Assembly (NCBI GenBank): GCA_965200765.1
Contig: OZ241380.1
Coordinates: 2,706,417 to 2,770,416, forward strand
Direction of reading: 5' to 3'
DNA: 64,000 bases
Source: Arenicellales bacterium
GTDB lineage: Bacteria; Pseudomonadota; Gammaproteobacteria; Arenicellales; JAJDZL01
Below, one piece after another: positions 1 through 64,000 of the stretch; within the stretch, counting starts at the first letter, position 1, and each line of letters starts with the position of its first letter. The translations under genes and the position numbers were made by a program. Below the pieces are notes generated by a model. That model saw only the letters and a program-made list of their open reading frames with translations, searched no databases and had not been told where the DNA came from.

Positions 1-3000
1 GTTGTTCACCGCATTGATCGTCGCCGTATCGCTATTGTTCGAAGTGCTGCCCGCCGCAATCAAGATGGTCTTGTCCGCTCCCACCGTGTAGGCACCTGAA
101 ATCGCCGTCAAGGTAATTGTCGTGGCCGCACTCGACGCATGGCTCAACGTCGCTGAAACTGTCGTTGTGCCGCCGTTCTCCGAAATCGAGTTGTCCGCAA
201 GCGTCAGCGTCACCGTCGGCGCATTGTCATCGTCTTCCAGCGTCAGCGAAGCACCGGTCACCGCACCAATGCCCTGAGTGTTCTGCGCCGTCGCCGTCAC
301 CGTCACACTGCGACTCGCCTCGTCTCTGGTGTTGTCCACCGCGTTGATTGTCGCCGTATCGCTATTGTTCGAGGTTTCGCCTGCCGCAATCGTAATGGTC
401 TTGTCCGTTCCCACCGTATAGGCACCCGATACTGCAGTCACCGTAATCGTCGTCGAGGCGCTGGACGCATGGCTCAGCGTCGCTGAAACTGTCGTCGTGC
501 CGCCGTTCTCCGAGATCGAGCTGTCCGCCAGTGTCAACGTCACTGTCGGCGCATCATCATTGTCTTGCAACGTCAGCGAAGCACCGGTCACCGCACCGAT
601 GCCCTGAGTGTTCTGCGCCGTCGCCGTCACCGTCACACTGCGACTCGCCTCGTCTCTGGTGTTGTCCACCGCGTTGATCGTAGCCGTATCGCTATTGTTC
701 GAGGTTTCGCCTGCCGCAATCGTAATGGTCTTGTCCGATCCTACCGTGTAGAAACCCGAAACCGCCGTCAACGTAATTGTCGTAGCCGCGCTCGACGCAT
801 GGCTCAGCGTCGCTGAAACCGTTGTCGTGCCGCCGCTCTCCGAGATCGAACTGTCCGCCAGTGTCAGCGTCACTGTCGGCGCATCATCATCGTCTTGCAA
901 CGTCAGCGAAGCACCGGTCACCGCACCGATGCCCTGAGTGTTCTGCGCCGTCGCCGTCACCGTCACACTGCGACTCGCCTCGTCTCTGGTGTTGTCCACC
1001 GCGTTGATCGTAGCCGTATCGCTATTGTTCGAGGTTTCGCCTGCCGCAATCGTAATGGTCTTGTCCGCTCCCACCGTGTAGGCACCCGATACCGCCGTCA
1101 CCGTAATCGTAGTGGCCGCACTCGACGCATGGCTCAGCGTCGCTGAAACTGTCGTCGTGCCGCCGTTCTCCGATATCGAGCTGTCCACCACCGTCAGCGT
1201 CACCGTCGGCGCATCATCATCGTCTTCCAGCGTCAGCGAAGCACCGGTCACCGCACCGATGCCCTGAGTGTTCTGCGCCGTACCCGTCACCGTCGCTGTT
1301 CGGTTCGGCTCGTCCCTGGTGTTGTTCACCGCATTGATCGTCGCCGTATCGCTATTGTTCGAAGTGCTGCCCGCCGCAATCAAGATGGTCTTGTCCGCTC
1401 CCACCGTGTAGGCACCTGAAACCGCCGTCAAGGTAATTGTCGTGGCCGCACTCGACGTATGGCTCAACGTCGCTGAAACTGTCGTTGTGCCGCCGTTCTC
1501 CGAAATCGAGTTGTCCGCAAGCGTCAGCGTCACCGTCGGCGCATTGTCATCGTCTTCCAGCGTCAGCGAAGCACCGGTCACCGCACCGATGCCCTGAGTG
1601 TTCTGCGCCGTCGCCGTCACCGTCGCCCTGCGATTCGCCTCGTCTCTGGTGTTGTCCACTGCATTGATCGTCGCCGTATCGCTACTGTTCGAAGTTTCGC
1701 CTGCCGCAATCGTAATGGTCTTGTCCGATCCTACCGTGTAGAAACCCGAAACCGCCGTCAACGTAATTGTCGTAGCTGCGCTCGACGCATGGCTCAGCGT
1801 CGCTGAAACTGTCGTCGTGCCGCCGTTCTCCGAGATCGAACTGTCCGCCAGTGTCAACGTCACTGTCGGCGCATCATCACTGTCTTGCAACGTCAGCGAA
1901 GCACCGGTCACCGCACCGATGCCCTGAGTGTTCTGCGCCGTCGCCGTCACCGTCACACTGCGACTCGCCTCGTCTCTGGTGTTGTCCACCGCGTTGATCG
2001 TAGCCGTATCGCTATTGTTCGAGGTTTCGCCTGCCGCAATCGTAATGGTCTTGTCCGATCCTACCGTGTAGAAACCCGAAACCGCCGTCAACGTAATTGT
2101 CGTAGCCGCGCTCGACGCATGGCTCAGCGTCGCTGAAACCGTTGTCGTGCCGCCGCTCTCCGAGATCGAACTGTCCGCCAGTGTCAGCGTCACTGTCGGC
2201 GCATCATCATCGTCTTGCAACGTCAGCGAAGCACCGGTCACCGCACCGATGCCCTGAGTGTTCTGCGCCGTCGCCGTCACCGTCACACTGCGACTCGCCT
2301 CGTCTCTGGTGTTGTCCACCGCGTTGATCGTAGCCGTATCGCTATTGTTCGAGGTTTCGCCTGCCGCAATCGTAATGGTCTTGTCCGCTCCCACCGTGTA
2401 GGCACCCGATACCGCCGTCACCGTAATCGTAGTGGCCGCACTCGACGCATGGCTCAGCGTCGCTGAAACTGTCGTCGTGCCGCCGTTCTCCGAGATCGAA
2501 CTGTCCGCCACCGTCAGCGTCACCGTCGGCGCATCATCATCGTCTTGCAACGTCAGCGAAGCACCGGTCACCGCACCGATGCCCTGAGTGTTCTGCGCCG
2601 TACCCGTCACCGTCGCTGTTCGGTTCGGCTCGTCCCTGGTGTTGTTCACCGCATTGATCGTCGCCGTATCGCTATTGTTCGAAGTGCTGCCCGCCGCAAT
2701 CAAGATGGTCTTGTCCGCTCCCACCGTGTAGGCACCTGAAACCGCCGTTAACGTAATTGTCGTAGCTGCGCTCGACGCATGGCTCAGCGTCGCTGAAACT
2801 GTCGTCGTGCCGCCGTTCTCCGAGATCGAACTGTCCGCCAGCATCAGCGTCACTGTCGGTGTTCCATCGTCGTCTGTTATCGTACCTGTACCGGTAGAAG
2901 TACCCAATGTCGCATTGCCGGGACTGCTTAGTGCCACTTTCACCGTTTCATCGTCTTCGTCCAGCGTGTCGCCGGTTACCGAAACATCAATATTCTTGCT

Positions 3001-6000
3001 TGTGTCGCCCGCATTGAACGTCAGAGTACCCGACGACAGCGCTGTGTAGTCTGTTCCCGAAGCCGCGGTGCCACCAGCACCTTCAGCATAGTTCACTGTC
3101 ACCGTTCTGCCGCTCGCCGCACTCAGCGAAACAACAAACCGCAACCTTGCAGTGCTACTGTCCCCCTCCGCCACCGACGGCGAGCTTATCGACACCGTCG
3201 GCGCCGCATCGTCGTCCTCCAGCGTCAGCGAAGCACCGGTCACCGTACCAATGCCCTGAGTGTTCTGTGCCGTGGCTGTCACCGTCGCACTGCGATTCGG
3301 TTCGTCCTTCGCATTGTCCACTGCATTGATCGTCGCCGTGTCGCCGCTGTTCGTCGTGCTACCCGCCGCAATCGTAATGGTCTTGTCCGCTCCTACCGTG
3401 TAGGCACCCGCAACCGCCGTCACCATAATCGTCGTAGACTCACTCGACGCATGGCTCAGTGTCGCTGAAACCGTAGTTGTGCCGCCGTTCTCCGAAATTG
3501 AACTGTCCGCCAGCGTCAGCGTCACCGTCGGCGCCGCATCGTTGTCTTCGAGCGTCAGAGAAGCACCGGTCACCGCACCGATGCCCTGGCTATTCTGTGC
3601 CGTGGCTGTCACCGTCGCACTGCGATTCGGTTCGTCCTTCGCATTGTCCACTGCATTGATCGTCGCCGTATCGCCGCTGTTCGTCGTACTGCCCGCCGCA
3701 ATCAAGATAGTCTTGTCCGCTCCCACCGTGTAGGCAACTGAAACCGCCGTCACTGTAATCGTCGTGGACTCATTCGATGCATGACTCAATGTCGCCGTCA
3801 CCGTCGTCGTGCCGCCGTTCTCCGAAATCGAATTGTCCGCCAGCGTCAGCGTCACCGTCGGCGCATCATCGTCGTCCTCCAGCGTCAGTGAAGCACCGGT
3901 CACCGCACCGATGCCCTGGCTGTTCTGCGCCGTCGCCGTTACTGTCACACTGCGGTTCGCCTCGTCTCTGGTGTTGTCTACCGCGTTGATCGTCGCCGTG
4001 TCGCTGCTGTTCGACGTGCTGCCCGCCGCAATCGAGATGGTCTTGTCGGACCCCACCGTGTAGGCACCCGAAACCGCCGTCAACGTAATCGTCGTGGACT
4101 CACTCGACGCATGGCTCAAGGTCGCCGACACCGTCGTCGTGCCGCCGTTCTCTGAAATCGAATTGTCCGCCAGCGTCAGCGTCACCGTCGGCGCATCATC
4201 GTCGTCCGTTATCGTACCTGTGCCGGTAGCAGTACCCAATGTCGCGTTACCGGGACTGCTCAGTGCCACTTTCACTGTTTCATCGTCTTCGTCCAGCGTA
4301 TCGCCGGCTACTGAAACATCAATGTTCTTGCTCGTGTCCCCTGCATTGAACGTCAGAGAACCTGATGACAGCGCCGTGTAATCCGTTCCCGAGGTTGCGG
4401 TGCCGCCAGCATCTTCAGCATAGTTCACTGTCACCGTCCTGCCACTCGCCGCACTCAGCGAAACCACAAACCGCAATCTTGCTGTACTGCTGTCGCCCTC
4501 TGCTACCGACGGCGAGCTGATCGATACAGTCGGCGCCGCATCGTCGTCTTCCAGTGTCAGCGAAGGACCGGTTACCGAACCGATGCCTTGACTGTTCTGC
4601 GCCGTCGCCGTTACAGTCGCCACCCGGTCCGACTCGTCCTTCGTGTTGTCCACCGCGTTGATTGTCGCTGTATCGCTGTTGTTCGAGGTTTCGCCCGCCG
4701 CAATCGTAATGGTCGCATCGCCGCCCACTGTGTAGGCACCCGCAACTGCCGTCACTGTAATCGTCGTGTCCGCGCTTGACGCATGGCTCAAGGTCGCCGA
4801 CACCGTCGTCGTGCCGCTGTTTTCAGAAATCGAGCTGTCCGCCAGCGACAGCGTCACCGTCGGTGCATCATCGTCGTCCTCCAGCGTCAGCGAAGCACCG
4901 GTCACCGTGCCGATGCCCTGAGTGTTCTGCGCCGTAGCTGTCACTGTCGCCGTCCGGTCCGACTCGTCCTTCGTGTTGTCCACTGCAGCAATTGCCGCCG
5001 TATCCGTGCTGTTCGAAGTTTCGCCTGCCGCAATCGTAATGGTCGCATCGTCGCCCACTGTGTAGGCACCCGCAACCGCCGTCACCGTAATTGTCGTGGC
5101 CGCACTCGACGCATGGCTCAGCGTCGCAGTCACCGTCGTCGAACCCCCGTTCTCCGAAATCGAATTGTCCGCCAGCGACAGCGTCACCGTCGGCGCATCA
5201 TCGTCGTCCTCCAGCGTCAAGGAAGCACCGGTCACCGCACCGATGCCCTGACTGTTCTGCGCTGTAGCTGTCACCGTCGCACTGCGATTTGCCTCGTCCT
5301 TCGTGTTGTCCACTGCGGTAATCGCAACCGTGTCCGCGCTGTTCGAGGTTTCGCCTGCCGCAATCGAGATGGTCTTGTCCGCTCCCACCGTATAGGCACC
5401 TGAAACCGCCGTCACCGTAATCGTCGTGGTAGCGCTTGAAGCATGGCTCAGCGTCGCAGTCACCGTCGTCGTGCCGCCGTTCTCCGATATCGAGCTATCC
5501 ACCAGTGCCAGTGTCACCGTCGGCGCATCATCATTGTCTTCCAGCGTCAGCGATGCACCGGTTACAGCACCGATACCCTGGCTGTTCTGCGCCGTCGCCG
5601 TCACCGTCGCTGTCCGGTCCGACTCGTCCTTTGTGTTGTCCACTGCATTGATCGTCGCCGTATCGCTATTGTTCGAGGTTTCGCCCGCCGCAATCGTAAT
5701 GGTCGCATCGTCGCCCACTGTGTAGGCACCCGCAACCGCCGTCACCGTAATTGTCGTGGCCGCACTCGACGCATGGCTCAGCGTCGCAGTCACCGTCGTC
5801 GAACCCCCGTTCTCCGAAATCGAATTGTCCGCCAGCGTCAGCGTCACTGTCGGCGCATCATCGTCGTCCTCCAGCGTCAAGGAAGCACCGGTCACCGCAC
5901 CAATGCCCTGAGTGTTCTGTGCCGTAGCTGTCACCGTCGCACTGCGATTTGCCTCGTCCTTCGTGTTGTCCACTGCATTGATCGTCGCCGTATCGCTATT

Positions 6001-8190
6001 GTTCGAGGTTTCGCCCGCCGCAATCGTAATGGTCTTGTCCGTTCCCGCCGTATAGGCACCTGAAACCGCCGTCACCGTAATCGTCGTGGCCGCGCTTGAT
6101 GCATGGCTCAAGGTCGCCGAAACCGTCGTCGTGCCGCCGTTCTCCGAAATCGAGCTGTCCACCAGTGCCAGTGTCACTGTTGGCGCATCATCGTCGTCCT
6201 CCAGCGTCAGAGTGGCACCGGTCACCGTGCCGATGCCCTGAGTGTTCTGCGCTGTAGCTGTCACCGTCGCCGTCCGGTCCGCCTCGTCCTTTGTGTTGTC
6301 CACTGCATTGATCGTCGCCGTATCGCTACTGTTCGAGGTTTCGCCCGCCGCAAACGTAATGGTCTTGTCCGTTCCCGCCGTGTAGGCACCTGAAACCGCT
6401 GTCACCGTAATTGTCGTGGTAGCGCTTGATGCATGGCTCAATGTCGCCGACACTGTCGTCGAACCGCCGTTCTCCGAGATCGAACTGTCCGCCAGTGTCA
6501 GCGTCACCGTCGGCGCATCATCGTCGTCCTCCAGCGTCAAAGAAGCACCGGTCACCGCACCAATGCCCTGAGTGTTCTGCGCTGTAGCTGTCACCGTCGC
6601 CGTCCGGTCCGCCTCGTCCTTCGTGTTGTCCACTGCATTAATTGCCGCCGTATCCGTGCTGTTCGAAGTTTCACCTGCCGCAATCGTAATGGTCGCATCG
6701 TCGCCCACTGTGTAGGCACCCGAAACCGCCGTAACTGTAATCGTCGTGGCCGCGCTCGACGCATGGCTCAATGTCGCGGTCACCGTCGTCGTGCCGCCGT
6801 TCTCCGAAATCGAGTTGTCCGCCAGTGTCAGCGTCACCGTCGGTGCCGCATCGTCGTCCTCCAGTGTCAGCGAAGCACCAGTCACCGCACCGATGCCCTG
6901 AGTGTTCTGCGCCGTCGCCGTCACCGTCGCCGTCCGGTCCGCCGCGTCCTTCGTGTTGTCCACCGAGTTGATTGTTGCTGTGTCGCTACTGTTCGTGGTT
7001 TCGCCTGCCGCTATCGTAATCGTCGCATCATCGCCCACTGTGTAGAATCCGGAAACCGCCGTCACTGTAATCGTCGTGGCTACGCTCGACGCATGGCTCA
7101 AGGTCGCCGATACCGTCGTCGTGCCGCCGTTTTCCGATATCGAACTGTCCGCCAGTGTCAGCGTCACTGTTGGCGCATCATCGTCGTCCTCCAGCGTCAG
7201 AGTAGCACCGGTCACCGTGCCGATGCCCTGAGTGTTCTGTGCCGTAGCTGTCACTGTCGCCGTCCGGTCCGACTCGTCCTTCGTGTTGTCCACTGCAGCA
7301 ATTGCCGCCGTATCCGTGCTGTTCGAGGTGTCACCTGCCGCAATCGTAATCGTCGCATCATCGCCCGCTGTGTAGAATCCGGAAACTGCGGTCACCGTTA
7401 TTGTCGTAGCGGCGCTGGACGCATGGCTCAGTGTCGCCGTCACCGTCGTCGTGCCGCCGTTCTCCGAAATCGAGCTGTCCGCCAGTGACAGCGTTACTGT
7501 CGGCGCATCATCATCGTCCTCAAGTGTCAATGTTGCCCCGGTCACCGTACCGATACCCTGAGTGTTCTGCGCTGTACCTGTCACCGTCGCCGTCCGGTCC
7601 GACTCATCCTTCGTGTTGTCCACCGTTGCTATCGCGACCGTGTCTGCGCTGTTCGAAGTGGCACCTGCCGCGATCGTAATCGTCGCATCATCGCCCACTG
7701 TGTAAAACCCGGAAACCGCGGTTACCGTTACTGTCGTGGCAGCGCTGGACGCATGGCTCAGTATCGCCGACACCGTCGTCGTGCCGCCGTTTTCTGAAAT
7801 CGAGCTGTCCGCCAGTGTCAGCGTCACCGTCGGCGCATTATCATCGTCCGCCAGCGTCAGCGACGCACCGGTCACCGTACCGATGCCTTGAGTGTTCTGC
7901 GCCGTCGCCGTCACCGTCGCCGTCCGGTCCGTCTCGTCCTTCGTGTTGTCCACCGCGGTAATCGCAACCGTGTCCTCGCTGTTCGAGGTGTCACCTGCTA
8001 CGATCGTAATCGTCGCATCCTCGTCCACTGTGTAGGCACCTGCAACCGCCGTCACCGTAATCGTCGTGGCCTCGCTCGACGCATGGCTCAGCGTAGCCTT
8101 CACCGCCGTTGTGCCACCGTTCTCCGAAATCGAGCTGTCCGCCAGCGACAGCGTCACCGTCGGCGCATCGTCGTCGTCCGTTATCGTACC
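1..8190 (-). repeat. Tandem array of about 25 units of 330 bp (110 aa) of Calx-beta-like repeat, with nested 660-bp and 1320-bp higher-order periodicity
   Basis: Reverse-complement of 481-570 translates LQDNDDAPTVTLTLADSSISENGGTTTVSA. The unit reads ...SISENGGTTTVSATLSHASSAATTITVTAVSG.YTVG.D.TITIAAGETSNS.DTA.I.AVDNT.DE..R..TVTATAQNTQGIGAVTGASLTL.DDDDAPTVTL. Sequence 1-60 is identical to 1321-1380 and 2641-2700. Canonical Calx-beta punctuation units occur at about 2810-3130 and 4140-4450. Confidence 0.85.
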
Positions 8191-11100
8191 TGTGCCGGTA
8201 GAAGTACCTAATGTTGCATTACTCGGGCTACTGATTTTCAAATCCACTGACTCATCTGGTTCGTCCACTGTATCGGCCAAAACCGAAACATTCAGCAATT
8301 TATTTGTCTCACCCGCCGTAAATGTCAGCTTGCCCGAGGTGACTGCTGTATAGTCCGTTCCTGAAATTGCGGTCCCGGTACCTGCATCTTCATAAGATAC
8401 AGTTACCTGCCTGCCGCTCGCAACACTCAGAACTACTTCAAAAATTAACTTTGCATCAGATTCGCCTTCGCTTACACTTGGCGATGAAATTGAGATCGTC
8501 GGCGCATCGTCGTCGTCCGTAATTGTGCCGGTACCAGTACTCTTGCCCGTCTCAAGCATCGCATTTGCCGGTTCAGCAAGCTGTATCCTGATCGTTTCAT
8601 TCGCCTCGTCAAGTGTATCGCCTCTCACCGTTACGTCAATCGTACCGGTTGTATCACCGACACGAATTGTCAACGTACCAGTCGATGATGCTGTGTAGTC
8701 CGTCCCCAAAGTTGCCGTCCCGCCATCTACCAAACCATACTCCACTGATACTTCCTGGTCACTCGCTGAATCCATTGTTACAGTGAAGGATAGTGTCTTG
8801 GTGCCACTGTCACCTTCTGCAATGCTCGGAGAGTTGATTGACAGTATCGGGATACCGTCGTCGTTTCGTATTGTTCCGGTTCCGGTTGCAGTCTGAATCG
8901 TCGCGTTACTCGCATTACTGAGAGCCACTACAACAGTTTCGTGCGATTCTTCTGTTTCATCTCCTATTATTTCTACATTGAATGTCTTGCTCGAAGCATT
9001 CGCCCCAAAAGTCAGTACACCTCCGGATATCTCTGAATAGTCTTCCCCGGAAGTCGCCGTTCCGGTTCCTGCATCTGCATAAGATACTGAGACCTGCTGG
9101 CTGCTAACTGCACTAAGTGAAACTGTGAACTGCATTGACTTGGTGCCTGTGTCCCCTTCTGCAACGCTTGGCGAATTAATTGAAATCATCGGAGTACCAT
9201 CATCATTCAGAATTGTTCCGGTTCCCGTTCCAGTCGCAATATGTGCTCTCGTTGCCTCACCAAGTTTCAAAACCACAGTTTCGTGAGACTCTACATCTAT
9301 GTCTCCTATCACCTCCAAACTGATACTCTTGCTGGTTTCGCCTGCCGCAAACGTCAACGTACCGCCATCAGTACCTGTATAGTCCGTCCCTGAAGTCGCT
9401 GTACCTGTACCCGAATCTGTATAGGCAACCGTTATAATGTGGCTACTTGACTTGTTCAGTGTCACGGTAAAGTCAAGTGCCTCGTTGCCATCGTTCCCTT
9501 CTGTAACACTCGGTGAAGAAATTGACAAGTAGGGAGCTTCAGTCACTACGATAGCGAAACTCAATTCGGCCTTGTCACCATCCGCATCAGTAGCGACCCA
9601 GGTGTAGCTGGTCGAGTCCATTGAAACAGATGGTGTTCCACTTACAGTGTGTGTTGTTTGGTCGCGAATTACCCCTGCCGGCAAAGCCGGATTCAGTGCA
9701 TAGGTGATCGTACCGTTGCCACCCGTTACCGTCGGTAATGTAAAAGAGGTTATCTCGCTGAGCTGATCCCAAGACCTGTCATCAATGGTGCCGCTGCCAA
9801 ACGTGGGTATGCCGTCCACCTCAATACTGAATGTTAGTTCTGCCTTGTCGCCGTCAGCATCAGTGGCTGTCCAGGTGTATGAAGTAGATGGCAAGGCGAC
9901 TGATGGTGTGCCACTCACTTCGTGCGTCGTCTCGTTGTACACCACTCCCGATGGCAAATTCGGGCTCAACGTGTAGGTAATTGTGCCGTCTCCACCTGTA
10001 ACTGTTGGCAATGAGAATGACGTAATCTGTTCGCGTTGTGTCCACGACTGATTGGCTATGGTGGAATCTCCGAAGGTTGGTGTCAAGTCAACTACTGCAA
10101 GGAGAAAATCTAGCGATTCCGTCCTTCTGTGGCCGTCTGTAACCGTCAGTTTATAAGTTTGTTGTGGTGCATCTGCTCGCGGCGTGCCGGAAATAACCCG
10201 GGTGAGTCTGTTAAATGATAGCCCGGCGGGCAATGTCAGGTTGGTTGCCGTACCTGGTCCAGTCAAGGCATAGCTTAAGTTCCCCCGGCCACCTTCAGCC
10301 GCCGGCAATGTATCAGATACATTTACAAATTTCGTATAGTTTTTGGCAGAAATTACCGCACTCCCAAACGTTGGTACATACTTGACCCGTCCATCGATTC
10401 TGTGGTCTCCATTGTTGGACATTGCATTGCTACCCAAGGCGAGATTGGCATCGACCCCAGACCTGCTACGAATTGTGCCTCCATTCAAACTCAATGCATT
10501 CGATCTGATGCTTAGGCCGTTCAATGCTCGATCTCCGGTTTGAACCCGGTATTTAAACACGATATTATCTCCCCTCGTTGCATGGTGCGAAGCTTGTACT
10601 GAACCACTTGCCAACGCAAGTTGCAACTGTGGTGAGCCTGAAACAGAAATTTGCTTATGAAAGCCAACTCTGACATAGACTTCCTCACCTAACCCATATG
10701 TATTGCCTACGGCAGGATTAAAGAGCATCTGTACATAGTTTACTTTTGGTGCTCCGTTTAGTGCCCCGTTCACCTTGCGTCGACTATCGTCCGCGACCCG
10801 GGTGGAGGACAGGTTCGCTGCAAGTGAATTGGAAGTGGTTGTAATTGACCCACCATTCAGGGACACCGCATTGGCAGGAATACTTACACCATTATCGTCT
10901 CGGTCGCTTGGCTGCACCAGATATTGGAATCGTAACCAAGTCTTTATACTACTGGGGACATAAGTGGCTTTTCGTGTTTGATTGCCAATTGAAATTGACA
11001 ATTGAGGATTGCCTGTCACACTTACAGGCTTGTCAAAGATAACTAACGGATAAATGTACTCTCCTGCGTCATAAGTACTATTTGCAAAAGGCAGGTATGT

Positions 11101-14100
11101 GACTGCTGAATTTGGAAAGCTTATTGATCGGATACGAGCCGCGGTACTCGGAGTTCTCAAGACTTTGTGTAATAAACTGTTATTGATTGCACTGCTCAGT
11201 GTCAGATGCGCAGCATTGCCGGTTGCTCTGCTGTGAACGTATCCGGTTAGTGAGCCCCCGTTTGAAGCAGTCAGTGCATTTGTCGCCACACTCAACCCGT
11301 TTGTGTCGTAGTCACCTGCCGCAACTGTGTATGTAAACGCATATACAGACCCATTGTTGCTACTGCTCCAGGAATCCGTGTAAACTGTTCCGCTTTCCAA
11401 ATTAATGGCCAGCCTTGCAACACGGCTAAAGGTAACGGGCTCACTGAATGTGACTTGCACCGTTATGATTTCACCTTCAACATATCCATAGGGACCTCTC
11501 CGTCCGTTCTGGTCGCAATAAGGATTCGTGGACCTGGGCAAGGTGGGGTGGTTGCACCTCGTAAGATTACGCGGAATACCCCTGATTATTGTGTTTGTAA
11601 TTTTCGGTATCCGACCATTAACTTTGTGCGATGAATGATTCGTGAAGCCATGACTCGCCAAAACTCCACTATGACCATGTGAGATGGCAAGATCTGCAGC
11701 AGTATTGTCATCTGTGCCACTAATTCTTCCACCGTTTAAACCCAGTGGATTCACCGTTCCTGCATAGTTGATGGTAATTCCGTCAGTATCATAATCGCGG
11801 TCTTGTACTGTGTAACTGAAGTTCAGGTAGTAACTGTGAGAATCTGTGAGGCCACGTGATTTCTGCTCGCGAGTGGTGCTCTTGTAAAAAGCATACCTTG
11901 TCAGGCTGCCAATGCCTATTGCCAGCGAAGGGCTTCCACTCACTGTCACGGGTCGGCTAATCTGTACGCGTACCTCAATCTTTTCTCCATTTTTGTATGT
12001 ATTGCCCCGCGCCGGCACAGAAGTAATTTCTATACCCTGTACAAACGGTACAGAAACTTGACCACCGTTAATCTTGTAAGTTTGAAGTAAAGTTGATGTA
12101 GTGAGAACTCCAGCCGTTGCATTCATACCACCGAAATTTCGGATATGTGCGCCGGAAGGTACTGTAAGTGCATTTTGCTTGGAGTAGAATCCATTTCCAT
12201 CGACATCCGATTGTTGTACGCGGTAGCGGAAGTAATGAATTCGTGGACTTACTCCTGCACCAACGTAAGTTGCCTGCCGTGTTGTACTCCCAATCAGCAT
12301 CCCGACACTGGGTGTTCCGGTCACACTTACTGCCTGGCTAAAGGTCAGTTTCAACTCGATTTCTTCACCCCGTTTATAGGTGTCACCTGTTGCAGGGCTG
12401 GAAACTACACTTATACCGGTTACCGACGGCGCATTTGAAACACTGCCATCTACCTTGTGGCCCGACTGGTTGCTCAACGTATGATGTCCAAGAACCAGCA
12501 ACGCGTTGTTGGCATTTTGATCGCGAATCAAACCACCATTCAAGGTCAATGCACCGCGTTCAATACTGATTCCGTTGGTGTCCCGGTCTTCCGAACGCAC
12601 CGTATATCGGAATTGCACATCGTTTCTGTCTGTAATGTAAAAAACGGCTTGACGGGTTCGGGTACCGACTTTCAATGCCAATTGCGGCGACCCTATCACT
12701 TTCATAACCGGAGTCAACGGAGAGGAAAAATTGACCCTCACTATAATCTCCTCTCCGACACCATAGGTATCCCCGCTTGTTGGAGTCGACAATAGTGTTA
12801 CACCGCTCACCAAGGGGCGATTGCCCGTCACACCCGTGGTAAAAGTCAATGTATCGGTATCGCCGTTGTAATCTGTTACTGTCAATGTGTGAGTTCTAAC
12901 GTGCGTTTCTAGAGTCGGCGTTCCTGTAATCGCCGCAGTACTGCCATTGAAAATCAACCCTTGGGGGAGTGATGGTGAAACGGTGTATATGAGCGGTGCA
13001 TCACCGACGGGGGATGTAGGCAATGTGGTAGATACCTCAGTACCAACTGTAAGTCTCAAATCAGGTCCTGTTGCACTGCTGAATTCTGGCCAGGCCCCGG
13101 TTTTACTGCCATCTACTTTTGCAGTTCCCAAATTGGTCAAGATATGGCTGCCTAAAGTCAGAACTGCATCTTCACCCTCGGCATCCCGAATCGAGCCTCC
13201 ATTCAGCGACAGTGCATTCGCGGCAATGCTGATCCCGTTTGAATCCGTGTCGTTCGCTTGAACTGTATAATCAAAGTACAAAACCCGGCCTGCTGTCTCT
13301 CCAAGATCTGTAGCAATTTGCGCTGACATCGGGTTGTAATTGGCCTGGCGCGTGTTGTCGCCAACTGCGATTGCGAGTTGGGGCGTACCAGAAACAGTAA
13401 TCGCCTGGTCAAATTCAACCTTTGCTCTGATCGACCCGGTTCGAGTGTAGGTATTGGCCTGCACAGGCGTGGAAGAGATTCCCACAGCAGACACTTTCGG
13501 CGGCGCAGATACCTTGTGACCGGCCTGGTTTGCAAGAGCCAGGTTGCCCAAACTCAGTGCCGCATTTACATTGCCATTCCTCAGGGTCACACCAGAAGGC
13601 AAGGACAGTGCATTTGCAGCAATACTGATACCGTTATTGTCGTAATCAGAATTCTGTACTGTATAGGAAAAATGAAATTGGGTATTGCCTGTTGGTCCAG
13701 AGCTAGCAGAACTGACTCCACTGACTACACGTGAATTATTGCCAATGGTGAGCGCCAGCTGAGGGGTACCGCTCCCACTTAGTGTCAAACCATCCATACC
13801 GGACGTGAATCTAATGAGAGCTCTTATTGTTTCGCCAGCCTTGTAGGTGTCTCCGGAAGCCGGACTGGAGGAAATACTTACAGTGCGCACCACCGGAATA
13901 ATGTCAGCACTACCGTTTACCTTGTGATTTGGGTCGTTGGTGATGGCAAATCTTCCGATATCCAGCGATGCTGCAACATTGCTGTTATTGAAATCAACAA
14001 TACTGCCCCCGTTCAAAGTCAGTGCGCCGGGGAGGATGCTAAGGCCGTCAGTGTCGAGATCAGATGCTTGCACGGAGTATTTGAAAATATGATTGGTACT

Positions 14101-17100
14101 CACTCCCTTGCATCTGAATGGTGTTGAACCAATGCTGAAATGGCTGTAATTCGCCTGTCGAGTGCGATTGCCGATTGTCAGTGCCAGTTGCGGCGTGCCT
14201 GTAATTGTTACACTTCGATTGAACTTGATTGCAACAACAATCGGATGCTCCGAATTGACTGCATAGAAGTTGTTGGTGCCCGGCTGAGGAGTGGAGCAAA
14301 TCTCCAAAAACGATATTACCGGAGCATTGGTAGCTGCTACCGTGAGCCCGAAAGTCAACTCCGCTGAATCACCATCTGCATCTGTAGCAGTGTAAGTATA
14401 ACTTCGCCGGGCGGCGACTGCTGTGGGCGTGCCCAGGATTCTGCGACTTCGCGCATCAAAGCGTAGTCCGCCAGTCAGTGCAGGAGAAATACTATAGGTG
14501 ATTGCCCCGTCTCCTGTTGCCGTTGGCAATAAAACGGACACTGCGGTGTCAGCAGTGTAGTGCTGGTCACTGATTCGCGCCGATCCAAAACTCACGGGGT
14601 TATCTCGTACCACGTGAGATGCAGAGTTGCTGATTGCGTGGCTGCCCAGTCCCAGAACTGCATCTTCATTTTCACCATCCCGAATGGTTCCACCGTTCAG
14701 ACTGAGTGCATTTGAGGCGATGCCAATGCCGTTTCCATCAAAGTCGGACGACTGTACCGTATAACTGAAGCTCAATTTTTTACCGCTCAGTCCGGTATAG
14801 CTCGCCTGACGCGTATTGCTCCCGACCGTCAGTCCCAGTTGCGGACTTCCGGATACTGATACATCCTGGTCGAACAAAATGTCCACAGTAATTGCATTGC
14901 CCGCAATATAGCCTGCTGTGCCAGACGGAGCCGATGACGTAATCCTCGCACCACTCACCAGCGGCGGAGCAGACACCTTGTGGTTTGCCGCATTGGCAAT
15001 AGCCTGTATACCCAAACCTGCATTGTTTGCCCCGGTCAGGTCCTGAATACTGCCACCGTTCAGTTGCAACGCATCAGCAGCAATACTGATACCATCCGTA
15101 TCTTTATCGCTTGTCTGCACCGTATATCCGAATTCAACAACACTTCCATCATCTCCTACAGCTAATGCTTGTCTCGTATTGCTTCCAATGGCAAGCCCCA
15201 ATTGCGGATTGCCTGTCACTCTGACTGCCTCGCTGAAATCGACCTGCACTTTGATTTTTTCACCCGCTCGGTAAGTGTCGCCACTACGCGGACTGGAAGT
15301 AATAGATACTTGTTTGACAGTGGGTGCCTGGTCAACTTTGCCATCCACTTTGTGACTTGAGGCATTTGTAATGGCATGGCTGCCAAGACCAAGGTTTACT
15401 GTTGCATTGCCAACTTGGGCCACCAAGACCAGACTTGAGTCCTTGCCAAGGGCTTCCGCCACAATACTGATTCCATCCGAATCCAGATCATTCGAAGTTA
15501 CTGTGTATCGAAACAGGTGCCTGCCTGCGGTATTTTGATAGGTGGCATTACGATTACTGCTCCCGATACCAAGAGCCAAATTCATACTGCCAGTACCGCC
15601 GATTTTAATCGGTTTGTGAAACATTACCTCGACAGTGATTGTTTCACCCACACCATAGGTGTCGCTACTCTGCGGGGTACTGATAATCGCAACGTCCGAC
15701 ACAGACACAGGAGGATTTACACCTCCATCCACCTTGTGACCCGATTGATTGCCGAGTGCATGGCTACCAAGATCGAGATTCGCATTAATGCCGTTTGTGC
15801 CCCTTATCGTTGAGCTATTCAGTACTAGCGCATTGGTTGCGATAGCAATGCCGTCGCTATCCCGGTCGGTTGCCTGCACGATGTACTGAAACGTCAGTTT
15901 GCGTCCATCACTTGACAGTTTCTTGAATTTTGCCCCGCGCTTTTCTGTACCGATAACCAACCCCAGCTGAGGCAATCCTGTGACTGACAGCGCCTGATTA
16001 AATGTAAGGTCCACCGTAATCAGCTCGCCGACACCGTAGGTGCTGTTGCTGTACGGCGTACTGGTGATAACGGCATCGCTGACTGTAGGCGCCGCCACGA
16101 TTTCCAGACTAAGGTCAAGTGTGGCCTGATCGCCATCCGCATCGGTGGCGGTCAGCGTATAAGTGGACTTTTGCACTGCGACCTGAGAATTGCCTGCGAT
16201 GGTACCGCCATGTGCAGCATCAGCGGCAGGTGCTGTATAACTGATTCCACTCGGCAAGGTTAAGGTCGCAACGGCCCCCGGTCCGGTCAGAGAATAACCA
16301 AGTGTACCGTCTCCACCGGTTGCAGCAGGTAAATTGAAACTGAATGATTTACCCGTAGCGTAGCGAAGTTCAGGTGCTGAAGAATTTGTAAACGACGGAC
16401 TGAGGTCGCCATTCACTTTGTGGCTCGCATCATTGACAACGGCGTGGCTACCGAGATTCAATTGAGCATTGATTCCGTCGGCATCTTGTATGGTACCACC
16501 GTTCAAAGTGAGTGCAGTCGCGGCGATACTGATGCCATCATTGTCCAGGTCTGCCGAAACTATCCTGTAACTGAAATTCAATCCTTTATTGCCATTGGAC
16601 CGACGGGTGTAGCTTGCCTGCCGCGTTTGTCCCCCGATTGCAAGTGCCAGTTGTGGCGTGCCGGTTATTGTCAAAACCTCGTCGTAGACAACACTTACTA
16701 TGACGTTTTCGTTTGGTCCGTAGGTATCGCCGCTTGCCGGTGCAGAAACAAACGTTACCAGTTGCGGTACAGTGATTCCTCCAGCAACCTTGTGGCTGGC
16801 ATCATTGTTGACTGCATAGCTGTCCAAGTCCAGATTTGCAGCGACAGCTCCGGTACCGCTCCCCTGAATTGTGGCACCATTCAGGGTCAAGGCAGACTTT
16901 GCAATGCTGATACCGTTGTCATCACGGTCTGTGTTCACTACGGTGTAGCTGAAGTTCAGCGTATTGCCGTTGCTCAGACTGCTGTAAGCCGCTTGACGGG
17001 TGGCTGACCCTATGTCAAGCGCCAATCTTGGCGAGCCGGTAACCGAGAGGTTCGAATTGAATTTTACGGCTACATTAACACTTTCACCGGCACCGTATGT

Positions 17101-19155
17101 GTTATCAGAGTTCGGAGTCGAAGTGAAGCTGACTTCGGTTACTTCTGGCACTGGCTGGTATATCGCCACGGTAAAATCGACGGAATCGAAATCACCGTCC
17201 CAGTCGGTTGCAATGAGCCGGTAACTGGTTGGATCCGGTGACACTGAATCCGGCATACCAGTGATCACTGCGGTAGAACTATTGAGAGTCAATCCCGAAG
17301 GAAGCGATGGCGAAACCGAGTACGCCAGCGGCGCATTGCCTCCCGTAGCTGTGGGCAGGCTGACGTTAGCCGCACTACCGGTGTCCAGAACCAAAGCGGT
17401 GGTCGTTGCTTCGCCAAAATCGGGTGCTATATCAGTTTCTGCACTCACCGCAAACGACAACTCGGCCTTGTCGCCATCACGGTCCGTTGCAACAAGCTTG
17501 TAATTGGTAGAGCTTGTTACGCTGGTGGGTGAGCCGGTAATTGAGCCACCATTCGCCGTACTGGTCGGTGCAGTGTACATCAACCCGTCGGGCAGGGTCG
17601 ATGGAGACAGTGCGTAACCAACCGGAACATCGCCGCTAGTAGCCGCGGGCAACGTCAAGTTGACTTGCTGACCGACCAGATAACGCTGAGTACTCACCGC
17701 GCCCGCCTGAAAAGATGGCCACAAGTCGTTAACCCGAAGGGAATTTCTATTTGAAAAGGAATTCAGGACATGTGCATCAAGGTCCGTGATCGCCGGTATA
17801 TTTGTTCCGCCTATCAAGCTCCAAATGCCTCCTAGCCCACCATCTTCAAAAAAGAAGCGAAATGGATTCCGCGGTATTGATATTCCGTTACCATCCCAGT
17901 CAATCGACTGCACTGTGTATTCAAACTGCATCTCTCTAGGCATAGCATCTTCACTTGATGGACTCGCTGACATCCAACGCCATTGGTCACCTATTTTGAT
18001 TCTGAATCGAATTCCAGCTTCATTAATCCTGAGAGGTTGATTGAACGTAAGTAACAGATGAATTTTGTCTCCCGTTACAAAGTTTCCATTTCGGGGGGCG
18101 CTACCACTTTCGTTCGTAATGCTGATACTGGTAACCGTTGCAGCGGATGCCACTTCAATGGATACAGTCAAAGTAGTGCTGTCTCCATCAGTATCAGTGG
18201 CAGTCAAGGTATAGTTCGTTGCCCCTCTGTTATTGGTGGGAGTACCGGTTATCGTCCCACCATGTGCGTCGGTTGCACCAGGTGCTGTGTAAACCAATCC
18301 CCGGGGTAGCGAAGCCATTGCATAGGTGAGTGCGCCATCACCGCCAGTAGCCGAAGGAAGAGTAACTGTGTTGATGCTTCGATTCCGTGCGAAACGCATA
18401 GGCGATACTGATTTTGAAAAACGAGGCATAGAATCCGCAGTTGTCAATGGGGTAGCAGTTGTGGTCGCGAATACACCACTACCGGTAACATTGACTGCCC
18501 GCAATCGAAATGTATACATTTTGTTATTGACCAGATTGGAAAGGGTATGTCCGACCGTATTTGCCCCGCTATTTTCAATCTTCGTCCAAGCTGTGAAACT
18601 CCCCCTGGCACCCTGTCGATAGCTAAGTTCGTAATGTGTAATGGAAGTATTCTTTGGGTCGGTCCAACTCAGAGTTGCCCGACCATTACCAGGTGTTGCT
18701 GAAAATCCGGTCGGTGCTGAAGCTAGCGCCGGATTCACCGTGAGGTAGAAATTGACAACAGCACTGTCGCCGTCTGCATCCCGCACGATTAATGTATAAA
18801 TGGACTTGAATGCCATTTCGGTAGGAGTGCCAGAAATCATACCGCCGCTTTGTGAATCGGCAGGAGCGGTGTACCTCAATCCGTCCGGCAAAGTCAGCGC
18901 TACCGTCGTCAATCCCGGTCCCGACAATGTATATGTTAATGGACTATTTCCGCCAAAGGCCGCAGGCAGAGCAATCGCAGTTGAGAGCTGCATATTTTGT
19001 GTAGTAACGTAGGAAGGTGTCGAAATGTTCCCGAACGACGGTTCGGTGTCTTGACTATTTGAAGATTGCGTAAACGCAAGCTGAGGTACGCACAGCATCA
19101 ATACTGCAAGTAACATCGCCACATGCGACAATCTCCATGTCAGCACTCGACTCAT
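1..19155 (-). CDS. Giant secreted repeat adhesin-like protein. The 5' end is complete and the 3' end runs off the left edge of the window (at least 6385 codons here).
   Basis: Minus-strand ATG at 19155-19153 is preceded by AGGA (aggaattgggATG). Hand translation starts MSRVLTWRLSHVAMLLAVLMLCVPQLAFTQSS. Codon phase is the same (19155 mod 3) at every point I spot-checked by translation: 18720, 15360, 13275, 8505 and 570. The ORF track omits it because there is no stop in the window. Translated content is He_PIG-like putative Ig domains (LP.ATGG..P.TY.L...LP.GL......ISGTPT...YT..ATD.DGD), one FN3, a ~125-aa module array, then Calx-beta units. Confidence 0.85.
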   Translation of the reverse strand, partial: MSRVLTWRLSHVAMLLAVLMLCVPQLAFTQSSNSQDTEPSFGNISTPSYVTTQNMQLSTAIALPAAFGGNSPLTYTLSGPGLTTVALTLPDGLRYTAPADSQSGGMISGTPTEMAFKSIYTLIVRDADGDSAVVNFYLTVNPALASAPTGFSATPGNGRATLSWTDPKNTSITHYELSYRQGARGSFTAWTKIENSGANTVGHTLSNLVNNKMYTFRLRAVNVTGSGVFATTTATPLTTADSMPRFSKSVSPMRFARNRSINTVTLPSATGGDGALTYAMASLPRGLVYTAPGATDAHGGTITGTPTNNRGATNYTLTATDTDGDSTTLTVSIEVASAATVTSISITNESGSAPRNGNFVTGDKIHLLLTFNQPLRINEAGIRFRIKIGDQWRWMSASPSSEDAMPREMQFEYTVQSIDWDGNGISIPRNPFRFFFEDGGLGGIWSLIGGTNIPAITDLDAHVLNSFSNRNSLRVNDLWPSFQAGAVSTQRYLVGQQVNLTLPAATSGDVPVGYALSPSTLPDGLMYTAPTSTANGGSITGSPTSVTSSTNYKLVATDRDGDKAELSFAVSAETDIAPDFGEATTTALVLDTGSAANVSLPTATGGNAPLAYSVSPSLPSGLTLNSSTAVITGMPDSVSPDPTSYRLIATDWDGDFDSVDFTVAIYQPVPEVTEVSFTSTPNSDNTYGAGESVNVAVKFNSNLSVTGSPRLALDIGSATRQAAYSSLSNGNTLNFSYTVVNTDRDDNGISIAKSALTLNGATIQGSGTGAVAANLDLDSYAVNNDASHKVAGGITVPQLVTFVSAPASGDTYGPNENVIVSVVYDEVLTITGTPQLALAIGGQTRQASYTRRSNGNKGLNFSYRIVSADLDNDGISIAATALTLNGGTIQDADGINAQLNLGSHAVVNDASHKVNGDLSPSFTNSSAPELRYATGKSFSFNLPAATGGDGTLGYSLTGPGAVATLTLPSGISYTAPAADAAHGGTIAGNSQVAVQKSTYTLTATDADGDQATLDLSLEIVAAPTVSDAVITSTPYSNSTYGVGELITVDLTFNQALSVTGLPQLGLVIGTEKRGAKFKKLSSDGRKLTFQYIVQATDRDSDGIAIATNALVLNSSTIRGTNGINANLDLGSHALGNQSGHKVDGGVNPPVSVSDVAIISTPQSSDTYGVGETITVEVMFHKPIKIGGTGSMNLALGIGSSNRNATYQNTAGRHLFRYTVTSNDLDSDGISIVAEALGKDSSLVLVAQVGNATVNLGLGSHAITNASSHKVDGKVDQAPTVKQVSITSSPRSGDTYRAGEKIKVQVDFSEAVRVTGNPQLGLAIGSNTRQALAVGDDGSVVEFGYTVQTSDKDTDGISIAADALQLNGGSIQDLTGANNAGLGIQAIANAANHKVSAPPLVSGARITSSAPSGTAGYIAGNAITVDILFDQDVSVSGSPQLGLTVGSNTRQASYTGLSGKKLSFSYTVQSSDFDGNGIGIASNALSLNGGTIRDGENEDAVLGLGSHAISNSASHVVRDNPVSFGSARISDQHYTADTAVSVLLPTATGDGAITYSISPALTGGLRFDARSRRILGTPTAVAARRSYTYTATDADGDSAELTFGLTVAATNAPVISFLEICSTPQPGTNNFYAVNSEHPIVVAIKFNRSVTITGTPQLALTIGNRTRQANYSHFSIGSTPFRCKGVSTNHIFKYSVQASDLDTDGLSILPGALTLNGGSIVDFNNSNVAASLDIGRFAITNDPNHKVNGSADIIPVVRTVSISSSPASGDTYKAGETIRALIRFTSGMDGLTLSGSGTPQLALTIGNNSRVVSGVSSASSGPTGNTQFHFSYTVQNSDYDNNGISIAANALSLPSGVTLRNGNVNAALSLGNLALANQAGHKVSAPPKVSAVGISSTPVQANTYTRTGSIRAKVEFDQAITVSGTPQLAIAVGDNTRQANYNPMSAQIATDLGETAGRVLYFDYTVQANDTDSNGISIAANALSLNGGSIRDAEGEDAVLTLGSHILTNLGTAKVDGSKTGAWPEFSSATGPDLRLTVGTEVSTTLPTSPVGDAPLIYTVSPSLPQGLIFNGSTAAITGTPTLETHVRTHTLTVTDYNGDTDTLTFTTGVTGNRPLVSGVTLLSTPTSGDTYGVGEEIIVRVNFSSPLTPVMKVIGSPQLALKVGTRTRQAVFYITDRNDVQFRYTVRSEDRDTNGISIERGALTLNGGLIRDQNANNALLVLGHHTLSNQSGHKVDGSVSNAPSVTGISVVSSPATGDTYKRGEEIELKLTFSQAVSVTGTPSVGMLIGSTTRQATYVGAGVSPRIHYFRYRVQQSDVDGNGFYSKQNALTVPSGAHIRNFGGMNATAGVLTTSTLLQTYKINGGQVSVPFVQGIEITSVPARGNTYKNGEKIEVRVQISRPVTVSGSPSLAIGIGSLTRYAFYKSTTREQKSRGLTDSHSYYLNFSYTVQDRDYDTDGITINYAGTVNPLGLNGGRISGTDDNTAADLAISHGHSGVLASHGFTNHSSHKVNGRIPKITNTIIRGIPRNLTRCNHPTLPRSTNPYCDQNGRRGPYGYVEGEIITVQVTFSEPVTFSRVARLAINLESGTVYTDSWSSSNNGSVYAFTYTVAAGDYDTNGLSVATNALTASNGGSLTGYVHSRATGNAAHLTLSSAINNSLLHKVLRTPSTAARIRSISFPNSAVTYLPFANSTYDAGEYIYPLVIFDKPVSVTGNPQLSISIGNQTRKATYVPSSIKTWLRFQYLVQPSDRDDNGVSIPANAVSLNGGSITTTSNSLAANLSSTRVADDSRRKVNGALNGAPKVNYVQMLFNPAVGNTYGLGEEVYVRVGFHKQISVSGSPQLQLALASGSVQASHHATRGDNIVFKYRVQTGDRALNGLSIRSNALSLNGGTIRSRSGVDANLALGSNAMSNNGDHRIDGRVKYVPTFGSAVISAKNYTKFVNVSDTLPAAEGGRGNLSYALTGPGTATNLTLPAGLSFNRLTRVISGTPRADAPQQTYKLTVTDGHRRTESLDFLLAVVDLTPTFGDSTIANQSWTQREQITSFSLPTVTGGDGTITYTLSPNLPSGVVYNETTHEVSGTPSVALPSTSYTWTATDADGDKAELTFSIEVDGIPTFGSGTIDDRSWDQLSEITSFTLPTVTGGNGTITYALNPALPAGVIRDQTTHTVSGTPSVSMDSTSYTWVATDADGDKAELSFAIVVTEAPYLSISSPSVTEGNDGNEALDFTVTLNKSSSHIITVAYTDSGTGTATSGTDYTGTDGGTLTFAAGETSKSISLEVIGDIDVESHETVVLKLGEATRAHIATGTGTGTILNDDGTPMISINSPSVAEGDTGTKSMQFTVSLSAVSSQQVSVSYADAGTGTATSGEDYSEISGGVLTFGANASSKTFNVEIIGDETEESHETVVVALSNASNATIQTATGTGTIRNDDGIPILSINSPSIAEGDSGTKTLSFTVTMDSASDQEVSVEYGLVDGGTATLGTDYTASSTGTLTIRVGDTTGTIDVTVRGDTLDEANETIRIQLAEPANAMLETGKSTGTGTITDDDDAPTISISSPSVSEGESDAKLIFEVVLSVASGRQVTVSYEDAGTGTAISGTDYTAVTSGKLTFTAGETNKLLNVSVLADTVDEPDESVDLKISSPSNATLGTSTGTGTITDDDDAPTVTLSLADSSISENGGTTAVKATLSHASSEATTITVTAVAGAYTVDEDATITIVAGDTSNSEDTVAITAVDNTKDETDRTATVTATAQNTQGIGTVTGASLTLADDDNAPTVTLTLADSSISENGGTTTVSAILSHASSAATTVTVTAVSGFYTVGDDATITIAAGATSNSADTVAIATVDNTKDESDRTATVTGTAQNTQGIGTVTGATLTLEDDDDAPTVTLSLADSSISENGGTTTVTATLSHASSAATTITVTAVSGFYTAGDDATITIAAGDTSNSTDTAAIAAVDNTKDESDRTATVTATAQNTQGIGTVTGATLTLEDDDDAPTVTLTLADSSISENGGTTTVSATLSHASSVATTITVTAVSGFYTVGDDATITIAAGETTNSSDTATINSVDNTKDAADRTATVTATAQNTQGIGAVTGASLTLEDDDAAPTVTLTLADNSISENGGTTTVTATLSHASSAATTITVTAVSGAYTVGDDATITIAAGETSNSTDTAAINAVDNTKDEADRTATVTATAQNTQGIGAVTGASLTLEDDDDAPTVTLTLADSSISENGGSTTVSATLSHASSATTTITVTAVSGAYTAGTDKTITFAAGETSNSSDTATINAVDNTKDEADRTATVTATAQNTQGIGTVTGATLTLEDDDDAPTVTLALVDSSISENGGTTTVSATLSHASSAATTITVTAVSGAYTAGTDKTITIAAGETSNNSDTATINAVDNTKDEANRSATVTATAQNTQGIGAVTGASLTLEDDDDAPTVTLTLADNSISENGGSTTVTATLSHASSAATTITVTAVAGAYTVGDDATITIAAGETSNNSDTATINAVDNTKDESDRTATVTATAQNSQGIGAVTGASLTLEDNDDAPTVTLALVDSSISENGGTTTVTATLSHASSATTTITVTAVSGAYTVGADKTISIAAGETSNSADTVAITAVDNTKDEANRSATVTATAQNSQGIGAVTGASLTLEDDDDAPTVTLSLADNSISENGGSTTVTATLSHASSAATTITVTAVAGAYTVGDDATITIAAGETSNSTDTAAIAAVDNTKDESDRTATVTATAQNTQGIGTVTGASLTLEDDDDAPTVTLSLADSSISENSGTTTVSATLSHASSADTTITVTAVAGAYTVGGDATITIAAGETSNNSDTATINAVDNTKDESDRVATVTATAQNSQGIGSVTGPSLTLEDDDAAPTVSISSPSVAEGDSSTARLRFVVSLSAASGRTVTVNYAEDAGGTATSGTDYTALSSGSLTFNAGDTSKNIDVSVAGDTLDEDDETVKVALSSPGNATLGTATGTGTITDDDDAPTVTLTLADNSISENGGTTTVSATLSHASSESTTITLTAVSGAYTVGSDKTISIAAGSTSNSSDTATINAVDNTRDEANRSVTVTATAQNSQGIGAVTGASLTLEDDDDAPTVTLTLADNSISENGGTTTVTATLSHASNESTTITVTAVSVAYTVGADKTILIAAGSTTNSGDTATINAVDNAKDEPNRSATVTATAQNSQGIGAVTGASLTLEDNDAAPTVTLTLADSSISENGGTTTVSATLSHASSESTTIMVTAVAGAYTVGADKTITIAAGSTTNSGDTATINAVDNAKDEPNRSATVTATAQNTQGIGTVTGASLTLEDDDAAPTVSISSPSVAEGDSSTARLRFVVSLSAASGRTVTVNYAEGAGGTAASGTDYTALSSGTLTFNAGDTSKNIDVSVTGDTLDEDDETVKVALSSPGNATLGTSTGTGTITDDDGTPTVTLMLADSSISENGGTTTVSATLSHASSAATTITLTAVSGAYTVGADKTILIAAGSTSNNSDTATINAVNNTRDEPNRTATVTGTAQNTQGIGAVTGASLTLQDDDDAPTVTLTVADSSISENGGTTTVSATLSHASSAATTITVTAVSGAYTVGADKTITIAAGETSNNSDTATINAVDNTRDEASRSVTVTATAQNTQGIGAVTGASLTLQDDDDAPTVTLTLADSSISESGGTTTVSATLSHASSAATTITLTAVSGFYTVGSDKTITIAAGETSNNSDTATINAVDNTRDEASRSVTVTATAQNTQGIGAVTGASLTLQDSDDAPTVTLTLADSSISENGGTTTVSATLSHASSAATTITLTAVSGFYTVGSDKTITIAAGETSNSSDTATINAVDNTRDEANRRATVTATAQNTQGIGAVTGASLTLEDDDNAPTVTLTLADNSISENGGTTTVSATLSHTSSAATTITLTAVSGAYTVGADKTILIAAGSTSNNSDTATINAVNNTRDEPNRTATVTGTAQNTQGIGAVTGASLTLEDDDDAPTVTLTVVDSSISENGGTTTVSATLSHASSAATTITVTAVSGAYTVGADKTITIAAGETSNNSDTATINAVDNTRDEASRSVTVTATAQNTQGIGAVTGASLTLQDDDDAPTVTLTLADSSISESGGTTTVSATLSHASSAATTITLTAVSGFYTVGSDKTITIAAGETSNNSDTATINAVDNTRDEASRSVTVTATAQNTQGIGAVTGASLTLQDNDDAPTVTLTLADSSISENGGTTTVSATLSHASSASTTITVTAVSGAYTVGTDKTITIAAGETSNNSDTATINAVDNTRDEASRSVTVTATAQNTQGIGAVTGASLTLEDDDNAPTVTLTLADNSISENGGTTTVSATLSHASSAATTITLTAISGAYTVGADKTILIAAGSTSNNSDTATINAVNN
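8190..9540 (-). repeat. Four divergent canonical Calx-beta domains
   Basis: Minus-strand translation gives units of the form SISSPSV.EG.SG.K...F.V.LS..S...V.V.Y....GTA..G.DY....G.LTF.AGETSK...V.V..D...E..E.V.V.L......A.....TGTGTI.DDD. The codon phase of TGTGTITDDDDAP was checked at 8505-8540. Confidence 0.7.
10060..17170 (-). repeat. Array of about 18 divergent copies of a ~125-aa (~375-bp) module, interrupted by He_PIG-like domains at about 14340-14600 and 16090-16400
   Basis: Hand translation of 15360-14980 gives SSHKVDGKVDQAPTVKQVSITSSPRSGDTYRAGEKIKVQVDFSEAVRVTGNPQLGLAIGSNTRQALAVGDDGSVVEFGYTVQTSDKDTDGISIAADALQLNGGSIQDLTGANNAGLGIQA. The same pattern recurs (ITS.P..GDTY..GE.I.V.V.F...V.VTG.PQL.L.IGS.TR.A.Y....L.F.YTVQ..D.D.DGISI...L.LNGG.I.D...A.L...HKV). 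The HKV-coding caccttgtg/cactttgtg motif is seen at about 12450, 13510, 13920, 14975, 15345, 15735, 16415 and 16790. Confidence 0.7.
18448..18720 (-). other. Fibronectin type III domain within the giant protein
   Basis: Translation reads SAPTGFSATPGNGRATLSWTDPKNTSITHYELSYRQGARGSFTAWTKIENSGANTVGHTLSNLVNNKMYTFRLRAVNVTGSG. This is the classic FN3 pattern (LSW, Y.L.YR, Y.FRLRAVN..G.G). Confidence 0.75.
19066..19155 (-). other. Sec-type signal peptide of the giant protein (about aa 1-30)
   Basis: The N-terminus is basic (R3, R8), followed by the hydrophobic core VAMLLAVLMLCV, then PQLAFT/QS. The cleavage position is a guess. Confidence 0.6.
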
Positions 19156-19508
19156 CCCAATTCCTATGACAACTGTTTACCCTTACCGGAAAAAATTTTG
19201 CATGTTAGATCTTTCCGCTTGCTCTCCAATCGGAAAGCAAGAATTTGACTAACTCTCAACTCCTTTCCAAACTGTTTTCAGACTCTTTACCTTGTTAATT
19301 TTTTCAGCTGTGTCAGCATCTCTCACTTTGTTTGTCAACAAGCGATGAAGCAAAGACTCAGCGAAGTTAACGAAATTCAAACACCCCCACGGAATCCGCG
19401 CGAACGGACCCTGTGTTGATTCTTGATACTGTTTGGGACGGCTAGAGGGTCGGAGCTGTAGCGATTATCGTACTTGCCCAACCTCGCCCAAACATGCGGG
19501 AAACAGAA

Positions 19509-19841
19509 TTACTCTGTTTTTTTAAGGTAGTTGGTAGCCCCTCTACCACGAAATTTAGTTCTCTTTCTCAACGCGGCCAAGAAGTTAAATCTGAACTCGT
19601 GGTGACACAATCTTGCATCCCACCAGAAGATAAGAAATTCATTCCAAATTGCAGAGGCGGCCGCGCGCAAGCGCAAAAAATCAGCATGCACGCCCACTGT
19701 ACCAGTCATATACTGGTTTTGACCTGTTGATTCCCGACAATTCATCGCGAGGGGGGGGGGGGCAACAGAATCACGTTCGCGCCGAGCAATAAATGTATCA
19801 GCCAGTGCTTCACATTCCATGTCGTTAAATACTTCGTGCAT
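19509..19841 (-). CDS. Hypothetical 110-aa ORF that reads through the C12 tract (VAPPPLAM). Coding status is doubtful.
   Basis: Taken from the ORF track. It has an ATG with a weak GAGAAG upstream and no motif I recognise. Its frame depends on the length of the homopolymer. Confidence 0.2.
   Translation of the reverse strand: MHEVFNDMECEALADTFIARRERDSVAPPPLAMNCRESTGQNQYMTGTVGVHADFLRLRAAASAIWNEFLIFWWDARLCHHEFRFNFLAALRKRTKFRGRGATNYLKKTE
19751..19762. repeat. Homopolymeric G12 (C12 on the minus strand) tract about 600 bp upstream of the giant gene start
   Basis: Counted directly: ...tcgcga gggggggggggg caacag... This is the only long homopolymer I noticed in the window. Confidence 0.95.
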
Positions 19842-20112
19842 TTGAAAAACTTCTCTTGAATGGTTTCAACCTCAAGGTTTCTATGCCAACTCTTTGACGT
19901 TGAATAATATAGCACAATGGTTGGATGAAATTTACAAAAAATACAACTTGAATTCCCATTCCGCTGAATTGTCAAAATTCGTGAAGCCAAGATACGGTTG
20001 TACCAAGCGAATTCTCGGCTCTGACAAACACAAAATCTGAGCTCGCATACACAGGAAACTGTTGCAAAAAAGCGACAGCAGTAAAGGAATTACCAGAAGG
20101 TGGGGCGCAACC

Positions 20113-20877
20113 TCACTTGTGATTCTGTTTTCGACTGCCGGATTCAGTCTCTTTGACATACGCATCACTGATTACAGGCATGGTTGACCGAACCCAGTTT
20201 TCTGCTGTATTGTTCAGTTCTCTCACTTTTCGGTTTTCAGGATAAATAGGCTCGCCTACTCGCACACGAATTGTTCCTGCTCTTTTGTTGAATTCTCTGC
20301 GTCGCCAGAAATCACCGGAATTGTGAGCGACCGGTACAAGCGGTACCTTCGCTCGAGCTGCAAGAAGCGCCGCACTTGCATTGAATTTGCCATGCTCACC
20401 CGGTGCAGTGCGAGTTCCCTCTGGAAATATGACCACCCATCGACCTTCCTTCAACTTTTCGATGCCTTGTTCAACGACTTGCAACAAGGCTTGCCGTTGA
20501 GTAGACCGATCAATCGCAATAGGCCTGGATGCGGCCAAACCCCAACCAAAAAACGGAATGTATAACAACGATCGCTTCATCACCCAGGCCTGCGGGGGAA
20601 ATATGGTTTGAAATGAAATTGTTTCCCAGGCCGACTGATGCTTCGCAAAAATAACCGCCGGACCCTCTGGCAATTTTTCCATTCCTTCAACCTTGTGGCT
20701 CAATCCGCATGTGATCTTCAGCCAGAACAGCACTGCATGTGCCCAAACTCCGATTACTCTGGATCTGGGAAACGGCGGCAACATCACCGCTACCACACAA
20801 ACCGGCCAATAAACAAGCACAGCAACAATCATGCCAGTCATAAACAATGATGATCGGATAAATTGAACAGCCTTCAT
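20113..20877 (-). CDS. plsC: 1-acyl-sn-glycerol-3-phosphate acyltransferase
   Basis: Contains the acyltransferase motifs AKHQSAWET (H-x4-E/D block) and VIFPEGTRT, plus an N-terminal TM helix. It sits in the gmhB-like/glyS neighbourhood, as in Pseudomonas. Confidence 0.85.
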   Translation of the reverse strand: MKAVQFIRSSLFMTGMIVAVLVYWPVCVVAVMLPPFPRSRVIGVWAHAVLFWLKITCGLSHKVEGMEKLPEGPAVIFAKHQSAWETISFQTIFPPQAWVMKRSLLYIPFFGWGLAASRPIAIDRSTQRQALLQVVEQGIEKLKEGRWVVIFPEGTRTAPGEHGKFNASAALLAARAKVPLVPVAHNSGDFWRRREFNKRAGTIRVRVGEPIYPENRKVRELNNTAENWVRSTMPVISDAYVKETESGSRKQNHK

Positions 20878-20883
20878 TTGCGA

Positions 20884-21402
20884 TCACCTTTCATCTCGGG
20901 AGGATTGCAACAGCTCGGCGAATTCGGAAAGGTTTTCAAGCACAGGAACATCTGATTTTTGTCTGTCTTTCGTGCCAATCAGAAATGGTTTGGCACCTGC
21001 ATTGCGCGCCGCTTCAGCAATTTCCAACCTCTTGCCGACCACAAAAACCTCTTTTGGAGACTCCCGCAAGCGGTCAAGCAGGTTGCTGAGAAATTCTTTG
21101 GGTTGCTCACTATCACTACCTTCCGGTTTTCCGCTACCGATAAAAATCGCGTTTACATCGCCGCCTGCTTTTCGGATCGCATCAAGCATCTTCTGGAGAA
21201 TTTGATTGAACGCCATGAAATTTTGTGCTTCACTGTCCAGTTCCTTATACATGGAGAACACCACGATTCGAAAATCCTGTCGATACAGATTCGCAATTGC
21301 CTTGAGACTGCTTTTCACTGGTACCCAGGAATCAACATCCAGATAATCAGCTCCAACCGGCTTCCGCACAATCAAGTCCTGTTCCAATACAACTGTATAC
21401 AT
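20884..21402 (-). CDS. HAD-superfamily GmhB-like protein with degenerate catalytic motifs
   Basis: Aligns by eye to E. coli GmhB. FLDRDG aligns with VLEQDL, VVVTNQSG with VVFSMYKE, and MVGDKLEDMQAA..ANVG with VVGKRLEIAEAARNAGA. It occupies the conserved position between glyS and plsC. Confidence 0.6.
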   Translation of the reverse strand: MYTVVLEQDLIVRKPVGADYLDVDSWVPVKSSLKAIANLYRQDFRIVVFSMYKELDSEAQNFMAFNQILQKMLDAIRKAGGDVNAIFIGSGKPEGSDSEQPKEFLSNLLDRLRESPKEVFVVGKRLEIAEAARNAGAKPFLIGTKDRQKSDVPVLENLSEFAELLQSSRDER

Positions 21403-21486
21403 GGGCTTATAGTACTGTTATGTCAAAAAATTCCGACTACCAAACCTGATGTCATTTGTCGTGCCAATTTCAAAAACCCAGCTTGC

Positions 21487-21816
21487 TCAAGCCTCAAATT
21501 CCGAAATTCGGATGGTACCGTCTACCATTTTCGACTTCCGTTCCACCACCTTCCGAATCTTTTTCCAGAACGATTGATTCAGGTCAAAATCAGCTGCGAT
21601 CGAAGTGCCCAAGAGCAATATCAGCAAGTCCGCACACTCCTCGGCGATCTGCTCCTTGCCCTTGCCTTTGGTCACGGCCGCTGAAATTTCACCCAGTTCC
21701 TCAACCATCAGTGCAATTCGATACTTCAGATCGTGACCACCCTTTCCCGCCATATCAAACCTCTCATGAAACGCTTGTACCGCATTTCGCATCTCTGTAA
21801 AAGAATCTTGATTCAT
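21487..21816 (-). CDS. Small MazG-like nucleotide pyrophosphohydrolase domain protein
   Basis: 109-aa all-helical protein with EELGE....(x).. and EE.AD.L motifs ([26 protein letters not shown]), typical of the MazG/NTP-PPase family. It has a 4-nt ATGA overlap with the glyQS stop. Confidence 0.65.
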
Positions 21817-24800
21817 TGCTTCACCTCACCCGGTTGCAACTGGGAAATGTCCGCTACCTTCAGAAACATATTGTTGATAAATGAAACCAGTGCCACCCGA
21901 TTCATCCGGAGTTCAATATTTTCGTCCATCACCATGACTTCGTCAAAAAACAGGTCAATCGGCTCTTTCAAGACCGCAAGCTCATGCAGTACACCTGAAT
22001 GGTCAGATTTGCCCAGCAACGGTTCAATTCGCTGATTGACTTCTTTCGCCTTTCGGTACAGAGACTGTTCCGATTTCTCGATCAGCAGTTCAGAGGTCAC
22101 TCCATCGCGAACCAGTACATCGGCAGAACGCAGAATATTCCTGATGCGCTTGTTTGCCACCACGAGATTTTCAAACTCTGGCAGATTCCTGAACTGACGA
22201 ACAGCCCTCAGTCGCATGTCGAACTCTAGCAACCGCGATAGCTTCAATTCGTACACCGATGCAAATTCGTCGGCGGTATATCCTTGATCTATGCAATACC
22301 CTCTGAGACGATCCAGCATGAATTCAAATACCTTTTGTATCGTAGCTTCGTCTGGCACTGCAACTCCGTTATTGTCATCGCCGGCACGCTGTTCTTGAAA
22401 CAATTCAACCGCTTTGATCATGACAAATTGAATATCAAGGTTCAGTTTGCGCTCAATCACAATTCTGAGTACTGCAATCGCCATGCGTCGCAGTGAGTAC
22501 GGGTCGCGGTCACCTTTAACAACTTCTCCCGCTGCCGTCAGTCCCACAAGAGAATCAATTCGATCTGCAATTGCGACACTGCAACCGGCCGGAGATTCAG
22601 GAAGCATGCCAGTCGCGGATCTCGGATAATAACTTTCCTCAATCGCCTGCGCCAGCGTAACCAATTCGCCGTTTGCCTCCGCATAGTATCGGCCCGCAGT
22701 ACCCTGCAACTCGGGAAATTCGCCTACCAGCTCGGTTACCAGGTCGGCCTTTGACAGCAACGCTGAACGATGTGCGACTGTTGCGTCATAACCCAATGTT
22801 TCAGCAATAAATTCAGCGAGTTGCGATATGCGTATGGACTTGTCATACACTGAACCAAGCTTGTTGTGAAACACCAGGGTTTTCAGGTGCGGCAACTTGT
22901 CTTCCAAAGAACTTTTCAGGTCCTGATGCCAGAAAAATTCAGCATCTGCAAGCCGGGCACGCAATACCCGCTCATTCCCGTGCCTGACTCTTTGCAAAAT
23001 TTCTTCATCATCCAGATTGATGTTCGCCACGCCAACAAACTTCGGCATCAAGTTGCCATCTGCATCCACCACCGAAAAGTACTTCTGATGATGCTCCATG
23101 GAAGTAACCAGAACCTCCTGGGGCAGTTTCAGAAACCGCTCGTCAAACGAACCCAAAAATGCAAACGGCCATTCAACCAGATTGGTAACCTGATTCAACA
23201 AGGTTTCCTTGACTACCACATTTCCGCCTGTTACAGACTCCAAGCTCTGAATTTGCTTCAATATTAATTCTTTTCGTCGCTGTGAGTCAGCAATGACCCG
23301 GCCATGCGCTTCCAATTGTTCTTCGTAGTCATCCGCACAGGGGAGGTTGATGTTTCCCGGATGGTGAAAACGGTGCCCGACTGTACTGGAGCCGGACCCA
23401 ACCGAAAAGACTTCGCAGGGTATTTCCTCATTCCCGTGAAGAAGAACCGCCCAGTGTACTGGTCGAACAAACTGAGCCTCGCTGTTGCCCCAGCGCATTC
23501 GCTTGGAAATCGGCAACCTCGCCACTGTGTTTTCAATACATTCCGGAATTGAATCAACCGCACTTCTGCCAGGGTCCGTATACCGGTACGCAAGATAACT
23601 TGCCTTGTCGGTTTCCACTCGTACCAATTCATCCACTTCCAACCCGCAGGATTTTGCAAACCCCGTGCTGGCAGCTGTCGGATTACCATCCGCGTCAAAT
23701 GCTCGGTTTAATGGCGGACCACGACGTTCCTTTTGTACTTCAGGGCTTCTGCGAAGCACCTCTGCAATCAATACGCCGATACGTCTGGGAGTGCCAAAAC
23801 TTTGGGACTGTTGCTCCATCGTTTCAATCAGTCCTGCACGATGCAGTTCCTCTTTCAACCCTTTCTCTAGTGCTACGGCAAGTGTTTCAACCGAGTCAGG
23901 CGGCAATTCTTCGGTGCCAATTTCAAGCAATAGCGAAGCCGGTTTTGACGATTGGGACTCTGTTGAAATATTACTGGACGCTGTAGCGCTTTCAACTGTT
24001 GATGTTTCCTGCCGACGCAACCCGGGAAATCCTTGAGTCTCCCGACTTTGGTAGTATGCTTCTGCAACCATTCTGGCAAGATTGCGCACCCGTCCAATGT
24101 ATCGTGCCCGCTCTGTCACACCGATCATTTTTCTCGCATCAAGCAAATTGAAGGTATGCGATGCTTGCAACACCTTCTCGTATGCTGGAAACGGCAGATC
24201 CTGATTCACCAGTTCTTTGCATTGAATCTCCAGAGAGTCGAATTTTTCAAACAAAAAATCCGTATCAGCGTATTCAAAATTAAAGGCTGATTGTTCTTTC
24301 TCGAACTGAAGGTAAAGATCGCCGTAGGTCCAGTTGTCATTCCACTTCAGGTCGAAAACGTTCTCGACTCCCTGTACATACATTGCAATCCGCTCCAGTC
24401 CATAAGTGATTTCTCCGGTTACCGGTCGACACTCCATGCCACCTGCCTGCTGAAAATAGGTTACCTGAGTTATCTCCATCCCGTTGAGCCAGACTTCCCA
24501 ACCCAGACCCCAAGCTCCCAATGTGGGTGATTCCCAGTCATCTTCAACGAATCGTATATCGTCTTGCAAGGGGTCAATATTCAATCGGCGCAATGAGTCC
24601 AGATAAATTTCCTGGAAATCAATGGGCGACGGTTTCAGTACCACCTGATATTGAAAATAGTGCTGCAAACGATTTGGATTTTCGCCATACCGGCCATCAG
24701 TTGGTCGTCTCGATGGTTGGACATAGGCTGACTTTGTCGGTTCGGGTCCAACTGCCGCGAGAAAGGTTGCCGGATGGAATGTACCAGCACCGACTTCCAT

Positions 24801-24878
24801 GTCATAAGGCTGTAGGATGACACACCCTTGCTCTGACCAGTAATCGTTTAACGCAAATATGATTTGTTGAAAGTTCAA
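21813..24878 (-). CDS. glyQS: Fused glycine--tRNA ligase alpha + beta subunits (GlyQ-GlyS single chain, 1021 aa)
   Basis: The N-terminus [36 protein letters not shown] is GlyQ. After a Ser/Thr-rich linker ([28 protein letters not shown]), [12 protein letters not shown] starts GlyS. One uninterrupted ORF with a TTG start at 24878. Confidence 0.9.
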
Positions 24879-25288
24879 GGCAATTCGCTTGTTTTCACAG
24901 ACAGTATTGTTTGATTGATGCGAGGACAGCGATTGAATGACAGGAGCTGACTCATGCTTGTCTATTGTACTCGCGCCGGGTGCTTCGTTTGAACTCGGTA
25001 ATGAATATCATGACCGGCTAGCAGGATACAGGAGCTAGTCTTGTAGTCGCTATGCTATTGACATTGTGCGTCGATTCGACTTTGAGTTATTGCTTTGCTC
25101 TCCGGTAAGCTACGATTGCCCACTTCAATTGGCCAGTTCGCCAAGTTTCTGCTCATCGCTCATCCAGCAAAGGCTTTCACTGGATATTTGCAATCCTACC
25201 CCAAGGAAATTGGTAAATTTGCCTTCAAATGATTTCCATCGGGGAGTACCAGATTCATTAAACCGTTTTCCAGAAATTCAATTCCATG

Positions 25289-27259
25289 CTAATCTTCCCC
25301 ATCCTCTTCAATGTTTTGCAGGAGTCGGGAAATTCGACCTTGTACGTATGTACTCTTGTCCAAAAATTCCTGATATGCATTGAAGGCGCTGTTTATCAGT
25401 TGGTCGTAAAGAACCACCCTTACTCCTTTAACATTCAACATTGACTCTGATTCTTGTCTTTCTTGGAAATTACTCCAGTCATTCAGCTCATTTCCCACAA
25501 CACAAACGACATCAATTTTAGGATTTTGCTCACCTTTCACCTCTGACAATAATTTCTTTAGAGCATTACGGTAAAGATTCACTTGCTTTAAGAGTGAAAA
25601 AGTATCTGTCCGTACACTTGCTCGTTTCAATTCTACAATGATGTGCTTCCCCGCTGTAGTTCTATATTTGATATCAACGCGACCTTGTAACTCTTCATCA
25701 GTCAACGAAGTTGAAATTTTCTCGAATTCCTTGATTAATCGCTGCTCCATATATTCAGAACCAGACACCTTTTCCCATGATGGATCCAACAACCATAAGT
25801 GATCAAACAAGTGTTTCTGAATTACACGCTCCTTTTCGTCGTCTTCAATCAGATTCCGCAACGCTCTGACAACACCAATACGACCCTTGACAATCTGATG
25901 AAACAGAGTTGCTTCCAATTCATCCAAATGTCCAAAAACCTTTCCGAACTCGACGATGGTATCACCAGTTAGATCCCGTAATGCATCAAGGTTCTGCTTT
26001 GCTTTCAAACACTCAAAGGCCAGTACACTGTATTGAAACAGCATCGCACGCTGTTCCGGCTTGTCTACCATGATTCGGTTGACCTTTCCAAAAATCTGTT
26101 CGGCCCGATGTTGGTCATCCTTGCCCAATGATTCGAACCACTCTTTAATCGCGTAACTTTCAAACGCGACTTCCTTTGCAACTTTGTTTCTCAGTGTTGT
26201 CCAATGGTTCTTGATGTAAGTGATTTCTGATTTGACAGCTTCACAAAGTGCAACATTTCGTTCATCGTCTTCAACCACAGACTGGCGATTCGTTGTTACA
26301 ATATCCGGATAGACATCGTCATCAAGGTCATCCGCACAAATCTCTCCAATAATGAATTTTGAGTAAAGGCCCGTTTCACCGAAGGGTTGAAGTATGTCTT
26401 CCTGAACAAGCTTGCCCCGGGCCATTACAACGATCTTGTTCCAGCTATCGCCTTCTGTCATTAGCTGACCAGACTCCTTGACAGTTCCTATCCATCCTTC
26501 AAATTTTGACTCTTCACGTTCCTCTATATGCTCCAAATTGCTGCACAACTCAATGCATTTTCGTCCGTACTCTCCATAGTACCAGACATATTGGAGATTT
26601 CGGTAATAGTCACGGTCTGTTACATCAATCGGTTCGTTGTTCAAATTTATCTCAAATTCATGGTCTGAACCCAGTATGCTAAACCGACGAGCCAATCGCC
26701 TCCGCAAAGCTTTCTCCGTCTGGTTTAGCCTTTTTCTTGGCTTGCGCAGAACAATACGGGTACCGCTTGGCATGGAATCCATTTCCGGTTCTATCTGGAG
26801 AGGATGGTAGGTACCCTTTGTGCGTCCTTCTCGAATCGCTTCCTGAATTTCCGGGAGGGACATGCTAAAGGCTATCGGCTCCTTACCCTCAAATCGCGAA
26901 TGAACATCAATAACATTTGCAACAGAAAACAGAGACAGCTTGCCAATTCCCTTTCGACCCATTACAGGGCGTTGAAACTTGGAAGTGACCGGATCTTCAT
27001 ACTCCCGACGCCTGTACCCAACTCTGAGGAATTTCTCATTGATATCTTCCACAGACATGCCATGGCCGTCATCACAAATCGAAATCGTTTCAGCATGCGA
27101 ATTGATTCTGATTGTTACAGAAGTGGCATCTGCATCCCATGAATTTGCAACCGCCTCGGCAAGTACCGCAGGCACGTTGCTGTAAAGATTGACCCCCAAA
27201 TGATTGAGCACATTCAAATCAATCGTCATTTTGAAAATTTTCTTGACTTCAGCATCCAT
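25289..27259 (-). CDS. GHKL (MORC/MutL/Hsp90-like) ATPase fused to a C-terminal PD-(D/E)xK-type nuclease motif, copy A (656 aa)
   Basis: Bergerat-fold motifs are E35-AVA-N39-SW-D42, DDGHGM and GRKGIGKLS. The C-terminus reads HLFDHLWLLDPSWEKV ... GRVD529IKYRTTAGKHIIVE543LK545R; I checked the DNA at 25625-25690. Confidence 0.75.
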   Translation of the reverse strand: MDAEVKKIFKMTIDLNVLNHLGVNLYSNVPAVLAEAVANSWDADATSVTIRINSHAETISICDDGHGMSVEDINEKFLRVGYRRREYEDPVTSKFQRPVMGRKGIGKLSLFSVANVIDVHSRFEGKEPIAFSMSLPEIQEAIREGRTKGTYHPLQIEPEMDSMPSGTRIVLRKPRKRLNQTEKALRRRLARRFSILGSDHEFEINLNNEPIDVTDRDYYRNLQYVWYYGEYGRKCIELCSNLEHIEEREESKFEGWIGTVKESGQLMTEGDSWNKIVVMARGKLVQEDILQPFGETGLYSKFIIGEICADDLDDDVYPDIVTTNRQSVVEDDERNVALCEAVKSEITYIKNHWTTLRNKVAKEVAFESYAIKEWFESLGKDDQHRAEQIFGKVNRIMVDKPEQRAMLFQYSVLAFECLKAKQNLDALRDLTGDTIVEFGKVFGHLDELEATLFHQIVKGRIGVVRALRNLIEDDEKERVIQKHLFDHLWLLDPSWEKVSGSEYMEQRLIKEFEKISTSLTDEELQGRVDIKYRTTAGKHIIVELKRASVRTDTFSLLKQVNLYRNALKKLLSEVKGEQNPKIDVVCVVGNELNDWSNFQERQESESMLNVKGVRVVLYDQLINSAFNAYQEFLDKSTYVQGRISRLLQNIEEDGED

Positions 27260-27337
27260 AGCTTTTCAAATTTTTGCTTACACTTTTTGCAATTGCTCGT
27301 GCCAGTGCGACTGGCACTGCATTGCCTATCCATCGGG
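27249..27337 (-). pseudogene. Relic of the last ~28 codons of the C5-methyltransferase gene, left by the tandem duplication
   Basis: 27249-27337 matches 29342-29430 with one mismatch seen (gccagtGcgactggc vs gccagtTcgactggc). It translates RWIGNAVPVALARAIAKSVSKNLKSYGC*. Homology to the methylase ends at tccatcggg (27329-27337). Confidence 0.85.
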
Positions 27338-27381
27338 AAGTGCCAGATTTAATGAACCTTTTCCAGAAATTCAATTCCATG

Positions 27382-29352
27382 CTAATCTTCCACATCCTCT
27401 TCAATTTTTTGTAGTAGTCGGGAAATTCGTCCTTCTACGTATGTACTCTTTTCCAAAAATTCCTGGTATGCTTTGTAGGCATTGTTTATCAGTTGGTCGT
27501 AAAGGACAACTCTAGCACCATCAATCCTCAGTATCTCTTCGGATCTCTGTCTTCCATTATGGTCTTCCCAATCCTTAAGATCGCGACCCACAACACATAT
27601 AATTTCGATTATGGACTCTTGGTCGTTTTCAGTTGCGGACAATATTTTCTTTAGAGTATTTCGATAAATTTCAATTTGCCTCAATAGCGTAAGGGTATCT
27701 GTCCGAACACTTGCTCGTTTCAATTCTACAATGACATGCTTACCTGCAGTAGTTCTATATTTAATGTCAACGCGGCCTCGTAACTCTTCATCAGTCAACG
27801 AATTTGAAATATTCTCGAATTCCTTGGCTAATCGCTGCTCCATGTATTCAGAACCAGACACCTTTTCCCATGATGGATCCAACAACCATAAATGATCAAA
27901 CAAGTGTTCCTGAATCACACGTTCTTTCTCATTTTCGTCAACCAAATCCTGTAATGCTCTAACAACACCAATACGACCCTTGACAATCTGATGATACAGA
28001 GTTGCTTCCAAATCATCCAAATGTCCAAAAACCTTTCCGAACTCAACAATGGTATCACCAGTTAGATCCCGTAATGCATCAAGGTTCTGCTTTGCTTTCA
28101 AACTCTCAAAGGCTAGTGCACTGAATTGAAACAGTATCGCACGCTGTTCTGGATTGTCTACCATGATTCGATTGACTTTTCCAAAAATCTGTTCGGCCCG
28201 GCGCTGGTCATCCTTGCCCAATGATTCGAACCACTCTTTAATCGCGTTACTTTTAAACGCTACTTCCTTTGCAACTTCGATTCTCAGTTTTGTCCAATGT
28301 TTCTTTATGTAGGTTATTTCTGATTTGACAGCCTCACAAAGTGCAACATTTCGCTCATCGTCTTCAACCACAGACTGACGATTCGTTGTTACAATATCCG
28401 GATGGGCATCTTCATCAAGATTATCCGCACAGATCTCTCCAATAATGAATTTTGAGTATAGGCCCGTTTCACCGAAGGGTTGAAGTATGTCTTCCTGAAC
28501 AAGCTTGCCTCGGGCCATTACCACGATCTTGTTCCAACTGTCGCCTTCTGTCATTAGCTGACCAGACTCCTTGACAGTTCCTATCCATCCTTCAAAATTT
28601 GACTCTTCACGTTCCTCTTTATGCTCCAAATTGCTACACAACTCAACGCATTTTCGTCCGTATTCTCCATAGTACCAGACATATTGGAGATTTCGGTAAT
28701 AGTCACGATCTGCTATATCAATTGGTTCGTTGTTCAAATTTATATGAAAATTGTAGTCTGAACCCAGTATGCTAAACCGACGAGCCAATCGCCTCCGCAA
28801 AGCTTTCGGTGTCTGGTTTAACCTTTTTCTTGGCTTGCGCAGAACAATACGGGTACCGCTTGGCATGGAATCCATTTCTGGTTCTATCTGGGGAGGGTGA
28901 TAGGTGTCTTGTGTGCGTCCTTCTCGAATCGCTTCCTGAATTTCCGTGAGCGACATGCTAAAGGCTATCGGCTCCTGATCTTTAATTCGCGAATGAACAT
29001 CAATAACATTTGCAACAGAAAACAAAGACAGCTTGCCAATTCCCTTTCGACCCATTACAGGACGTTGGAACTTGGAAGTGACTGGATTTTCATACTCCCG
29101 ACGCCGGTACCCAACTCTGAGGAATTTCTCATTGATATCTTCCACAGACATGCCATGGCCGTCATCACAAATCGAAATCGTTTCAGCATGCGAATTTATT
29201 CTGATTGTTACAGAAGTGGCATCTGCATCCCATGAATTTGCAACCGCCTCGGCAAGTACCGCAGGCACGTTGCTGTAAAGATTGACCCCCAAATGATTGA
29301 GCACATTCAAATCAATCGTCATTTTGAAAATTTTCTTGACTTCAGCATCCAT
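27382..29352 (-). CDS. GHKL ATPase - PD-(D/E)xK-type nuclease fusion, copy B (656 aa)
   Basis: Paralog of copy A offset by exactly 2093 bp. The first 122 aa differ at a single residue (D89N). The same GHKL and VDIKY...VELKR motifs are present. Its start overlaps the methyltransferase stop by 11 nt (ATGGATGCTGA). Confidence 0.75.
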   Translation of the reverse strand: MDAEVKKIFKMTIDLNVLNHLGVNLYSNVPAVLAEAVANSWDADATSVTIRINSHAETISICDDGHGMSVEDINEKFLRVGYRRREYENPVTSKFQRPVMGRKGIGKLSLFSVANVIDVHSRIKDQEPIAFSMSLTEIQEAIREGRTQDTYHPPQIEPEMDSMPSGTRIVLRKPRKRLNQTPKALRRRLARRFSILGSDYNFHINLNNEPIDIADRDYYRNLQYVWYYGEYGRKCVELCSNLEHKEEREESNFEGWIGTVKESGQLMTEGDSWNKIVVMARGKLVQEDILQPFGETGLYSKFIIGEICADNLDEDAHPDIVTTNRQSVVEDDERNVALCEAVKSEITYIKKHWTKLRIEVAKEVAFKSNAIKEWFESLGKDDQRRAEQIFGKVNRIMVDNPEQRAILFQFSALAFESLKAKQNLDALRDLTGDTIVEFGKVFGHLDDLEATLYHQIVKGRIGVVRALQDLVDENEKERVIQEHLFDHLWLLDPSWEKVSGSEYMEQRLAKEFENISNSLTDEELRGRVDIKYRTTAGKHVIVELKRASVRTDTLTLLRQIEIYRNTLKKILSATENDQESIIEIICVVGRDLKDWEDHNGRQRSEEILRIDGARVVLYDQLINNAYKAYQEFLEKSTYVEGRISRLLQKIEEDVED

Positions 29353-30469
29353 AGCTTTTCAAATTTTTGCTTACACTTTTTGCAATTGCTCGTGCCAGTT
29401 CGACTGGCACTGCATTGCCTATCCATCGGGCAACTGTAGAGGTATTCGGTTGTTCGCCACTCTTTGAAAACTGGTAATTACGTGGGAATGTCTGCAATAA
29501 TGCCGCTTCCCGCAAAGATATTGCTCTGTCTTGTTCGGGATGCCCGAACCTGCCGTTTCCAAATCCGTAGCATTGAGTTGTAATCGTTGGGCCAAGTTCG
29601 TTCCACATCATACGTCCGTAAACACTACTGTAAGATTCCCCTGTCTTCTTTTTGTGGCAATTTGCAACCAGGAACTGGTCCCAATCTCGCCACGAACCCC
29701 CTGGTTTGGAGGCTCGAATTCTCGCCAGATTAATTTCTGTTAGCCGGCTTGAACGGTGCAAAGCATCTTCTGCATCGCATTCCCCGGCCGAAATAGGAGG
29801 TAATGTAGAGATTGCATCTTTGACAGTGATGTAGTTTTCGGGTTCATGCGTGGGCGGCACAAGTTCAATTTTTCCCAACTTTGAAGCGAGCAATACAAGA
29901 CGCTTTCGAAGCTGAGGGACTCCGTAGTCCGCACACTTTATGATGTTCCACCAAACAAAATAGCCATCATCTTTCAATTTCTGTTCAAACTCCTGAAACA
30001 AATGGCCACCTTTATAACTGACCAGTCTCGGGACATTTTCCATAGATACAATATCGGGCTGCGATTCACGAATGATTTGACTAAAGTCTCGTAGTAGCCG
30101 CCACTTGCCTTGTTTTCCACCGTTGGTATAAGTCGAAAAAGGTTGACATGGTGCACAACCAACCAGAATTTTCGGTTCATCCCGGTGAAAATATTCATTC
30201 AAATCCACACCTTGAATGTCCTGAATATCCCGCTTCAGAAATTCTGCATTATTATTGTTCCTTTCATAAGCATAGCTGCACGTAGCATCCGTATCAATTC
30301 CGGCTGCAACCGTAAAACCCTCCAGCAGGAATCCATGGCTCAAGCCACCAATTCCACAAAACAAATCAACAACTCTTCCGGGCCTGTTGTTCGTGTGTGC
30401 TTTCAGTGAGCGCCCATGGCATCGGTCTGCTCTCTTTGCAGGCTTGCAAATGACTTCGTGCTGTTCCAT
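29342..30469 (-). CDS. DNA (cytosine-5)-methyltransferase
   Basis: All hallmark motifs are present: DLFCGIGGLSHGF (I), GCAPCQPFS (IV, catalytic Cys), SMENVPRL (VI), QLRKRLVLLAS (VIII) and GNAVPV (X). Confidence 0.9.
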   Translation of the reverse strand: MEQHEVICKPAKRADRCHGRSLKAHTNNRPGRVVDLFCGIGGLSHGFLLEGFTVAAGIDTDATCSYAYERNNNNAEFLKRDIQDIQGVDLNEYFHRDEPKILVGCAPCQPFSTYTNGGKQGKWRLLRDFSQIIRESQPDIVSMENVPRLVSYKGGHLFQEFEQKLKDDGYFVWWNIIKCADYGVPQLRKRLVLLASKLGKIELVPPTHEPENYITVKDAISTLPPISAGECDAEDALHRSSRLTEINLARIRASKPGGSWRDWDQFLVANCHKKKTGESYSSVYGRMMWNELGPTITTQCYGFGNGRFGHPEQDRAISLREAALLQTFPRNYQFSKSGEQPNTSTVARWIGNAVPVELARAIAKSVSKNLKSYGC

Positions 30470-30781
30470 ATCGAACTGGTGCTTGAATATTATTCTGTAT
30501 TGATTCCACCCCTATAGTATCAAAGCAGGATGAATATGAATAGGTCAGATTCGAAAATCGAACATCGTGTGAAATTGAATCTGCTTGTCAATTGTAATTC
30601 TTTTTCGAATACAGCGACCACTGGAGTATGTTTCGGGGAACACTCATATTTCCTCGGAACCTTTTCAGCTTCGCAAACTGACACGCGAAATTAATTCTAC
30701 GCCAATCCGGCAAAATTGTGTACAATGGAATGTTTGCGTCTGTAAGACTCATTCCCCTTTTCACACTGATATTCGAAGAAA

Positions 30782-31825
30782 ATGAACACCAAGCGTAAAG
30801 CTGTTGCATTAATCTCCGGCGGATTGGATTCCATGCTGGCCGCGCAGGTTATGCTTGAACAGGACATACATGTCGAGGGTATCAATTTCTTCACCGGATT
30901 TTGTGTTGAAGGGCATACCCATGCAATCCGCAACAAAAACCGAAACAAGGCAAAGCGCAACAACGCTTTGTGGACCGCTGAGCAATTGGGCATAAAACTG
31001 CACATTATTGACGTGATCGAACCGTACAAGGATGTTGTATTGAATCCGAAGCACGGCTATGGTGCAAATCTGAATCCTTGCCTGGACTGCAAATCGTTCA
31101 TGGTCGGTCGCGCTCGAAACTGGATGGAAGAACAACAGTTCGACTTCATTGTTACCGGTGAAGTGCTCGGCCAGCGCCCAATGTCGCAACGACGCGACAC
31201 CTTTCCGGTGGTTGCTACTGAATCCGGTGCCGACGATCTGTTGCTACGCCCTTTGTGTGCAAAATTGCTACCCGAAACACTGCCGGAACGACAAGGCTGG
31301 GTAAATCGCGACGCACTGCATGCGTTTTCCGGTCGTAGCCGCAAGCCCCAGATGGAGCTGGCCAAAAAATTTGGCTTTACAGACTATGCGCAACCTGCCG
31401 GCGGTTGTTGTTTCCTTACCGACGAAGCATATGCACGCAAATTGCAGGATCTGTGGGATCATCGCGGTAGCAAGACCTATGAATTCGATGACATCATGCT
31501 ACTCAAGGTGGGGCGACACTTGCGGCCCAAACCAGACTGGAAACTGATTGTCGCACGCGATGCAGGCGAGACGCGGTTCATGAGCGGCTACAAGAATCAA
31601 TTCCCGCATGTCATCATAACCAGTCATTCAGGTCCATTGACTTTGATTGACGGGGAAATACCGGACGACGATATTGAACTGGCCGCCAGTTTGGCCGCCA
31701 GATTTGGCAGTTCTCGGAATGCCGACAGAGTGGAAATGAGATTCTCAAGAGGCAATGGCGACCAACGCACCTTGTATGTGTCACCAATGAAGCCCGAAGA
31801 GGTAAAAGAACATTGGTACGTGTAG
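30782..31825 (+). CDS. PP-loop ATP pyrophosphatase, ThiI/MnmA-like putative tRNA sulfurtransferase
   Basis: Contains the SGGLDS PP-loop at the N-terminus (AVALISGGLDSMLAA) and conserved Cys motifs NPCLDCK and PAGGCCFLTD. It is followed by, and overlaps, a TusA-like gene. Confidence 0.6.
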   Translation: MNTKRKAVALISGGLDSMLAAQVMLEQDIHVEGINFFTGFCVEGHTHAIRNKNRNKAKRNNALWTAEQLGIKLHIIDVIEPYKDVVLNPKHGYGANLNPCLDCKSFMVGRARNWMEEQQFDFIVTGEVLGQRPMSQRRDTFPVVATESGADDLLLRPLCAKLLPETLPERQGWVNRDALHAFSGRSRKPQMELAKKFGFTDYAQPAGGCCFLTDEAYARKLQDLWDHRGSKTYEFDDIMLLKVGRHLRPKPDWKLIVARDAGETRFMSGYKNQFPHVIITSHSGPLTLIDGEIPDDDIELAASLAARFGSSRNADRVEMRFSRGNGDQRTLYVSPMKPEEVKEHWYV

Positions 31826-32043
31826 ACTGCAAACTGGATGCACGGCAGTTGCTTTGCCCCATGCCTGTCATACGCACGCAGGAAAAAGTATCAGCGTTGC
31901 AACGCGGAAATGTGCTGGAAGTACGGTGCACAGACCCCGGTGCGCTGGTTGACATACCAGCATGGTGTCGTGTGCATGGTCATCGGGTACTTCAGACCGA
32001 GGAATGCGATAATGAATACATCGTTCAATTGCGAGTTTGCTGA
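31813..32043 (+). CDS. TusA/SirA-family sulfur carrier protein
   Basis: 76 aa with LDARQLLCPMPVIRTQEKV (the CPxP active-site motif). TTG start overlaps the upstream PP-loop gene by 13 nt. Confidence 0.75.
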   Translation: MVRVDCKLDARQLLCPMPVIRTQEKVSALQRGNVLEVRCTDPGALVDIPAWCRVHGHRVLQTEECDNEYIVQLRVC

Positions 32044-32130
32044 AATGCAAAGCCTTGAACCGGTTGAGCGCGGTTGAATATTAAGGTGCAACACAACCAT
32101 TGTTCGCACTGATTTTGCATGAAGTGTTCA

Positions 32131-32158
32131 GAATATGCACTAAATTTAGTGCATATTC
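32131..32158. promoter_or_regulatory. Perfect 28-bp palindrome GAATATGCACTAAA|TTTAGTGCATATTC upstream of glnA. It is a candidate NtrC-type (TGCAC...GTGCA) binding site.
   Basis: I verified that the reverse complement of the left arm equals the right arm. The TGCAC/GTGCA core resembles the enterobacterial NtrC site TGCACC-N5-GGTGCA, but the half-site spacing differs by 1 bp. It lies 115 bp upstream of the glnA ATG. Confidence 0.45.
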
Positions 32159-32272
32159 TCTTTTATCAGGTTAAAATCTGATATGTTTGTGTGTACTATT
32201 TTGCACAAACATTGCTGATTACCCATTTATGGAAATTTTTATTCGCAAATCACCAGACGAGGAGATTGAAAT

Positions 32273-33682
32273 ATGTCTGTAGAAAGTGTGATGAGTCTAA
32301 TCAAGGAGAAGAACGTAAAGTTCATCGACTTGAGACTTACCGATACTCATGGAAAAGAACAGCATCTTTCCATACCCACAGAATCTTTTTCGGAAGAAAT
32401 CTTTGAAGAAGGCACTATGTTTGACGGTTCATCCATTGCGGGCTGGAGATCCATTGACAATTCGGACATGGTAATGATGCCTGACCCGGAAACCGCGATG
32501 ATTGATCCGTTCATGCAGGAAACGACATTGCTGATCCGATGCGATGTCTATGACCCGATGACGGGGCAACCATACGACAAGGATCCCAGAAGTATTGCAA
32601 GGAAAGCTGAAAAACATTTGATTTCAACTGGAATTGCGGATACTGCCTACTTCGGTCCCGAACTTGAATTCTTTGTGTTCGACGGCGTGAGATGGGGCAA
32701 TACAATGCGGTCGTCTTTCTATGAAATCCGTTCATCTGAAGGTTCCTGGGCCTCGGATGAAAGTTTTGATCAAGGTCCCAATTTCGGGCATCGTCCCTCC
32801 ATCAAGGGCGGTTACTTTCCGGTTCCGCCGATGGACTCCATGTCCGACTTACGCTCTGCCATGTGTCACGCAATGTCAGACATGGGACTCGTCATTGAAA
32901 AACATCACCATGAAGTGGCAACAGCAGGACAGGCAGAAATTGGAATGAAATATGGCACCTTGCTCAAGCAAGCCGATATTTCACAGATCTATAAGTACTG
33001 CGTCCACAATGTTGCACGGGTTCATGGAATGACTGCAACTTTCATGCCCAAGCCGCTAATGGGCGACAACGGTACTGGAATGCACGTTCACCAATCGCTG
33101 TTCAAAAAAGGCAAAAACCTGTTTGCCGGTGAAAAATACGCCAACCTGAGCCAGAATGCGCTTTACTATATTGGCGGCATTTTCAAGCACGCACAAGCAC
33201 TGAATGCGTTTACAAACCCCACCACCAACAGTTATCGACGGTTGGTTCCGGGATATGAAGCGCCTGTACTGCTTGCTTATTCGGCACGCAACCGGTCGGC
33301 ATCTTGCCGTATTCCGTATGGGCCAAGGAACTCGACCCGCGTTGAAGTCCGCTTTCCGGACCCATCTGCGAACCCGTACTTGGCATTCACGGCCATGATG
33401 ATGGCCGGCATCGACGGAATTCAAAACAAGATTGCTCCGGGTGAACCCCTGGATGTTGACTTGTACGGACTGTCTCCCGAGGAAGAAGCCAAGATCCCGC
33501 ATGTTGCACAGAATCTTGGCGATGCACTCCGCTCATTGGACCGGGACCGAGAGTTCCTGACCGCAAGTGGTGTATTTACGGACTCTGTAATCGATTCGTT
33601 TATCGAGCTAAAGGCCGAAGAGTTTGATCGCTTGCGTCTGGCAGCTCATCCGCTTGAATTTGAGATGTACTACAGTGTGTAG
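32273..33682 (+). CDS. glnA: Glutamine synthetase type I
   Basis: 469 aa. The N-terminal beta-grasp region ([16 protein letters not shown]) and the catalytic region ([30 protein letters not shown]) are typical of GlnA. GAGG lies 8 nt upstream of the ATG. Confidence 0.95.
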
Positions 33683-33728
33683 GAGTCCACGCTTCTGCAA
33701 AGCTGTTTAATCACTCATCACACTACAC

Positions 33729-33755
33729 TGTCGCCGGGCATCCAATGCCCGGCGA
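33729..33755 (+). terminator. Strong GC-rich hairpin just downstream of glnA (12-bp perfect stem, 3-nt loop) with no U-tract
   Basis: GTCGCCGGGCAT cca ATGCCCGGCGAC read directly. It is followed by cttcgcag rather than a T-run, so it may be a partial terminator or an RNA-stabilising element. Confidence 0.45.
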
Positions 33756-33975
33756 CCTTCGCAGTACAGAATCCTCAGACAATCAAAGCAAGTCTTCTGT
33801 CGAAACAGGCGGGGACAATTTGGCAGTGAGCAACAACAATGGTTCTATCCTTGGAAATTGCTCACACTCCAAATCTTCAGGTCGTTTCGAGCTGGCGGTC
33901 CCATCCACTGGCCACTGCAACAACGATTTGCTATCGGAAGTTGCAAATCAAAATTGGCAAACACTGCGCCAGTAA
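33745..33975 (+). pseudogene. Possible heavily decayed relic of the NtrB (GlnL) ATP-binding domain, in the position where ntrB normally sits
   Basis: The 76-aa ORF contains VETGGDNL (compare NtrB G1 box VEDNGPGI), GSILG (compare GTGLGL) and SSGRFELAVPSTGH (compare HSGKIEFTSWPGH). These occur in the right order but with shortened spacers. The comparison is made from memory of E. coli NtrB. Confidence 0.25.
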
Positions 33976-34077
33976 TCCCGAACAATACTCGAATTTTCCT
34001 CTTTTCCCCATCGCTCTTCGGGGATGTATAGAGTGGCACGTTGCCAACACTAGTGCCGGTGAAGGAGAAATTGTCGC

Positions 34078-35493
34078 ATGAATATTTCATCATCGCCGGT
34101 TTGGATTATTGACAACGATCCATCCATCCACTGGCTATTGGAACAGGCATTGCAAAATGAAGGATTTGAATCTCGCTCCTTCTTCGACGCGAAAGACGCT
34201 CTGGAAAATTTCGGACCGCAACAACCCGCGCTGATTGTTGTCGATGCACAGGTGCCGGGTATGGACTGTTTTGAATTTCTGGAGCGCATTCAAAGGAGAA
34301 AGCCGGAACTGCCCGTTATTGTAATGGTCGCTTACTCCGATCTGAATACGACTGTGGAAGCACTTCAGCGCGGCGCACACAATTACCTTCCCAAGCCTTT
34401 CAACAACGTTGAAGCCATTACTCTGATTCGTAATGTGATGCAGAGTTCCACTACCGATACGGAACTGGACGAACCGTTTGTGCCGAGCACAATGATCGGT
34501 GAATCACCTACCATGCAGGAATTGTTTCGTACAATCCGCCGTTTGTCCAAGTCCACGCTGAATGTGCTGGTTACCGGTGAATCCGGTACCGGCAAGGAAC
34601 TGGTTGCCCGTGCATTGTTTGAAAACAGCAAACGAAACAATAAACCGTTTGTGGTGATCAATGCAGAAGCAATTCCCATGGATTTGCTTGAGTCAGAGTT
34701 GTTTGGATATGAAGCTGCCTCATTTGCAGGAGCCGGCCGGCATCGTGTCGGGGGAATTGAGAAGGCCGATGGAGGTACTTTGTTTCTTGATGAAATCGGT
34801 GACTTGTCCCTCGAACTCCAAGGTCACCTGTTAAGGGTTTTGTCAGAAGGAAAATTTTATCGATTCGGTGGCATCAGGCAAGTTTCTGTGAATGTTCGTA
34901 TCATTGCTACCACCAACCGGAATTTGGAAGATCTGGTCAGGCAAAACAAGTTTCGAGCGGATTTGTACCATAGATTGAACGCGTTACGCGTAAATGTAGT
35001 ACCGGTACGCGAGCGTACCATGGACATACCGCTTCTGGTCCGCGCGTTTCTTCGGCGAGCTGCCAAGCACCAAAAGGTTGCCGAAAAAGAGATGTCCCCC
35101 GAAGCAATGCGATGCTTGACGATGTACAATTGGCCGGGCAATGTCCGGGAAATCATCAATGTATGTCGACTGCTTGTTGTGACGACTGCGGCGCGCACCA
35201 TTTCAGTAAAAGATCTGCCTCCGGAATTTCGTCCCACCCAGTTAGTCGAGGATGCGGCTATCGAAGCGCTGGACTGGCAATCTCCGTTAATCTTGCATAT
35301 ACAGCAATTACTGTATCAAGGTGAAGAAAACATCGGTGATTATCTCAAGGAGGAATTCGATGATATTGTTGCAAGGACTGCAATCGAATTCTTCAACGGT
35401 TCAAAAACTGATGCCGCGAAGCGTTTGGGTTGGAGTCGAAACAGAGTATACCGCAAAATGCAGGATACAGACGACACCATCCGCGAACACTGA
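34078..35493 (+). CDS. ntrC: NtrC-family response regulator (receiver + AAA+ sigma54-interaction domain + Fis-type HTH), atypical
   Basis: Collinear with E. coli NtrC: VWIIDNDPSIHWLLEQAL, VVDAQVPGMD, YLPKPF, GESGTGKELVA, GGTLFLDEIG, WPGNVRE and AAKRLGWSRNRVYRKM. The GAFTGA loop reads ASFAGA (34717-34734). Confidence 0.85.
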   Translation: MNISSSPVWIIDNDPSIHWLLEQALQNEGFESRSFFDAKDALENFGPQQPALIVVDAQVPGMDCFEFLERIQRRKPELPVIVMVAYSDLNTTVEALQRGAHNYLPKPFNNVEAITLIRNVMQSSTTDTELDEPFVPSTMIGESPTMQELFRTIRRLSKSTLNVLVTGESGTGKELVARALFENSKRNNKPFVVINAEAIPMDLLESELFGYEAASFAGAGRHRVGGIEKADGGTLFLDEIGDLSLELQGHLLRVLSEGKFYRFGGIRQVSVNVRIIATTNRNLEDLVRQNKFRADLYHRLNALRVNVVPVRERTMDIPLLVRAFLRRAAKHQKVAEKEMSPEAMRCLTMYNWPGNVREIINVCRLLVVTTAARTISVKDLPPEFRPTQLVEDAAIEALDWQSPLILHIQQLLYQGEENIGDYLKEEFDDIVARTAIEFFNGSKTDAAKRLGWSRNRVYRKMQDTDDTIREH

Positions 35494-35665
35494 AAATCAG
35501 AATTTGTCGTTGCGGAAATACATATTTGCGCCTGAATATTGTCAAAAGATCGTTGGTTCTCCCCTATAATGCAAGTGCAAAAAGCAACTGGCGACCCAGG
35601 CACCTGGAAGCCAGTCGAAATTGCTTGAACAGTTGAACCATCCAAGTCTACCGGGAAACCTGAAC

Positions 35666-36880
35666 ATGGGAAAGGAATACATATTTACATCCGAGTCGGT
35701 CTCCGAAGGCCATCCCGACAAGATGGCCGATCAAATTTCCGATGCAATTCTTGACACACTGCTAAAGCAGGATCAGGGTAGCCGCGTCGCTTGCGAAACT
35801 TTGGTGAAATCAAAGATTGACGTGACCAATGGAAATAGTACGAATATCTCTCACAAGACGGTTCTGGCCGGTGAAGTCTCGACCTCGGCCAAGGATGTAG
35901 ATTATGAACAGATCGCCCGGAATGCGATCAAGTTCATTGGTTATGATTCCGATGACAAGGGCTTCAACTGGCAAACTTGCGAAGTTGAAACAATCATCAA
36001 TGAACAATCGCCGGATATTTCCCGCGGCGTTGCTGAAGGAGATGAGCAAGGTGCCGGTGACCAGGGATTGATGTTCGGATTTGCTTGCGACGAAACCGAC
36101 GTCCTGATGCCATGGCCCATAACTTACGCTCATCGGCTTGTCAAAAAACAGGCAGAACTCAGAAAAGCCGAAAGCAGTTCCTTGAAGTGGTTGGGCCCGG
36201 ATGCCAAGTCTCAGGTCAGCGTTGTTTATGATGAATATCAACCGTTACGCGTTCACGCGGTAGTGTTGTCAACGCAACATGATGAAAGCATTTCCCAGTC
36301 GCAAATACGCGAAGCGGTGATTGAGGAAATTATCAAGCCGGTAATCCCGGCGAATATGATGCCGGCTAACGATCAAATCCATGTCAATCCGACGGGCAAA
36401 TTTGTGGATGGCGGACCCAAAGCGGACTGTGGATTGACCGGTCGTAAAATTATCGTTGATACCTACGGCGGCATGTCGCGGCATGGTGGTGGCGCATTTT
36501 CCGGAAAAGATCCATCGAAAGTAGACCGTTCAGCAGCCTATTTGATGCGCTATGTTGCCAAGAATGTCGTGGCCGCTGGGCTCGCCAAACGCTGTGAAGT
36601 GCAAGTATCGTATGCAATCGGAGTCGCCAAACCGATATCACTGATGATCAATACCTTTGGAACCGGCGCACATGACGATGCAAAAATCGCTGATATCGTA
36701 TCGAATAACTTTGATTTGCGGCCAGCGAAAATCATTGAAACGCTGGACTTGCTGCGGCCGATTTATCAACAGTCTGCCTGCTATGGTCACTTCGGAAGAA
36801 CCGAACCGGAATTTTCCTGGGAAAAAACCGACGTGGCACCTCAATTGAGGGAAGCGGCCGGACTTGCCCCTCATTCATAA
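35666..36880 (+). CDS. metK: S-adenosylmethionine synthetase
   Basis: [36 protein letters not shown] and [19 protein letters not shown] are all present. I prefer the internal ATG at 35666 ([10 protein letters not shown]) over the track start at 35621. Confidence 0.93.
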
Positions 36881-36895
36881 CCAGACAGGAAACCA

Positions 36896-38206
36896 ATGAA
36901 AGCAGTACTACGCTCCGTTACTCAAGATTACAAAGTCGCTGACATCGGCTTGGCTGAATGGGGCCGAAAAGAAATTTCAATTGCTGAAACCGAGATGCCG
37001 GGGTTGATGGCCCTGCGCACCAAGTATGCAGAGGAGCAACCACTGAAAGGCGCGCGAATTGTCGGCTGTCTGCACATGACCATTCAGACGGCAGTACTGA
37101 TCGAAACACTAACCGCATTGGGTGCCGAAGTTCGCTGGTCGTCATGCAACATATTTTCCACACAAGATCATGCTGCCGCAGCAATTGCAGTAACCGGTGT
37201 TCCAGTATTTGCCTGGAAGGGAGAAACCGAAGATGAGTACTGGTGGTGCGTTGACCAAACCATAGTCGGCAATGACGACTGGGTCCCGAATATGCTTCTG
37301 GACGATGGCGGTGATCTGACACTTGTCATGCACGAGAAATATCCGGAAATTATGAAGCAAATACGCGGGCTTACGGAAGAAACAACAACAGGAGTACACC
37401 GCCTGTATGAAATGATGAGCAAGGGTACGCTCCAGTGTCCGGCCTTCAATGTCAACGACTCGGTAACCAAAAGCAAGTTCGACAACTTGTACGGATGCCG
37501 CGAATCATTGCTTGATGGCATCAAGCGCGCCACGGATACGATGATTGCGGGGAAAACTGCGGTTGTCTGCGGCTATGGAGATGTCGGCAAGGGATGTGCG
37601 CAATCACTGAGAGGACAGGGGGCGACAGTACTGATTACGGAAATCGACCCAATTTGCGCATTGCAAGCCGCGATGGAGGGATATCGGGTTACTACCATGG
37701 AAGAAGCGGCTCCCCAAGCAGATATTTTTGTTACTGCCACTGGCAATTGGCATGTCATCACGATTGATCACATGAAAGCTATGAAAAATCAGGCGATTGT
37801 TTGCAATATCGGGCATTTTGACGGTGAAATTGATATTGCGTCGTTACGCAAGCTGGAATGGGAGAATATCAAGCCGCAAGTGGACCATGTTATTTTCCCC
37901 GACGGCAAAAGACTGATTGTGCTTGCTGAGGGGCGACTGGTGAATCTGGGCTGTGCAACCGGACATCCGAGTTTCGTAATGTCCAATTCATTTACGAACC
38001 AGGTGCTTGCACAAATCGAGCTCTGGACAAAATCGGACGAATACAAGAATCAGGTTTATGTCTTGCCGAAGTTGCTTGATGAAGAAGTGGCGAGATTGCA
38101 CCTGGACAAAATCGGTGTAAATCTGACTCACCTCACTGAGGAGCAAGCCGAATACATCAATGTTCCGGTTGAAGGGCCGTTCAAGCCCGAATATTACCGC
38201 TATTAG
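36896..38206 (+). CDS. ahcY: Adenosylhomocysteinase
   Basis: [17 protein letters not shown], the NAD site [10 protein letters not shown], and the C-terminal YRY are present. It starts 15 nt after the metK stop, so it is likely an operon with metK. Confidence 0.95.
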
Positions 38207-38408
38207 TCATTCGACCTGTCACATCGAATAAAACGGCGACCGGAACTTCAACCGGCCTTGGCCTGAGCAAAACAGTCCAGCTCGGCAATCGCGACCTCGG
38301 ATTCCTGTGAACTCAATATGCGGCGGCCCTGGCAGTCCGGAGAACTGCCAAGCTATACTATGGTCCCCCGCGAAGCCTACTAACTTTGCGAGGTGTGTGC
38401 TGTTGTGC

Positions 38409-38624
38409 TTATCCCGCCTCTGCGGTCACGTCGGCAACAGCTTGCCTCTCAAGAGAAGCGATCATGTCTTTGATCTGAAGCTTTCTTTTCTTCAGACGCC
38501 GAATCTGCAATTCATCGGCATTTCGGTCTTGCGACAGACGAATCAGCACATCGTCTAAATCGCGGTGTTCAGTTTTCAGTGATTCAAGTTTCAATTGGAT
38601 GTCATCAGCGGTGTTTTCAGGCAT
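38409..38624 (-). CDS. DUF465/YdcH-family small coiled-coil protein
   Basis: 71 aa with L..EH..LD..I..L.....D.L...RLKK.KL.IKD, characteristic of the family. Confidence 0.65.
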   Translation of the reverse strand: MPENTADDIQLKLESLKTEHRDLDDVLIRLSQDRNADELQIRRLKKRKLQIKDMIASLERQAVADVTAEAG

Positions 38625-39542
38625 AGATACGAATCCTGTGAAGAAGGTTTATAGGTGAACCAAGATGAACTGTTGCTGACTGACGCAATCCGGAGAGCAA
38701 GCGAAGGAGTCTTTAGGTTTTGCATTCTTGGGTAATTTCAACAAAGTCATCTGTACGATGTTTATATCGTACCACCAAATGCTTTGTGAATCAAAATTTT
38801 TTTTGCTCTTTCAGGGTTGGGGTGGGTGAATTCAGTCATTGCATGGCAGGTTTCATGCCAAGCAGGCGAAATGAAGTCGTTGCAGATTGATTTGCCCACC
38901 GTGCTTCGTACTATGGAACAGCACCAAATATCACGCAAGTGTAAGAATTCAACGATGAATTCCCAGACGAACAGGTTGCAATACGGTGTTTGGCATTCGC
39001 GCGGCACATAGCATCAGCGATGCACGTTACTGTATCCGAATCAAGGTTTGCATGGATTGTCAAGCTGAAAAGCAGCTTGTCCAATTTGCGAGTTCGATAC
39101 CGCAACATCCGAGGTCAAGTCGGGACAGTCCTTCGACTCACAAGTACGCAATGCACAATCATTTGAACTTCAGACAGTGCTTACACACTTGGCGGACTTC
39201 AACCAAAGAGGATTCGAGAAGAAGTGGCAGGCGCGTCTGAAACTTTAAAATCGCTGAGAATTTTCCAGATCGTTGTATGGAAAATCTCGAACAAAGCCCC
39301 AGAATCGCCATTCAGGTTGTATTCATGCCGTAGTCGACCCGGCAATTTCGCCTTCAAATATTTTTCAACGGGAAGTACTCAGATGGTACAAGTAATTGAC
39401 ATCTACTGTCAGTGATGAAATACAATTGGATTGATTTTTGAATTTTTATGCAAAGTTTCAAAAGAATTTAAAAATCTTTGGTAACGTAACCGCATACTAC
39501 AGATTTTCATACAATAAAATTTTGGATTTTAATTGGTTCAAC

Positions 39543-40961
39543 ATGATGAAGGACAACATAAAGAGCTTTAAACTTTCAAATATTCGCTGTTTTGAATATT
39601 CAAATGAGTTTCAACTACGCCCTTTCACTTTTCTTATGGGCTCGAACAACACTGGAAAGTCTACTGTTTTGGGTTGCATCCAAGCACTAGGAGATTTTTT
39701 GAGCTTCAGCGAGAAAAGAATGACGACGTTGGACTTCAATGTACCCCCTTATGATATGGGTGCATTTGGTGATATTGTTCGAAACGGACACGCCGATGAA
39801 TTTGACCAATTTCAAATCGGATTCGACTTTTCCCTAGGGAAAAGTGAGAACGCAGAACTGATGGTCAAACTTCGTAGAAGAGATGCCGGTTCCGAACCTG
39901 TATTCAGTTCATTGAATATGATATTTTCAGATTTTGAAATGATTTGGACCAAATCAAATGTTTCAATTAAAGATAATGAAGCACTCTTTGGCAACTCTGT
40001 ATTTGAAACAAAAAAGAAAAATGGTAAAATGATCTTCGATTTCAAGATTCCTAAAGACTTCGGATTTTCGAATGTAGGAGAATATTTTTTCATTTATCAT
40101 TATCTTGTCAGAAATTTTGATCCAGCCTCTCATTCAACAAAGTACAATGATAACTTGTTAAAACTTCGTAAATATCTCGACAATATAGAATCAAAATTGT
40201 TCACTAATGTTAATAGTAAAGATATTGACGAAGATTCGAATATATCGCATTATTCGTTTATTCCACCATTGTCTGATTTTCGTTTTTACAGTTTTGCTCC
40301 AATTCGAACAAAACCTCAACGTACTTATAATCGCACCAGTAAAATCGAAGATCCAGAAGGCAACGAAATGGCCATGACGTTAAATAATTTATTTCGCTCA
40401 AAGTCAAAAGAATGGAAAATACTAAAAGATAAACTAGAAACATTCGGGAGAAATTCCAAGATTTTCGAAAAGTTGACAGTAAGGAACTTTGGTGAATCAT
40501 TTACTGACCCATTTCAAATTCAACTAGCTGTCCAGAAAGGGCAAAATATAAATCTGAGTAACGCTGGATATGGCGTTAGCCAAATTCTGCCGATCTTGGT
40601 TCGTATACTGAGTACCGGAAGTCATAGCACAACTTTCCTGATGCAGCAACCAGAACTTCACTTGCATCCAATGGGACAGGCAGAATTTATTTCTACTCTC
40701 AACGAAATTCGAAAAACTTATTCACACTCCTATATTATTGAAACACATAGTGATTATATGATTGATCGTGCGAGAATTGAAATTATGAACGGAAATCTTC
40801 GACCGGAAGATGTTTCACTGATTTATTTTGAACCCGAAGGAACCAAGGTTAAAACAGATAATATTCAATTTGACGATCAAGCAAATCTAATTGATGAGCC
40901 TCTATATTTTCGAAATTTCTTTTTGAACGAAACTTATCGACTACTTGGTTTTCAAAAATAA
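39543..40961 (+). CDS. ABC-type (AAA_15/AAA_21-like) ATPase, orphan. It resembles the ATPase component of two-gene defence systems.
   Basis: Walker A is LMGSNNTGKST, the signature-like block is LSNAGYGVSQILPILV, Walker B is FLMQQPELHLHP, and the H-loop is IIETHSDYM. The gene is very AT-rich relative to its neighbours. I prefer the ATG at 39543 (MMKDNIKSFKLSNIRCFE) over the track start at 39438. Confidence 0.7.
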   Translation: MMKDNIKSFKLSNIRCFEYSNEFQLRPFTFLMGSNNTGKSTVLGCIQALGDFLSFSEKRMTTLDFNVPPYDMGAFGDIVRNGHADEFDQFQIGFDFSLGKSENAELMVKLRRRDAGSEPVFSSLNMIFSDFEMIWTKSNVSIKDNEALFGNSVFETKKKNGKMIFDFKIPKDFGFSNVGEYFFIYHYLVRNFDPASHSTKYNDNLLKLRKYLDNIESKLFTNVNSKDIDEDSNISHYSFIPPLSDFRFYSFAPIRTKPQRTYNRTSKIEDPEGNEMAMTLNNLFRSKSKEWKILKDKLETFGRNSKIFEKLTVRNFGESFTDPFQIQLAVQKGQNINLSNAGYGVSQILPILVRILSTGSHSTTFLMQQPELHLHPMGQAEFISTLNEIRKTYSHSYIIETHSDYMIDRARIEIMNGNLRPEDVSLIYFEPEGTKVKTDNIQFDDQANLIDEPLYFRNFFLNETYRLLGFQK

Positions 40962-41362
40962 TTTGAATAATATGTATAATCGTAGATGCAAATTTGTTTA
41001 CACAAATTTTGACCAGTACAAGAATGAATTACTAAATAACCGACCAATGTTGATTGAATTAAGAAATTGGTTGATTGTGCCTTGCACATGGCGAGTATGA
41101 AGAAACTTTGCGGAGTTTGCCAAACGTACGACTTTTACACAGCGACGTGAACTTAATGGTGTATGTCCAAGTGCCGCATGCGTTCGAGCGGCAACTAGCC
41201 AGCCGATGCCTAGTGTGAAGTTGCGAATGAGCAGTCAAAGCCCGTACTATCCGGCCTTCACTAGCACGGTACCTCGAGCTACCTGAAAAAATTTCTCGTT
41301 CAGACGCCGCCAGCGCAACTCCATTCCTCAAAAAATTTTGGCAAATCATCTTCATAACATGA

Positions 41363-41382
41363 TACCATACATTTGTATGATA
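41363..41382. promoter_or_regulatory. Candidate LexA operator: near-perfect 20-bp palindrome TAcCATACA-TT-TGTATGaTA (core ATAC-N4-GTAT), 42 bp upstream of lexA
   Basis: Read directly. The arms CATACA/TGTATG are perfect complements. The palindrome is nested inside a wider inverted repeat, AACATGA (41357-41363) ... TCATGTT (41395-41401). It is not the gammaproteobacterial CTGT-N8-ACAG box. Confidence 0.4.
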
Positions 41383-41423
41383 TTATGATTGCATTCATGT
41401 TCCAATCAACGAGGAATTGACCT

Positions 41424-42056
41424 ATGGCATATACAAAACCTGGCGAAACACGTCGTCGCATCTATCAATTTATGCGCAGACGATTGCTGGATGGACAACC
41501 GCCTACCATTCGCGAAGTGCAGGCCAAGTTCAACATGCGCTCTGTACAGTCTGCAAGAAGTCAGCTGAACATGCTGGTGCAGGAAGGTCTTCTGGCCAAA
41601 GAACCTGGTAAAGCACGCGGTTACCGTCTGCCAGGGAAAATCAGGAAAAATACCCTCATACCGCTTCTGGGGAGCATCTCGGCAGGCCCCCTCAACACTG
41701 CAATTGAAAACATCGAAGGCTATCTGCCGGGCTACTCGCAGTCCGAGGATGATTCCATTTTCGCACTCCGGGTGCGCGGAGACAGCATGATTGATGCCGG
41801 AATCCTCAATGAAGATATCGTTGTCGTGCGTCAACAACGAGAATACACCACCGGTGACATCGTAGTCGCCTTGGTTGATGACGAAGCAACTGTCAAGGAG
41901 CTCTATCGCAAGGCCGACAAAGTGCAACTTCGCCCTCGAAACAGGGAGTATCCGATTCTTTTTCCAGATCCTGATAATCTTGTTCTTCTGGGCAAGGTAG
42001 TTGAAGTACGACGCTATCTGGAAGGAATCTCGCTGGAGGAAAGTTTCGATGGCTGA
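41424..42056 (+). CDS. lexA: LexA repressor (S24 peptidase)
   Basis: N-terminal winged HTH (PPTIREVQAKFNMRSVQSARSQLNMLVQEGLL), Ala-Gly cleavage site (ISAGP), catalytic Ser in RVRGDSMIDAGI, and Lys in ATVKELY. Confidence 0.92.
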   Translation: MAYTKPGETRRRIYQFMRRRLLDGQPPTIREVQAKFNMRSVQSARSQLNMLVQEGLLAKEPGKARGYRLPGKIRKNTLIPLLGSISAGPLNTAIENIEGYLPGYSQSEDDSIFALRVRGDSMIDAGILNEDIVVVRQQREYTTGDIVVALVDDEATVKELYRKADKVQLRPRNREYPILFPDPDNLVLLGKVVEVRRYLEGISLEESFDG

Positions 42057-42666
42057 ACCTGCCCTTGCATTGCAAACACTTTCCGAACTTTCCCTTTCGG
42101 TTCCGGGCAACAGGCCAAAATGGTGCCTGAAAGAACTGGAAGGAAGACTGGTGGAAATCTCGGATCCTTATCCGGTGTCTGCACTGAGTTTCGCATTTTT
42201 GCTGGTCCATGAAATCCAGGCACGGGGAGAATGCGTCGCATGGGTAGGCCCGGAAGACAACATGTTTTATCCGCCTGATGTTCAAGCTAGCGGAATCAAT
42301 TTGAAAAACCTTCCTGTCTTGCGAATGCCCGACAGATACAGCATGGGACGAGCCACCGAGATGCTGATGCGCTCTGGCGCCTTCCGACTGGTGGTTTTGT
42401 ACTTGGGTACCAATTGCCGATTTTCATCTGCTTCCTTGTCTCGCCTGAACGCTTTGGCGCGCCGTCATAAAGGATGTGTGTTGTTCATCACCGAAAAAGC
42501 GAATACAGAACCATCAATCGGGTCATTGATATCGCTTCGTATCAGAACATCCCGTAATCGCACTCAAGACGGAGAATTTTTATGCCAGCTACATACAGTG
42601 CGCGACAAAATACGCGGCGAAAACTGGACTTGGCAAAACCTTTTCTTCGGAGTTGAAGGATTTTGA
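42049..42666 (+). CDS. imuA: ImuA (RecA/SulA-like) translesion-synthesis accessory protein
   Basis: Position between lexA and imuB, with typical sequence (LSLSVPGNRPKWCLKELEGRLVEIS..., WVGPEDNMFYPPDVQASGINL). I prefer the ATG at 42049, which overlaps the lexA stop (ATGGCTGA). Confidence 0.8.
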   Translation: MAEPALALQTLSELSLSVPGNRPKWCLKELEGRLVEISDPYPVSALSFAFLLVHEIQARGECVAWVGPEDNMFYPPDVQASGINLKNLPVLRMPDRYSMGRATEMLMRSGAFRLVVLYLGTNCRFSSASLSRLNALARRHKGCVLFITEKANTEPSIGSLISLRIRTSRNRTQDGEFLCQLHTVRDKIRGENWTWQNLFFGVEGF

Positions 42667-44150
42667 TAGTTCGGCCAGCAAGTACGGTAAACCAGCAGGA
42701 AGTACAAGTAGCCTGCGTACATATTCCGGCTTTTCCGCTCCAATTGTCAACCCGGGAGTTGCCGGACGACTTCAGCTCGCCAATTGCAGTTGTCGACCGA
42801 GACAATGCCCAGTCACATATTTTGCTGGTGGACTCACACGCGAAAAAGCGAGGAATTCAACCCGGCTTGCGCTATTCCACCGCGGTTGCATTGTGTCCCG
42901 ACCTGCATGCCGTCATCATTCACCCTCAGAAAATCGAAAGTGCCCAACAACAGGTTTTGAGCTTGCTCGGCAGATTCAGTCCCGGCATTGAACCGGCCAT
43001 GGAGTTGCCCGGAACTTTTTATCTGGATGTGCGCGGCATGAGACGCTTTGCGCCGGATATGAACATTTGGGGACACCGCATTCAACAGGCATTGTACGCA
43101 AAAGAACGATTGCACACCCATATTGCAATCGGCTTTACGCGCTTTGGCGTTTTCACGGTCTCGCGCATTCGAAAAGGCATCACTGTTTTTAAAGACGTAT
43201 GGGCAGAGCAAGAAAGCGCTTTGAATACGCCGTTGAAATATCTGGAAATATCTCAAGGCACTTTAAAAGAACTGGAAAAGTTGGGGATTTGCACAATCCG
43301 CAATTTGCTTCGGCTTCCTGAATGGGAGCTGCGCATGCGCTTCAACGAAGAACTGTTCGAACTGGCGCGCCGGTCAAAAACAAAAGAAAGCATGGTGCAC
43401 GGAATTGAAATTGAACAACCCTTTCTGGCACAAGCCGACCTTGAATATGTACTGGAAGACAATGAACAAATTCTTTCAATGATTCAGGAACTGTGCAACC
43501 CTCTCCTGAAGCAACTGGCAGACCGGCAACAAGGAGTCAAAGAAATTCATTTGGGTCTGAAAATGGATGTCGGCGGGTCATGCAGTGAAAAACTGCAACC
43601 GGCCGAGCCAACCCTTCATCTGCCCACGCTCGCCGAACTGTTACGACTGCGATTGAATACGCTTGACCTGAAATGGGGCATTATTGGAATCACTGTTCAG
43701 CTCCTGCCAGATGCCTTGCCGAACCCGCAACGCAACCTGAGCAGAAACTTTGCCAAAACCGTCCAGAACCTTGCCGCTGCTGATCAGGCACTGGCCCGGA
43801 TACGCGCTGAATTCGGAGCAGAACGAGTCCTGCGCGCCAAGTGTGTTCCATCGCATTTGCCGAACGAGTCAATCTCATGGGAATTTTTCGACCACATGCG
43901 AAATCCCGCGCCTGGCATCCTGAAACCTTCTCTGGTCAGGAAAATTCTTGACCAACCCAAACGCATTTCCACTCCGCGCCGCTCCCGGTTAAATAAAGTT
44001 CTGGGTCCGTATACAACCAGCGGTTTTTGGTGGCGCGAATCTCGTATCGTCCGCAACGATTACTTTGTAGAAACCGAGAACGGTACTATTCAGTGGATTT
44101 TTTACGATTGCGTTGGCAAGCAATGGTACGAACAAGGAGAGGTTCAATAG
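42663..44150 (+). CDS. imuB: ImuB, Y-family polymerase-like protein
   Basis: ACVHIPAFPLQL at the N-terminus, followed by a UmuC/DinB-like fold without obvious catalytic acidic residues. TTG start overlaps the imuA stop (TTGA). Confidence 0.8.
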   Translation: MIVRPASTVNQQEVQVACVHIPAFPLQLSTRELPDDFSSPIAVVDRDNAQSHILLVDSHAKKRGIQPGLRYSTAVALCPDLHAVIIHPQKIESAQQQVLSLLGRFSPGIEPAMELPGTFYLDVRGMRRFAPDMNIWGHRIQQALYAKERLHTHIAIGFTRFGVFTVSRIRKGITVFKDVWAEQESALNTPLKYLEISQGTLKELEKLGICTIRNLLRLPEWELRMRFNEELFELARRSKTKESMVHGIEIEQPFLAQADLEYVLEDNEQILSMIQELCNPLLKQLADRQQGVKEIHLGLKMDVGGSCSEKLQPAEPTLHLPTLAELLRLRLNTLDLKWGIIGITVQLLPDALPNPQRNLSRNFAKTVQNLAAADQALARIRAEFGAERVLRAKCVPSHLPNESISWEFFDHMRNPAPGILKPSLVRKILDQPKRISTPRRSRLNKVLGPYTTSGFWWRESRIVRNDYFVETENGTIQWIFYDCVGKQWYEQGEVQ

Positions 44151-44151
44151 C

Positions 44152-47100
44152 ATGCCCGGAACAACTCCTTATGCCCCGTTGTGGTGCAAAAGCTATTACT
44201 CGTTTCTTGAAGGTGCCAGTTCGCCTGAACAATACGTCGACAAGGCAGTGGAATTGGGTCTGCCTTTCATTGCACTCACTGACCGGGATGGCGTGTACGG
44301 CATCGTCAAAGGACATGTAGCTACGCGAGAACAAAACATTCCGCTCATCATTGGTTCGGAAATTACTATCCGCACCTCTGACGGATGCATGTTCAACGTA
44401 CTGCTTTTGGTACGTAATCAGCAAGGATACGCGAATCTTTGCAGCTTGATCACTCAAGGCCGACTTCGTTGCGAAAAAGCCAGAAGCGAAGTTTCAGTTG
44501 AAGAATGCTGTGCACATGCGCAAGGACTGTACGCGATATGGTTACCCGCCAGCTTCGCCTTGCTCGATCAAGACAAAATCAATCATGCAATCGAGTCTTT
44601 CCAGCAGGCCTTCTCAAACTGCTTCTATCTGATGGTGTGTCGACATCGGGAAGCAAGCGAACCGGTATTGGAAAATCTGACGCGCACTCAAGCAAAATAT
44701 TACGGACTTCATACTGTGGCTGCCTTGGAAGTCCTGTACCACGACCCTCGCCAGCAACCGGTTCAAGATATTCTCAGTTGCATTCGAAACCACCAAACTC
44801 TGACCGACTGTGGAAATCACCTGAAACCAAATGCAAATCACGCATTGGTCGGCATGGAAGATTTTTCAAAGCTGTATTCAGATGACCTGCAATCCGTTCA
44901 TGCAACTGTTGAAATCGCCGAGGACTGCACTTTCCAGCTGGATGAAATACGTTATATCTACCCTGAAGAAAAATATTCCAATGGACTGTCGGCTAGTGAA
45001 ACTCTGCAAAATCTGACCCGACGCGGCGCATTGCAACGCTATGCAGGCGAAGTACCGGAAGCAGTTGCCAAACAGCTCGACAAAGAGCTTCAATTGATTC
45101 AGGAACTAGGCTACAGCAGTTATTTTTTGACCATGCACCGTATCGTCAACTGGTGCGAACAACAAAATATCATGTGCCAAGGACGCGGTTCAGCGGCAAA
45201 TTCAGCAGTGTGCTTTTGCTTGGGGATCACCAGCATTGATCCGGTGCAGATGGAATTGCTGTTTGAACGATTTCTATCGCGCGAACGGGACGAACCGCCG
45301 GATATTGATCTTGATATTGAACATGAAAGACGCGAAGAAGTGATTCAGCATGTTTATCAGGCTTACGGCCGGGAGCATGCGGCCATGGTTGCCACTGTGA
45401 TTCGCTACCGATGCCGCTCCGCAGTTCGCGATATCGGCACAGCACTGGGGATCCCGAATGCAAGCTTGTACCGCTTGTCCAAGCAACTGGATTCTTACGG
45501 GCTACTGAAAGAAGATGACTTTGTGCGCGCCGGACTGGACCCATCTTTGCATGTTCATCGCCTGCTGATTAATCTCACTCAGCAAATCATGGACTTTCCG
45601 CGGCATCTGTCGATTCATCCGGGAGGATTTTTGTTCGCCACCGGTCCTATTCGCGAATTCGTACCGGTGGAAAATGCAACCATGCCGAACCGAACCGTGA
45701 TTCAGTGGGAAAAGGATGATATTGAAGCCATGAAAATATTCAAGGTTGACCTGCTTGGACTAGGTGCACTGACTCAGTTGCATCGTTGCTTTGATTTGAT
45801 TGAACAACATCGCGGGCACCGACTAAACATGCACTCGCTACCCAAGGATGACCCTCAGGTATACAAAATGCTTCACAAAGCTGATACGACTGGTGTATTT
45901 CAGATTGAAAGTCGTGCGCAGATGAGCATGCTACCGAGACTCAAGCCGAATGAATGGTACGATCTGGTTGTTCAGATTGCCATTGTGCGGCCCGGACCCA
46001 TTTCAGGCGGAATGGTGCATCCCTATCTGCGCCGGCGAGCCGGAGAGGAAGAAGTGATCTATCCGCATTCGTGCCTGATTCCGGTACTGAAGAAAACTTT
46101 GGGAATTCCGATTTTTCAGGAGCAGGTTATCAAGTTGGCCATGGTTGCGGCCGATTACTTGCCCGGTGAAGCTGACCAGTTACGTCGAGACATGGCGGCC
46201 TGGCGCAGAACTGATCGTCTGGAACGACATCGCGGCAAACTGGTTTCCCGAATGATCGCCAAGGGCATTGAACCGGAATTCGCCGAGCAAGTGTTTGACC
46301 AGATTCGCGGATTTGGAGAATACGGCTTTCCCGAATCTCATTCGGCAAGTTTCGCGCTGATTGCCTACGTCGCTTCGTTTCTCAAATGCCACTATCCGGC
46401 AGAGTTTGCCTGCTCGTTGTTAAATGCCCAGCCCATGGGTTTTTACGCGCCGGCTACGATTATTGAAGATGCGCGTCGGCATGGTGTTCGGATTCGTCCA
46501 GTTGTCGTCGGCGTTAGTCGCTGGGACTGCGCAGTAGAGCCATGCAATGAAAGTGTGAAAGGTTTTGCGCTTCGCATCGGTCTTCGTTATGTGAAAGGAC
46601 TGCCGCCAAAAGATGGAATGGTGCTGGAGTCGGTGCCGACTCGCATTCAAACTATTGAGGAATTGGTGCGCTATTCAGGCATCTCGAAAACATCCGTTCG
46701 GAAACTTGCGGAAGCCGGTGCCTTGCAAAAATTTTCAATCAATCGGCGAAGCGCGCTGTGGGATGCCCACGGAGTTAGCAACCGGACGGAAATCATTCGC
46801 GCCAGTGATAGCTCAGTCAAATTTTCAGAACTGACTCCGCATGAACTCAATGTATGGGACTATCAATCGACAGGAGTGAGCAGCAGTGGACATATTCTGT
46901 GTCACTATCGGGAGGAGCTTCGCTCCCGAGGGTTGCCCGATGCGCGAGAGGTCAATTCACTTGAAGATGGAACGCATGTTCGCTATGCCGGAATTGTGAT
47001 TTGCCGGCAACGCCCTGCCAGTGCCTCCAGCGTGGTCTTTATGACACTGGAAGATGAAACCGGCTTTGTGAATACCATTTTCTGGCCGCGTTGCTTTGAA

Positions 47101-47253
47101 CGCTACTCCAGTATGGCAAAAACCTTGGTACTGCTTGGAGTCAGCGGAAAATTGCAGGTTGCTGACAATGTGGTTCATCTGGTTGTCAAAAATGTCTGGG
47201 ACCCGGGTAATTTGATTCCTTGGGCCAAGTTCAAGTCCAGAGATTTTCACTGA
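44152..47253 (+). CDS. dnaE2: Error-prone DNA polymerase III alpha-like subunit DnaE2 (ImuC)
   Basis: PHP domain YAPLWCKSYYSFLEGAS, polymerase core (GRGSAANSAVCFCLGIT, DIDLDIEHERREEV, FQIESRAQM, RPGPI) and a C-terminal OB fold. The ATG at 44152 follows AAGGAGAGG and is 1 nt after the imuB stop. Confidence 0.93.
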   Translation: MPGTTPYAPLWCKSYYSFLEGASSPEQYVDKAVELGLPFIALTDRDGVYGIVKGHVATREQNIPLIIGSEITIRTSDGCMFNVLLLVRNQQGYANLCSLITQGRLRCEKARSEVSVEECCAHAQGLYAIWLPASFALLDQDKINHAIESFQQAFSNCFYLMVCRHREASEPVLENLTRTQAKYYGLHTVAALEVLYHDPRQQPVQDILSCIRNHQTLTDCGNHLKPNANHALVGMEDFSKLYSDDLQSVHATVEIAEDCTFQLDEIRYIYPEEKYSNGLSASETLQNLTRRGALQRYAGEVPEAVAKQLDKELQLIQELGYSSYFLTMHRIVNWCEQQNIMCQGRGSAANSAVCFCLGITSIDPVQMELLFERFLSRERDEPPDIDLDIEHERREEVIQHVYQAYGREHAAMVATVIRYRCRSAVRDIGTALGIPNASLYRLSKQLDSYGLLKEDDFVRAGLDPSLHVHRLLINLTQQIMDFPRHLSIHPGGFLFATGPIREFVPVENATMPNRTVIQWEKDDIEAMKIFKVDLLGLGALTQLHRCFDLIEQHRGHRLNMHSLPKDDPQVYKMLHKADTTGVFQIESRAQMSMLPRLKPNEWYDLVVQIAIVRPGPISGGMVHPYLRRRAGEEEVIYPHSCLIPVLKKTLGIPIFQEQVIKLAMVAADYLPGEADQLRRDMAAWRRTDRLERHRGKLVSRMIAKGIEPEFAEQVFDQIRGFGEYGFPESHSASFALIAYVASFLKCHYPAEFACSLLNAQPMGFYAPATIIEDARRHGVRIRPVVVGVSRWDCAVEPCNESVKGFALRIGLRYVKGLPPKDGMVLESVPTRIQTIEELVRYSGISKTSVRKLAEAGALQKFSINRRSALWDAHGVSNRTEIIRASDSSVKFSELTPHELNVWDYQSTGVSSSGHILCHYREELRSRGLPDAREVNSLEDGTHVRYAGIVICRQRPASASSVVFMTLEDETGFVNTIFWPRCFERYSSMAKTLVLLGVSGKLQVADNVVHLVVKNVWDPGNLIPWAKFKSRDFH

Positions 47254-47803
47254 TGAAACGCAGTTTCAATGACCAGTGTCACTGATTTTGTGGCAGAAAA
47301 ATTCTTGCTGATTCGCTTGGAGAGTGAAACTCAATCAATTAAACTTAATCTGTAAAAACAATAAGTTATACAAATCAAAGGTTGAATTCGACTGATTCAA
47401 TCAATTAAAACAGGATCTGAGTCCCCCAAGAAGCATCGCGCATGTTTTTTCAGGAAAGAACTCAGCACGGGAGAAAAAATCATTCTGGTTGATGCGCAGG
47501 TCGATTTTCGGCAAGGTTCAGGAGTCGAAGAGGCTGCGAAGCACCGCCAAGCAAGCCGCATAGTCCATTTTTCTTCGCTACCTGCGTTGCAAACAACACG
47601 CCGACGCAATCCGTCAACTTCACATCCGTGAAATCAAATTCGACATTCCACGCCCGATTTTGTATACTTGATCATCCTGTTTCAAAAGGGCACCTCCTGA
47701 GTGGATTTTTGCTAAAACGGTATTGAATTCCTAAGGGAGGTGTCCCTTTCCGCCACCCTCAGCATTGTTTGTTCACCACCTTAAGCGGGAATCGAGGGAT
47801 GAC

Positions 47804-48151
47804 ATGAATACGGTATTCGACAAGTTGTACCATGATCATTTACAAGAAATGGTGCAGGCGATCGTAAATGAAGTCGACCCATACATGATTATTCTCTTCG
47901 GCTCACAAGCACGTGGCACCCCAACAGATGATTCAGATATTGACCTCATTGTTATAGAGTCAGAACCATTCACAGAAAGTAGAAGCCGGCATACAGAGGC
48001 GGTTAAGATCGGGAAAGCGCTTGCTGGCTTTGATGTCGAAACGGATGTACTTGTATACACCCGCGATGAAGTAGATTATTGGCGAGATTCCATAAACAAT
48101 GTGCTTGCACGGGCTTTAAGGGAGGGTAACATTCTCTATGAGAGACGGTAA
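47804..48151 (+). CDS. Minimal nucleotidyltransferase (MNT) of an MNT-HEPN toxin-antitoxin pair
   Basis: Contains the GS-x9-DxD motif: ILFGSQARGTPTDDSDIDLIVI. I prefer the ATG at 47804 after GAGG. Confidence 0.8.
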   Translation: MNTVFDKLYHDHLQEMVQAIVNEVDPYMIILFGSQARGTPTDDSDIDLIVIESEPFTESRSRHTEAVKIGKALAGFDVETDVLVYTRDEVDYWRDSINNVLARALREGNILYERR

Positions 48152-48536
48152 GCAAGCTCGAATTCTTCTGGAAGCGGCAAAGCGCAATTATTTGGCATTG
48201 ACAGGGATGGACGATACTGTTGTATTTTCTGATGAAATTTTTGGATTCCATGTGCAACAGGCAATTGAAAAGCTACTCAAAGCCTGGTTGGCATCACTGG
48301 ACATTCAATATCCAATCACACACGATCTACAGCGATTGTTGGAAATTTTGGAACAAAATAACCAAGATGTTTCACAATTTGGAGAGTTGCATTTCTATAC
48401 GCCATTCTCGGTTCAATTCCGTTATGGCGATGTGTATTCAAGCGTTGGTCCTGTTAATCGACATGAAGCAAAACAACAGGTTGAATTTCTCTTGCAACAC
48501 GTAAAAAATTTTTTGGAACAGAAGCAGAAAAATTGA
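48138..48536 (+). CDS. HEPN domain protein (partner of MNT)
   Basis: 132-aa helical protein with FHVQQAIEKLLKAWL and PITHDLQRL, typical of HEPN (PF05168-like). It overlaps the MNT gene by 14 nt. Confidence 0.75.
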   Translation: MRDGKQARILLEAAKRNYLALTGMDDTVVFSDEIFGFHVQQAIEKLLKAWLASLDIQYPITHDLQRLLEILEQNNQDVSQFGELHFYTPFSVQFRYGDVYSSVGPVNRHEAKQQVEFLLQHVKNFLEQKQKN

Positions 48537-48793
48537 ACTCCAATTATGAGAATTTGAAAACCAAAAAAACCAAGAGGCAATTCCAGCAGATCTTTTTCAC
48601 CGCAAAGCGGCACGCCGACTTCTGTTGTCTTTGCACTTCAGCAATGTTCGCAGGAGCGAGGCTTCAATTGATATTCTTCTTGCACCTCCATATTCGCCAC
48701 TGGAACACAACCGCGTTTCAAGAGCGTTTGAAAGTAGTACAATTAAGCTTCATATTGATTCTAATTGAATGAACTGAAGAGAGGCACAAGGCT

Positions 48794-48988
48794 ATGAATC
48801 CAGCATATGCCACTTGGGAATTGCTAGTACTCGGCATTATCGGAGTAGCGGTATTGCTCTTTATGTTTCCAGGCGTGCGCCATCTCACCAAGAAAAGTGA
48901 AGAGGCGGAGAAAGACTGGCCCGGCTTCCTGATTCCGATTGGTGTAGTGATACTGTTTGTAATCCTGCTCATCATGGTTGTTCGGTAG
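48794..48988 (+). CDS. Small two-TM membrane protein, hypothetical
   Basis: 64 aa with two clear hydrophobic helices (WELLVLGIIGVAVLLFMF and FLIPIGVVILFVILLIMVV). GAGAGG lies upstream of the ATG. Confidence 0.45.
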   Translation: MNPAYATWELLVLGIIGVAVLLFMFPGVRHLTKKSEEAEKDWPGFLIPIGVVILFVILLIMVVR

Positions 48989-49050
48989 AATCAGGCAGTC
49001 CGAATATCAATCCGAATGTTCCATATGACCAACTAAGGCAAAGCAATTTT

Positions 49051-49749
49051 ATGGCAAAAAAGAAAGCAATTCTGCTTCGCCACATGCCTGGCGAGCGTAA
49101 TGACCGGGTTCAGCACTGGTTGCAAGGCAACAACGTCGAACTGACCCATGTAAATCCGGCCTGCGGGGTTCCACTACCTGATGGTCCGAAAGGATTCGAT
49201 GCTCTGGTGGTCTACGGCGGTATCCAAAGTGCAAATGATACTGACGAAAGTCCTTATATCCCCGAAGAATTGGAGTGGCTTTCCAATTGGATTGAAGCCG
49301 GTCAGCCAGTACTTGGAATTTGCCTTGGGTCACAAATGCTGGCCAAATGCCTCGGCGGGGAAGTATCTCGCTTGCAGAATAACCGAACAGAAAGCGGATT
49401 TTTTCGTATCGAGCCCACTGAGCTTTCGAATGGCTTTCTGGATGAACCGGCTTACTTTTATCAATGGCACAGCGAAGGATTCACACTCCCGTCGAATTGC
49501 GAGTTGCTGGCTACCGGCGAACACTGTCCAAATCAGGCGTTTCGCTACAAGTCCAATGTTTACGCGGTTCAGTTTCATCCCGAAGTGACTCGCGAAATGC
49601 TCAGTAAATGGGTTGTGGCCGGAGGATATATGCTTGGTAAAAACGGTGCGCATCCTGCCGACCGTCAACTGAACGATGAATTGCAGTACGGCGAACCGAT
49701 GGACAAGTGGTGCTCAGGCTTTATGGAACACTGGATTCAAACCTGGTAA
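49051..49749 (+). CDS. Class I glutamine amidotransferase-like protein
   Basis: Nucleophile elbow VLGICLGSQMLA and the His-Glu pair in VQFHPEV. Confidence 0.8.
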   Translation: MAKKKAILLRHMPGERNDRVQHWLQGNNVELTHVNPACGVPLPDGPKGFDALVVYGGIQSANDTDESPYIPEELEWLSNWIEAGQPVLGICLGSQMLAKCLGGEVSRLQNNRTESGFFRIEPTELSNGFLDEPAYFYQWHSEGFTLPSNCELLATGEHCPNQAFRYKSNVYAVQFHPEVTREMLSKWVVAGGYMLGKNGAHPADRQLNDELQYGEPMDKWCSGFMEHWIQTW

Positions 49750-49778
49750 CCAATCGCCAGATCACACAGAATTTCATC

Positions 49779-52424
49779 ATGCAACGAACCTACCTGACGG
49801 ACTATCAGCCGCCAAATTTTCTGATTCCGGAAGTTGAACTGGAATTTGAGTTGAACCCTGCCAGTACGGTCGTGCACTCCAGGTCAATAGTCGAGCGAGC
49901 GGCAACCGGCAACGGTGAAGCACTGCGATTGGACGGCGAAAATCTGGAACTGAACAAATTGCAAATCAATGATCACGTCCTGTCGAACAGCGAATATCAA
50001 TTCATTGACAACCAGTTGCTGATTCCCGATGTCCCGGACCGCTTCACGCTTCGGGTGGTAAACACCATACGTCCAAAAAACAATGAAACATTCTCCGGAC
50101 TGTATATGTCCGGCAACATTCTGTGCACACAGTGCGAGGCCGAAGGTTTCAGACGTATCACCTATTGGCCCGACCGTCCTGACATACTCAGTCGCTACAC
50201 CGTAAAAGTTGTCAGTGACCAAAACGACTTTCCGGTACTGTTGTCGAATGGTGAATTGCTGGAAGAAGGCTTGATGCCGGATAATCGCCACTTTGCAGTT
50301 TGGCAAGATCCTTTTCCAAAACCTTCTTATCTGTTCGCGCTTGTTGCTGGAAAATTGTCTGTCCTGCATGATGAATTCATCACAAGGAGCGGCAAACGAG
50401 TCGCGCTTCAGTTCTATGCCCCTGAACAGGATTTGCACAAATGCGGTCATGGCATGGACTGCCTGAAAAATGCCATGCGCTGGGACGAGGAAGTCTATGG
50501 ACGCGAATACGACATGAATCGCTTCATGCTCGTCGCAGTGGATGAATTCAATATGGGCGCAATGGAAAACAAGGGCTTGAACATCTTCAATTCAAAATAC
50601 GTCTATGCCAAGCCGGAAAGTGCGACCGACCAGGACTATGAAGCAATAGAAAGCGTGATTGCGCATGAGTACTTTCACAACTGGTCCGGCAACCGGGTTA
50701 CTGTGCGCGACTGGTTCCAGCTGAGTTTGAAAGAAGGCTTCACGATATTTCGCGACCAGCAATTCAGCTCGGACATGGGTTCTGCGGATGTAAAAAGAAT
50801 CTACGACGCGAACATGATCAAGATTCATCAGTTTCGCGAAGCCGAGGGCCCGAACGCTCATCCGGTTCAACCTGATTCCTATTTGGCCATCGATAATTTC
50901 TATACACTGACTGTCTACAACAAAGGTGCCGAGCTAATCCGCATGATGCGCGTTTTGCTGGGCCCGGAAAATTTCCGGCGTGGTACCGACTTGTACTTTG
51001 AGCAAAACGACGGTCAGGCAGTAACAATTGAAGAGTTTGTTGCCGCGCTGGAAACAGCCAGCGGTATTGATCTGCAACAGTTTCGCCGCTGGTACAAGCG
51101 TTTCGGCACGCCAGCCCTGATGTTTGAGCGTTCTTACGATGCGGCGCAAAAGACCTACACGATTACAGTTGACCAAATATGTGCAGGCAACGATGATTCT
51201 GTTGCCGCGTCCAAGCCGTTGCATGTACCGATTGCAGTTGCCCTGCTGGGGAAAAATGGCAACAAGATGCCACTTCACTTGCAACCCGGTTCGGATTCAG
51301 TCGGGCAGGAGACGTTGCTGGAACTCAGGCAAAATCGGGAATCGTTTGTCTTTCATAATGTAAATGAAATGCCGGTACCTTCCTTGTTGCGAGGATTTTC
51401 CGCGCCTGTAAAGACAGTCGTGGATCTTGCAGACGATGAACTGTATTTCATTGTCGCACATGACGACGATGCCTGTTCTCGCTGGGAGGCAATGCAACGC
51501 ATCGCAATCAAGCAAATTCAGCAATTGATCCAATCAGAAGGCGACAACACATCTGCCGAGGTGGATGAACAATTCACCAGCGCATTCCAATCTGTATTGC
51601 TCGCCAAGATCGATGACCTGGAATACAAGGCACTATTGTTAACGTTGCCATCCGAATTGTCGGTCGCTCAAACAATGGATGTGATCGACCCGGCGGCGAT
51701 TCACAAAGCAAGGAAGCAACTTGTAACAACTCTTGCCAGTCAGTTTACCAGCGAGTTCACAAATTTGTATCAACAACCGGTGCCGAAAAGAAAAACAGCG
51801 TATGACCCCAAAGTGGCCGCGGCCCGGAGCCTGAGGAATTTATGCCTGAAGTACCTGAACCAAAATAACAATTCGCAAGCCTGGGATCTTGCATACCGGC
51901 AGTTTACGTCCAGTTCAAACATGACCGACGAAATTGCCGCACTGGGTGCAATCGTAAATTCTGATAGTGGGCAGAAGAACAATGCGCTGGATTCGTTCTA
52001 TACAAAGTGGCGGCAGGACTCACTCGTCATTGACAAGTGGTTTCGTATTCAGGCGACCGCCAGTCGCGACGATACCCTGAGTGTCGTGGAACAACTGACT
52101 CAACATGAATCGTTCACCATCAACGTACCCAATCGGGTGTATGCGCTGATTGGTAGTTTTTGTGGTGCAAATCCGTATTGCTTTCATAACCCGGATGGCT
52201 CCGGATATGATCTGCTGACCAAATTGGTTCTGGAACTCGATTCATCCAACCCTCAGCTTGCTGCCCGTCTTGCGACGACATTTTCCGACATTCGCAAGCT
52301 CTATCCGCAGTTACGCGCCACCATGCTTGCACGACTGAACCGGATCGCAACTCGATCTCTTTCGGTGAATTTAAGCGAAATTATCGAAAAGACCCTGAAT
52401 ACTGCTAATGCAACAGTTGAGTAG
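49779..52424 (+). CDS. pepN: Aminopeptidase N (M1 family)
   Basis: GAMENKG exopeptidase motif, HEYFHNWSGNRVT-x-WFQLSLKEG zinc site, and a PepN-type C-terminal domain. I prefer the ATG at 49779 (MQRTYLTDYQPPNF) over the track start at 49707. Confidence 0.93.
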   Translation: MQRTYLTDYQPPNFLIPEVELEFELNPASTVVHSRSIVERAATGNGEALRLDGENLELNKLQINDHVLSNSEYQFIDNQLLIPDVPDRFTLRVVNTIRPKNNETFSGLYMSGNILCTQCEAEGFRRITYWPDRPDILSRYTVKVVSDQNDFPVLLSNGELLEEGLMPDNRHFAVWQDPFPKPSYLFALVAGKLSVLHDEFITRSGKRVALQFYAPEQDLHKCGHGMDCLKNAMRWDEEVYGREYDMNRFMLVAVDEFNMGAMENKGLNIFNSKYVYAKPESATDQDYEAIESVIAHEYFHNWSGNRVTVRDWFQLSLKEGFTIFRDQQFSSDMGSADVKRIYDANMIKIHQFREAEGPNAHPVQPDSYLAIDNFYTLTVYNKGAELIRMMRVLLGPENFRRGTDLYFEQNDGQAVTIEEFVAALETASGIDLQQFRRWYKRFGTPALMFERSYDAAQKTYTITVDQICAGNDDSVAASKPLHVPIAVALLGKNGNKMPLHLQPGSDSVGQETLLELRQNRESFVFHNVNEMPVPSLLRGFSAPVKTVVDLADDELYFIVAHDDDACSRWEAMQRIAIKQIQQLIQSEGDNTSAEVDEQFTSAFQSVLLAKIDDLEYKALLLTLPSELSVAQTMDVIDPAAIHKARKQLVTTLASQFTSEFTNLYQQPVPKRKTAYDPKVAAARSLRNLCLKYLNQNNNSQAWDLAYRQFTSSSNMTDEIAALGAIVNSDSGQKNNALDSFYTKWRQDSLVIDKWFRIQATASRDDTLSVVEQLTQHESFTINVPNRVYALIGSFCGANPYCFHNPDGSGYDLLTKLVLELDSSNPQLAARLATTFSDIRKLYPQLRATMLARLNRIATRSLSVNLSEIIEKTLNTANATVE

Positions 52425-52453
52425 TATTCGTTCATTTCAATCCACCCGGATCA

Positions 52454-53170
52454 ATGCCACAATCCCGCGATATTCAAAAACGCCCCTCAACCAGTACGGA
52501 AGTCGATGAATTTCTGCAGAAGGTTGCACTCGCACCGCGACCGTCTTCGACTGGCACCCGCGGCCGATTGATTTTCGGCATGGATGCCACTGCCAGCCGC
52601 GAACCAATGTGGGATACGGCCTGCCATATCCAGTCCGAAATGTTTTCGGCGGCCGCCGCACATGGCGGACTGAACATCCAACTTTGCTATTACCGGGGAT
52701 TTCACGAATTCTTTGCCAGTTCCTGGACCAGTGCATCTGCCCAGCTGCTACCCATTATGACTGGCACCAAATGCGTAGGTGGCCTGACGCAAATCTCCCG
52801 TTTGCTTGATCACGCAATTCGCGAAAGCAGTGGCACCCGTGTCAATGCGCTGGTATTTGTTGGCGATGCCGTGGAAGAAAATGTGGATGTGCTGGCCGAC
52901 AAAGCTGGCAAGATGGGGATTATCGGATTACCGGCATTTGTTTTTCACGAAGGCTACAATCCGGTAGCCGAGCAGGCATTCAGGCAAATTGCAACGCTCA
53001 GTGGCGGTGCTTATTGCCGTTTCGACGCATCTAGTGCGCAACAACTCAAAGACTTGCTTACCGCAGTAGCGGTTTATGCTTCCGGTGGGCGCAAGGCATT
53101 GGAAGACCTGGGCAAGAAAAATCGCGGCGTTGTCGCGCAACTGACCCATCAGATGAAAGGCCGGAAATGA
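52454..53170 (+). CDS. von Willebrand factor A-like domain protein
   Basis: MIDAS-like GMDATASR near the start of the domain, with an alternating beta/alpha pattern. Its stop overlaps the next gene's start (ATGA). Confidence 0.55.
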   Translation: MPQSRDIQKRPSTSTEVDEFLQKVALAPRPSSTGTRGRLIFGMDATASREPMWDTACHIQSEMFSAAAAHGGLNIQLCYYRGFHEFFASSWTSASAQLLPIMTGTKCVGGLTQISRLLDHAIRESSGTRVNALVFVGDAVEENVDVLADKAGKMGIIGLPAFVFHEGYNPVAEQAFRQIATLSGGAYCRFDASSAQQLKDLLTAVAVYASGGRKALEDLGKKNRGVVAQLTHQMKGRK

Positions 53171-53892
53171 TCCGCATCTTCATTGCAATCATAGTACTTG
53201 TCGGCGTAATGTGGTTTGTTGCCCGCTTGGGACGAGTGTCACCCGTTCAACAGGCCAAGTACATGAAACTTGCAGCACTCTACATTGCCGGCGCAATTCT
53301 TTTGTTTCTGGTTTTCACCGGCAAGTTGCACGCGTTGTTTGCTTTGGCGGCCGTGGCCATACCCTGGATACAAAGGATCATTATGTTGCGAAGTGCCTAT
53401 AACATGTTCAAATCGTGGACCGGCCCGGTGCAAGGTGCCAAACCGGGACAAACATCGGACATTCGCACCAAGTACTTTGAAATGACACTCAACCATGATA
53501 CCGGGGACGTTACAGGCACGGTTTTGACGGGGAAACATCAAGGTCAAACGCTAGACAGCCTGAGCATTGAAGAACTTGCAGAACTGTTGCAAGAATGCAA
53601 TCGCAGAGATGAGCAATCAGCTTCCATACTGCAAACCTATCTGGACCGGATGAGAACGGATGAATGGGAAGAATACGTAAATACCCATACAGAAAGCGAA
53701 GCTCCCGAAGGTGCGTCCAGCGACATGTCATTCGCTGAAGCCCTGCAGGTTCTCGGTTTGGAAGAAGGTGCAACACGGGAAGAAATCATTGAAGCCCATC
53801 GTGTCATGATGCAACGCAATCACCCGGACCGCGGTGGCTCTACCTGGGTTGCTGCAAGAATTAATCAAGCCAAAGAAATTTTATTGTCATAA
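53167..53892 (+). CDS. Membrane-anchored J-domain protein (DjlA-like topology)
   Basis: N-terminal TM helices, then a C-terminal J domain: FAEALQVLGLEEGATREEIIEAHRVMMQRNHPDRGGS (HPD motif). Confidence 0.75.
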   Translation: MIRIFIAIIVLVGVMWFVARLGRVSPVQQAKYMKLAALYIAGAILLFLVFTGKLHALFALAAVAIPWIQRIIMLRSAYNMFKSWTGPVQGAKPGQTSDIRTKYFEMTLNHDTGDVTGTVLTGKHQGQTLDSLSIEELAELLQECNRRDEQSASILQTYLDRMRTDEWEEYVNTHTESEAPEGASSDMSFAEALQVLGLEEGATREEIIEAHRVMMQRNHPDRGGSTWVAARINQAKEILLS

Positions 53893-53898
53893 CTTGCC

Positions 53899-55092
53899 AT
53901 GAAATATTTCAGTTTCAAAATTATTGCATTCATCTGTATTTTTCTGTCGACGGCAACCGTTGCAGACCTGAAATTGAAGGAGCAAAAAATTCAGGACCCG
54001 GATATGGGTGAAGTGTCGCTGATGGTGCCGGTCGGCTACAAGCTTGAAGTCGTCAACAGTGACTTGCGTCGACCCAGAATGATTTCATTCGCGCCCAACG
54101 GCGATATGCTCATTGGCTCGCAATTCTATATCTACCGGTTCAAGCCCCCTTACAATACTCTGGACAATTTCGTTCAGATGGAAGGGTATCCGCACAGTGT
54201 CGCCATTCGGGGAGAAGAATTGTTCATTGCCACGACCGGCGGCCTTTACAAATCCACCTATGATGCGAAATCAAGCAAATTTGTATCGGGAGAGACAAAA
54301 CTTGTTGCCAGAATTCCGGGCGGCTTTGGTCACAGTTCGAGAACTGTCGGTGTAGGCCCTGACAATAATATTTACGTAAGTATCGGCATCAGCGGCAATT
54401 GCAGCGACCAGTTCTTGTCGGATTCCTACCGATTTGGAAATCGTCGCGGCGGAGTCATGCAGCTGGACGAGTCGACAGAGAACCCGCGCTGGCTACCCTT
54501 TGCAACCGGACTCAGAAATCCGGTTGATTTCGACTGGCATCCAACAACCGGAATCATGTATGCGGCCAACAACGGGCCAGACCATTGGGGGTTTGAACAA
54601 CCACCGGAGTACTTTTCCAAGTTGCTCCCCGGTTCATTTCACGGAATGCCATGGTTTCAATTTGACGGCTCAAAGTTGCGGCGAGATCCATGCGCTGATT
54701 CCGATCCGCCATACGGGATAGACCAGGTAAGTTTGCCGGTTGCATTATTCCCCTCGCGCAATGCCCCGTTGGGTTTGACATTTGTTCCACAAAATGCAAT
54801 GGACAAGGAATTCGAACTCAACGCAATTGTCGCATTGCACGGTTCCTGGGGTACATTGCCGGATGGAACTTTCAGCGGCGAACCCGCGACGCGACGGCCG
54901 CCGGCTATTGTCATGGTGAGATTTGAAAACGGTGAAGCAACCGGAGTTGAGTCGGTCGTGACCGGCTTTCAGTTGAAAGACGGACAAAGATGGGCGCGTC
55001 CGGCGGATGTTGCCATTGCACCCACCGGGGAAATGTATTTCACCAGTGACGGCGGACAATTGCAAGGGTTGCTGCGACTGACAAAGGAATAA
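53899..55092 (+). CDS. Secreted beta-propeller sugar dehydrogenase-like protein (sorbosone/glucose dehydrogenase SGL family)
   Basis: Signal peptide (IAFICIFLSTATVA), then the motifs GPDNNIYVSIG, GLRNPVDFDWHP.TG.MYAANNGPD and HGSWG. Confidence 0.65.
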   Translation: MKYFSFKIIAFICIFLSTATVADLKLKEQKIQDPDMGEVSLMVPVGYKLEVVNSDLRRPRMISFAPNGDMLIGSQFYIYRFKPPYNTLDNFVQMEGYPHSVAIRGEELFIATTGGLYKSTYDAKSSKFVSGETKLVARIPGGFGHSSRTVGVGPDNNIYVSIGISGNCSDQFLSDSYRFGNRRGGVMQLDESTENPRWLPFATGLRNPVDFDWHPTTGIMYAANNGPDHWGFEQPPEYFSKLLPGSFHGMPWFQFDGSKLRRDPCADSDPPYGIDQVSLPVALFPSRNAPLGLTFVPQNAMDKEFELNAIVALHGSWGTLPDGTFSGEPATRRPPAIVMVRFENGEATGVESVVTGFQLKDGQRWARPADVAIAPTGEMYFTSDGGQLQGLLRLTKE

Positions 55093-55114
55093 CAAAGTAT
55101 GGAGTTGTAATTGG

Positions 55115-56293
55115 ATGGCAGAGAATCTAAACTTTTCGATTGAAGAATTCAATAGCCGACTGGATAAAACCCGTACGGCCATGGAAGCCTCAGGAATTGA
55201 GCTTCTCATTGTTGTTGACCCGTCGAATATGAACTGGTTGACAGGCTACGATGGCTGGTCGTTCTACACGCATCAATGCGTACTGGTCACTCAGTCCGGC
55301 GAACCTATTTGGTACGGACGGGCAATGGATGCGAAGGGCGCCGTGAGGACTGTTTACATGTCCGACGACAGAATTATTCCATATCCGGATATCTATGTTC
55401 AGACACCTGAACGACATCCGATGGACTTGCTGGCACAAATTGTCAATGACAAGGGATGGGGCAACTGTCGAATCGGCGTGGAAATGGACAACTACTATTT
55501 TTCCGCCGCTACGTTTCAATCACTTCAGAACGGCTTGCCTGATGCAAAGTTCCAGGATGCAACCGGTCTTGTGAATTGGCAACGTACTGTCAAGTCCGAA
55601 CAGGAACTCGTGTACATGAAGCGCGCCGGTCGAATTGTTGAAGAAATGCACCGAAGAATTTTTGAGAGAATCGAACCGGGAATGAGAAAAAATGATTTGG
55701 TCGCAGAAATTTACAGTGCCGCCATTGCAGGCGCAGACGGACATGGCGGTGACTATCCGGCGATTGCACCGATGGTACCATCAGGAGCTGACGCATCGGC
55801 AGCCCATTTGACATGGGATGATCGGCCACTTAAGTCGAATGAAGGAACTTTTTTTGAAATTGCCGGTTGTCATCGACGCTATCACTGCCCTCTTTGTCGC
55901 ACCATTTATTTGGGGAAGCCGCCAAAGAATTTTCTGAATGCTGAACAGGCCGTTCAGGAAGGCATGAGTGCCGGACTGGAACAAGCCATGCCTGGCAATG
56001 TTGCAGAAGATGTGGCCAACGCATTTCATCGCGTATTGAAGAAGCACGGAATGGAAAAAGAATCCAGAGTCGGTTATCCAATCGGTGTCAGCTACCCTCC
56101 GGATTGGGGCGAACGTACCATCAGCTTTCGACCGGGGGACCGTTCAGAGCTCAAGGAAAACATGACTTTTCATTTCATGACAGCAATCTGGGAAGAAGAT
56201 TGGGGACTGGAAGTAACAGAAAGTTTTATCGTGCGTCGTGACGGACCTGAACTTCTTGCCAATTACCCGCGAAAACTGTTTGTCAAAAACTGA
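55115..56293 (+). CDS. M24-family metallopeptidase (creatinase / Xaa-Pro peptidase / ectoine hydrolase-like)
   Basis: Creatinase-type N-domain followed by a pita-bread C-domain (ELVYMKRAGRI, HGGDYPAIAPMV, FEIAGCHRRYH, MTFHFM). Confidence 0.7.
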   Translation: MAENLNFSIEEFNSRLDKTRTAMEASGIELLIVVDPSNMNWLTGYDGWSFYTHQCVLVTQSGEPIWYGRAMDAKGAVRTVYMSDDRIIPYPDIYVQTPERHPMDLLAQIVNDKGWGNCRIGVEMDNYYFSAATFQSLQNGLPDAKFQDATGLVNWQRTVKSEQELVYMKRAGRIVEEMHRRIFERIEPGMRKNDLVAEIYSAAIAGADGHGGDYPAIAPMVPSGADASAAHLTWDDRPLKSNEGTFFEIAGCHRRYHCPLCRTIYLGKPPKNFLNAEQAVQEGMSAGLEQAMPGNVAEDVANAFHRVLKKHGMEKESRVGYPIGVSYPPDWGERTISFRPGDRSELKENMTFHFMTAIWEEDWGLEVTESFIVRRDGPELLANYPRKLFVKN

Positions 56294-56304
56294 AGGCCAA
56301 TGAT

Positions 56305-56946
56305 ATGACCAAAGACACCAACAGAATCCAGCTATACACTTGGGGAACTCCCAATGGTCGCAAGGTTTCAATCGCACTTGAGGAAATGCGGCTCAGCTAC
56401 GATGTACATCCAATTAACATCGGGAAAGATGAACAATTTTCCGATGCTTTCCGAAAAATCAGTCCCAGTAGCAAAATACCTGCCATTGTTGACCCTGATG
56501 GTGCAGACGGCAAACCGATTTCGGTATTTGAATCCGGGGCAATACTGATTCATCTCGCTGAAAAGACCGGTCTGTTTTTTGGCGAAAACACCAGAAGTCG
56601 TTCATTGATTGTTCAATGGCTCATGTGGCAAATGGGCAGTTTTGGTCCGATGTTGGGTCAACTTCACCATTTTCGAAAATTCGCAAATACCAAGGTACCG
56701 TACGCAATTGACCGGTTTGATCAAGCAACCGTCCGCGCCTATCAAACTCTTGATGATCAGTTGAAACAGCATGAATTCGTTGCGGGCGATTATTCGATTG
56801 CAGATATGGCCATCTATCCGTGGGTGGCGCGTTTTGAGTGGCAAAGCCTGGATTTGGAGGACTACCCCGATGTCAAGCGGTGGTTTGATCAAATTGGAAA
56901 TCGACCCGGAGTACAAAGCGGAATGAAGGTACCTTTCCTGAATTGA
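56305..56946 (+). CDS. Glutathione S-transferase, YfcG-like
   Basis: LYTWGTPNGRKVSIALEE...ISPSSKIPAIVD matches the YfcG/Nu-class N-terminal thioredoxin-fold pattern (TPNG.K, ISPN.KIPAIVD). Confidence 0.75.
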   Translation: MTKDTNRIQLYTWGTPNGRKVSIALEEMRLSYDVHPINIGKDEQFSDAFRKISPSSKIPAIVDPDGADGKPISVFESGAILIHLAEKTGLFFGENTRSRSLIVQWLMWQMGSFGPMLGQLHHFRKFANTKVPYAIDRFDQATVRAYQTLDDQLKQHEFVAGDYSIADMAIYPWVARFEWQSLDLEDYPDVKRWFDQIGNRPGVQSGMKVPFLN

Positions 56947-56977
56947 CAATTCAACCGATTTACTAACAGCCAGTGCG

Positions 56978-57865
56978 ATGATTTCACCCGCAATTGTTCT
57001 GTTCGGCACTTTCAGTAATTTCACTCGCGTGGTTCTGGAGCAAATGCTGGAAGTGGGATTGAATGTAACAGGTCTTGTTATTTCAGGTTATGGCCCTGCA
57101 CCAAATCAAAACACAAGCCTGGTGATTCCAGTAAGTCGGGATGCTTCGACTCCGATTGAAGTTTTGTGCAATCGCAACGGAATTCCAGTATTTTTTGCCA
57201 AGGATACTCAGGCATCCCTCATAGAATTTCTGCACCGGCAACAGGCTGAATTCTTTGTTACGGCCTGCTATCCCCGAAAATTGGATGACGAAGTCATCTC
57301 TCTTGCCGGCCGCACCTGTATTAATGTCCATCCGTCAAAACTTCCCGCCTACCGGGGCCCTGACCCAATATTTTGGCAACTCCGACTTGGAGAAACAAAT
57401 ACGGGTGTTTCACTGCATCAGATCACAAGTGTGTTTGATGCCGGCGACCTGTACTCCGTTGTGAGTGTCCCGTATTCAACCGGTGCACACTTGTCCGAAA
57501 TTGAACATCAACTGCTTCGACCTGCAGTTGATGTTCTGAAAGATCTAGTAGAAAGAACGCCGGACCTGACTCCATATTGTCAATCCGAAACACCAAACGC
57601 CGCCTGGTTTCCAAATCCCTGCCCCGACGACTATACAATCAGTTCAGATTCAAAAGCGCAAGTTTGCTTTGATTTTGTGCGTGCCTACGCAAACATGAAT
57701 TTGCCGATTTCCCTTCAAGTACAGGACCGCAAGTTTCATGTGCGAGACGCACTCGAGATCAGCAGAAATTCGGATAGTCCAGTTGCGGTGCGAACGACTG
57801 ATGAATCAGTTTCAATCCGATTTTTGGACGGTAGTATCCTGTTCTTGCTAAATTGCGACATTTGA
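56978..57865 (+). CDS. Formyltransferase-family protein (Fmt/ArnA-N-like)
   Basis: FFVTACYPRKL and INVHPSKLPAYRGPDPIFW (the HxSLLP.yRG formyl-transfer motif), followed by a C-terminal beta-barrel-like region. Confidence 0.7.
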   Translation: MISPAIVLFGTFSNFTRVVLEQMLEVGLNVTGLVISGYGPAPNQNTSLVIPVSRDASTPIEVLCNRNGIPVFFAKDTQASLIEFLHRQQAEFFVTACYPRKLDDEVISLAGRTCINVHPSKLPAYRGPDPIFWQLRLGETNTGVSLHQITSVFDAGDLYSVVSVPYSTGAHLSEIEHQLLRPAVDVLKDLVERTPDLTPYCQSETPNAAWFPNPCPDDYTISSDSKAQVCFDFVRAYANMNLPISLQVQDRKFHVRDALEISRNSDSPVAVRTTDESVSIRFLDGSILFLLNCDI

Positions 57866-57983
57866 CCCGGTTTGTTTCCGTTGGGCGACTCAATCGCGTG
57901 CTTTGCAGGTCAAGTTTACAGGCGATACTTACAGTATTAGTTCCAATAGTTTGTGTATCTATATGATTTCAGTATAAAAAATG

Positions 57984-57992
57984 TGGTAAAAT
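57984..57992 (+). promoter_or_regulatory. Extended -10 promoter candidate TGgTAAAAT upstream of the PBP gene
   Basis: Read directly in an AT-rich spacer. Its position argues against the track's TTG start at 58007. Confidence 0.3.
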
Positions 57993-58036
57993 ATTGAACC
58001 AATAAATTGACTTTTTTACAATTGGTTGCTTTGGAA

Positions 58037-59395
58037 ATGCACAATAATCGTTCAAACAGCACAAAATACCTTGCACATGGGGTCAAGCCGCATGTTGCTT
58101 CGGCACTTGGTCACAGTCACGGAAACACTGCGGAAAATGAAGATTTCAGCATGTATGAACATCTTCCGAGACAATCACTTGTCTCATTTGTCTTCAGGTT
58201 CCTTGTTTGTCTCAGCGTAGTTTCAGTATTGGTGTTCTACCCGTATACAACTGCTGAAACAGACCGGTATTCCAAGAACGTCTGGGGAGTCAAGGCACAA
58301 CACCTTGCGGATTCCATTACTCCAAAAGTTCGTAGCAACGAATTTCCCCAGAATGTCGGACTGCAAGTCGGCGAGGCAGAGTACGAAGCGATAGTCAATT
58401 ACACCATGCAACCCGAGCTGACCGATTATGTGGATGGATTGCTAACTCGATACAAGCCGGACTATGCGGCCGTCGTAGCAATGAAGCCTGAAACCGGGGA
58501 CATCCTCTTGATGACCAGCTTTGTACGAAATCAGGACGAATATCAAAATCTTGCACTGCATTCGGAGTTTCCGGCCGCTTCAATATTCAAGATCATCACC
58601 GCTGTTGCGGCAATTGACCAAGGTATCGCAACCCCGAAGACACTGTACAAGTACAACGGCAAAAAAACATCTCTGTACAAGAAGAATGTGCTCCGACACA
58701 AAGATAACAAGTGGACACAGACGGTAGACCTGCGTCAAGCGTTCGCGTCATCAATCAACACTGTCTTTGGAAAAATGGGCGTATTTCAGGTTGGCGGATC
58801 AACTTTGAATGACTATGCCAACCAGTTCGGGTTTAATCGGCCGTTGAGCTACGATTTACAATTTGCGCCCAGTAAAACCAATTTCGAACATAACAACGAC
58901 TGGGCAGTTGCTGAAACCGCTTCGGGGTATACAAAATCTACGACGATGAGTCCGCTACATGCGGCATTGGTTGCTTCAGCGATCGTCAACAATGGCATCA
59001 TGCCTGAACCCCGAATTGTAAAGAACGCGTTCTTGTCTCATGGCCCCCTTCTGTATAACAGGAAAAACAGTTCTACAAGAGTTGTCAGCAATGAGGTTGC
59101 CAATGATATGAAAGTCTTGATGCGCGCAACTGTTCGCAAAGGTTCAGCGAGAAAATCATTCAAGGGGTTTTTCCGCGGCAACTACAAGTCCTTGGATGTT
59201 GGTGGAAAAACCGGCTCATTGACAGGGCTGAATCCCAAAGGCAGAACGGAATGGTTCGTCGGATACGGTGATTCGGGCTCGGAAAAGATTGCTGTCGCAA
59301 CAGTCATAGTCAACAAGAAAAAGTGGCGTGTCAAGCCAGCGTATTTGGCGCGCAAAGTGATTGAAGAGTATTTCAAGCCAAATGCGAGTGGGTAA
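58037..59395 (+). CDS. Penicillin-binding protein, transpeptidase domain (class B-like, short)
   Basis: SxxK (AASIFKI), SxN (SSINT) and KTG (GKTGS) are present in the correct order, with an N-terminal TM anchor FVFRFLVCLSVVSVLVF. The start is uncertain (58007 TTG, 58037 ATG, or the MYEHL ATG). Confidence 0.8.
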   Translation: MHNNRSNSTKYLAHGVKPHVASALGHSHGNTAENEDFSMYEHLPRQSLVSFVFRFLVCLSVVSVLVFYPYTTAETDRYSKNVWGVKAQHLADSITPKVRSNEFPQNVGLQVGEAEYEAIVNYTMQPELTDYVDGLLTRYKPDYAAVVAMKPETGDILLMTSFVRNQDEYQNLALHSEFPAASIFKIITAVAAIDQGIATPKTLYKYNGKKTSLYKKNVLRHKDNKWTQTVDLRQAFASSINTVFGKMGVFQVGGSTLNDYANQFGFNRPLSYDLQFAPSKTNFEHNNDWAVAETASGYTKSTTMSPLHAALVASAIVNNGIMPEPRIVKNAFLSHGPLLYNRKNSSTRVVSNEVANDMKVLMRATVRKGSARKSFKGFFRGNYKSLDVGGKTGSLTGLNPKGRTEWFVGYGDSGSEKIAVATVIVNKKKWRVKPAYLARKVIEEYFKPNASG

Positions 59396-60078
59396 GCAAG
59401 TCTCTACCGCTATTGTCGGTTCAGGCATGAAGGCGTAATTGTTCCGGAAGTTCCATCCTGAACCAAGCCGCATGTGTTTCACCACGTGCACAAGAAATCT
59501 CTGCAACCATAGATTTCACCGACTGTGTGGGGAATGTTCCTTTGTGACAACAGGACCCATGATTTCTCTAGACTCAGAGGATGCTGTTCCTTTTCATGTC
59601 TGTGACATCGCTGATGCATGGTCACCCGCCTTGCTCAGGACCGAAAAGCACTTATTGCCGGTAATCTGCACCTACACCAAAATTTTTGCTACTTTAGTAT
59701 CTTATTGGTATACGAACAAGCGGCACAGGTTCCCCCTTTATATTGACTGACTCACTTCACTCCGGGGTCATGCCCACAGAAGTACGGCTGGCATTCTAGC
59801 CAAGCGATGTATTTCATCAACCCCTCCCATAGCTGATGATGCTACCTTGTTATCAGCGAACTGTTGGAACTCACCTACTCGCATTTGGCTAACAATTACT
59901 GTTCTCCATACTACAGCAGGACCTACACACAGACGGATGAGACAGATACATCACCGTCTTTTGTTGTATACAGCTCTTGAAAAACAGAGATCTTCGTCAT
60001 AATACGACAATTTCAGTCATACAAAATTTTCAGCTCTTGATTTTTAAAAAATTCTCAAGTATAAATTTGCACACTATT

Positions 60079-61476
60079 ATGACTTTTCTATACGAATTAT
60101 TTTCGAATACAGCAAGCAACATTCAAATGAAAGACCACTCAAAAATTATTTCAGACGCGAATTACGAGGGTGAGAACTTCACTAAAAACTGGCCCTGGGC
60201 GGCAGTGAATTTAATGAGTCAACATAAATCTCTAGTGCCCTTTCTACATATTGCCAACAATCCGGATACCATTGTACCTACTGTATCAAAAATGCTCTGT
60301 TGCTCTGGTTTGGAAGATTGCAAGAAAGCACAATACTTTGCCAAAGAGATGCCGCGTTACGCGGAATGTAGTGTTATTTCCAAATTGCTAGGCAAGGCGG
60401 ACAACAAAAAAGACATGCTACATAGGGCAATTTTGCTTGACGTAAATTATGACGAAAAAGGTGAACTGTTTCAAAGAATCGCAAATGCGCCTCGTTATGC
60501 CAAGGAACAGCTTGTATATGCTACGAATAATGCAAATTATTTGCAATCTGGTTCAATTGATCATTTATTAGGCAAGTTAATGGTTGCCGTTCTGGCTGGT
60601 ACGGATATTGATCCTCGTGATGTTCCCAATTTCAGAGTCTTTTATAGAGCATTGGAAGTTGTCTCACTTACTTGCTTCGCGTTGAATTATCAAGCACAAT
60701 GCGAGACGTTTACACCAAGTTACAATCACGAGTTTTATGCAGGTACACTTTCCATACTGAAAATGCTCTATACAAACAAGCCTGTTCCGACACCATATCA
60801 ACTTGCACGATTTGCGAAGCATGTTGATGACAATGTCTTTTCATACAGGAACTATCGAAGATATCGCGATCGTGGTGGGAATGTGTGTGGCAACGGAGTA
60901 ATACAAATGGATATAAAGAATCTCACTTGGCCTGCACCACCTGGTTGGGATAGTGAAATGGGTTTGCAAGGACAAATTGTGCCTTTGTTGAGTACAAAGT
61001 GCATATTGCAGGAAGGCAAGGAGAATAAGAACTGTCTGGAAACGGACATGGACTACATTATAGAAGCTGCTAGTGGCGATATTGCACTGTTCTCACTTCG
61101 CTTCAATAAGGCTCGTGCGACACTTATGCTGAATATGCATAAAAAGTCAAAAAAACAATTGAAGTTTGATATTGGAGAACTGAAAGGGCCGGGCAATGCA
61201 AAACCCACTTCCAAAATCAAGAATGCTTCTGATAATCTAGTAGCACAGTTAAATCGTCGTCAATCACTGTCTTTGCCAAAAGACAATTATCCATTGCAAA
61301 TTGATCATTTGAACAGTTTGATCATTCCGAAAGGAACTTCCCATGATTTGTGGAATTTATTTTCAGGTGTACTTCCAAACAGATTCCAATCGTACAGCAA
61401 ACTGGTATCCTACTATACAGATGCTTTGCGCACTATAAGGAATGACTACGACCAGACTATATGCGAATTGCTATGA
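60079..61476 (+). CDS. Hypothetical protein, paralog 1 of an uncharacterised pair
   Basis: Long AT-rich ORF. It shares blocks with 61970..63406: NWP.AA, MLCCSG..DC.KA, LLDVNYD..G.LFQRIAN.P.Y, PPGW, IVPLL, GD.AL..LRF and LQSYSKL.S.Y..AL. The start could be 60079 or 60127 (MKDH); the track's TTG at 59977 is unlikely. Confidence 0.65.
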   Translation: MTFLYELFSNTASNIQMKDHSKIISDANYEGENFTKNWPWAAVNLMSQHKSLVPFLHIANNPDTIVPTVSKMLCCSGLEDCKKAQYFAKEMPRYAECSVISKLLGKADNKKDMLHRAILLDVNYDEKGELFQRIANAPRYAKEQLVYATNNANYLQSGSIDHLLGKLMVAVLAGTDIDPRDVPNFRVFYRALEVVSLTCFALNYQAQCETFTPSYNHEFYAGTLSILKMLYTNKPVPTPYQLARFAKHVDDNVFSYRNYRRYRDRGGNVCGNGVIQMDIKNLTWPAPPGWDSEMGLQGQIVPLLSTKCILQEGKENKNCLETDMDYIIEAASGDIALFSLRFNKARATLMLNMHKKSKKQLKFDIGELKGPGNAKPTSKIKNASDNLVAQLNRRQSLSLPKDNYPLQIDHLNSLIIPKGTSHDLWNLFSGVLPNRFQSYSKLVSYYTDALRTIRNDYDQTICELL

Positions 61477-61835
61477 TGACGATTGATACTATCGCCATGG
61501 TATATACGATATTTGCGATTGCGGTGGCGTATGGCCTATTCTTGCTACATGATCAGGACGTAAACCACCGCGGCCTGAGTGGCGTCGATGCCATGCTCCG
61601 TTTGATGCACTTGCATAATACCCTCTCAGGAAAGCCAGTCAAGGATTGTTATCTGACGCTCTACATCAATGGTCGTCATTATCGTGCCACAGCAGTCCTC
61701 ACCGAAGATGACTGGTACTGCGTGTATTGCGTATTCGAGCGCGGCGCGGTCGTGGTATTCACCGAGACACGCGCCGAGATAGTCGAAGCGCTGACAGACG
61801 CATACCGGGGACTGGAGAAAGAGAGTACCGAATAG
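61473..61835 (+). CDS. Small hypothetical protein with an N-terminal TM helix, ATGA-coupled to paralog 1
   Basis: The ATG at 61473 overlaps the upstream TGA (61474-61476). TM segment is IAMVYTIFAIAVAYGLFLL. The gene is visibly GC-richer than the flanking paralogs. Confidence 0.5.
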   Translation: MMTIDTIAMVYTIFAIAVAYGLFLLHDQDVNHRGLSGVDAMLRLMHLHNTLSGKPVKDCYLTLYINGRHYRATAVLTEDDWYCVYCVFERGAVVVFTETRAEIVEALTDAYRGLEKESTE

Positions 61836-61837
61836 AC

Positions 61838-61954
61838 ATGCCGTACGGATTAATCTACCGTGTAGCATCCAAGCACTATATCAACGACCGGCGATTGCTC
61901 AATGAAATTGTAGAATTCTGCTCGTATCAGAACGATGCCACTATCCCCGAATAA
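61838..61954 (+). CDS. Possible 38-aa micro-ORF (MPYGLIYRVASKHYINDRRLLNEIVEFCSYQNDATIPE)
   Basis: The ATG lies 2 nt after the preceding stop and the ORF fills the gap before paralog 2. No other support. Confidence 0.25.
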   Translation: MPYGLIYRVASKHYINDRRLLNEIVEFCSYQNDATIPE

Positions 61955-61969
61955 ATCGCCGAGTCTATC

Positions 61970-63406
61970 ATGGATTTAAACGTAAAAATGAAGATTATTC
62001 TAGAAAAATCATCGTGCTCGACGTTGGAGTACGAGTATATCAGAAAAAACTGGCCGGAGGCCGCAATGCAACTTCAAAATCAATTGAAAATGGAAAATTA
62101 CCTGAAAGAACCTGAATTTATTTTTTCGACCGTGTCAAGTATGCTCTGTTGCTCAGGAAAAAAGGACTGCGAAAAAGCAAATCGTCTTACTGTTGAAATA
62201 CAACAATTCGCTAACAACAAGAATGTATTCAAGTTGTTGGATCAACTGTGCAAGAAACAAAATACGCGAATGCGAGCTGTACTGCTAGATGTTAACTATG
62301 ATCAAAATGGTGCATTGTTTCAAAGAATCGCAAATTCACCTGAATATGTAGTAAAGCAACTTAAATATGCCCTTGATGTCGGAGAGCATAGTCGATCCGG
62401 TACGGTTGACTTTTTACTTAGCAAACTGATTGTCAAATTGATTTGCGGTTCTGAAGTTCGTCCTAAAAACATGCCACATAAAGATTTAATCAGTCGCGCA
62501 CTGACGATTATGGCAAGAATGTGTTTCAGTGCAAATGTTAATCTTCAATGTAGACCATATGAATCCAGTTTCAATAAAGACATTTCAAAATCTCAAATAG
62601 ATTATAAAGGTGATCATTCATCATTAAACCTTTTTGATTCAAGTGATGAACTTGTAACTATGCCTAGCGTAATAGCAATTCTCAATTTGCTATATTTCGC
62701 TAACCCCGCTTTAACGCCAGAACAGTTTACGCGATTTGTTGAGAATGTTGTTGAAATCGGTCCGGTTAAGGTCGGAGGTGGAAGCGATATCTCAAATATT
62801 ACGACGATTGATTTGATGAACCAAAAGCTACCATCTCCACCAGGGTGGACTAAAGACTTGGAGTCAGACGGAAAAATAGTTCCTTTGCTAACCATGGACA
62901 GCATAAATCGAGAATGCAGAGAACATGATGTTGATTCCCCATACGAATACGGTGAAACTGCCAGACAAGCCGCTTGCGGTGACGTCGCACTATTAGCACT
63001 TCGTTTTGGAGAGCAACGCGGATTGTTGACCCTTGGTATGAATGGTGTCGTGATAAATGGCAAGAAAGCAACCAAATTTAAAGTATTGGATTTAGAGGAC
63101 AATGTTGAAAGTGTGGATATTGAGGAAATTGCAAATCAACTGGCAGAGCGATTAAACAAACGCCAAAGACCACTTGAACTTCAAGATTATCCTTTGACAG
63201 CCGAAAACAAATTTTCAGCTTTGCTTGTGCCAAAAGTTCACTCCGCGGAAGAATTGTGGGGTGAATATACAAAAGTTCTTCCAAAAGAGCTTCAATCGTA
63301 CAGCAAATTAATGTCGCACTATTCTGCCGCGTTGCACATGTTGCGCGATGAACTGGACTCGACCATTAGCAAGCAAGTCGAGTCGTTGAACTCCTGCCCG
63401 GTGTAG
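61970..63406 (+). CDS. Hypothetical protein, paralog 2 of the uncharacterised pair (478 aa)
   Basis: See paralog 1. By eye about one third of positions are shared across the full length. Confidence 0.7.
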   Translation: MDLNVKMKIILEKSSCSTLEYEYIRKNWPEAAMQLQNQLKMENYLKEPEFIFSTVSSMLCCSGKKDCEKANRLTVEIQQFANNKNVFKLLDQLCKKQNTRMRAVLLDVNYDQNGALFQRIANSPEYVVKQLKYALDVGEHSRSGTVDFLLSKLIVKLICGSEVRPKNMPHKDLISRALTIMARMCFSANVNLQCRPYESSFNKDISKSQIDYKGDHSSLNLFDSSDELVTMPSVIAILNLLYFANPALTPEQFTRFVENVVEIGPVKVGGGSDISNITTIDLMNQKLPSPPGWTKDLESDGKIVPLLTMDSINRECREHDVDSPYEYGETARQAACGDVALLALRFGEQRGLLTLGMNGVVINGKKATKFKVLDLEDNVESVDIEEIANQLAERLNKRQRPLELQDYPLTAENKFSALLVPKVHSAEELWGEYTKVLPKELQSYSKLMSHYSAALHMLRDELDSTISKQVESLNSCPV

Positions 63407-63582
63407 GTCAACCGCATTCAGGTTGTGTAGATATGCAGTCGAGGTTGCCCAATGCTTCGACTACACATGAGCATAATCAGACTGCGGGTTCAAATAGTAG
63501 CCACAGCCATAGTGCCTTTGGCTACTTGTTCCGTAAAAAACTGTATAATCAACTTCATTAATTTTCAAGCAAAGAAGTTGTA

Positions 63583-64000
63583 GTGGCAAGCACTGATAAA
63601 GTACCGAAAAAAACAGTTGGACTGTTTGCGACTTGCTTGGTTGACATTTTCAGGCCCGAGGTTGGATTTGCTACTGCGAAACTGCTTGAGGACGCTGGCT
63701 ACAAGGTGGATGTTCCAAAGGCTCAAACCTGTTGTGGTCAACCGTTGGTCAATAATGGCTCCTATGCAGGTGCGCGCCGTATTGCCAAAAAAATAATCAA
63801 AGTGTTTGAATCCTATGATTATGTCGTTGCACCATCGGGGTCCTGCACGGCCGTTTTGAAAGTGCACTTTCCGGAGTTGTTCCACAACAGTCCGGAACAA
63901 CAGAAAAAATGTCAATCACTCGCATCACGCGCATTCGAAATCACTGATTTTCTGGAAAACGTAGCAAGTGCAAACGTCACCGCTTCCTATGATGGACATT
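63583..64000 (+). CDS. lutA: LutA/LldE/GlcF-like (Fe-S) oxidoreductase with CCG domain, 5' partial (runs off the right edge)
   Basis: Hand translation from GTG 63583 gives VASTDKVPKKTVGLFATCLVDIFRPEVGFATAKLLEDAGYKVDVPKAQTCCGQP...APSGSCTAVLKVHFPELF. The ORF is open to the window end, so it is absent from the track. The minus ORF 63565..63915 is its shadow. Confidence 0.75.
   Translation, partial: MASTDKVPKKTVGLFATCLVDIFRPEVGFATAKLLEDAGYKVDVPKAQTCCGQPLVNNGSYAGARRIAKKIIKVFESYDYVVAPSGSCTAVLKVHFPELFHNSPEQQKKCQSLASRAFEITDFLENVASANVTASYDGH

Follow-up and report, generated by a model that had tools for sequence, protein, structure and literature searches.

The window, a stretch of DNA of 64,000 nucleotides, carries three co-directional open reading frames on the minus strand, bounded by a fused glyQS gene on one side and a PP-loop/NFACT-R_2 gene on the other, as an earlier sequence-only reading had described. 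The genes and their leader region are as follows.

29342..30469, minus strand: C5 cytosine DNA methyltransferase (MTase) of 375 amino acids, assigned from its open reading frame and PF00145.
27382..29352, minus strand: restriction endonuclease (REase) paralog A of 656 amino acids, NF050001 759 bits (profile positions 1-659 of 659), PF13589 1e-18.
25289..27259, minus strand: REase paralog B of 656 amino acids, with the architecture of paralog A, NF050001 760 bits.
30470..30700, minus strand: non-coding region upstream of the MTase, presumed promoter and 5' UTR.

The GC content is 0.41-0.45 inside the region versus 0.47-0.51 in the flanks, in line with the AT-richness that had been proposed, and the MTase stop overlaps the start of paralog A by the 11 nt that had been reported (ATGGATGCTGA, 29342..29352). 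The boundary originally placed at 25229 lies about 60 nt past the stop codon of paralog B, yet it falls near position 25235, where the duplicated unit described below ends. Homology to the same module at another chromosomal slot (L001 and L093; L numbers denote related loci) begins at window position 30700, and the region 30470..30700 is kept directly 5' of the REase in both lineages that have lost the methylase; judged from these alignments, it travels with the module. A sigma-70 consensus scan and promoter and terminator scans of 24700..30900 gave counts at or below shuffle expectation, so that no expression signals can be claimed for this interval.

The MTase matches PF00145 (9e-64), TIGR00675 (143 bits) and the PADLOC MTase_II model (3.7e-92), and contains motifs I, IV, VI, VIII and X (FCGIGG, PCQ, ENV, QLRKR and GNAVP), the complete C5 set that the sequence-only reading had listed. 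By operon context it is of the M.HgiDII/M.BbrUII type. M.HgiDII is an m5C methylase acting on GTCGAC (PMC5867850). For M.BbrUII, two secondary sources name different bases as the one modified, and only HgiDII is therefore relied on for specificity. The window contains 12 GTCGAC sites versus 17 ± 4.6 expected, which is no depletion and is uninformative at such a length.

Both paralogs are full-length members of NF050001, the NCBIfam equivalog "BbrUII/HgiDII family restriction enzyme", whose curated cutoff is 550 bits: the scores are 759.8 bits for copy B and 759.3 bits for copy A, with residues 9-650 covering profile positions 1-659 of 659. Both also match the PADLOC REase_II model (8.6e-89). 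As judged by the NF050001 profile, the locus is an HgiDII/BbrUII-family restriction-modification operon, and the general features of a Type II system are present, namely separate MTase and REase genes and an REase with a recognised nuclease catalytic motif. The earlier suspicion of a restriction-modification-type operon is thereby upheld, while the description of the system as uncharacterised falls. Annotation pipelines with current models will label the locus, and as a restriction-modification system it is ordinary. Older annotations do not reveal the family, since relatives in plasmid records (26-45% identity) are labelled solely "ATP-binding protein". An exact look-up of the copy A product matched no recorded gene.

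Each paralog comprises a GHKL ATPase, an S5/Hsp90-middle-like domain, a helical linker and a Shedu-like PD-(D/E)xK nuclease. The residues E35/N39/D42, D63DGHGM68, G101RKGIGKLS, HLFDHLWLLDPSW, D529 and E543-L-K545, including the ATPase and D...ExK motifs quoted in the sequence-only reading, are found in both proteins and do not vary among 35 homologues with identities as low as 49%; in the nuclease this invariance covers E496, D529, E543xK545 and Q559. The GHKL domain matches PF13589 at 1e-18, and the GHKL-S5 signature is complete, with invariant Bergerat motifs ExxxN, DxGxG and GxxGxG followed by an S5-like transducer. The AF2 model of paralog A (pLDDT 78) aligns with the N-terminal and middle domains of Hsp90/TRAP1 over ~400 columns (Foldseek E ~1e-11), which bears out the GHKL ATPase with an Hsp90/MutL-like middle domain. 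The C-terminal domain model (pLDDT 84.6) has the Shedu nuclease 8ti9_C as its top PDB fold match (probability 0.97, E = 4e-3, TM = 0.40), followed by XisH, Nt.BspD6I, Avs4, EcoT38I, Cap4 and Hachiman. The structural check that had been suggested thus returned the Hsp90-like N-terminal part at E ~1e-11 and the nuclease fold at a sub-threshold E-value.

Profile searches point in the same direction. SduA_C is matched by 18 of 23 family members (best E-value 2.5e-5, all sub-threshold) and PDDEXK_4 by 7 of the 23. The two full-length proteins score 18.7 and 16.3 bits against PF14082/SduA_C and the isolated domain 22.9 bits, all below the Pfam gathering cutoff of 27, and the PADLOC Shedu models gave no match to the paralogs. 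A PDB sequence search with the C-terminal profile returned nothing meaningful, one with the full protein returned marginal GHKL matches only, and by these searches the predicted nuclease domain is without a solved relative at the sequence level. The C-terminal domain appears to be a Shedu-like PD-(D/E)xK nuclease below formal thresholds; the affinity that the sequence-only reading had noticed to Shedu/DUF4263 nucleases is borne out in fold and Pfam family, short of formal assignment.

In 2008, R.HgiDII was described as a GHKL domain joined to a C-terminal domain of unassigned fold (PMC2441816). The Shedu-like fold for this domain in the HgiDII family appears to be new here; it links textbook restriction enzymes to a recent defence family and raises the question of the role of ATP in a "Type II" enzyme. 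Fusions of GHKL, S5 and restriction-endonuclease-fold domains had already been described as paraMORC3 (PMC2292703), in the very paper that the sequence-only reading cited. The novelty that it claimed for a single-chain GHKL and nuclease effector is not supported, as the Shedu protein VcSduA (2025), with GHKL and DUF4263 nuclease in one chain, has been tested genetically (PMC12137116). In the searchable literature, biochemical work on ATP use was found for none of the HgiDII-family enzymes.

The neighbourhood survey of homologues found the methylase linkage conserved: C5 MTase orthologues (45-62% identity) lie directly 5' of the REase in 63 of 80 reference loci, and these methylase-nuclease operons span many phyla. 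No methylase lies within 6 kb in 13 of the 80, and a Cenarchaeum MAG holds at least 8 intact nuclease copies, with one methylase seen. Among close relatives of the window genome, two independent natural deletions (five samples) have removed the methylase and left the nuclease intact, with its native upstream region still in front of it; one deletion junction is common to L002 and L099, another to L088-90. A constitutively active Type II endonuclease would not be expected to stay intact without its methylase, unless the genome is protected by a second one encoded elsewhere.

These loci lend some weight to a different account, unlikely in our judgement, in which the protein is a gated, Shedu-like immune nuclease, held inactive by its GHKL/transducer part until a sign of infection is sensed, for example a DNA structure, free ends or a phage protein, with the methylase as an accessory safeguard or specificity modifier whose loss is tolerated. 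Besides the methylase deletions, the solitary reference loci and the Cenarchaeum copies, this account draws on the Shedu proteins being the closest structural and Pfam relatives of the nuclease domain, on the auto-inhibited, non-toxic Shedu of B. cereus, on the standalone paraMORC3 proteins noted by Iyer et al. (PMC2292703), and on VcSduA, which shares this architecture, acts by itself with no methylase and requires both ATPase and nuclease (PMC12137116). However, the two enzymes that gave the family its name are catalogued as Type II REases with sequence specificity, and the paralogs score far above the equivalog cutoff. In about 80% of loci, the nuclease start is overlapped by a tightly conserved methylase, the hallmark of a protective partner that the system cannot do without, and the PADLOC Shedu models are silent. 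The methylase-less strains may, moreover, carry another copy of the module elsewhere, since a second slot is known (L001, L093).

The paralogs are 86% identical without gaps. In-register comparison, junction alignment and BLAST against the single-copy locus L003, with BLAST end-points at 25235, defined the breakpoints of a 2093-bp duplicated unit, which consists of the MTase tail, the REase and 44 nt and whose copies are in register at a 2093-nt offset. The joint between units is a 9-nt microhomology, CCCGATGGA. The associated features are listed below.

29422..29430, minus strand: left copy of the microhomology CCCGATGGA, in the MTase 3' end; start of unit A.
27249..27381, minus strand: paralog A/B spacer, made of 44 nt from downstream of the REase, the junction CCCGATGGA and an 89-nt remnant of the MTase 3' end.
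27329..27337, minus strand: junction microhomology CCCGATGGA inside the A/B spacer.
25235..25243, minus strand: right-flank copy of CCCGATGGA, 45 nt 3' of the copy B stop; the duplicated region ends here.
27514..27672, minus strand: copy A equivalent of the hyper-divergent segment.
25421..25579, minus strand: hyper-divergent segment of copy B, amino acids ~561-612, gene nucleotides 1680-1840.

The 89-nt MTase-tail remnant (RWIGNAVPVALARAIAKSVSKNLKSYGC*) restores the native ATGGATGCTGA context ahead of copy B. The spacer also holds a mini-ORF of 43 codons (27379..27249) that starts 2 nt past the copy A stop and ends on the copy B ATGGATGCTGA. This "relay" could hand translational coupling on to copy B, and it is kept in L085, L086 and L094; it was dropped as a conserved feature, as a 1-nt deletion in L092 ends it about 25 nt early.

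The arrangement methylase-A-B (M-A-B), always in this order, is present in at least five contigs of diverged strains, namely the window and at least four further metagenome contigs (L085/87, L086, L092/96 and L094). The same A/B junction recurs in L085, L086, L092 and L094, with lineage-specific substitutions and one indel. Single-copy M-B strains are represented by L003 and L091. Single-copy, double-copy and methylase-less versions were seen side by side in one sample. Copy B of the window is the resident B-type allele, 98% identical in nucleotides to its single-copy orthologue in L003, and copy A belongs to an A-type lineage and is 92-94% identical in nucleotides to its counterparts in L092/L094/L093; across strains, the A and B copies fall into separate lineages. 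The "tandem duplicate" of the sequence-only reading is therefore correct but understated, the pair being no recent copy but old, mosaic and kept across strains. Four genotypes at one slot (M-A-B, M-B, B alone and A-like alone) constitute a natural test of the toxicity of a methylase-less nuclease.

Divergence between the copies is distributed unevenly. The tandem repeats share 290 nt of near-identity, and the 5' ends of A and B evolve in concert within genomes, where gene conversion would keep the first ~200 nt and the MTase tail near-identical. In their middle part, the genes combine A-type and B-type stretches in a mosaic. Towards the 3' end lies a hyper-divergent segment of ~160 nt (58.8% nucleotide identity between A and B, dS ~1.9), which falls into two allelic classes, A-type and B-type, each common to several strains, and which forms a helix, a strand and a helix after the ExK motif in the nuclease-domain model. 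This segment is an old, foreign allele, presumably brought into the nuclease domain by recombination from a deeply divergent source. Concerted evolution at one end combined with an ancient allelic segment at the other is an unusual pattern for a restriction enzyme.

Since the strain split, dN/dS has been 0.22 for A and 0.18 for B (B against the L092B orthologue), which indicates that both copies are under purifying selection. It seems very unlikely that the second copy is a redundant by-product of rearrangement, drifting to loss with no role of its own, the low dN/dS reflecting selection on the alleles before recombination united them. The single-copy M-B strains do show that one copy suffices, and the mosaic middle implies that part of the divergence was imported rather than built up in place. 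However, both reading frames are intact at exactly 656 codons in all five array contigs, from strains at dS ~0.2, every catalytic residue is retained, and the dN/dS values come from orthologue comparisons that postdate the arrays. Near-identical repeats of 290 nt are also easily deleted, and their persistence across strains argues for selection. That the assembly created the duplication by joining two strain haplotypes end to end is hardly credible, and this reading was rejected: the related contigs are indeed long-read metagenome assemblies of mixed strains in which the different versions can co-occur, but the copies meet at a specific 9-nt microhomology next to a diverged remnant of the MTase tail, with no homologous overlap, and this junction recurs in the window genome (a 3.29-Mb contig) and in four separate contigs with differing methylase alleles.

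Taken together, the locus is likely to be a Type II HgiDII/BbrUII operon that was acquired horizontally and whose nuclease gene was duplicated in situ, with both copies probably functional. The operon would have entered the slot between the PP-loop/TusA gene pair and glyQS, and illegitimate recombination at the 9-nt microhomology would then have duplicated the nuclease gene. The MTase presumably places m5C on a short palindromic site, for which GTCGAC, the site of HgiDII (a SalI isoschizomer), is the candidate at this locus. By analogy to MutL, MORC, Hsp90 and VcSduA, the nuclease most likely dimerises via its ATPase heads; residue conservation and the phenotype of the VcSduA E27A mutant suggest that this N-terminal dimerisation may be coupled to the binding and hydrolysis of ATP. 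This ATP cycle would in turn allow the dimer of C-terminal nuclease domains to cleave DNA that lacks methylation. One methylase would serve both paralogs, which may each form a homodimer or pair as an A/B heterodimer. Two things are unusual here: the nuclease gene has been kept as a tandem pair of diverged copies, and sister strains without the methylase retain an intact nuclease.

A broader proposition, which we hold to be rather improbable, is that HgiDII-family enzymes are Shedu-type ATP-gated nucleases whose activity is not set by the absence of methylation alone, and that the A/B pair is an adaptive device. Such gating would explain how the methylase was lost twice independently while the nuclease stayed intact and selected. 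In the pair, gene conversion would hold the 5' ATPase-head region identical, and a nuclease segment of ~50 residues would derive from an ancient alternative allele. The two proteins could then form a heterodimer, whether obligate or facultative, or they could be two variants kept as a hedge against phage anti-restriction proteins whose binding site is the ~50-residue segment.

Among known systems, HgiDII/BbrUII resembles the Type II operon proposed here in the full-length, above-cutoff NF050001 match of both paralogs and in the co-directional C5 methylase immediately upstream of the nuclease; the N-terminal GHKL domain with a further C-terminal domain also agrees with the description of R.HgiDII. 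The likeness is drawn via the NF050001 profile, and those systems have one nuclease, whereas two diverged paralogs follow one methylase here. MutL, MORC and Hsp90 share the invariant Bergerat motifs I-III, with the Hsp90/TRAP1 model alignment of ~400 columns and weak sequence matches to MutL and HtpG, a likeness at the superfamily level only (13-16% identity). MutL and Hsp90 have a C-terminal dimerisation domain, in contrast to the helical linker and PD-(D/E)xK nuclease of the paralogs. Shedu type 1D/VcSduA, formerly paraMORC3, shares the combination of GHKL ATPase, Hsp90-middle-like domain and PD-(D/E)xK nuclease, the nuclease motif order E-D-ExK-Q, and both the best fold match and the most frequent family Pfam match of the C-terminal domain. 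It differs in that SduA_C scores of the paralogs stay below the gathering threshold and the PADLOC Shedu models do not match them, and in that Shedu is a one-gene system with no methylase of its own, whereas the methylase here is conserved and overlaps the nuclease gene.

The operon comprises three genes on the minus strand of the window, in which a C5 methyltransferase gene precedes two nuclease genes.

Genes of the operon (window positions)
29342..30469, minus strand: C5 methyltransferase, 375 aa (PF00145, 9e-64, with all motifs that the sequence-only reading had quoted)
27382..29352, minus strand: nuclease copy A, 656 aa (ORF; NF050001 match)
25289..27259, minus strand: nuclease copy B, 656 aa (ORF; NF050001 match)

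The three ORFs are those described in the sequence-only reading of 25229-30469, the left coordinate of which overshoots the copy B stop by ~60 nt. The methylase motifs, the 11 nt shared by the methylase stop and the copy A start (ATGGATGCTGA) and the AT-richer stretch that it reported are likewise confirmed, with a GC content of 0.41-0.45 over the three operon genes versus 0.47-0.51 in the flanks. Copies A and B align at 86% identity with no gap. The operon is flanked by a fused glyQS on one side and on the other by a PP-loop/NFACT-R_2 gene, beyond which lie TusA and glnA. The fused glyQ and glyS occupy one 1021-aa ORF (21813-24878, minus strand) with a listed start of TTG; in relatives the length is 995, 1021, 1045 or 1049 aa, and thus the called start, or the N-terminus itself, is strain-variable. 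The PP-loop ATPase (347 aa, called as 330 aa in several relatives) carries a C-terminal NFACT-R_2 RNA-binding domain and overlaps a 76-aa TusA-family gene by 13 nt (30782-32043, plus strand); the two look like a sulfur-relay/tRNA-thiolation pair.

The NCBIfam equivalog NF050001, 'BbrUII/HgiDII family restriction enzyme', is matched in full by both nuclease copies, which score ~760 bits where the curated cutoff is 550 bits. A PADLOC search, proposed earlier as a check, matched the paralogs to Type II REase models (8.6e-89) and the methylase to MTase_II (3.7e-92). The operon is a member of the named HgiDII/BbrUII Type II R-M family, and the sequence-only reading, accurate in its anatomy, was wrong to present it as a candidate uncharacterised system. 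REBASE lists HgiDII and BbrUII as SalI isoschizomers, and HgiDII activity was first measured by standard Type II assays. As cited in PMC5867850, M.HgiDII is an experimentally characterised m5C methylase with the target GTCGAC (Dusterhoft and Kroger 1991). RefSeq plasmid relatives of 26-45% identity are labelled only 'ATP-binding protein', a label that persists where a DNA cytosine methyltransferase overlaps the relative (Halobaculum, Haloplanus; 2911-5989 of L084, L numbers denoting loci from other genomes or contigs); the family is thus under-annotated in older records.

Pfam assigns to the paralogs only a GHKL domain (PF13589, 1e-18) and a sub-threshold SduA_C match at aa 475-548. In an alignment of 35 homologues reaching down to 49% identity, the GHKL motifs E35, N39, D42, D63xGxG67 and G101RKGIG106 are invariant, as are the nuclease residues D492, E496, D529, E543, K545 and Q559. 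The full-length AlphaFold2 model (pLDDT 78) aligns with the N-terminal and middle domains of Hsp90/TRAP1 over ~390-440 columns (E ~1e-11), which indicates that the first ~330 aa comprise the GHKL domain and an S5-like transducer; a long helical region follows at ~aa 333-520. Signals that are each below formal significance, and that all agree in direction, connect the C-terminal 189 residues, modelled separately (pLDDT 84.6, pTM 0.78), with Shedu (SduA, DUF4263), a defence nuclease family, and with other PD-(D/E)xK enzymes: among PDB matches the Shedu nuclease domain 8ti9_C ranks first (probability 0.97, E = 4e-3), ahead of XisH proteins, Nt.BspD6I, the Avs4 nuclease, EcoT38I, Cap4 and Hachiman, all PD-(D/E)xK, and a Pfam scan of each member of the C-terminal alignment returned SduA_C for 18 of 23 (best 2.5e-5), PDDEXK_4 for 7 of 23 and YhcG_C for 4 of 23. 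A profile search of PDB sequences with this domain found nothing. The order of Shedu motifs I-IV, E...D...ExK...Q, is the same as that of the invariant residues in the window paralogs. The C-terminal domain, formerly without a fold assignment, is apparently a PD-(D/E)xK nuclease with Shedu affinity. The fold search, Pfam scan and motif order bear out the earlier domain reading, including its Shedu/DUF4263 hint.

Relatives are encoded at no fewer than (at least) 555 loci from many bacterial phyla and archaea in a scan of one genome per species. Among the best 80 of these, 63 carry an orthologous C5 methylase (39-62% identity) on the same strand that ends ≤250 nt upstream of the nuclease; two lie at contig edges and are not assessable, two have a methylase elsewhere in the locus and 13 have none within 6 kb. 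The conserved linkage anticipated in the sequence-only reading is thus a property of the family, as expected for R-M. The archaeal MAG OY282369.1 ('uncultured Cenarchaeum sp.', a sponge symbiont) holds at least eight intact nuclease paralogs of 70-96% mutual identity (L048, L049, L050, L053, L058, L067), most of them without a methylase within 6 kb; in L049 three copies lie within 10 kb; a single C5 methylase precedes the first of them, and a DDE transposase lies between copies.

The A and B units of the window lie in register, offset by 2093 nt; the repeat unit consists of the final 89 nt of the methylase gene together with the nuclease ORF and the 44 nt that follow it. A 9-nt microhomology, CCCGATGGA, marks the join between the units.

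Occurrences of the microhomology
29430..29422, minus strand: in the methylase gene
27337..27329, minus strand: at the junction
25243..25235, minus strand: in the right flank

Because the repeat unit includes the methylase 3' end, the A-B spacer holds a remnant of the methylase C-terminus, and this remnant restores the native sequence context before copy B. The tail after copy A runs ~10-18 nt past the end of homology to the module found in another genomic slot (window 27355), and the extra stretch matches the local right flank, which favours duplication in situ over a second insertion. Beginning 2 nt past the stop of copy A, a 43-codon ORF (MELNFWKRFIKSGTSRWIGNAVPVALARAIAKSVSKNLKSYGC; 27249-27379, minus strand) runs as far as the ATGGATGCTGA of copy B, on which it terminates. 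L085, L086 and L094 carry this ORF intact; a 1-nt deletion truncates it in L092. It could relay translational coupling to copy B.

Across strains the nuclease genes form an A lineage and a B lineage, and all arrays have the same junction and the order A then B. A and B of one genome share ~90% identity, versus ~93% for orthologues between genomes. Between strains that both carry the array, dN/dS is 0.22 for A and 0.18 for B (dS ~0.2), so purifying selection has acted on both copies ever since the array arose. The first 200 nt of A and B are 99-99.5% identical within each of three genomes and 96-97% between genomes; this greater likeness within genomes reflects concerted evolution by gene conversion of the ATPase head and methylase tail. 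Over nt 1680-1840 (aa ~561-612, modelled as a helix, strand and helix after the ExK motif), A and B are 58.8% identical in every genome, with dS ~1.9; C586, G589, D594 and W595 are invariant and present in both types. This segment did not diverge in place: it is an ancient alternative allele that recombination brought in. By these comparisons the A/B pair is an old mosaic that has been maintained across strains.

Related contigs show four states of the slot that is flanked by the PP-loop/TusA genes and by glyQS.

States of the slot
Methylase, A and B: the window, L085/L087, L086 (cut by contig end), L092/L096, L094
Methylase and B: L003/L095, L091
B alone: L002/L097, L099
A-like nuclease alone: L088, L089, L090

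The single-copy B-type nuclease of L003 (6001-7971, protein P0005) has D at E543 (IIVDLKR), a conservative change within (D/E)xK; no other departure was seen at this position. The methylase with an A-type nuclease also occupies a second slot, which lies between an ABC transporter gene and rplM/rpsI (L001, 4887-9924; L093, 5001-10038, in a closed genome of 3.15 Mb). This module has ~92% nucleotide identity to the window, with homology spanning window 30700 to 27355, and lies directly before another R-M pair (N6/N4 methylase and DpnII-like), the two forming a small R-M island.

The nuclease-only states derive from two independent natural methylase-ORF deletions with different junctions, in five samples in total. 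One, common to L002 (5658-6000, = L097) and L099 (1397-1500) from two different samples, begins ~30 nt ahead of the methylase ATG and stops ~12 nt short of the nuclease ATG. The other, common to L088-L090 (~5658-6000) from three samples, spares ~15 codons at the start of the methylase and a few at its end. Both lineages retain an intact 656-codon nuclease ORF with every catalytic residue, directly behind the upstream region of the operon. On the contig of one methylase-less strain, a gene with a recorded product of 11,186 residues runs off the locus end a few kb past glyQS (L097, 1-573). A nuclease without its methylase should be lethal if the enzyme is a constitutively active Type II. Plausibly, the methylase-less strains are protected by a second methylase of the same specificity elsewhere, and the module does occur at a second slot. 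This reading ranks higher, given how strongly the family conserves the methylase and its overlap with the nuclease; below it stands the most interesting alternative, that the nuclease may be gated, like Shedu.

The methylase would modify a short palindromic site; with a conserved specificity, this would be GTCGAC. The nuclease may dimerise via its ATP-bound GHKL heads to form a clamp, as in MutL, Hsp90, MORC and the model of the Shedu protein VcSduA, and ATP turnover would then license a PD-(D/E)xK dimer to cut unmethylated sites. Copies A and B could act as two homodimers or as one heterodimer, the latter being favoured because their N-terminal 120 residues are identical. The remaining interest lies in the putative role of ATP in the 'Type II' HgiDII/BbrUII family, in the apparent Shedu affinity of its nuclease domain, and in the natural genotype series of methylase-A-B, methylase-B and nuclease alone.

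The earlier claim that no single-chain GHKL-nuclease effector had been characterised is untenable. The very paper that the sequence-only reading cites defines paraMORC3 as GHKL and S5 joined to a C-terminal domain of RE fold that has an E-D-ExK motif, and notes that some members are standalone genes (Iyer, Abhiman and Aravind 2008, PMC2292703). Shedu type 1D consists of GHKL, Hsp90-middle-like and DUF4263 proteins, and 602 Shedu genes lie inside R-M loci (Gu et al.). VcSduA has been tested and provides anti-phage defence, for which the ATPase (E27A) and the nuclease (K557A) are both required (Adams et al. 2025, PMC12137116). Its architecture, GHKL followed by an Hsp90-middle-like region and a DUF4263-type nuclease, is exactly that of the window paralogs.

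What the first reader, a model, noticed from the sequence alone, without database searches (positions are those of the whole stretch)
25229..29430. Visible tandem-duplication scar: 2093-bp unit, 9-bp microhomology junction, methylase 3' relic, and mosaic divergence between the two ATPase-nuclease copies
The two 656-aa genes are offset by exactly 2093 bp.

Between them, 27249-27337 repeats the last ~28 codons of the methylase gene (29342-29430) with one mismatch seen. Homology to the methylase stops at tccatcggg (27329-27337). From there, 27338-27381 matches the sequence downstream of copy A (25238-25288).

The same 9-mer, tccatcggg, occurs at all three places (25235-25243, 27329-27337, 29422-29430). 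This fits unequal crossing-over at a microhomology.

Divergence between the copies is strongly mosaic. The relic plus the first ~122 codons are almost identical, with one amino-acid change. The middle of the gene has scattered substitutions. A patch just C-terminal of the nuclease core is heavily rewritten (copy A about 25400-25567, copy B about 27493-27660): SEVKGEQNPKIDVVCVVGNELNDWSNFQERQESESMLNVKG versus SATENDQESIIEIICVVGRDLKDWEDHNGRQRSEEILRIDG.

This pattern suggests 5' gene conversion together with diversification of a specificity or regulatory segment, or recombination with a third allele.
Basis: seen in the sequence. Interest (0 to 1): 0.6.

Follow-up and report, generated by a model that had tools for sequence, protein, structure and literature searches.

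The report
Duplicated restriction-enzyme gene, two old alleles
A bacterial restriction-modification operon carries its nuclease gene twice in tandem; the duplication scar is real and is shared by related strains. The two copies differ mainly through recombination and gene conversion, not through new diversification, so this is a clean but fairly ordinary example of defence-gene evolution.

Summary
On the minus strand lie a C5 DNA methylase (29342-30469) and two intact 656-aa genes of the BbrUII/HgiDII restriction-enzyme family, copy B (27382-29352) and copy A (25289-27259), 2093 bp apart. Between them sit 44 nt of sequence normally found downstream of R and an 89-nt relic of the methylase 3' end. 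The 9-mer TCCATCGGG marks both unit ends and the joint, and occurs nowhere else in the window.

Divergence is strongly mosaic:
- relic plus first 246 nt: 0.4-0.6%
- middle: 7.9%
- a 192-nt patch: 40.6%, with third codon positions 63% different
- 3' end: 9.8%

The array is not an artefact. The same junction occurs in independent contigs of related strains, including a diverged array (L090), so it arose once and is not recent. Comparing arrays shows concerted evolution at the 5' end; in one strain the tract reaches codon 467. The patch is an old A-type/B-type dimorphism that is orthologous across arrays and under purifying selection (dN/dS about 0.2). It is therefore not post-duplication diversification. 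The methylases that accompany either type are nearly identical, so the patch is unlikely to set specificity. Related strains also show collapse to a hybrid single copy and methylase-less copies. Novelty and interest are modest.

The parts
29342..30469 (-). C5 cytosine DNA methylase (M), first gene of the operon. Its last 11 nt overlap the start of copy B.
   Evidence: Pfam PF00145, E=9e-64. PADLOC MTase_II. TIGR00675 dcm.
27382..29352 (-). Copy B (upstream copy) of the GHKL-ATPase/nuclease restriction enzyme, 656 aa, with the B-type patch.
   Evidence: NCBIfam NF050001 BbrUII/HgiDII family, 759 bits against a cut-off of 550. PF13589. All 94 family-invariant residues are kept.
25289..27259 (-). 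Copy A (downstream copy), 656 aa, with the A-type patch.
   Evidence: NF050001, 760 bits. All 94 invariant residues are kept. An exact protein match occurs on independent contig L001.
27249..27337 (-). Relic of the last 89 nt of the methylase gene, carried in front of copy A.
   Evidence: 88/89 identical to 29342-29430, with the mismatch at 27307. The same relic is present but more decayed in L090: 3 substitutions and a 1-nt deletion.
27338..27381 (-). D_B: the 44 nt downstream of the copy B stop, homologous to the sequence downstream of copy A. It forms the left side of the duplication joint.
   Evidence: It shares a 1-nt deletion with the B-type module L004. Its distal half is the sequence specific to the glyQS locus.
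25244..25288 (-). D_A: the 45 nt downstream of the copy A stop, marking the end of the duplicated unit.
25235..25243 (.). Distal copy of the 9-mer TCCATCGGG, at the end of the unit.
   Evidence: It varies between strains.
27329..27337 (.). Junction copy of the 9-mer.
   Evidence: In L090 it reads CCCGATGGG in gene orientation.
29422..29430 (.). Copy of the 9-mer inside the methylase gene (codons R-W-I before IGNAVP), marking the start of the unit.
27014..27337 (-). Homogenised 5' tract on the copy A side: relic plus R nt 1-246.
   Evidence: Only 2 mismatches (27104, 27307) against 29107-29430. Genome-pattern sites outnumber orthologue-pattern sites 6:0.
29107..29430 (-). Homogenised 5' tract on the copy B side: methylase 3' end plus R nt 1-246.
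25412..25603 (-). A-type patch (codons 553-616), covering the helix, strand and helix that follow the E-L-K motif of the C-terminal domain.
   Evidence: 78/192 nt differ from copy B. It is identical in L002 and L005, and differs at 4 nt from the A copy of L090. Secondary structure comes from the AlphaFold models.
27505..27696 (-). B-type patch (codons 553-616).
   Evidence: The closest sequences are L004 (23 nt), L090 copy B (24 nt) and L006 (39 nt), against 78 nt to copy A.
27913..28002 (-). Second, smaller high-divergence block in copy B (gene nt 1351-1440). The matching stretch of copy A is 25820-25909.
   Evidence: 16/90 nt differ from copy A, against 1 to L090 copy B and 5 to L006.
27249..27380 (-). 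43-codon ORF that starts 1 nt after the copy B stop, reads through D_B and the relic, and ends at the old methylase stop inside the copy A start. It is probably incidental.
   Evidence: In L090 the 1-nt deletion in the relic breaks it.

Best explanation
The interval is a real head-to-tail duplication of the restriction-endonuclease gene inside a Type II restriction-modification operon. The gene order on the minus strand is M, R_B, R_A.

Shown:
- The repeated unit is 2093 bp. It runs from a short motif (CCCGATGGA in gene orientation) 80 nt before the methylase stop to the same motif 45 nt after the R stop.
- The joint (R-downstream sequence, motif, methylase 3' relic) is identical in architecture in several related strains, including a clearly diverged array. 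It therefore formed once, in a common ancestor of these arrays.

Inferred mechanism: illegitimate recombination or a replication template switch at a microhomology of 4 to 9 bp.

Three processes explain the mosaic since then.
1. Gene conversion repeatedly homogenises the 5' end. In this genome the tract is the relic plus about 246 nt of R. In another strain it reaches about 1400 nt.
2. The middle of the gene is a patchwork produced by conversion and by exchange of alleles between strains. All sampled alleles differ by 6-8% there, against 1-3% in the housekeeping flanks.
3. A block of about 190 nt, encoding a helix-strand-helix of the C-terminal nuclease-like domain, is an old two-type polymorphism. 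The A type is always in the downstream copy and the B type in the upstream copy. The two types are saturated at synonymous sites, each is conserved within its type, and the block has never been converted. It came from a far-diverged allele, not from mutation after the duplication.

Whether the two copies were identical at birth or already different cannot be resolved.

Both copies are intact, keep all family-invariant residues and evolve under purifying selection. One methylase serves both, so they most likely cut the same unmethylated site as two isoforms (inferred). Arrays can collapse again. One related strain has a single hybrid gene with a B-derived 5' part and an A-derived 3' part.
For: Anatomy and mosaic:
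-.

Family assignment:
- NF050001 at 759 bits against a cut-off of 550; PF13589; PF00145.
- The fold of residues 1-450 resembles Hsp90, TRAP1 and MORC2.

Independent arrays with the same joint:
- L001/L092, a 95-kb contig 98.5% identical over 14 kb.
- L093, a 527-kb contig.
- L090/L091, a 367-kb contig with offset 2092 and a decayed relic.
- Two further contigs each carry one member of both protein clusters.

Concerted evolution at the 5' end:
- In nt 1-246 there are 6 sites where paralogues agree within a genome but differ between arrays, and 0 orthologue-pattern sites. The rest of the gene has 18 and 80. Fisher p = 9e-5.
- Protein columns 8, 49, 54, 56 and 87 behave the same way across four array lineages.
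- One pair is identical through residue 467.

Patch:
- 0 genome-pattern against 62 orthologue-pattern sites.
- dS 1.8-2.8 and dN/dS 0.15-0.23 between types; dN/dS 0.07-0.29 within types.
- The B type is also found in L004/L094 at another locus and, more distantly, in the sister species L006.

Other points:
- Orthologue dN/dS is 0.18 (A copies) and 0.22 (B copies).
- Methylases of A-type and B-type modules are nearly identical.
- The L002 gene is a hybrid: nt 1-600 equal L090 copy B and nt 600-1971 equal window copy A.
- No terminator-like site lies on the minus strand between the genes.
Against: - The donor of either patch type was not found. The best outside identity is 59% for the A patch and 49% for the B patch among 114 homologues, and a patch-only search returned nothing useful.
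- Excluding the patch, the 5' excess of genome-pattern sites is only marginally significant (6:0 against 17:15, p = 0.06).
- In L001 the two 5' ends differ at 7 of 246 nt, so homogenisation is not uniform.
- The two extra arrays (14.9-kb and 46.7-kb contigs) are inferred from equal contig lengths, not from DNA.
- Nothing here tests expression, activity or recognition sequence. GTCGAC, the site of HgiDII, is not depleted in the window: 12 observed against 16.8 expected.
Confidence: 0.8

Rival explanations
1. The array was 'born diverged'. An incoming B-type allele from another strain, sitting at the same glyQS-adjacent locus, was joined to a resident A-type operon in one event. That event combined one homologous exchange near the R 5' end or in the methylase with one microhomology join or template switch. 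It is therefore an allele capture, not a duplication of one sequence.
For: - The 44 nt after copy B carry the B-allele-specific 1-nt deletion seen in L004, yet end in the sequence specific to the glyQS locus.
- A-type and B-type single-copy alleles both exist today at this locus: L002, L005 and L003 against L006.
- Outside the patch, L004 is equidistant from copies A and B, with 134 and 136 differences.
- The locus clearly recombines between strains. Window and L001 differ at 4 of about 3900 nt inside 25243-29160, against 2-4% in the flanks.
Against: - It cannot be distinguished from 'duplication first, patch imported later' with the present data, because later conversion and recombination have overwritten the middle.
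- It needs the resident methylase 3' end and R 5' end to be used twice, which requires two sister chromosomes or a template switch.
- I first favoured a very recent capture. That was refuted by L090, which shows the joint is older than the split of the array lineages.
Confidence: 0.3
2. A recent in-place duplication was followed by rapid adaptive rewriting of a specificity or regulatory segment in one copy.
For: - The patch is the most divergent stretch, with 27 of 50 residues differing in aa 551-600.
- It lies in the nuclease-like domain.
- The family is somewhat more variable than average there, at 1.5-1.9 bits.
Against: - Synonymous sites in the patch are saturated: third positions differ at 63% and dS exceeds 1.5. 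dN/dS is 0.15-0.28.
- Both patch types occur in other genomes and are orthologous between arrays.
- The patch is conserved within each type.
- The partner methylases do not differ.
- The mismatch spectrum is not adenine-biased, so no retroelement-type targeted mutagenesis is involved.
- Other family regions are as variable: aa 141-160 at 2.04 bits and the C-terminus at 1.99 bits.
Confidence: 0.03
3. Assembly artefact: two strain alleles from a mixed sample were stitched in tandem.
For: - Several closely related strains coexist in one metagenome, sample ERZ25070167.
- One contig (L093) ends inside the second copy.
Against: - The joint is a novel sequence (D_B, 9-mer, methylase relic) that no single-copy strain contains.
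- A 9-bp overlap is far below assembler overlap lengths.
- The same joint is found in at least three other contigs, one with its own substitutions and an indel in the relic.
- Both exact proteins are recorded on one 3.29-Mb contig.
Confidence: 0.02

Closest known systems
BbrUII/HgiDII family Type II restriction-modification systems (R.HgiDII: N-terminal GHKL domain plus a C-terminal domain; PMC2441816)
   Same: - Both copies score far above the curated NCBIfam equivalog cut-off over their full length.
- A C5 methylase sits immediately upstream with overlapping stop and start. That is the arrangement in about 65 of the 80 family loci fetched from other genomes.
   Different: - This operon has two R genes behind one methylase. 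That was seen in only one other lineage among those 80 loci, a Cenarchaeum MAG, where the copies are not in strict tandem.
- The recognition site is unknown, and GTCGAC is not depleted in the window.
paraMORC3-type GHKL + S5 + restriction-endonuclease-fold proteins of R-M operons (Iyer, Abhiman and Aravind 2008, PMC2292703)
   Same: - The architecture matches: a GHKL ATPase, a middle domain resembling those of Hsp90 and MORC, and a C-terminal alpha/beta domain with conserved D...E-x-K.
- It is associated with cytosine methylases.
- Some members stand alone without a linked methylase, as that paper also noted.
   Different: Membership in paraMORC3 itself was not tested, because no model of that family was available here. 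The nuclease fold is supported only weakly.
Heterodimeric Type IIT enzymes with two adjacent paralogous R genes (BbvCI R1/R2, Bpu10I; PMC6326814)
   Same: Two homologous endonuclease genes lie side by side in one R-M operon.
   Different: - BbvCI subunits share only about 27% identity, neither is active alone, and the target is asymmetric.
- Here the copies are 86% identical and there is a single methylase.
- Each type also occurs alone, as an intact single gene, in related strains. An obligate heterodimer is therefore unlikely.
Concerted evolution and domain shuffling in bacterial tandem paralogue clusters (the Staphylococcus aureus lpl cluster, Tsuru and Kobayashi 2008, PMC2568036)
   Same: - A conserved stretch inside tandem paralogues serves as the site of homologous recombination.
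- The unit that stays together spans the 3' part of one gene, the spacer and the 5' part of the next.
- Copy number and combinations differ between strains.
   Different: There are only two copies here, the genes belong to a defence operon, and the origin of the array can be read from a microhomology joint.
Microhomology-mediated tandem duplication in bacterial chromosomes (general knowledge, not checked in a paper here)
   Same: It is a head-to-tail repeat whose novel joint lies in a few shared bases that are also present at both ends of the unit.
   Different: Such duplications are usually unstable and identical. This one has persisted long enough to be shared by diverged strains, and it holds two different alleles.

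Membership tests
BbrUII/HgiDII family restriction enzyme (NCBIfam NF050001) | Full-length match above the curated equivalog cut-off. | tested here: met
   759.8 and 759.3 bits against a cut-off of 550. Residues 9-650 match profile positions 1-659.
BbrUII/HgiDII family restriction enzyme (NCBIfam NF050001) | N-terminal GHKL (Bergerat-fold) ATPase with intact motifs. | tested here: met
   - PF13589, E=1e-18.
- E35, N39, D63, G65, G67 and G101-G106 are invariant and present in both copies.
- Foldseek top hits are Hsp90/TRAP1 and MORC2.
BbrUII/HgiDII family restriction enzyme (NCBIfam NF050001) | Cognate C5 methylase adjacent. | tested here: met
   PF00145 gene at 29342-30469, overlapping the copy B start by 11 nt. 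The same order holds in most family loci.
BbrUII/HgiDII family restriction enzyme (NCBIfam NF050001) | Cleavage of unmethylated GTCGAC (the HgiDII specificity). | not testable with these tools
   Only an indirect check was possible. GTCGAC occurs 12 times against 16.8 expected in the window, so it is not depleted.
PD-(D/E)xK nuclease fold (C-terminal domain) | Alpha/beta core with conserved D...(D/E)-x-K and similarity to known members. | tested here: inconclusive
   - D529 is nearly invariant; E543 and K545 are invariant.
- Sub-threshold SduA_C hits occur in 15 of 28 members, with a few to PDDEXK_4, YhcG_C and HSDR_N_2.
- The C-terminal model (pLDDT 82) has the Shedu nuclease domain 8ti9 as its top PDB hit, but weakly: E=3e-3, TM 0.35-0.39.
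Microhomology-mediated tandem duplication | Head-to-tail unit with a novel joint lying in bases shared by both unit ends. | tested here: met
   The 9-mer occurs at 25235, 27329 and 29422 and nowhere else in 64 kb. Left of the joint is R-downstream sequence and right of it is the methylase 3' end. The length of the microhomology at the time of the event is uncertain (4-9 bp), because the distal site varies among strains.
Concerted evolution by gene conversion between tandem paralogues | Paralogues within a genome are more alike than orthologues between genomes, in a bounded tract. | tested here: met
   - In nt 1-246, window A-B differ at 1 site and L090 A-B at 3, against 7-9 between arrays.
- Site patterns are 6:0.
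- The protein-level pattern holds in four arrays, and one tract reaches residue 467.
Heterodimeric Type IIT restriction enzyme (BbvCI/Bpu10I type) | Two different subunits, both required, usually with two methylases for an asymmetric site. | tested here: not met
   There is only one methylase in the operon. A-type alone (L002, L005, L003) and B-type alone (L004, L094, L006) occur as intact genes. Subunit interaction itself is not testable here.
Diversity-generating retroelement target | Variable region differing from a template repeat almost only at adenines, with a reverse transcriptase nearby. | tested here: not met
   Patch mismatches fall on all four bases: A 26, G 19, C 17, T 16. No reverse-transcriptase gene lies in the operon.

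The most novel reading that the evidence does not exclude
The A-type/B-type difference in the nuclease sub-domain is a balanced polymorphism. The array is kept because it stacks both isoforms in one cell. The benefit could be that a phage anti-restriction protein which blocks one form leaves the other active, or that A/B mixed dimers cut differently. On this reading gene conversion stops short of the patch because selection removes converted arrays, not only because divergence blocks recombination.

Several observations fit this without proving it. Every array seen keeps one patch of each type, even the array homogenised through codon 467. The two types are old and each is conserved. Both copies are under purifying selection.
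Probability: 0.15. Interest if true: 0.6.

Novelty: new variant of a known kind. Interest (0 to 1): 0.33.

Why it matters
This is a compact natural record of how a defence operon changes. It shows one microhomology joint, gene conversion of variable length from the 5' end, an old allelic block that resists conversion, collapse back to a hybrid single gene, and loss of the methylase with the nuclease gene left intact. All of these states are visible among co-occurring strains.

It also warns against reading a divergent patch between paralogues as post-duplication adaptation. Here synonymous saturation and comparison with other strains show that the patch is inherited allelic variation.

For restriction-enzyme biology, it offers a pair of natural isoforms of a GHKL-nuclease family that has never been solved structurally. 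The two differ mainly in one helix-strand-helix element, which could help to map what that element does.

Tried and rejected
- **Young allele capture.** I first favoured a very recent one-step capture. Window and L001 are almost identical across 25243-29160 while their flanks differ by 2-4%. L090 carries the same joint with a decayed relic and diverged copies, so the joint is older. The near-identity of window and L001 instead reflects a recent exchange of the cassette between strains.
- **Donor of the A-type patch.** None was found among 114 family homologues. A search with the 98-aa patch region gave one irrelevant 109-aa hit.
- **JGI metagenome scan with copy B.** It found only a 51% relative.
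- **Exact look-up of copy B.** It was 'not on record', although the cluster table holds the protein.
- **Translational coupling through a 43-codon bridging ORF**. Rejected as a conserved feature, because the ORF is frameshifted in L090.
- **Retroelement-type targeted mutagenesis of the patch.** Rejected on the mismatch spectrum.
- **GTCGAC avoidance as a clue to specificity.** No signal.
- **Promoter and terminator scan.** It gave no more sites than shuffled sequence.


Full report
**1. What is there**

On the minus strand the window carries an operon-like row of three genes.
- A C5 cytosine methylase lies at 29342-30469 (PF00145, E=9e-64).
- Two 656-aa ORFs follow: copy B at 27382-29352 and copy A at 25289-27259.
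- Both ORFs are full-length members of NCBIfam NF050001, 'BbrUII/HgiDII family restriction enzyme', at 759 bits against a cut-off of 550. Both have an N-terminal GHKL ATPase domain (PF13589).
- PADLOC calls them Type II restriction enzymes and calls the methylase a Type II methyltransferase.
- An AlphaFold model (pLDDT 77.5) has Hsp90, TRAP1 and MORC2 as best PDB matches for the N-terminal two thirds.
- The C-terminal domain has a nearly invariant D529 and invariant E543 and K545. It gives sub-threshold matches to the Shedu nuclease domain in 15 of 28 family members. A weak top structural hit points to the same domain, 8ti9. A PD-(D/E)xK nuclease is therefore likely but not proven.
- R.HgiDII was described as a GHKL domain plus an unassigned C-terminal domain (PMC2441816). 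The architecture also fits the paraMORC3 type described by Iyer et al. (PMC2292703).
- The island has 43.5% G+C against about 48.5% in the flanks. It sits between a ThiI/NFACT-R-like gene, tusA and glnA on one side and a fused glyQS gene on the other.

**2.

- The copies are offset by 2093 bp.
- 27249-27337 repeats the last 89 nt of the methylase gene with a single mismatch at 27307.
- 27338-27381 is homologous to 25244-25288, the sequence after the copy A stop. It differs by five substitutions and one 1-nt indel.
- TCCATCGGG occurs exactly three times in the 64-kb window, at the two ends of the unit and at the joint.
- The copies differ at 203 of 1971 nt and 89 of 656 residues.
- The differences fall into four segments: nt 1-246 at 0.4%, 247-1656 at 7.9%, 1657-1848 at 40.6% and 1849-1971 at 9.8%.
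- The segmentation also holds on third codon positions alone, where 0 of 200 permutations reached the observed gain.

**3. It is not an artefact and not private to this genome**

- The exact copy A protein is encoded on an independent 95-kb metagenome contig (L001). That contig is 98.5% identical to the window over 14 kb and has the same two-copy structure and joint.
- A 527-kb contig (L093) has the same array and ends inside the second copy.
- A 367-kb contig (L090/L091) carries M, a B-type R and an A-type R next to glyQS, with an offset of 2092 bp and the same joint. Its copies differ from the window's by 6.5% (A) and 7.3% (B).
- The relic in L090 has decayed, with 3 substitutions and a 1-nt deletion relative to its own methylase.
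- Two more contigs each hold one member of the A-like and one of the B-like protein cluster. That these are arrays is an inference from equal contig lengths.
- The joint therefore arose once, before these array lineages separated.
- The distal motif varies among strains (CCCGATGGA, CTCGATGGA, CCCGTTGGA). The microhomology used may therefore have been anywhere from 4 to 9 bp.

**4. The 5' end is homogenised by gene conversion**

The comparison uses the window array and the L090 array.
- In nt 1-246, six sites have the two paralogues of one genome agreeing with each other and differing from the other genome. No site groups orthologues.
- In the rest of the gene the counts are 18 and 80 (Fisher p = 9e-5). 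Excluding the patch they are 17 and 15 (p = 0.06).
- At protein level, columns 8, 49, 54, 56 and 87 vary between four array lineages but are always the same in both copies of one array.
- In one array the two proteins are identical through residue 467 and differ only in the C-terminal 190 residues.
- In the window the tract includes the non-coding relic: 27014-27337 against 29107-29430 has 2 mismatches. This points to a mechanical process rather than selection on the protein.
- L001 is less homogenised, with 7 differences in 246 nt. Its methylase and the first 192 nt of its copy B carry strain-level divergence from the window, while 25243-29160 is almost identical between the two (4 mismatches). 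This indicates a recent exchange of most of the cassette between strains.

**5. The patch is old allelic variation, not new diversification**

- Between the two types dS is 1.8-2.8 and dN/dS is 0.15-0.23. Third positions differ at 63%, and the transition:transversion ratio drops from 2.2 in the middle of the gene to 1.4 in the patch.
- Between arrays the patch is orthologous. The A copies differ at 4 of 192 nt and the B copies at 24, against 76-79 between types. There are 62 orthologue-pattern sites and no genome-pattern sites.
- The A type also occurs in single-copy genes at the same locus (L002, L005, L003).
- The B type occurs in a single-copy module at a different locus, in L004 and in the circular 3.15-Mb genome L094. 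It also occurs, more distantly, in the sister species (L006-L008).
- One allele (P0130) combines an A-like body with a B-type patch.
- Within each type the patch is conserved, with dN/dS 0.07-0.29.
- The mismatch spectrum is not adenine-specific, which excludes retroelement-driven mutagenesis.
- In the wider family this region is moderately variable (1.5-1.9 bits per column), but other regions are equally variable.
- No outside donor was found for either type.
- The methylases that accompany A-type and B-type enzymes are nearly identical over their whole length. The two enzyme types therefore most likely share one recognition sequence, and the patch is unlikely to be a specificity element. This is an inference.
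- In the models the patch forms helix 553-575, strand 582-588 and helix 598-610, directly after the E-L-K strand.

**6. The middle of the gene and the wider population**

- Outside the patch all sampled alleles are about equally distant, at 6-8%. The housekeeping flanks of the same strains differ by 1-3%.
- Copy B has a second small block (nt 1351-1440) that matches L090 copy B and the sister species rather than copy A.
- The single-copy gene of L002 equals L090 copy B for nt 1-600 and window copy A for nt 600-1971. Its methylase is 0.9% from that of L090. This is what an unequal exchange between the two copies of an array would leave, or an inter-strain recombinant.
- Both copies in the window keep all 94 residues that are invariant in 117 family members.
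- Orthologue comparisons give dN/dS of 0.18 and 0.22. Both genes are therefore maintained.

**7. What cannot be decided**

Two scenarios remain.
- The two copies were identical at birth, and one later received a foreign patch.
- The array was formed between two already different alleles.

The 44 nt after copy B combine a B-allele-specific 1-nt deletion with sequence specific to the glyQS locus. This fits a B-type allele that once sat at this locus, but later conversion has erased the decisive signal.

The biological benefit of two copies, if any, is unknown. An obligate heterodimer like BbvCI (PMC6326814) is unlikely, since each type also exists alone and there is only one methylase. The recognition site is also unknown, and GTCGAC is not depleted.

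**8. Comparison and verdict**

- The system is a member of the HgiDII/BbrUII family of Type II R-M systems with an unusual M-R-R layout.
- Among 80 family loci from other genomes, extra R copies were seen only in one Cenarchaeum MAG.
- The processes involved are all known: a microhomology joint, concerted evolution with a conserved recombination stretch as in the S. aureus lpl cluster (PMC2568036), and allele shuffling of defence genes.
- The finding is a well-documented, tidy case rather than a new kind of system.
- Novelty is 'new variant of a known kind' and interest is about 0.33.

Noticed in passing
L003:5650-6012; L006:5800-6012 (also L007, L008): Related strains carry an intact R gene at the same locus but no methylase. 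The gene is 656 aa and keeps all 94 family-invariant residues. The methylase was removed by two different deletions. In L006 its first ~55 nt are joined to the R start through a shared GCCATGG. In L003 the deletion runs from 38 nt upstream of the methylase to about 18 nt before its stop. About a dozen of the 80 family loci in other genomes also lack an adjacent methylase. Whether an unlinked methylase protects these genomes could not be checked.
   Followed up: partly
L002:6001-7971: The single-copy R gene of this strain is a clean hybrid. Nt 1-600 match the B copy of the L090 array (0-1 differences per 120 nt). Nt 600-1971 match the window's A copy. It also carries E543D in the E-x-K motif.
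   Followed up: yes
window 27249-27380 (-): A 43-codon ORF (MELNFWKRFIKSGTSRWIGNAVPVALARAIAKSVSKNLKSYGC) starts 1 nt after the copy B stop. It reads through the joint and the methylase relic and ends at the old methylase stop, overlapping the copy A start. It could preserve translational coupling, but it is frameshifted in L090.
   Followed up: yes
L004:4887-9924; L094:4887-9924: A B-type M-R module, with a methylase 92% identical to the window's, sits at a different chromosomal site between an ABC transporter gene and rplM-rpsI. It is directly followed by a second R-M pair (an N6/N4 methylase and a DpnII-like gene). L094 is a circular 3.15-Mb genome and has a transposase nearby. The module has therefore moved between loci.
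   Followed up: partly
L052:1-11070; L053; L044, L068, L081 (MAG OY282369, 'uncultured Cenarchaeum sp.'): One archaeal sponge-symbiont MAG holds at least seven copies of this enzyme family. One locus has one methylase followed by three R genes spaced 3-5 kb apart, with a DDE transposase gene between them.
   Followed up: partly
window 1-19176 (-): The first 19 kb of the window is a single stop-free reading frame of at least 6392 codons that runs off the window. It has a signal-peptide-like start and repetitive T/S/A-rich modules. In L090 the homologous gene is annotated at 10,532 residues.
   Followed up: no
window 21813-24878 (-): glyQ and glyS are fused into one 1021-aa gene. Between closely related strains this gene is unusually divergent: up to about 10% in 22000-22750 against L002, where neighbouring genes differ by 1-2%. 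This suggests recombination tracts extending out from the R-M island.
   Followed up: partly
window 25235-30469: The R-M island has 43.5% G+C against about 48.5% in both flanks, consistent with horizontal origin.
   Followed up: yes
P0130 (3.2-kb contig, protein only): This allele clusters with the A-like proteins overall but carries a B-type patch. The patch is therefore reshuffled independently of the rest of the gene.
   Followed up: partly
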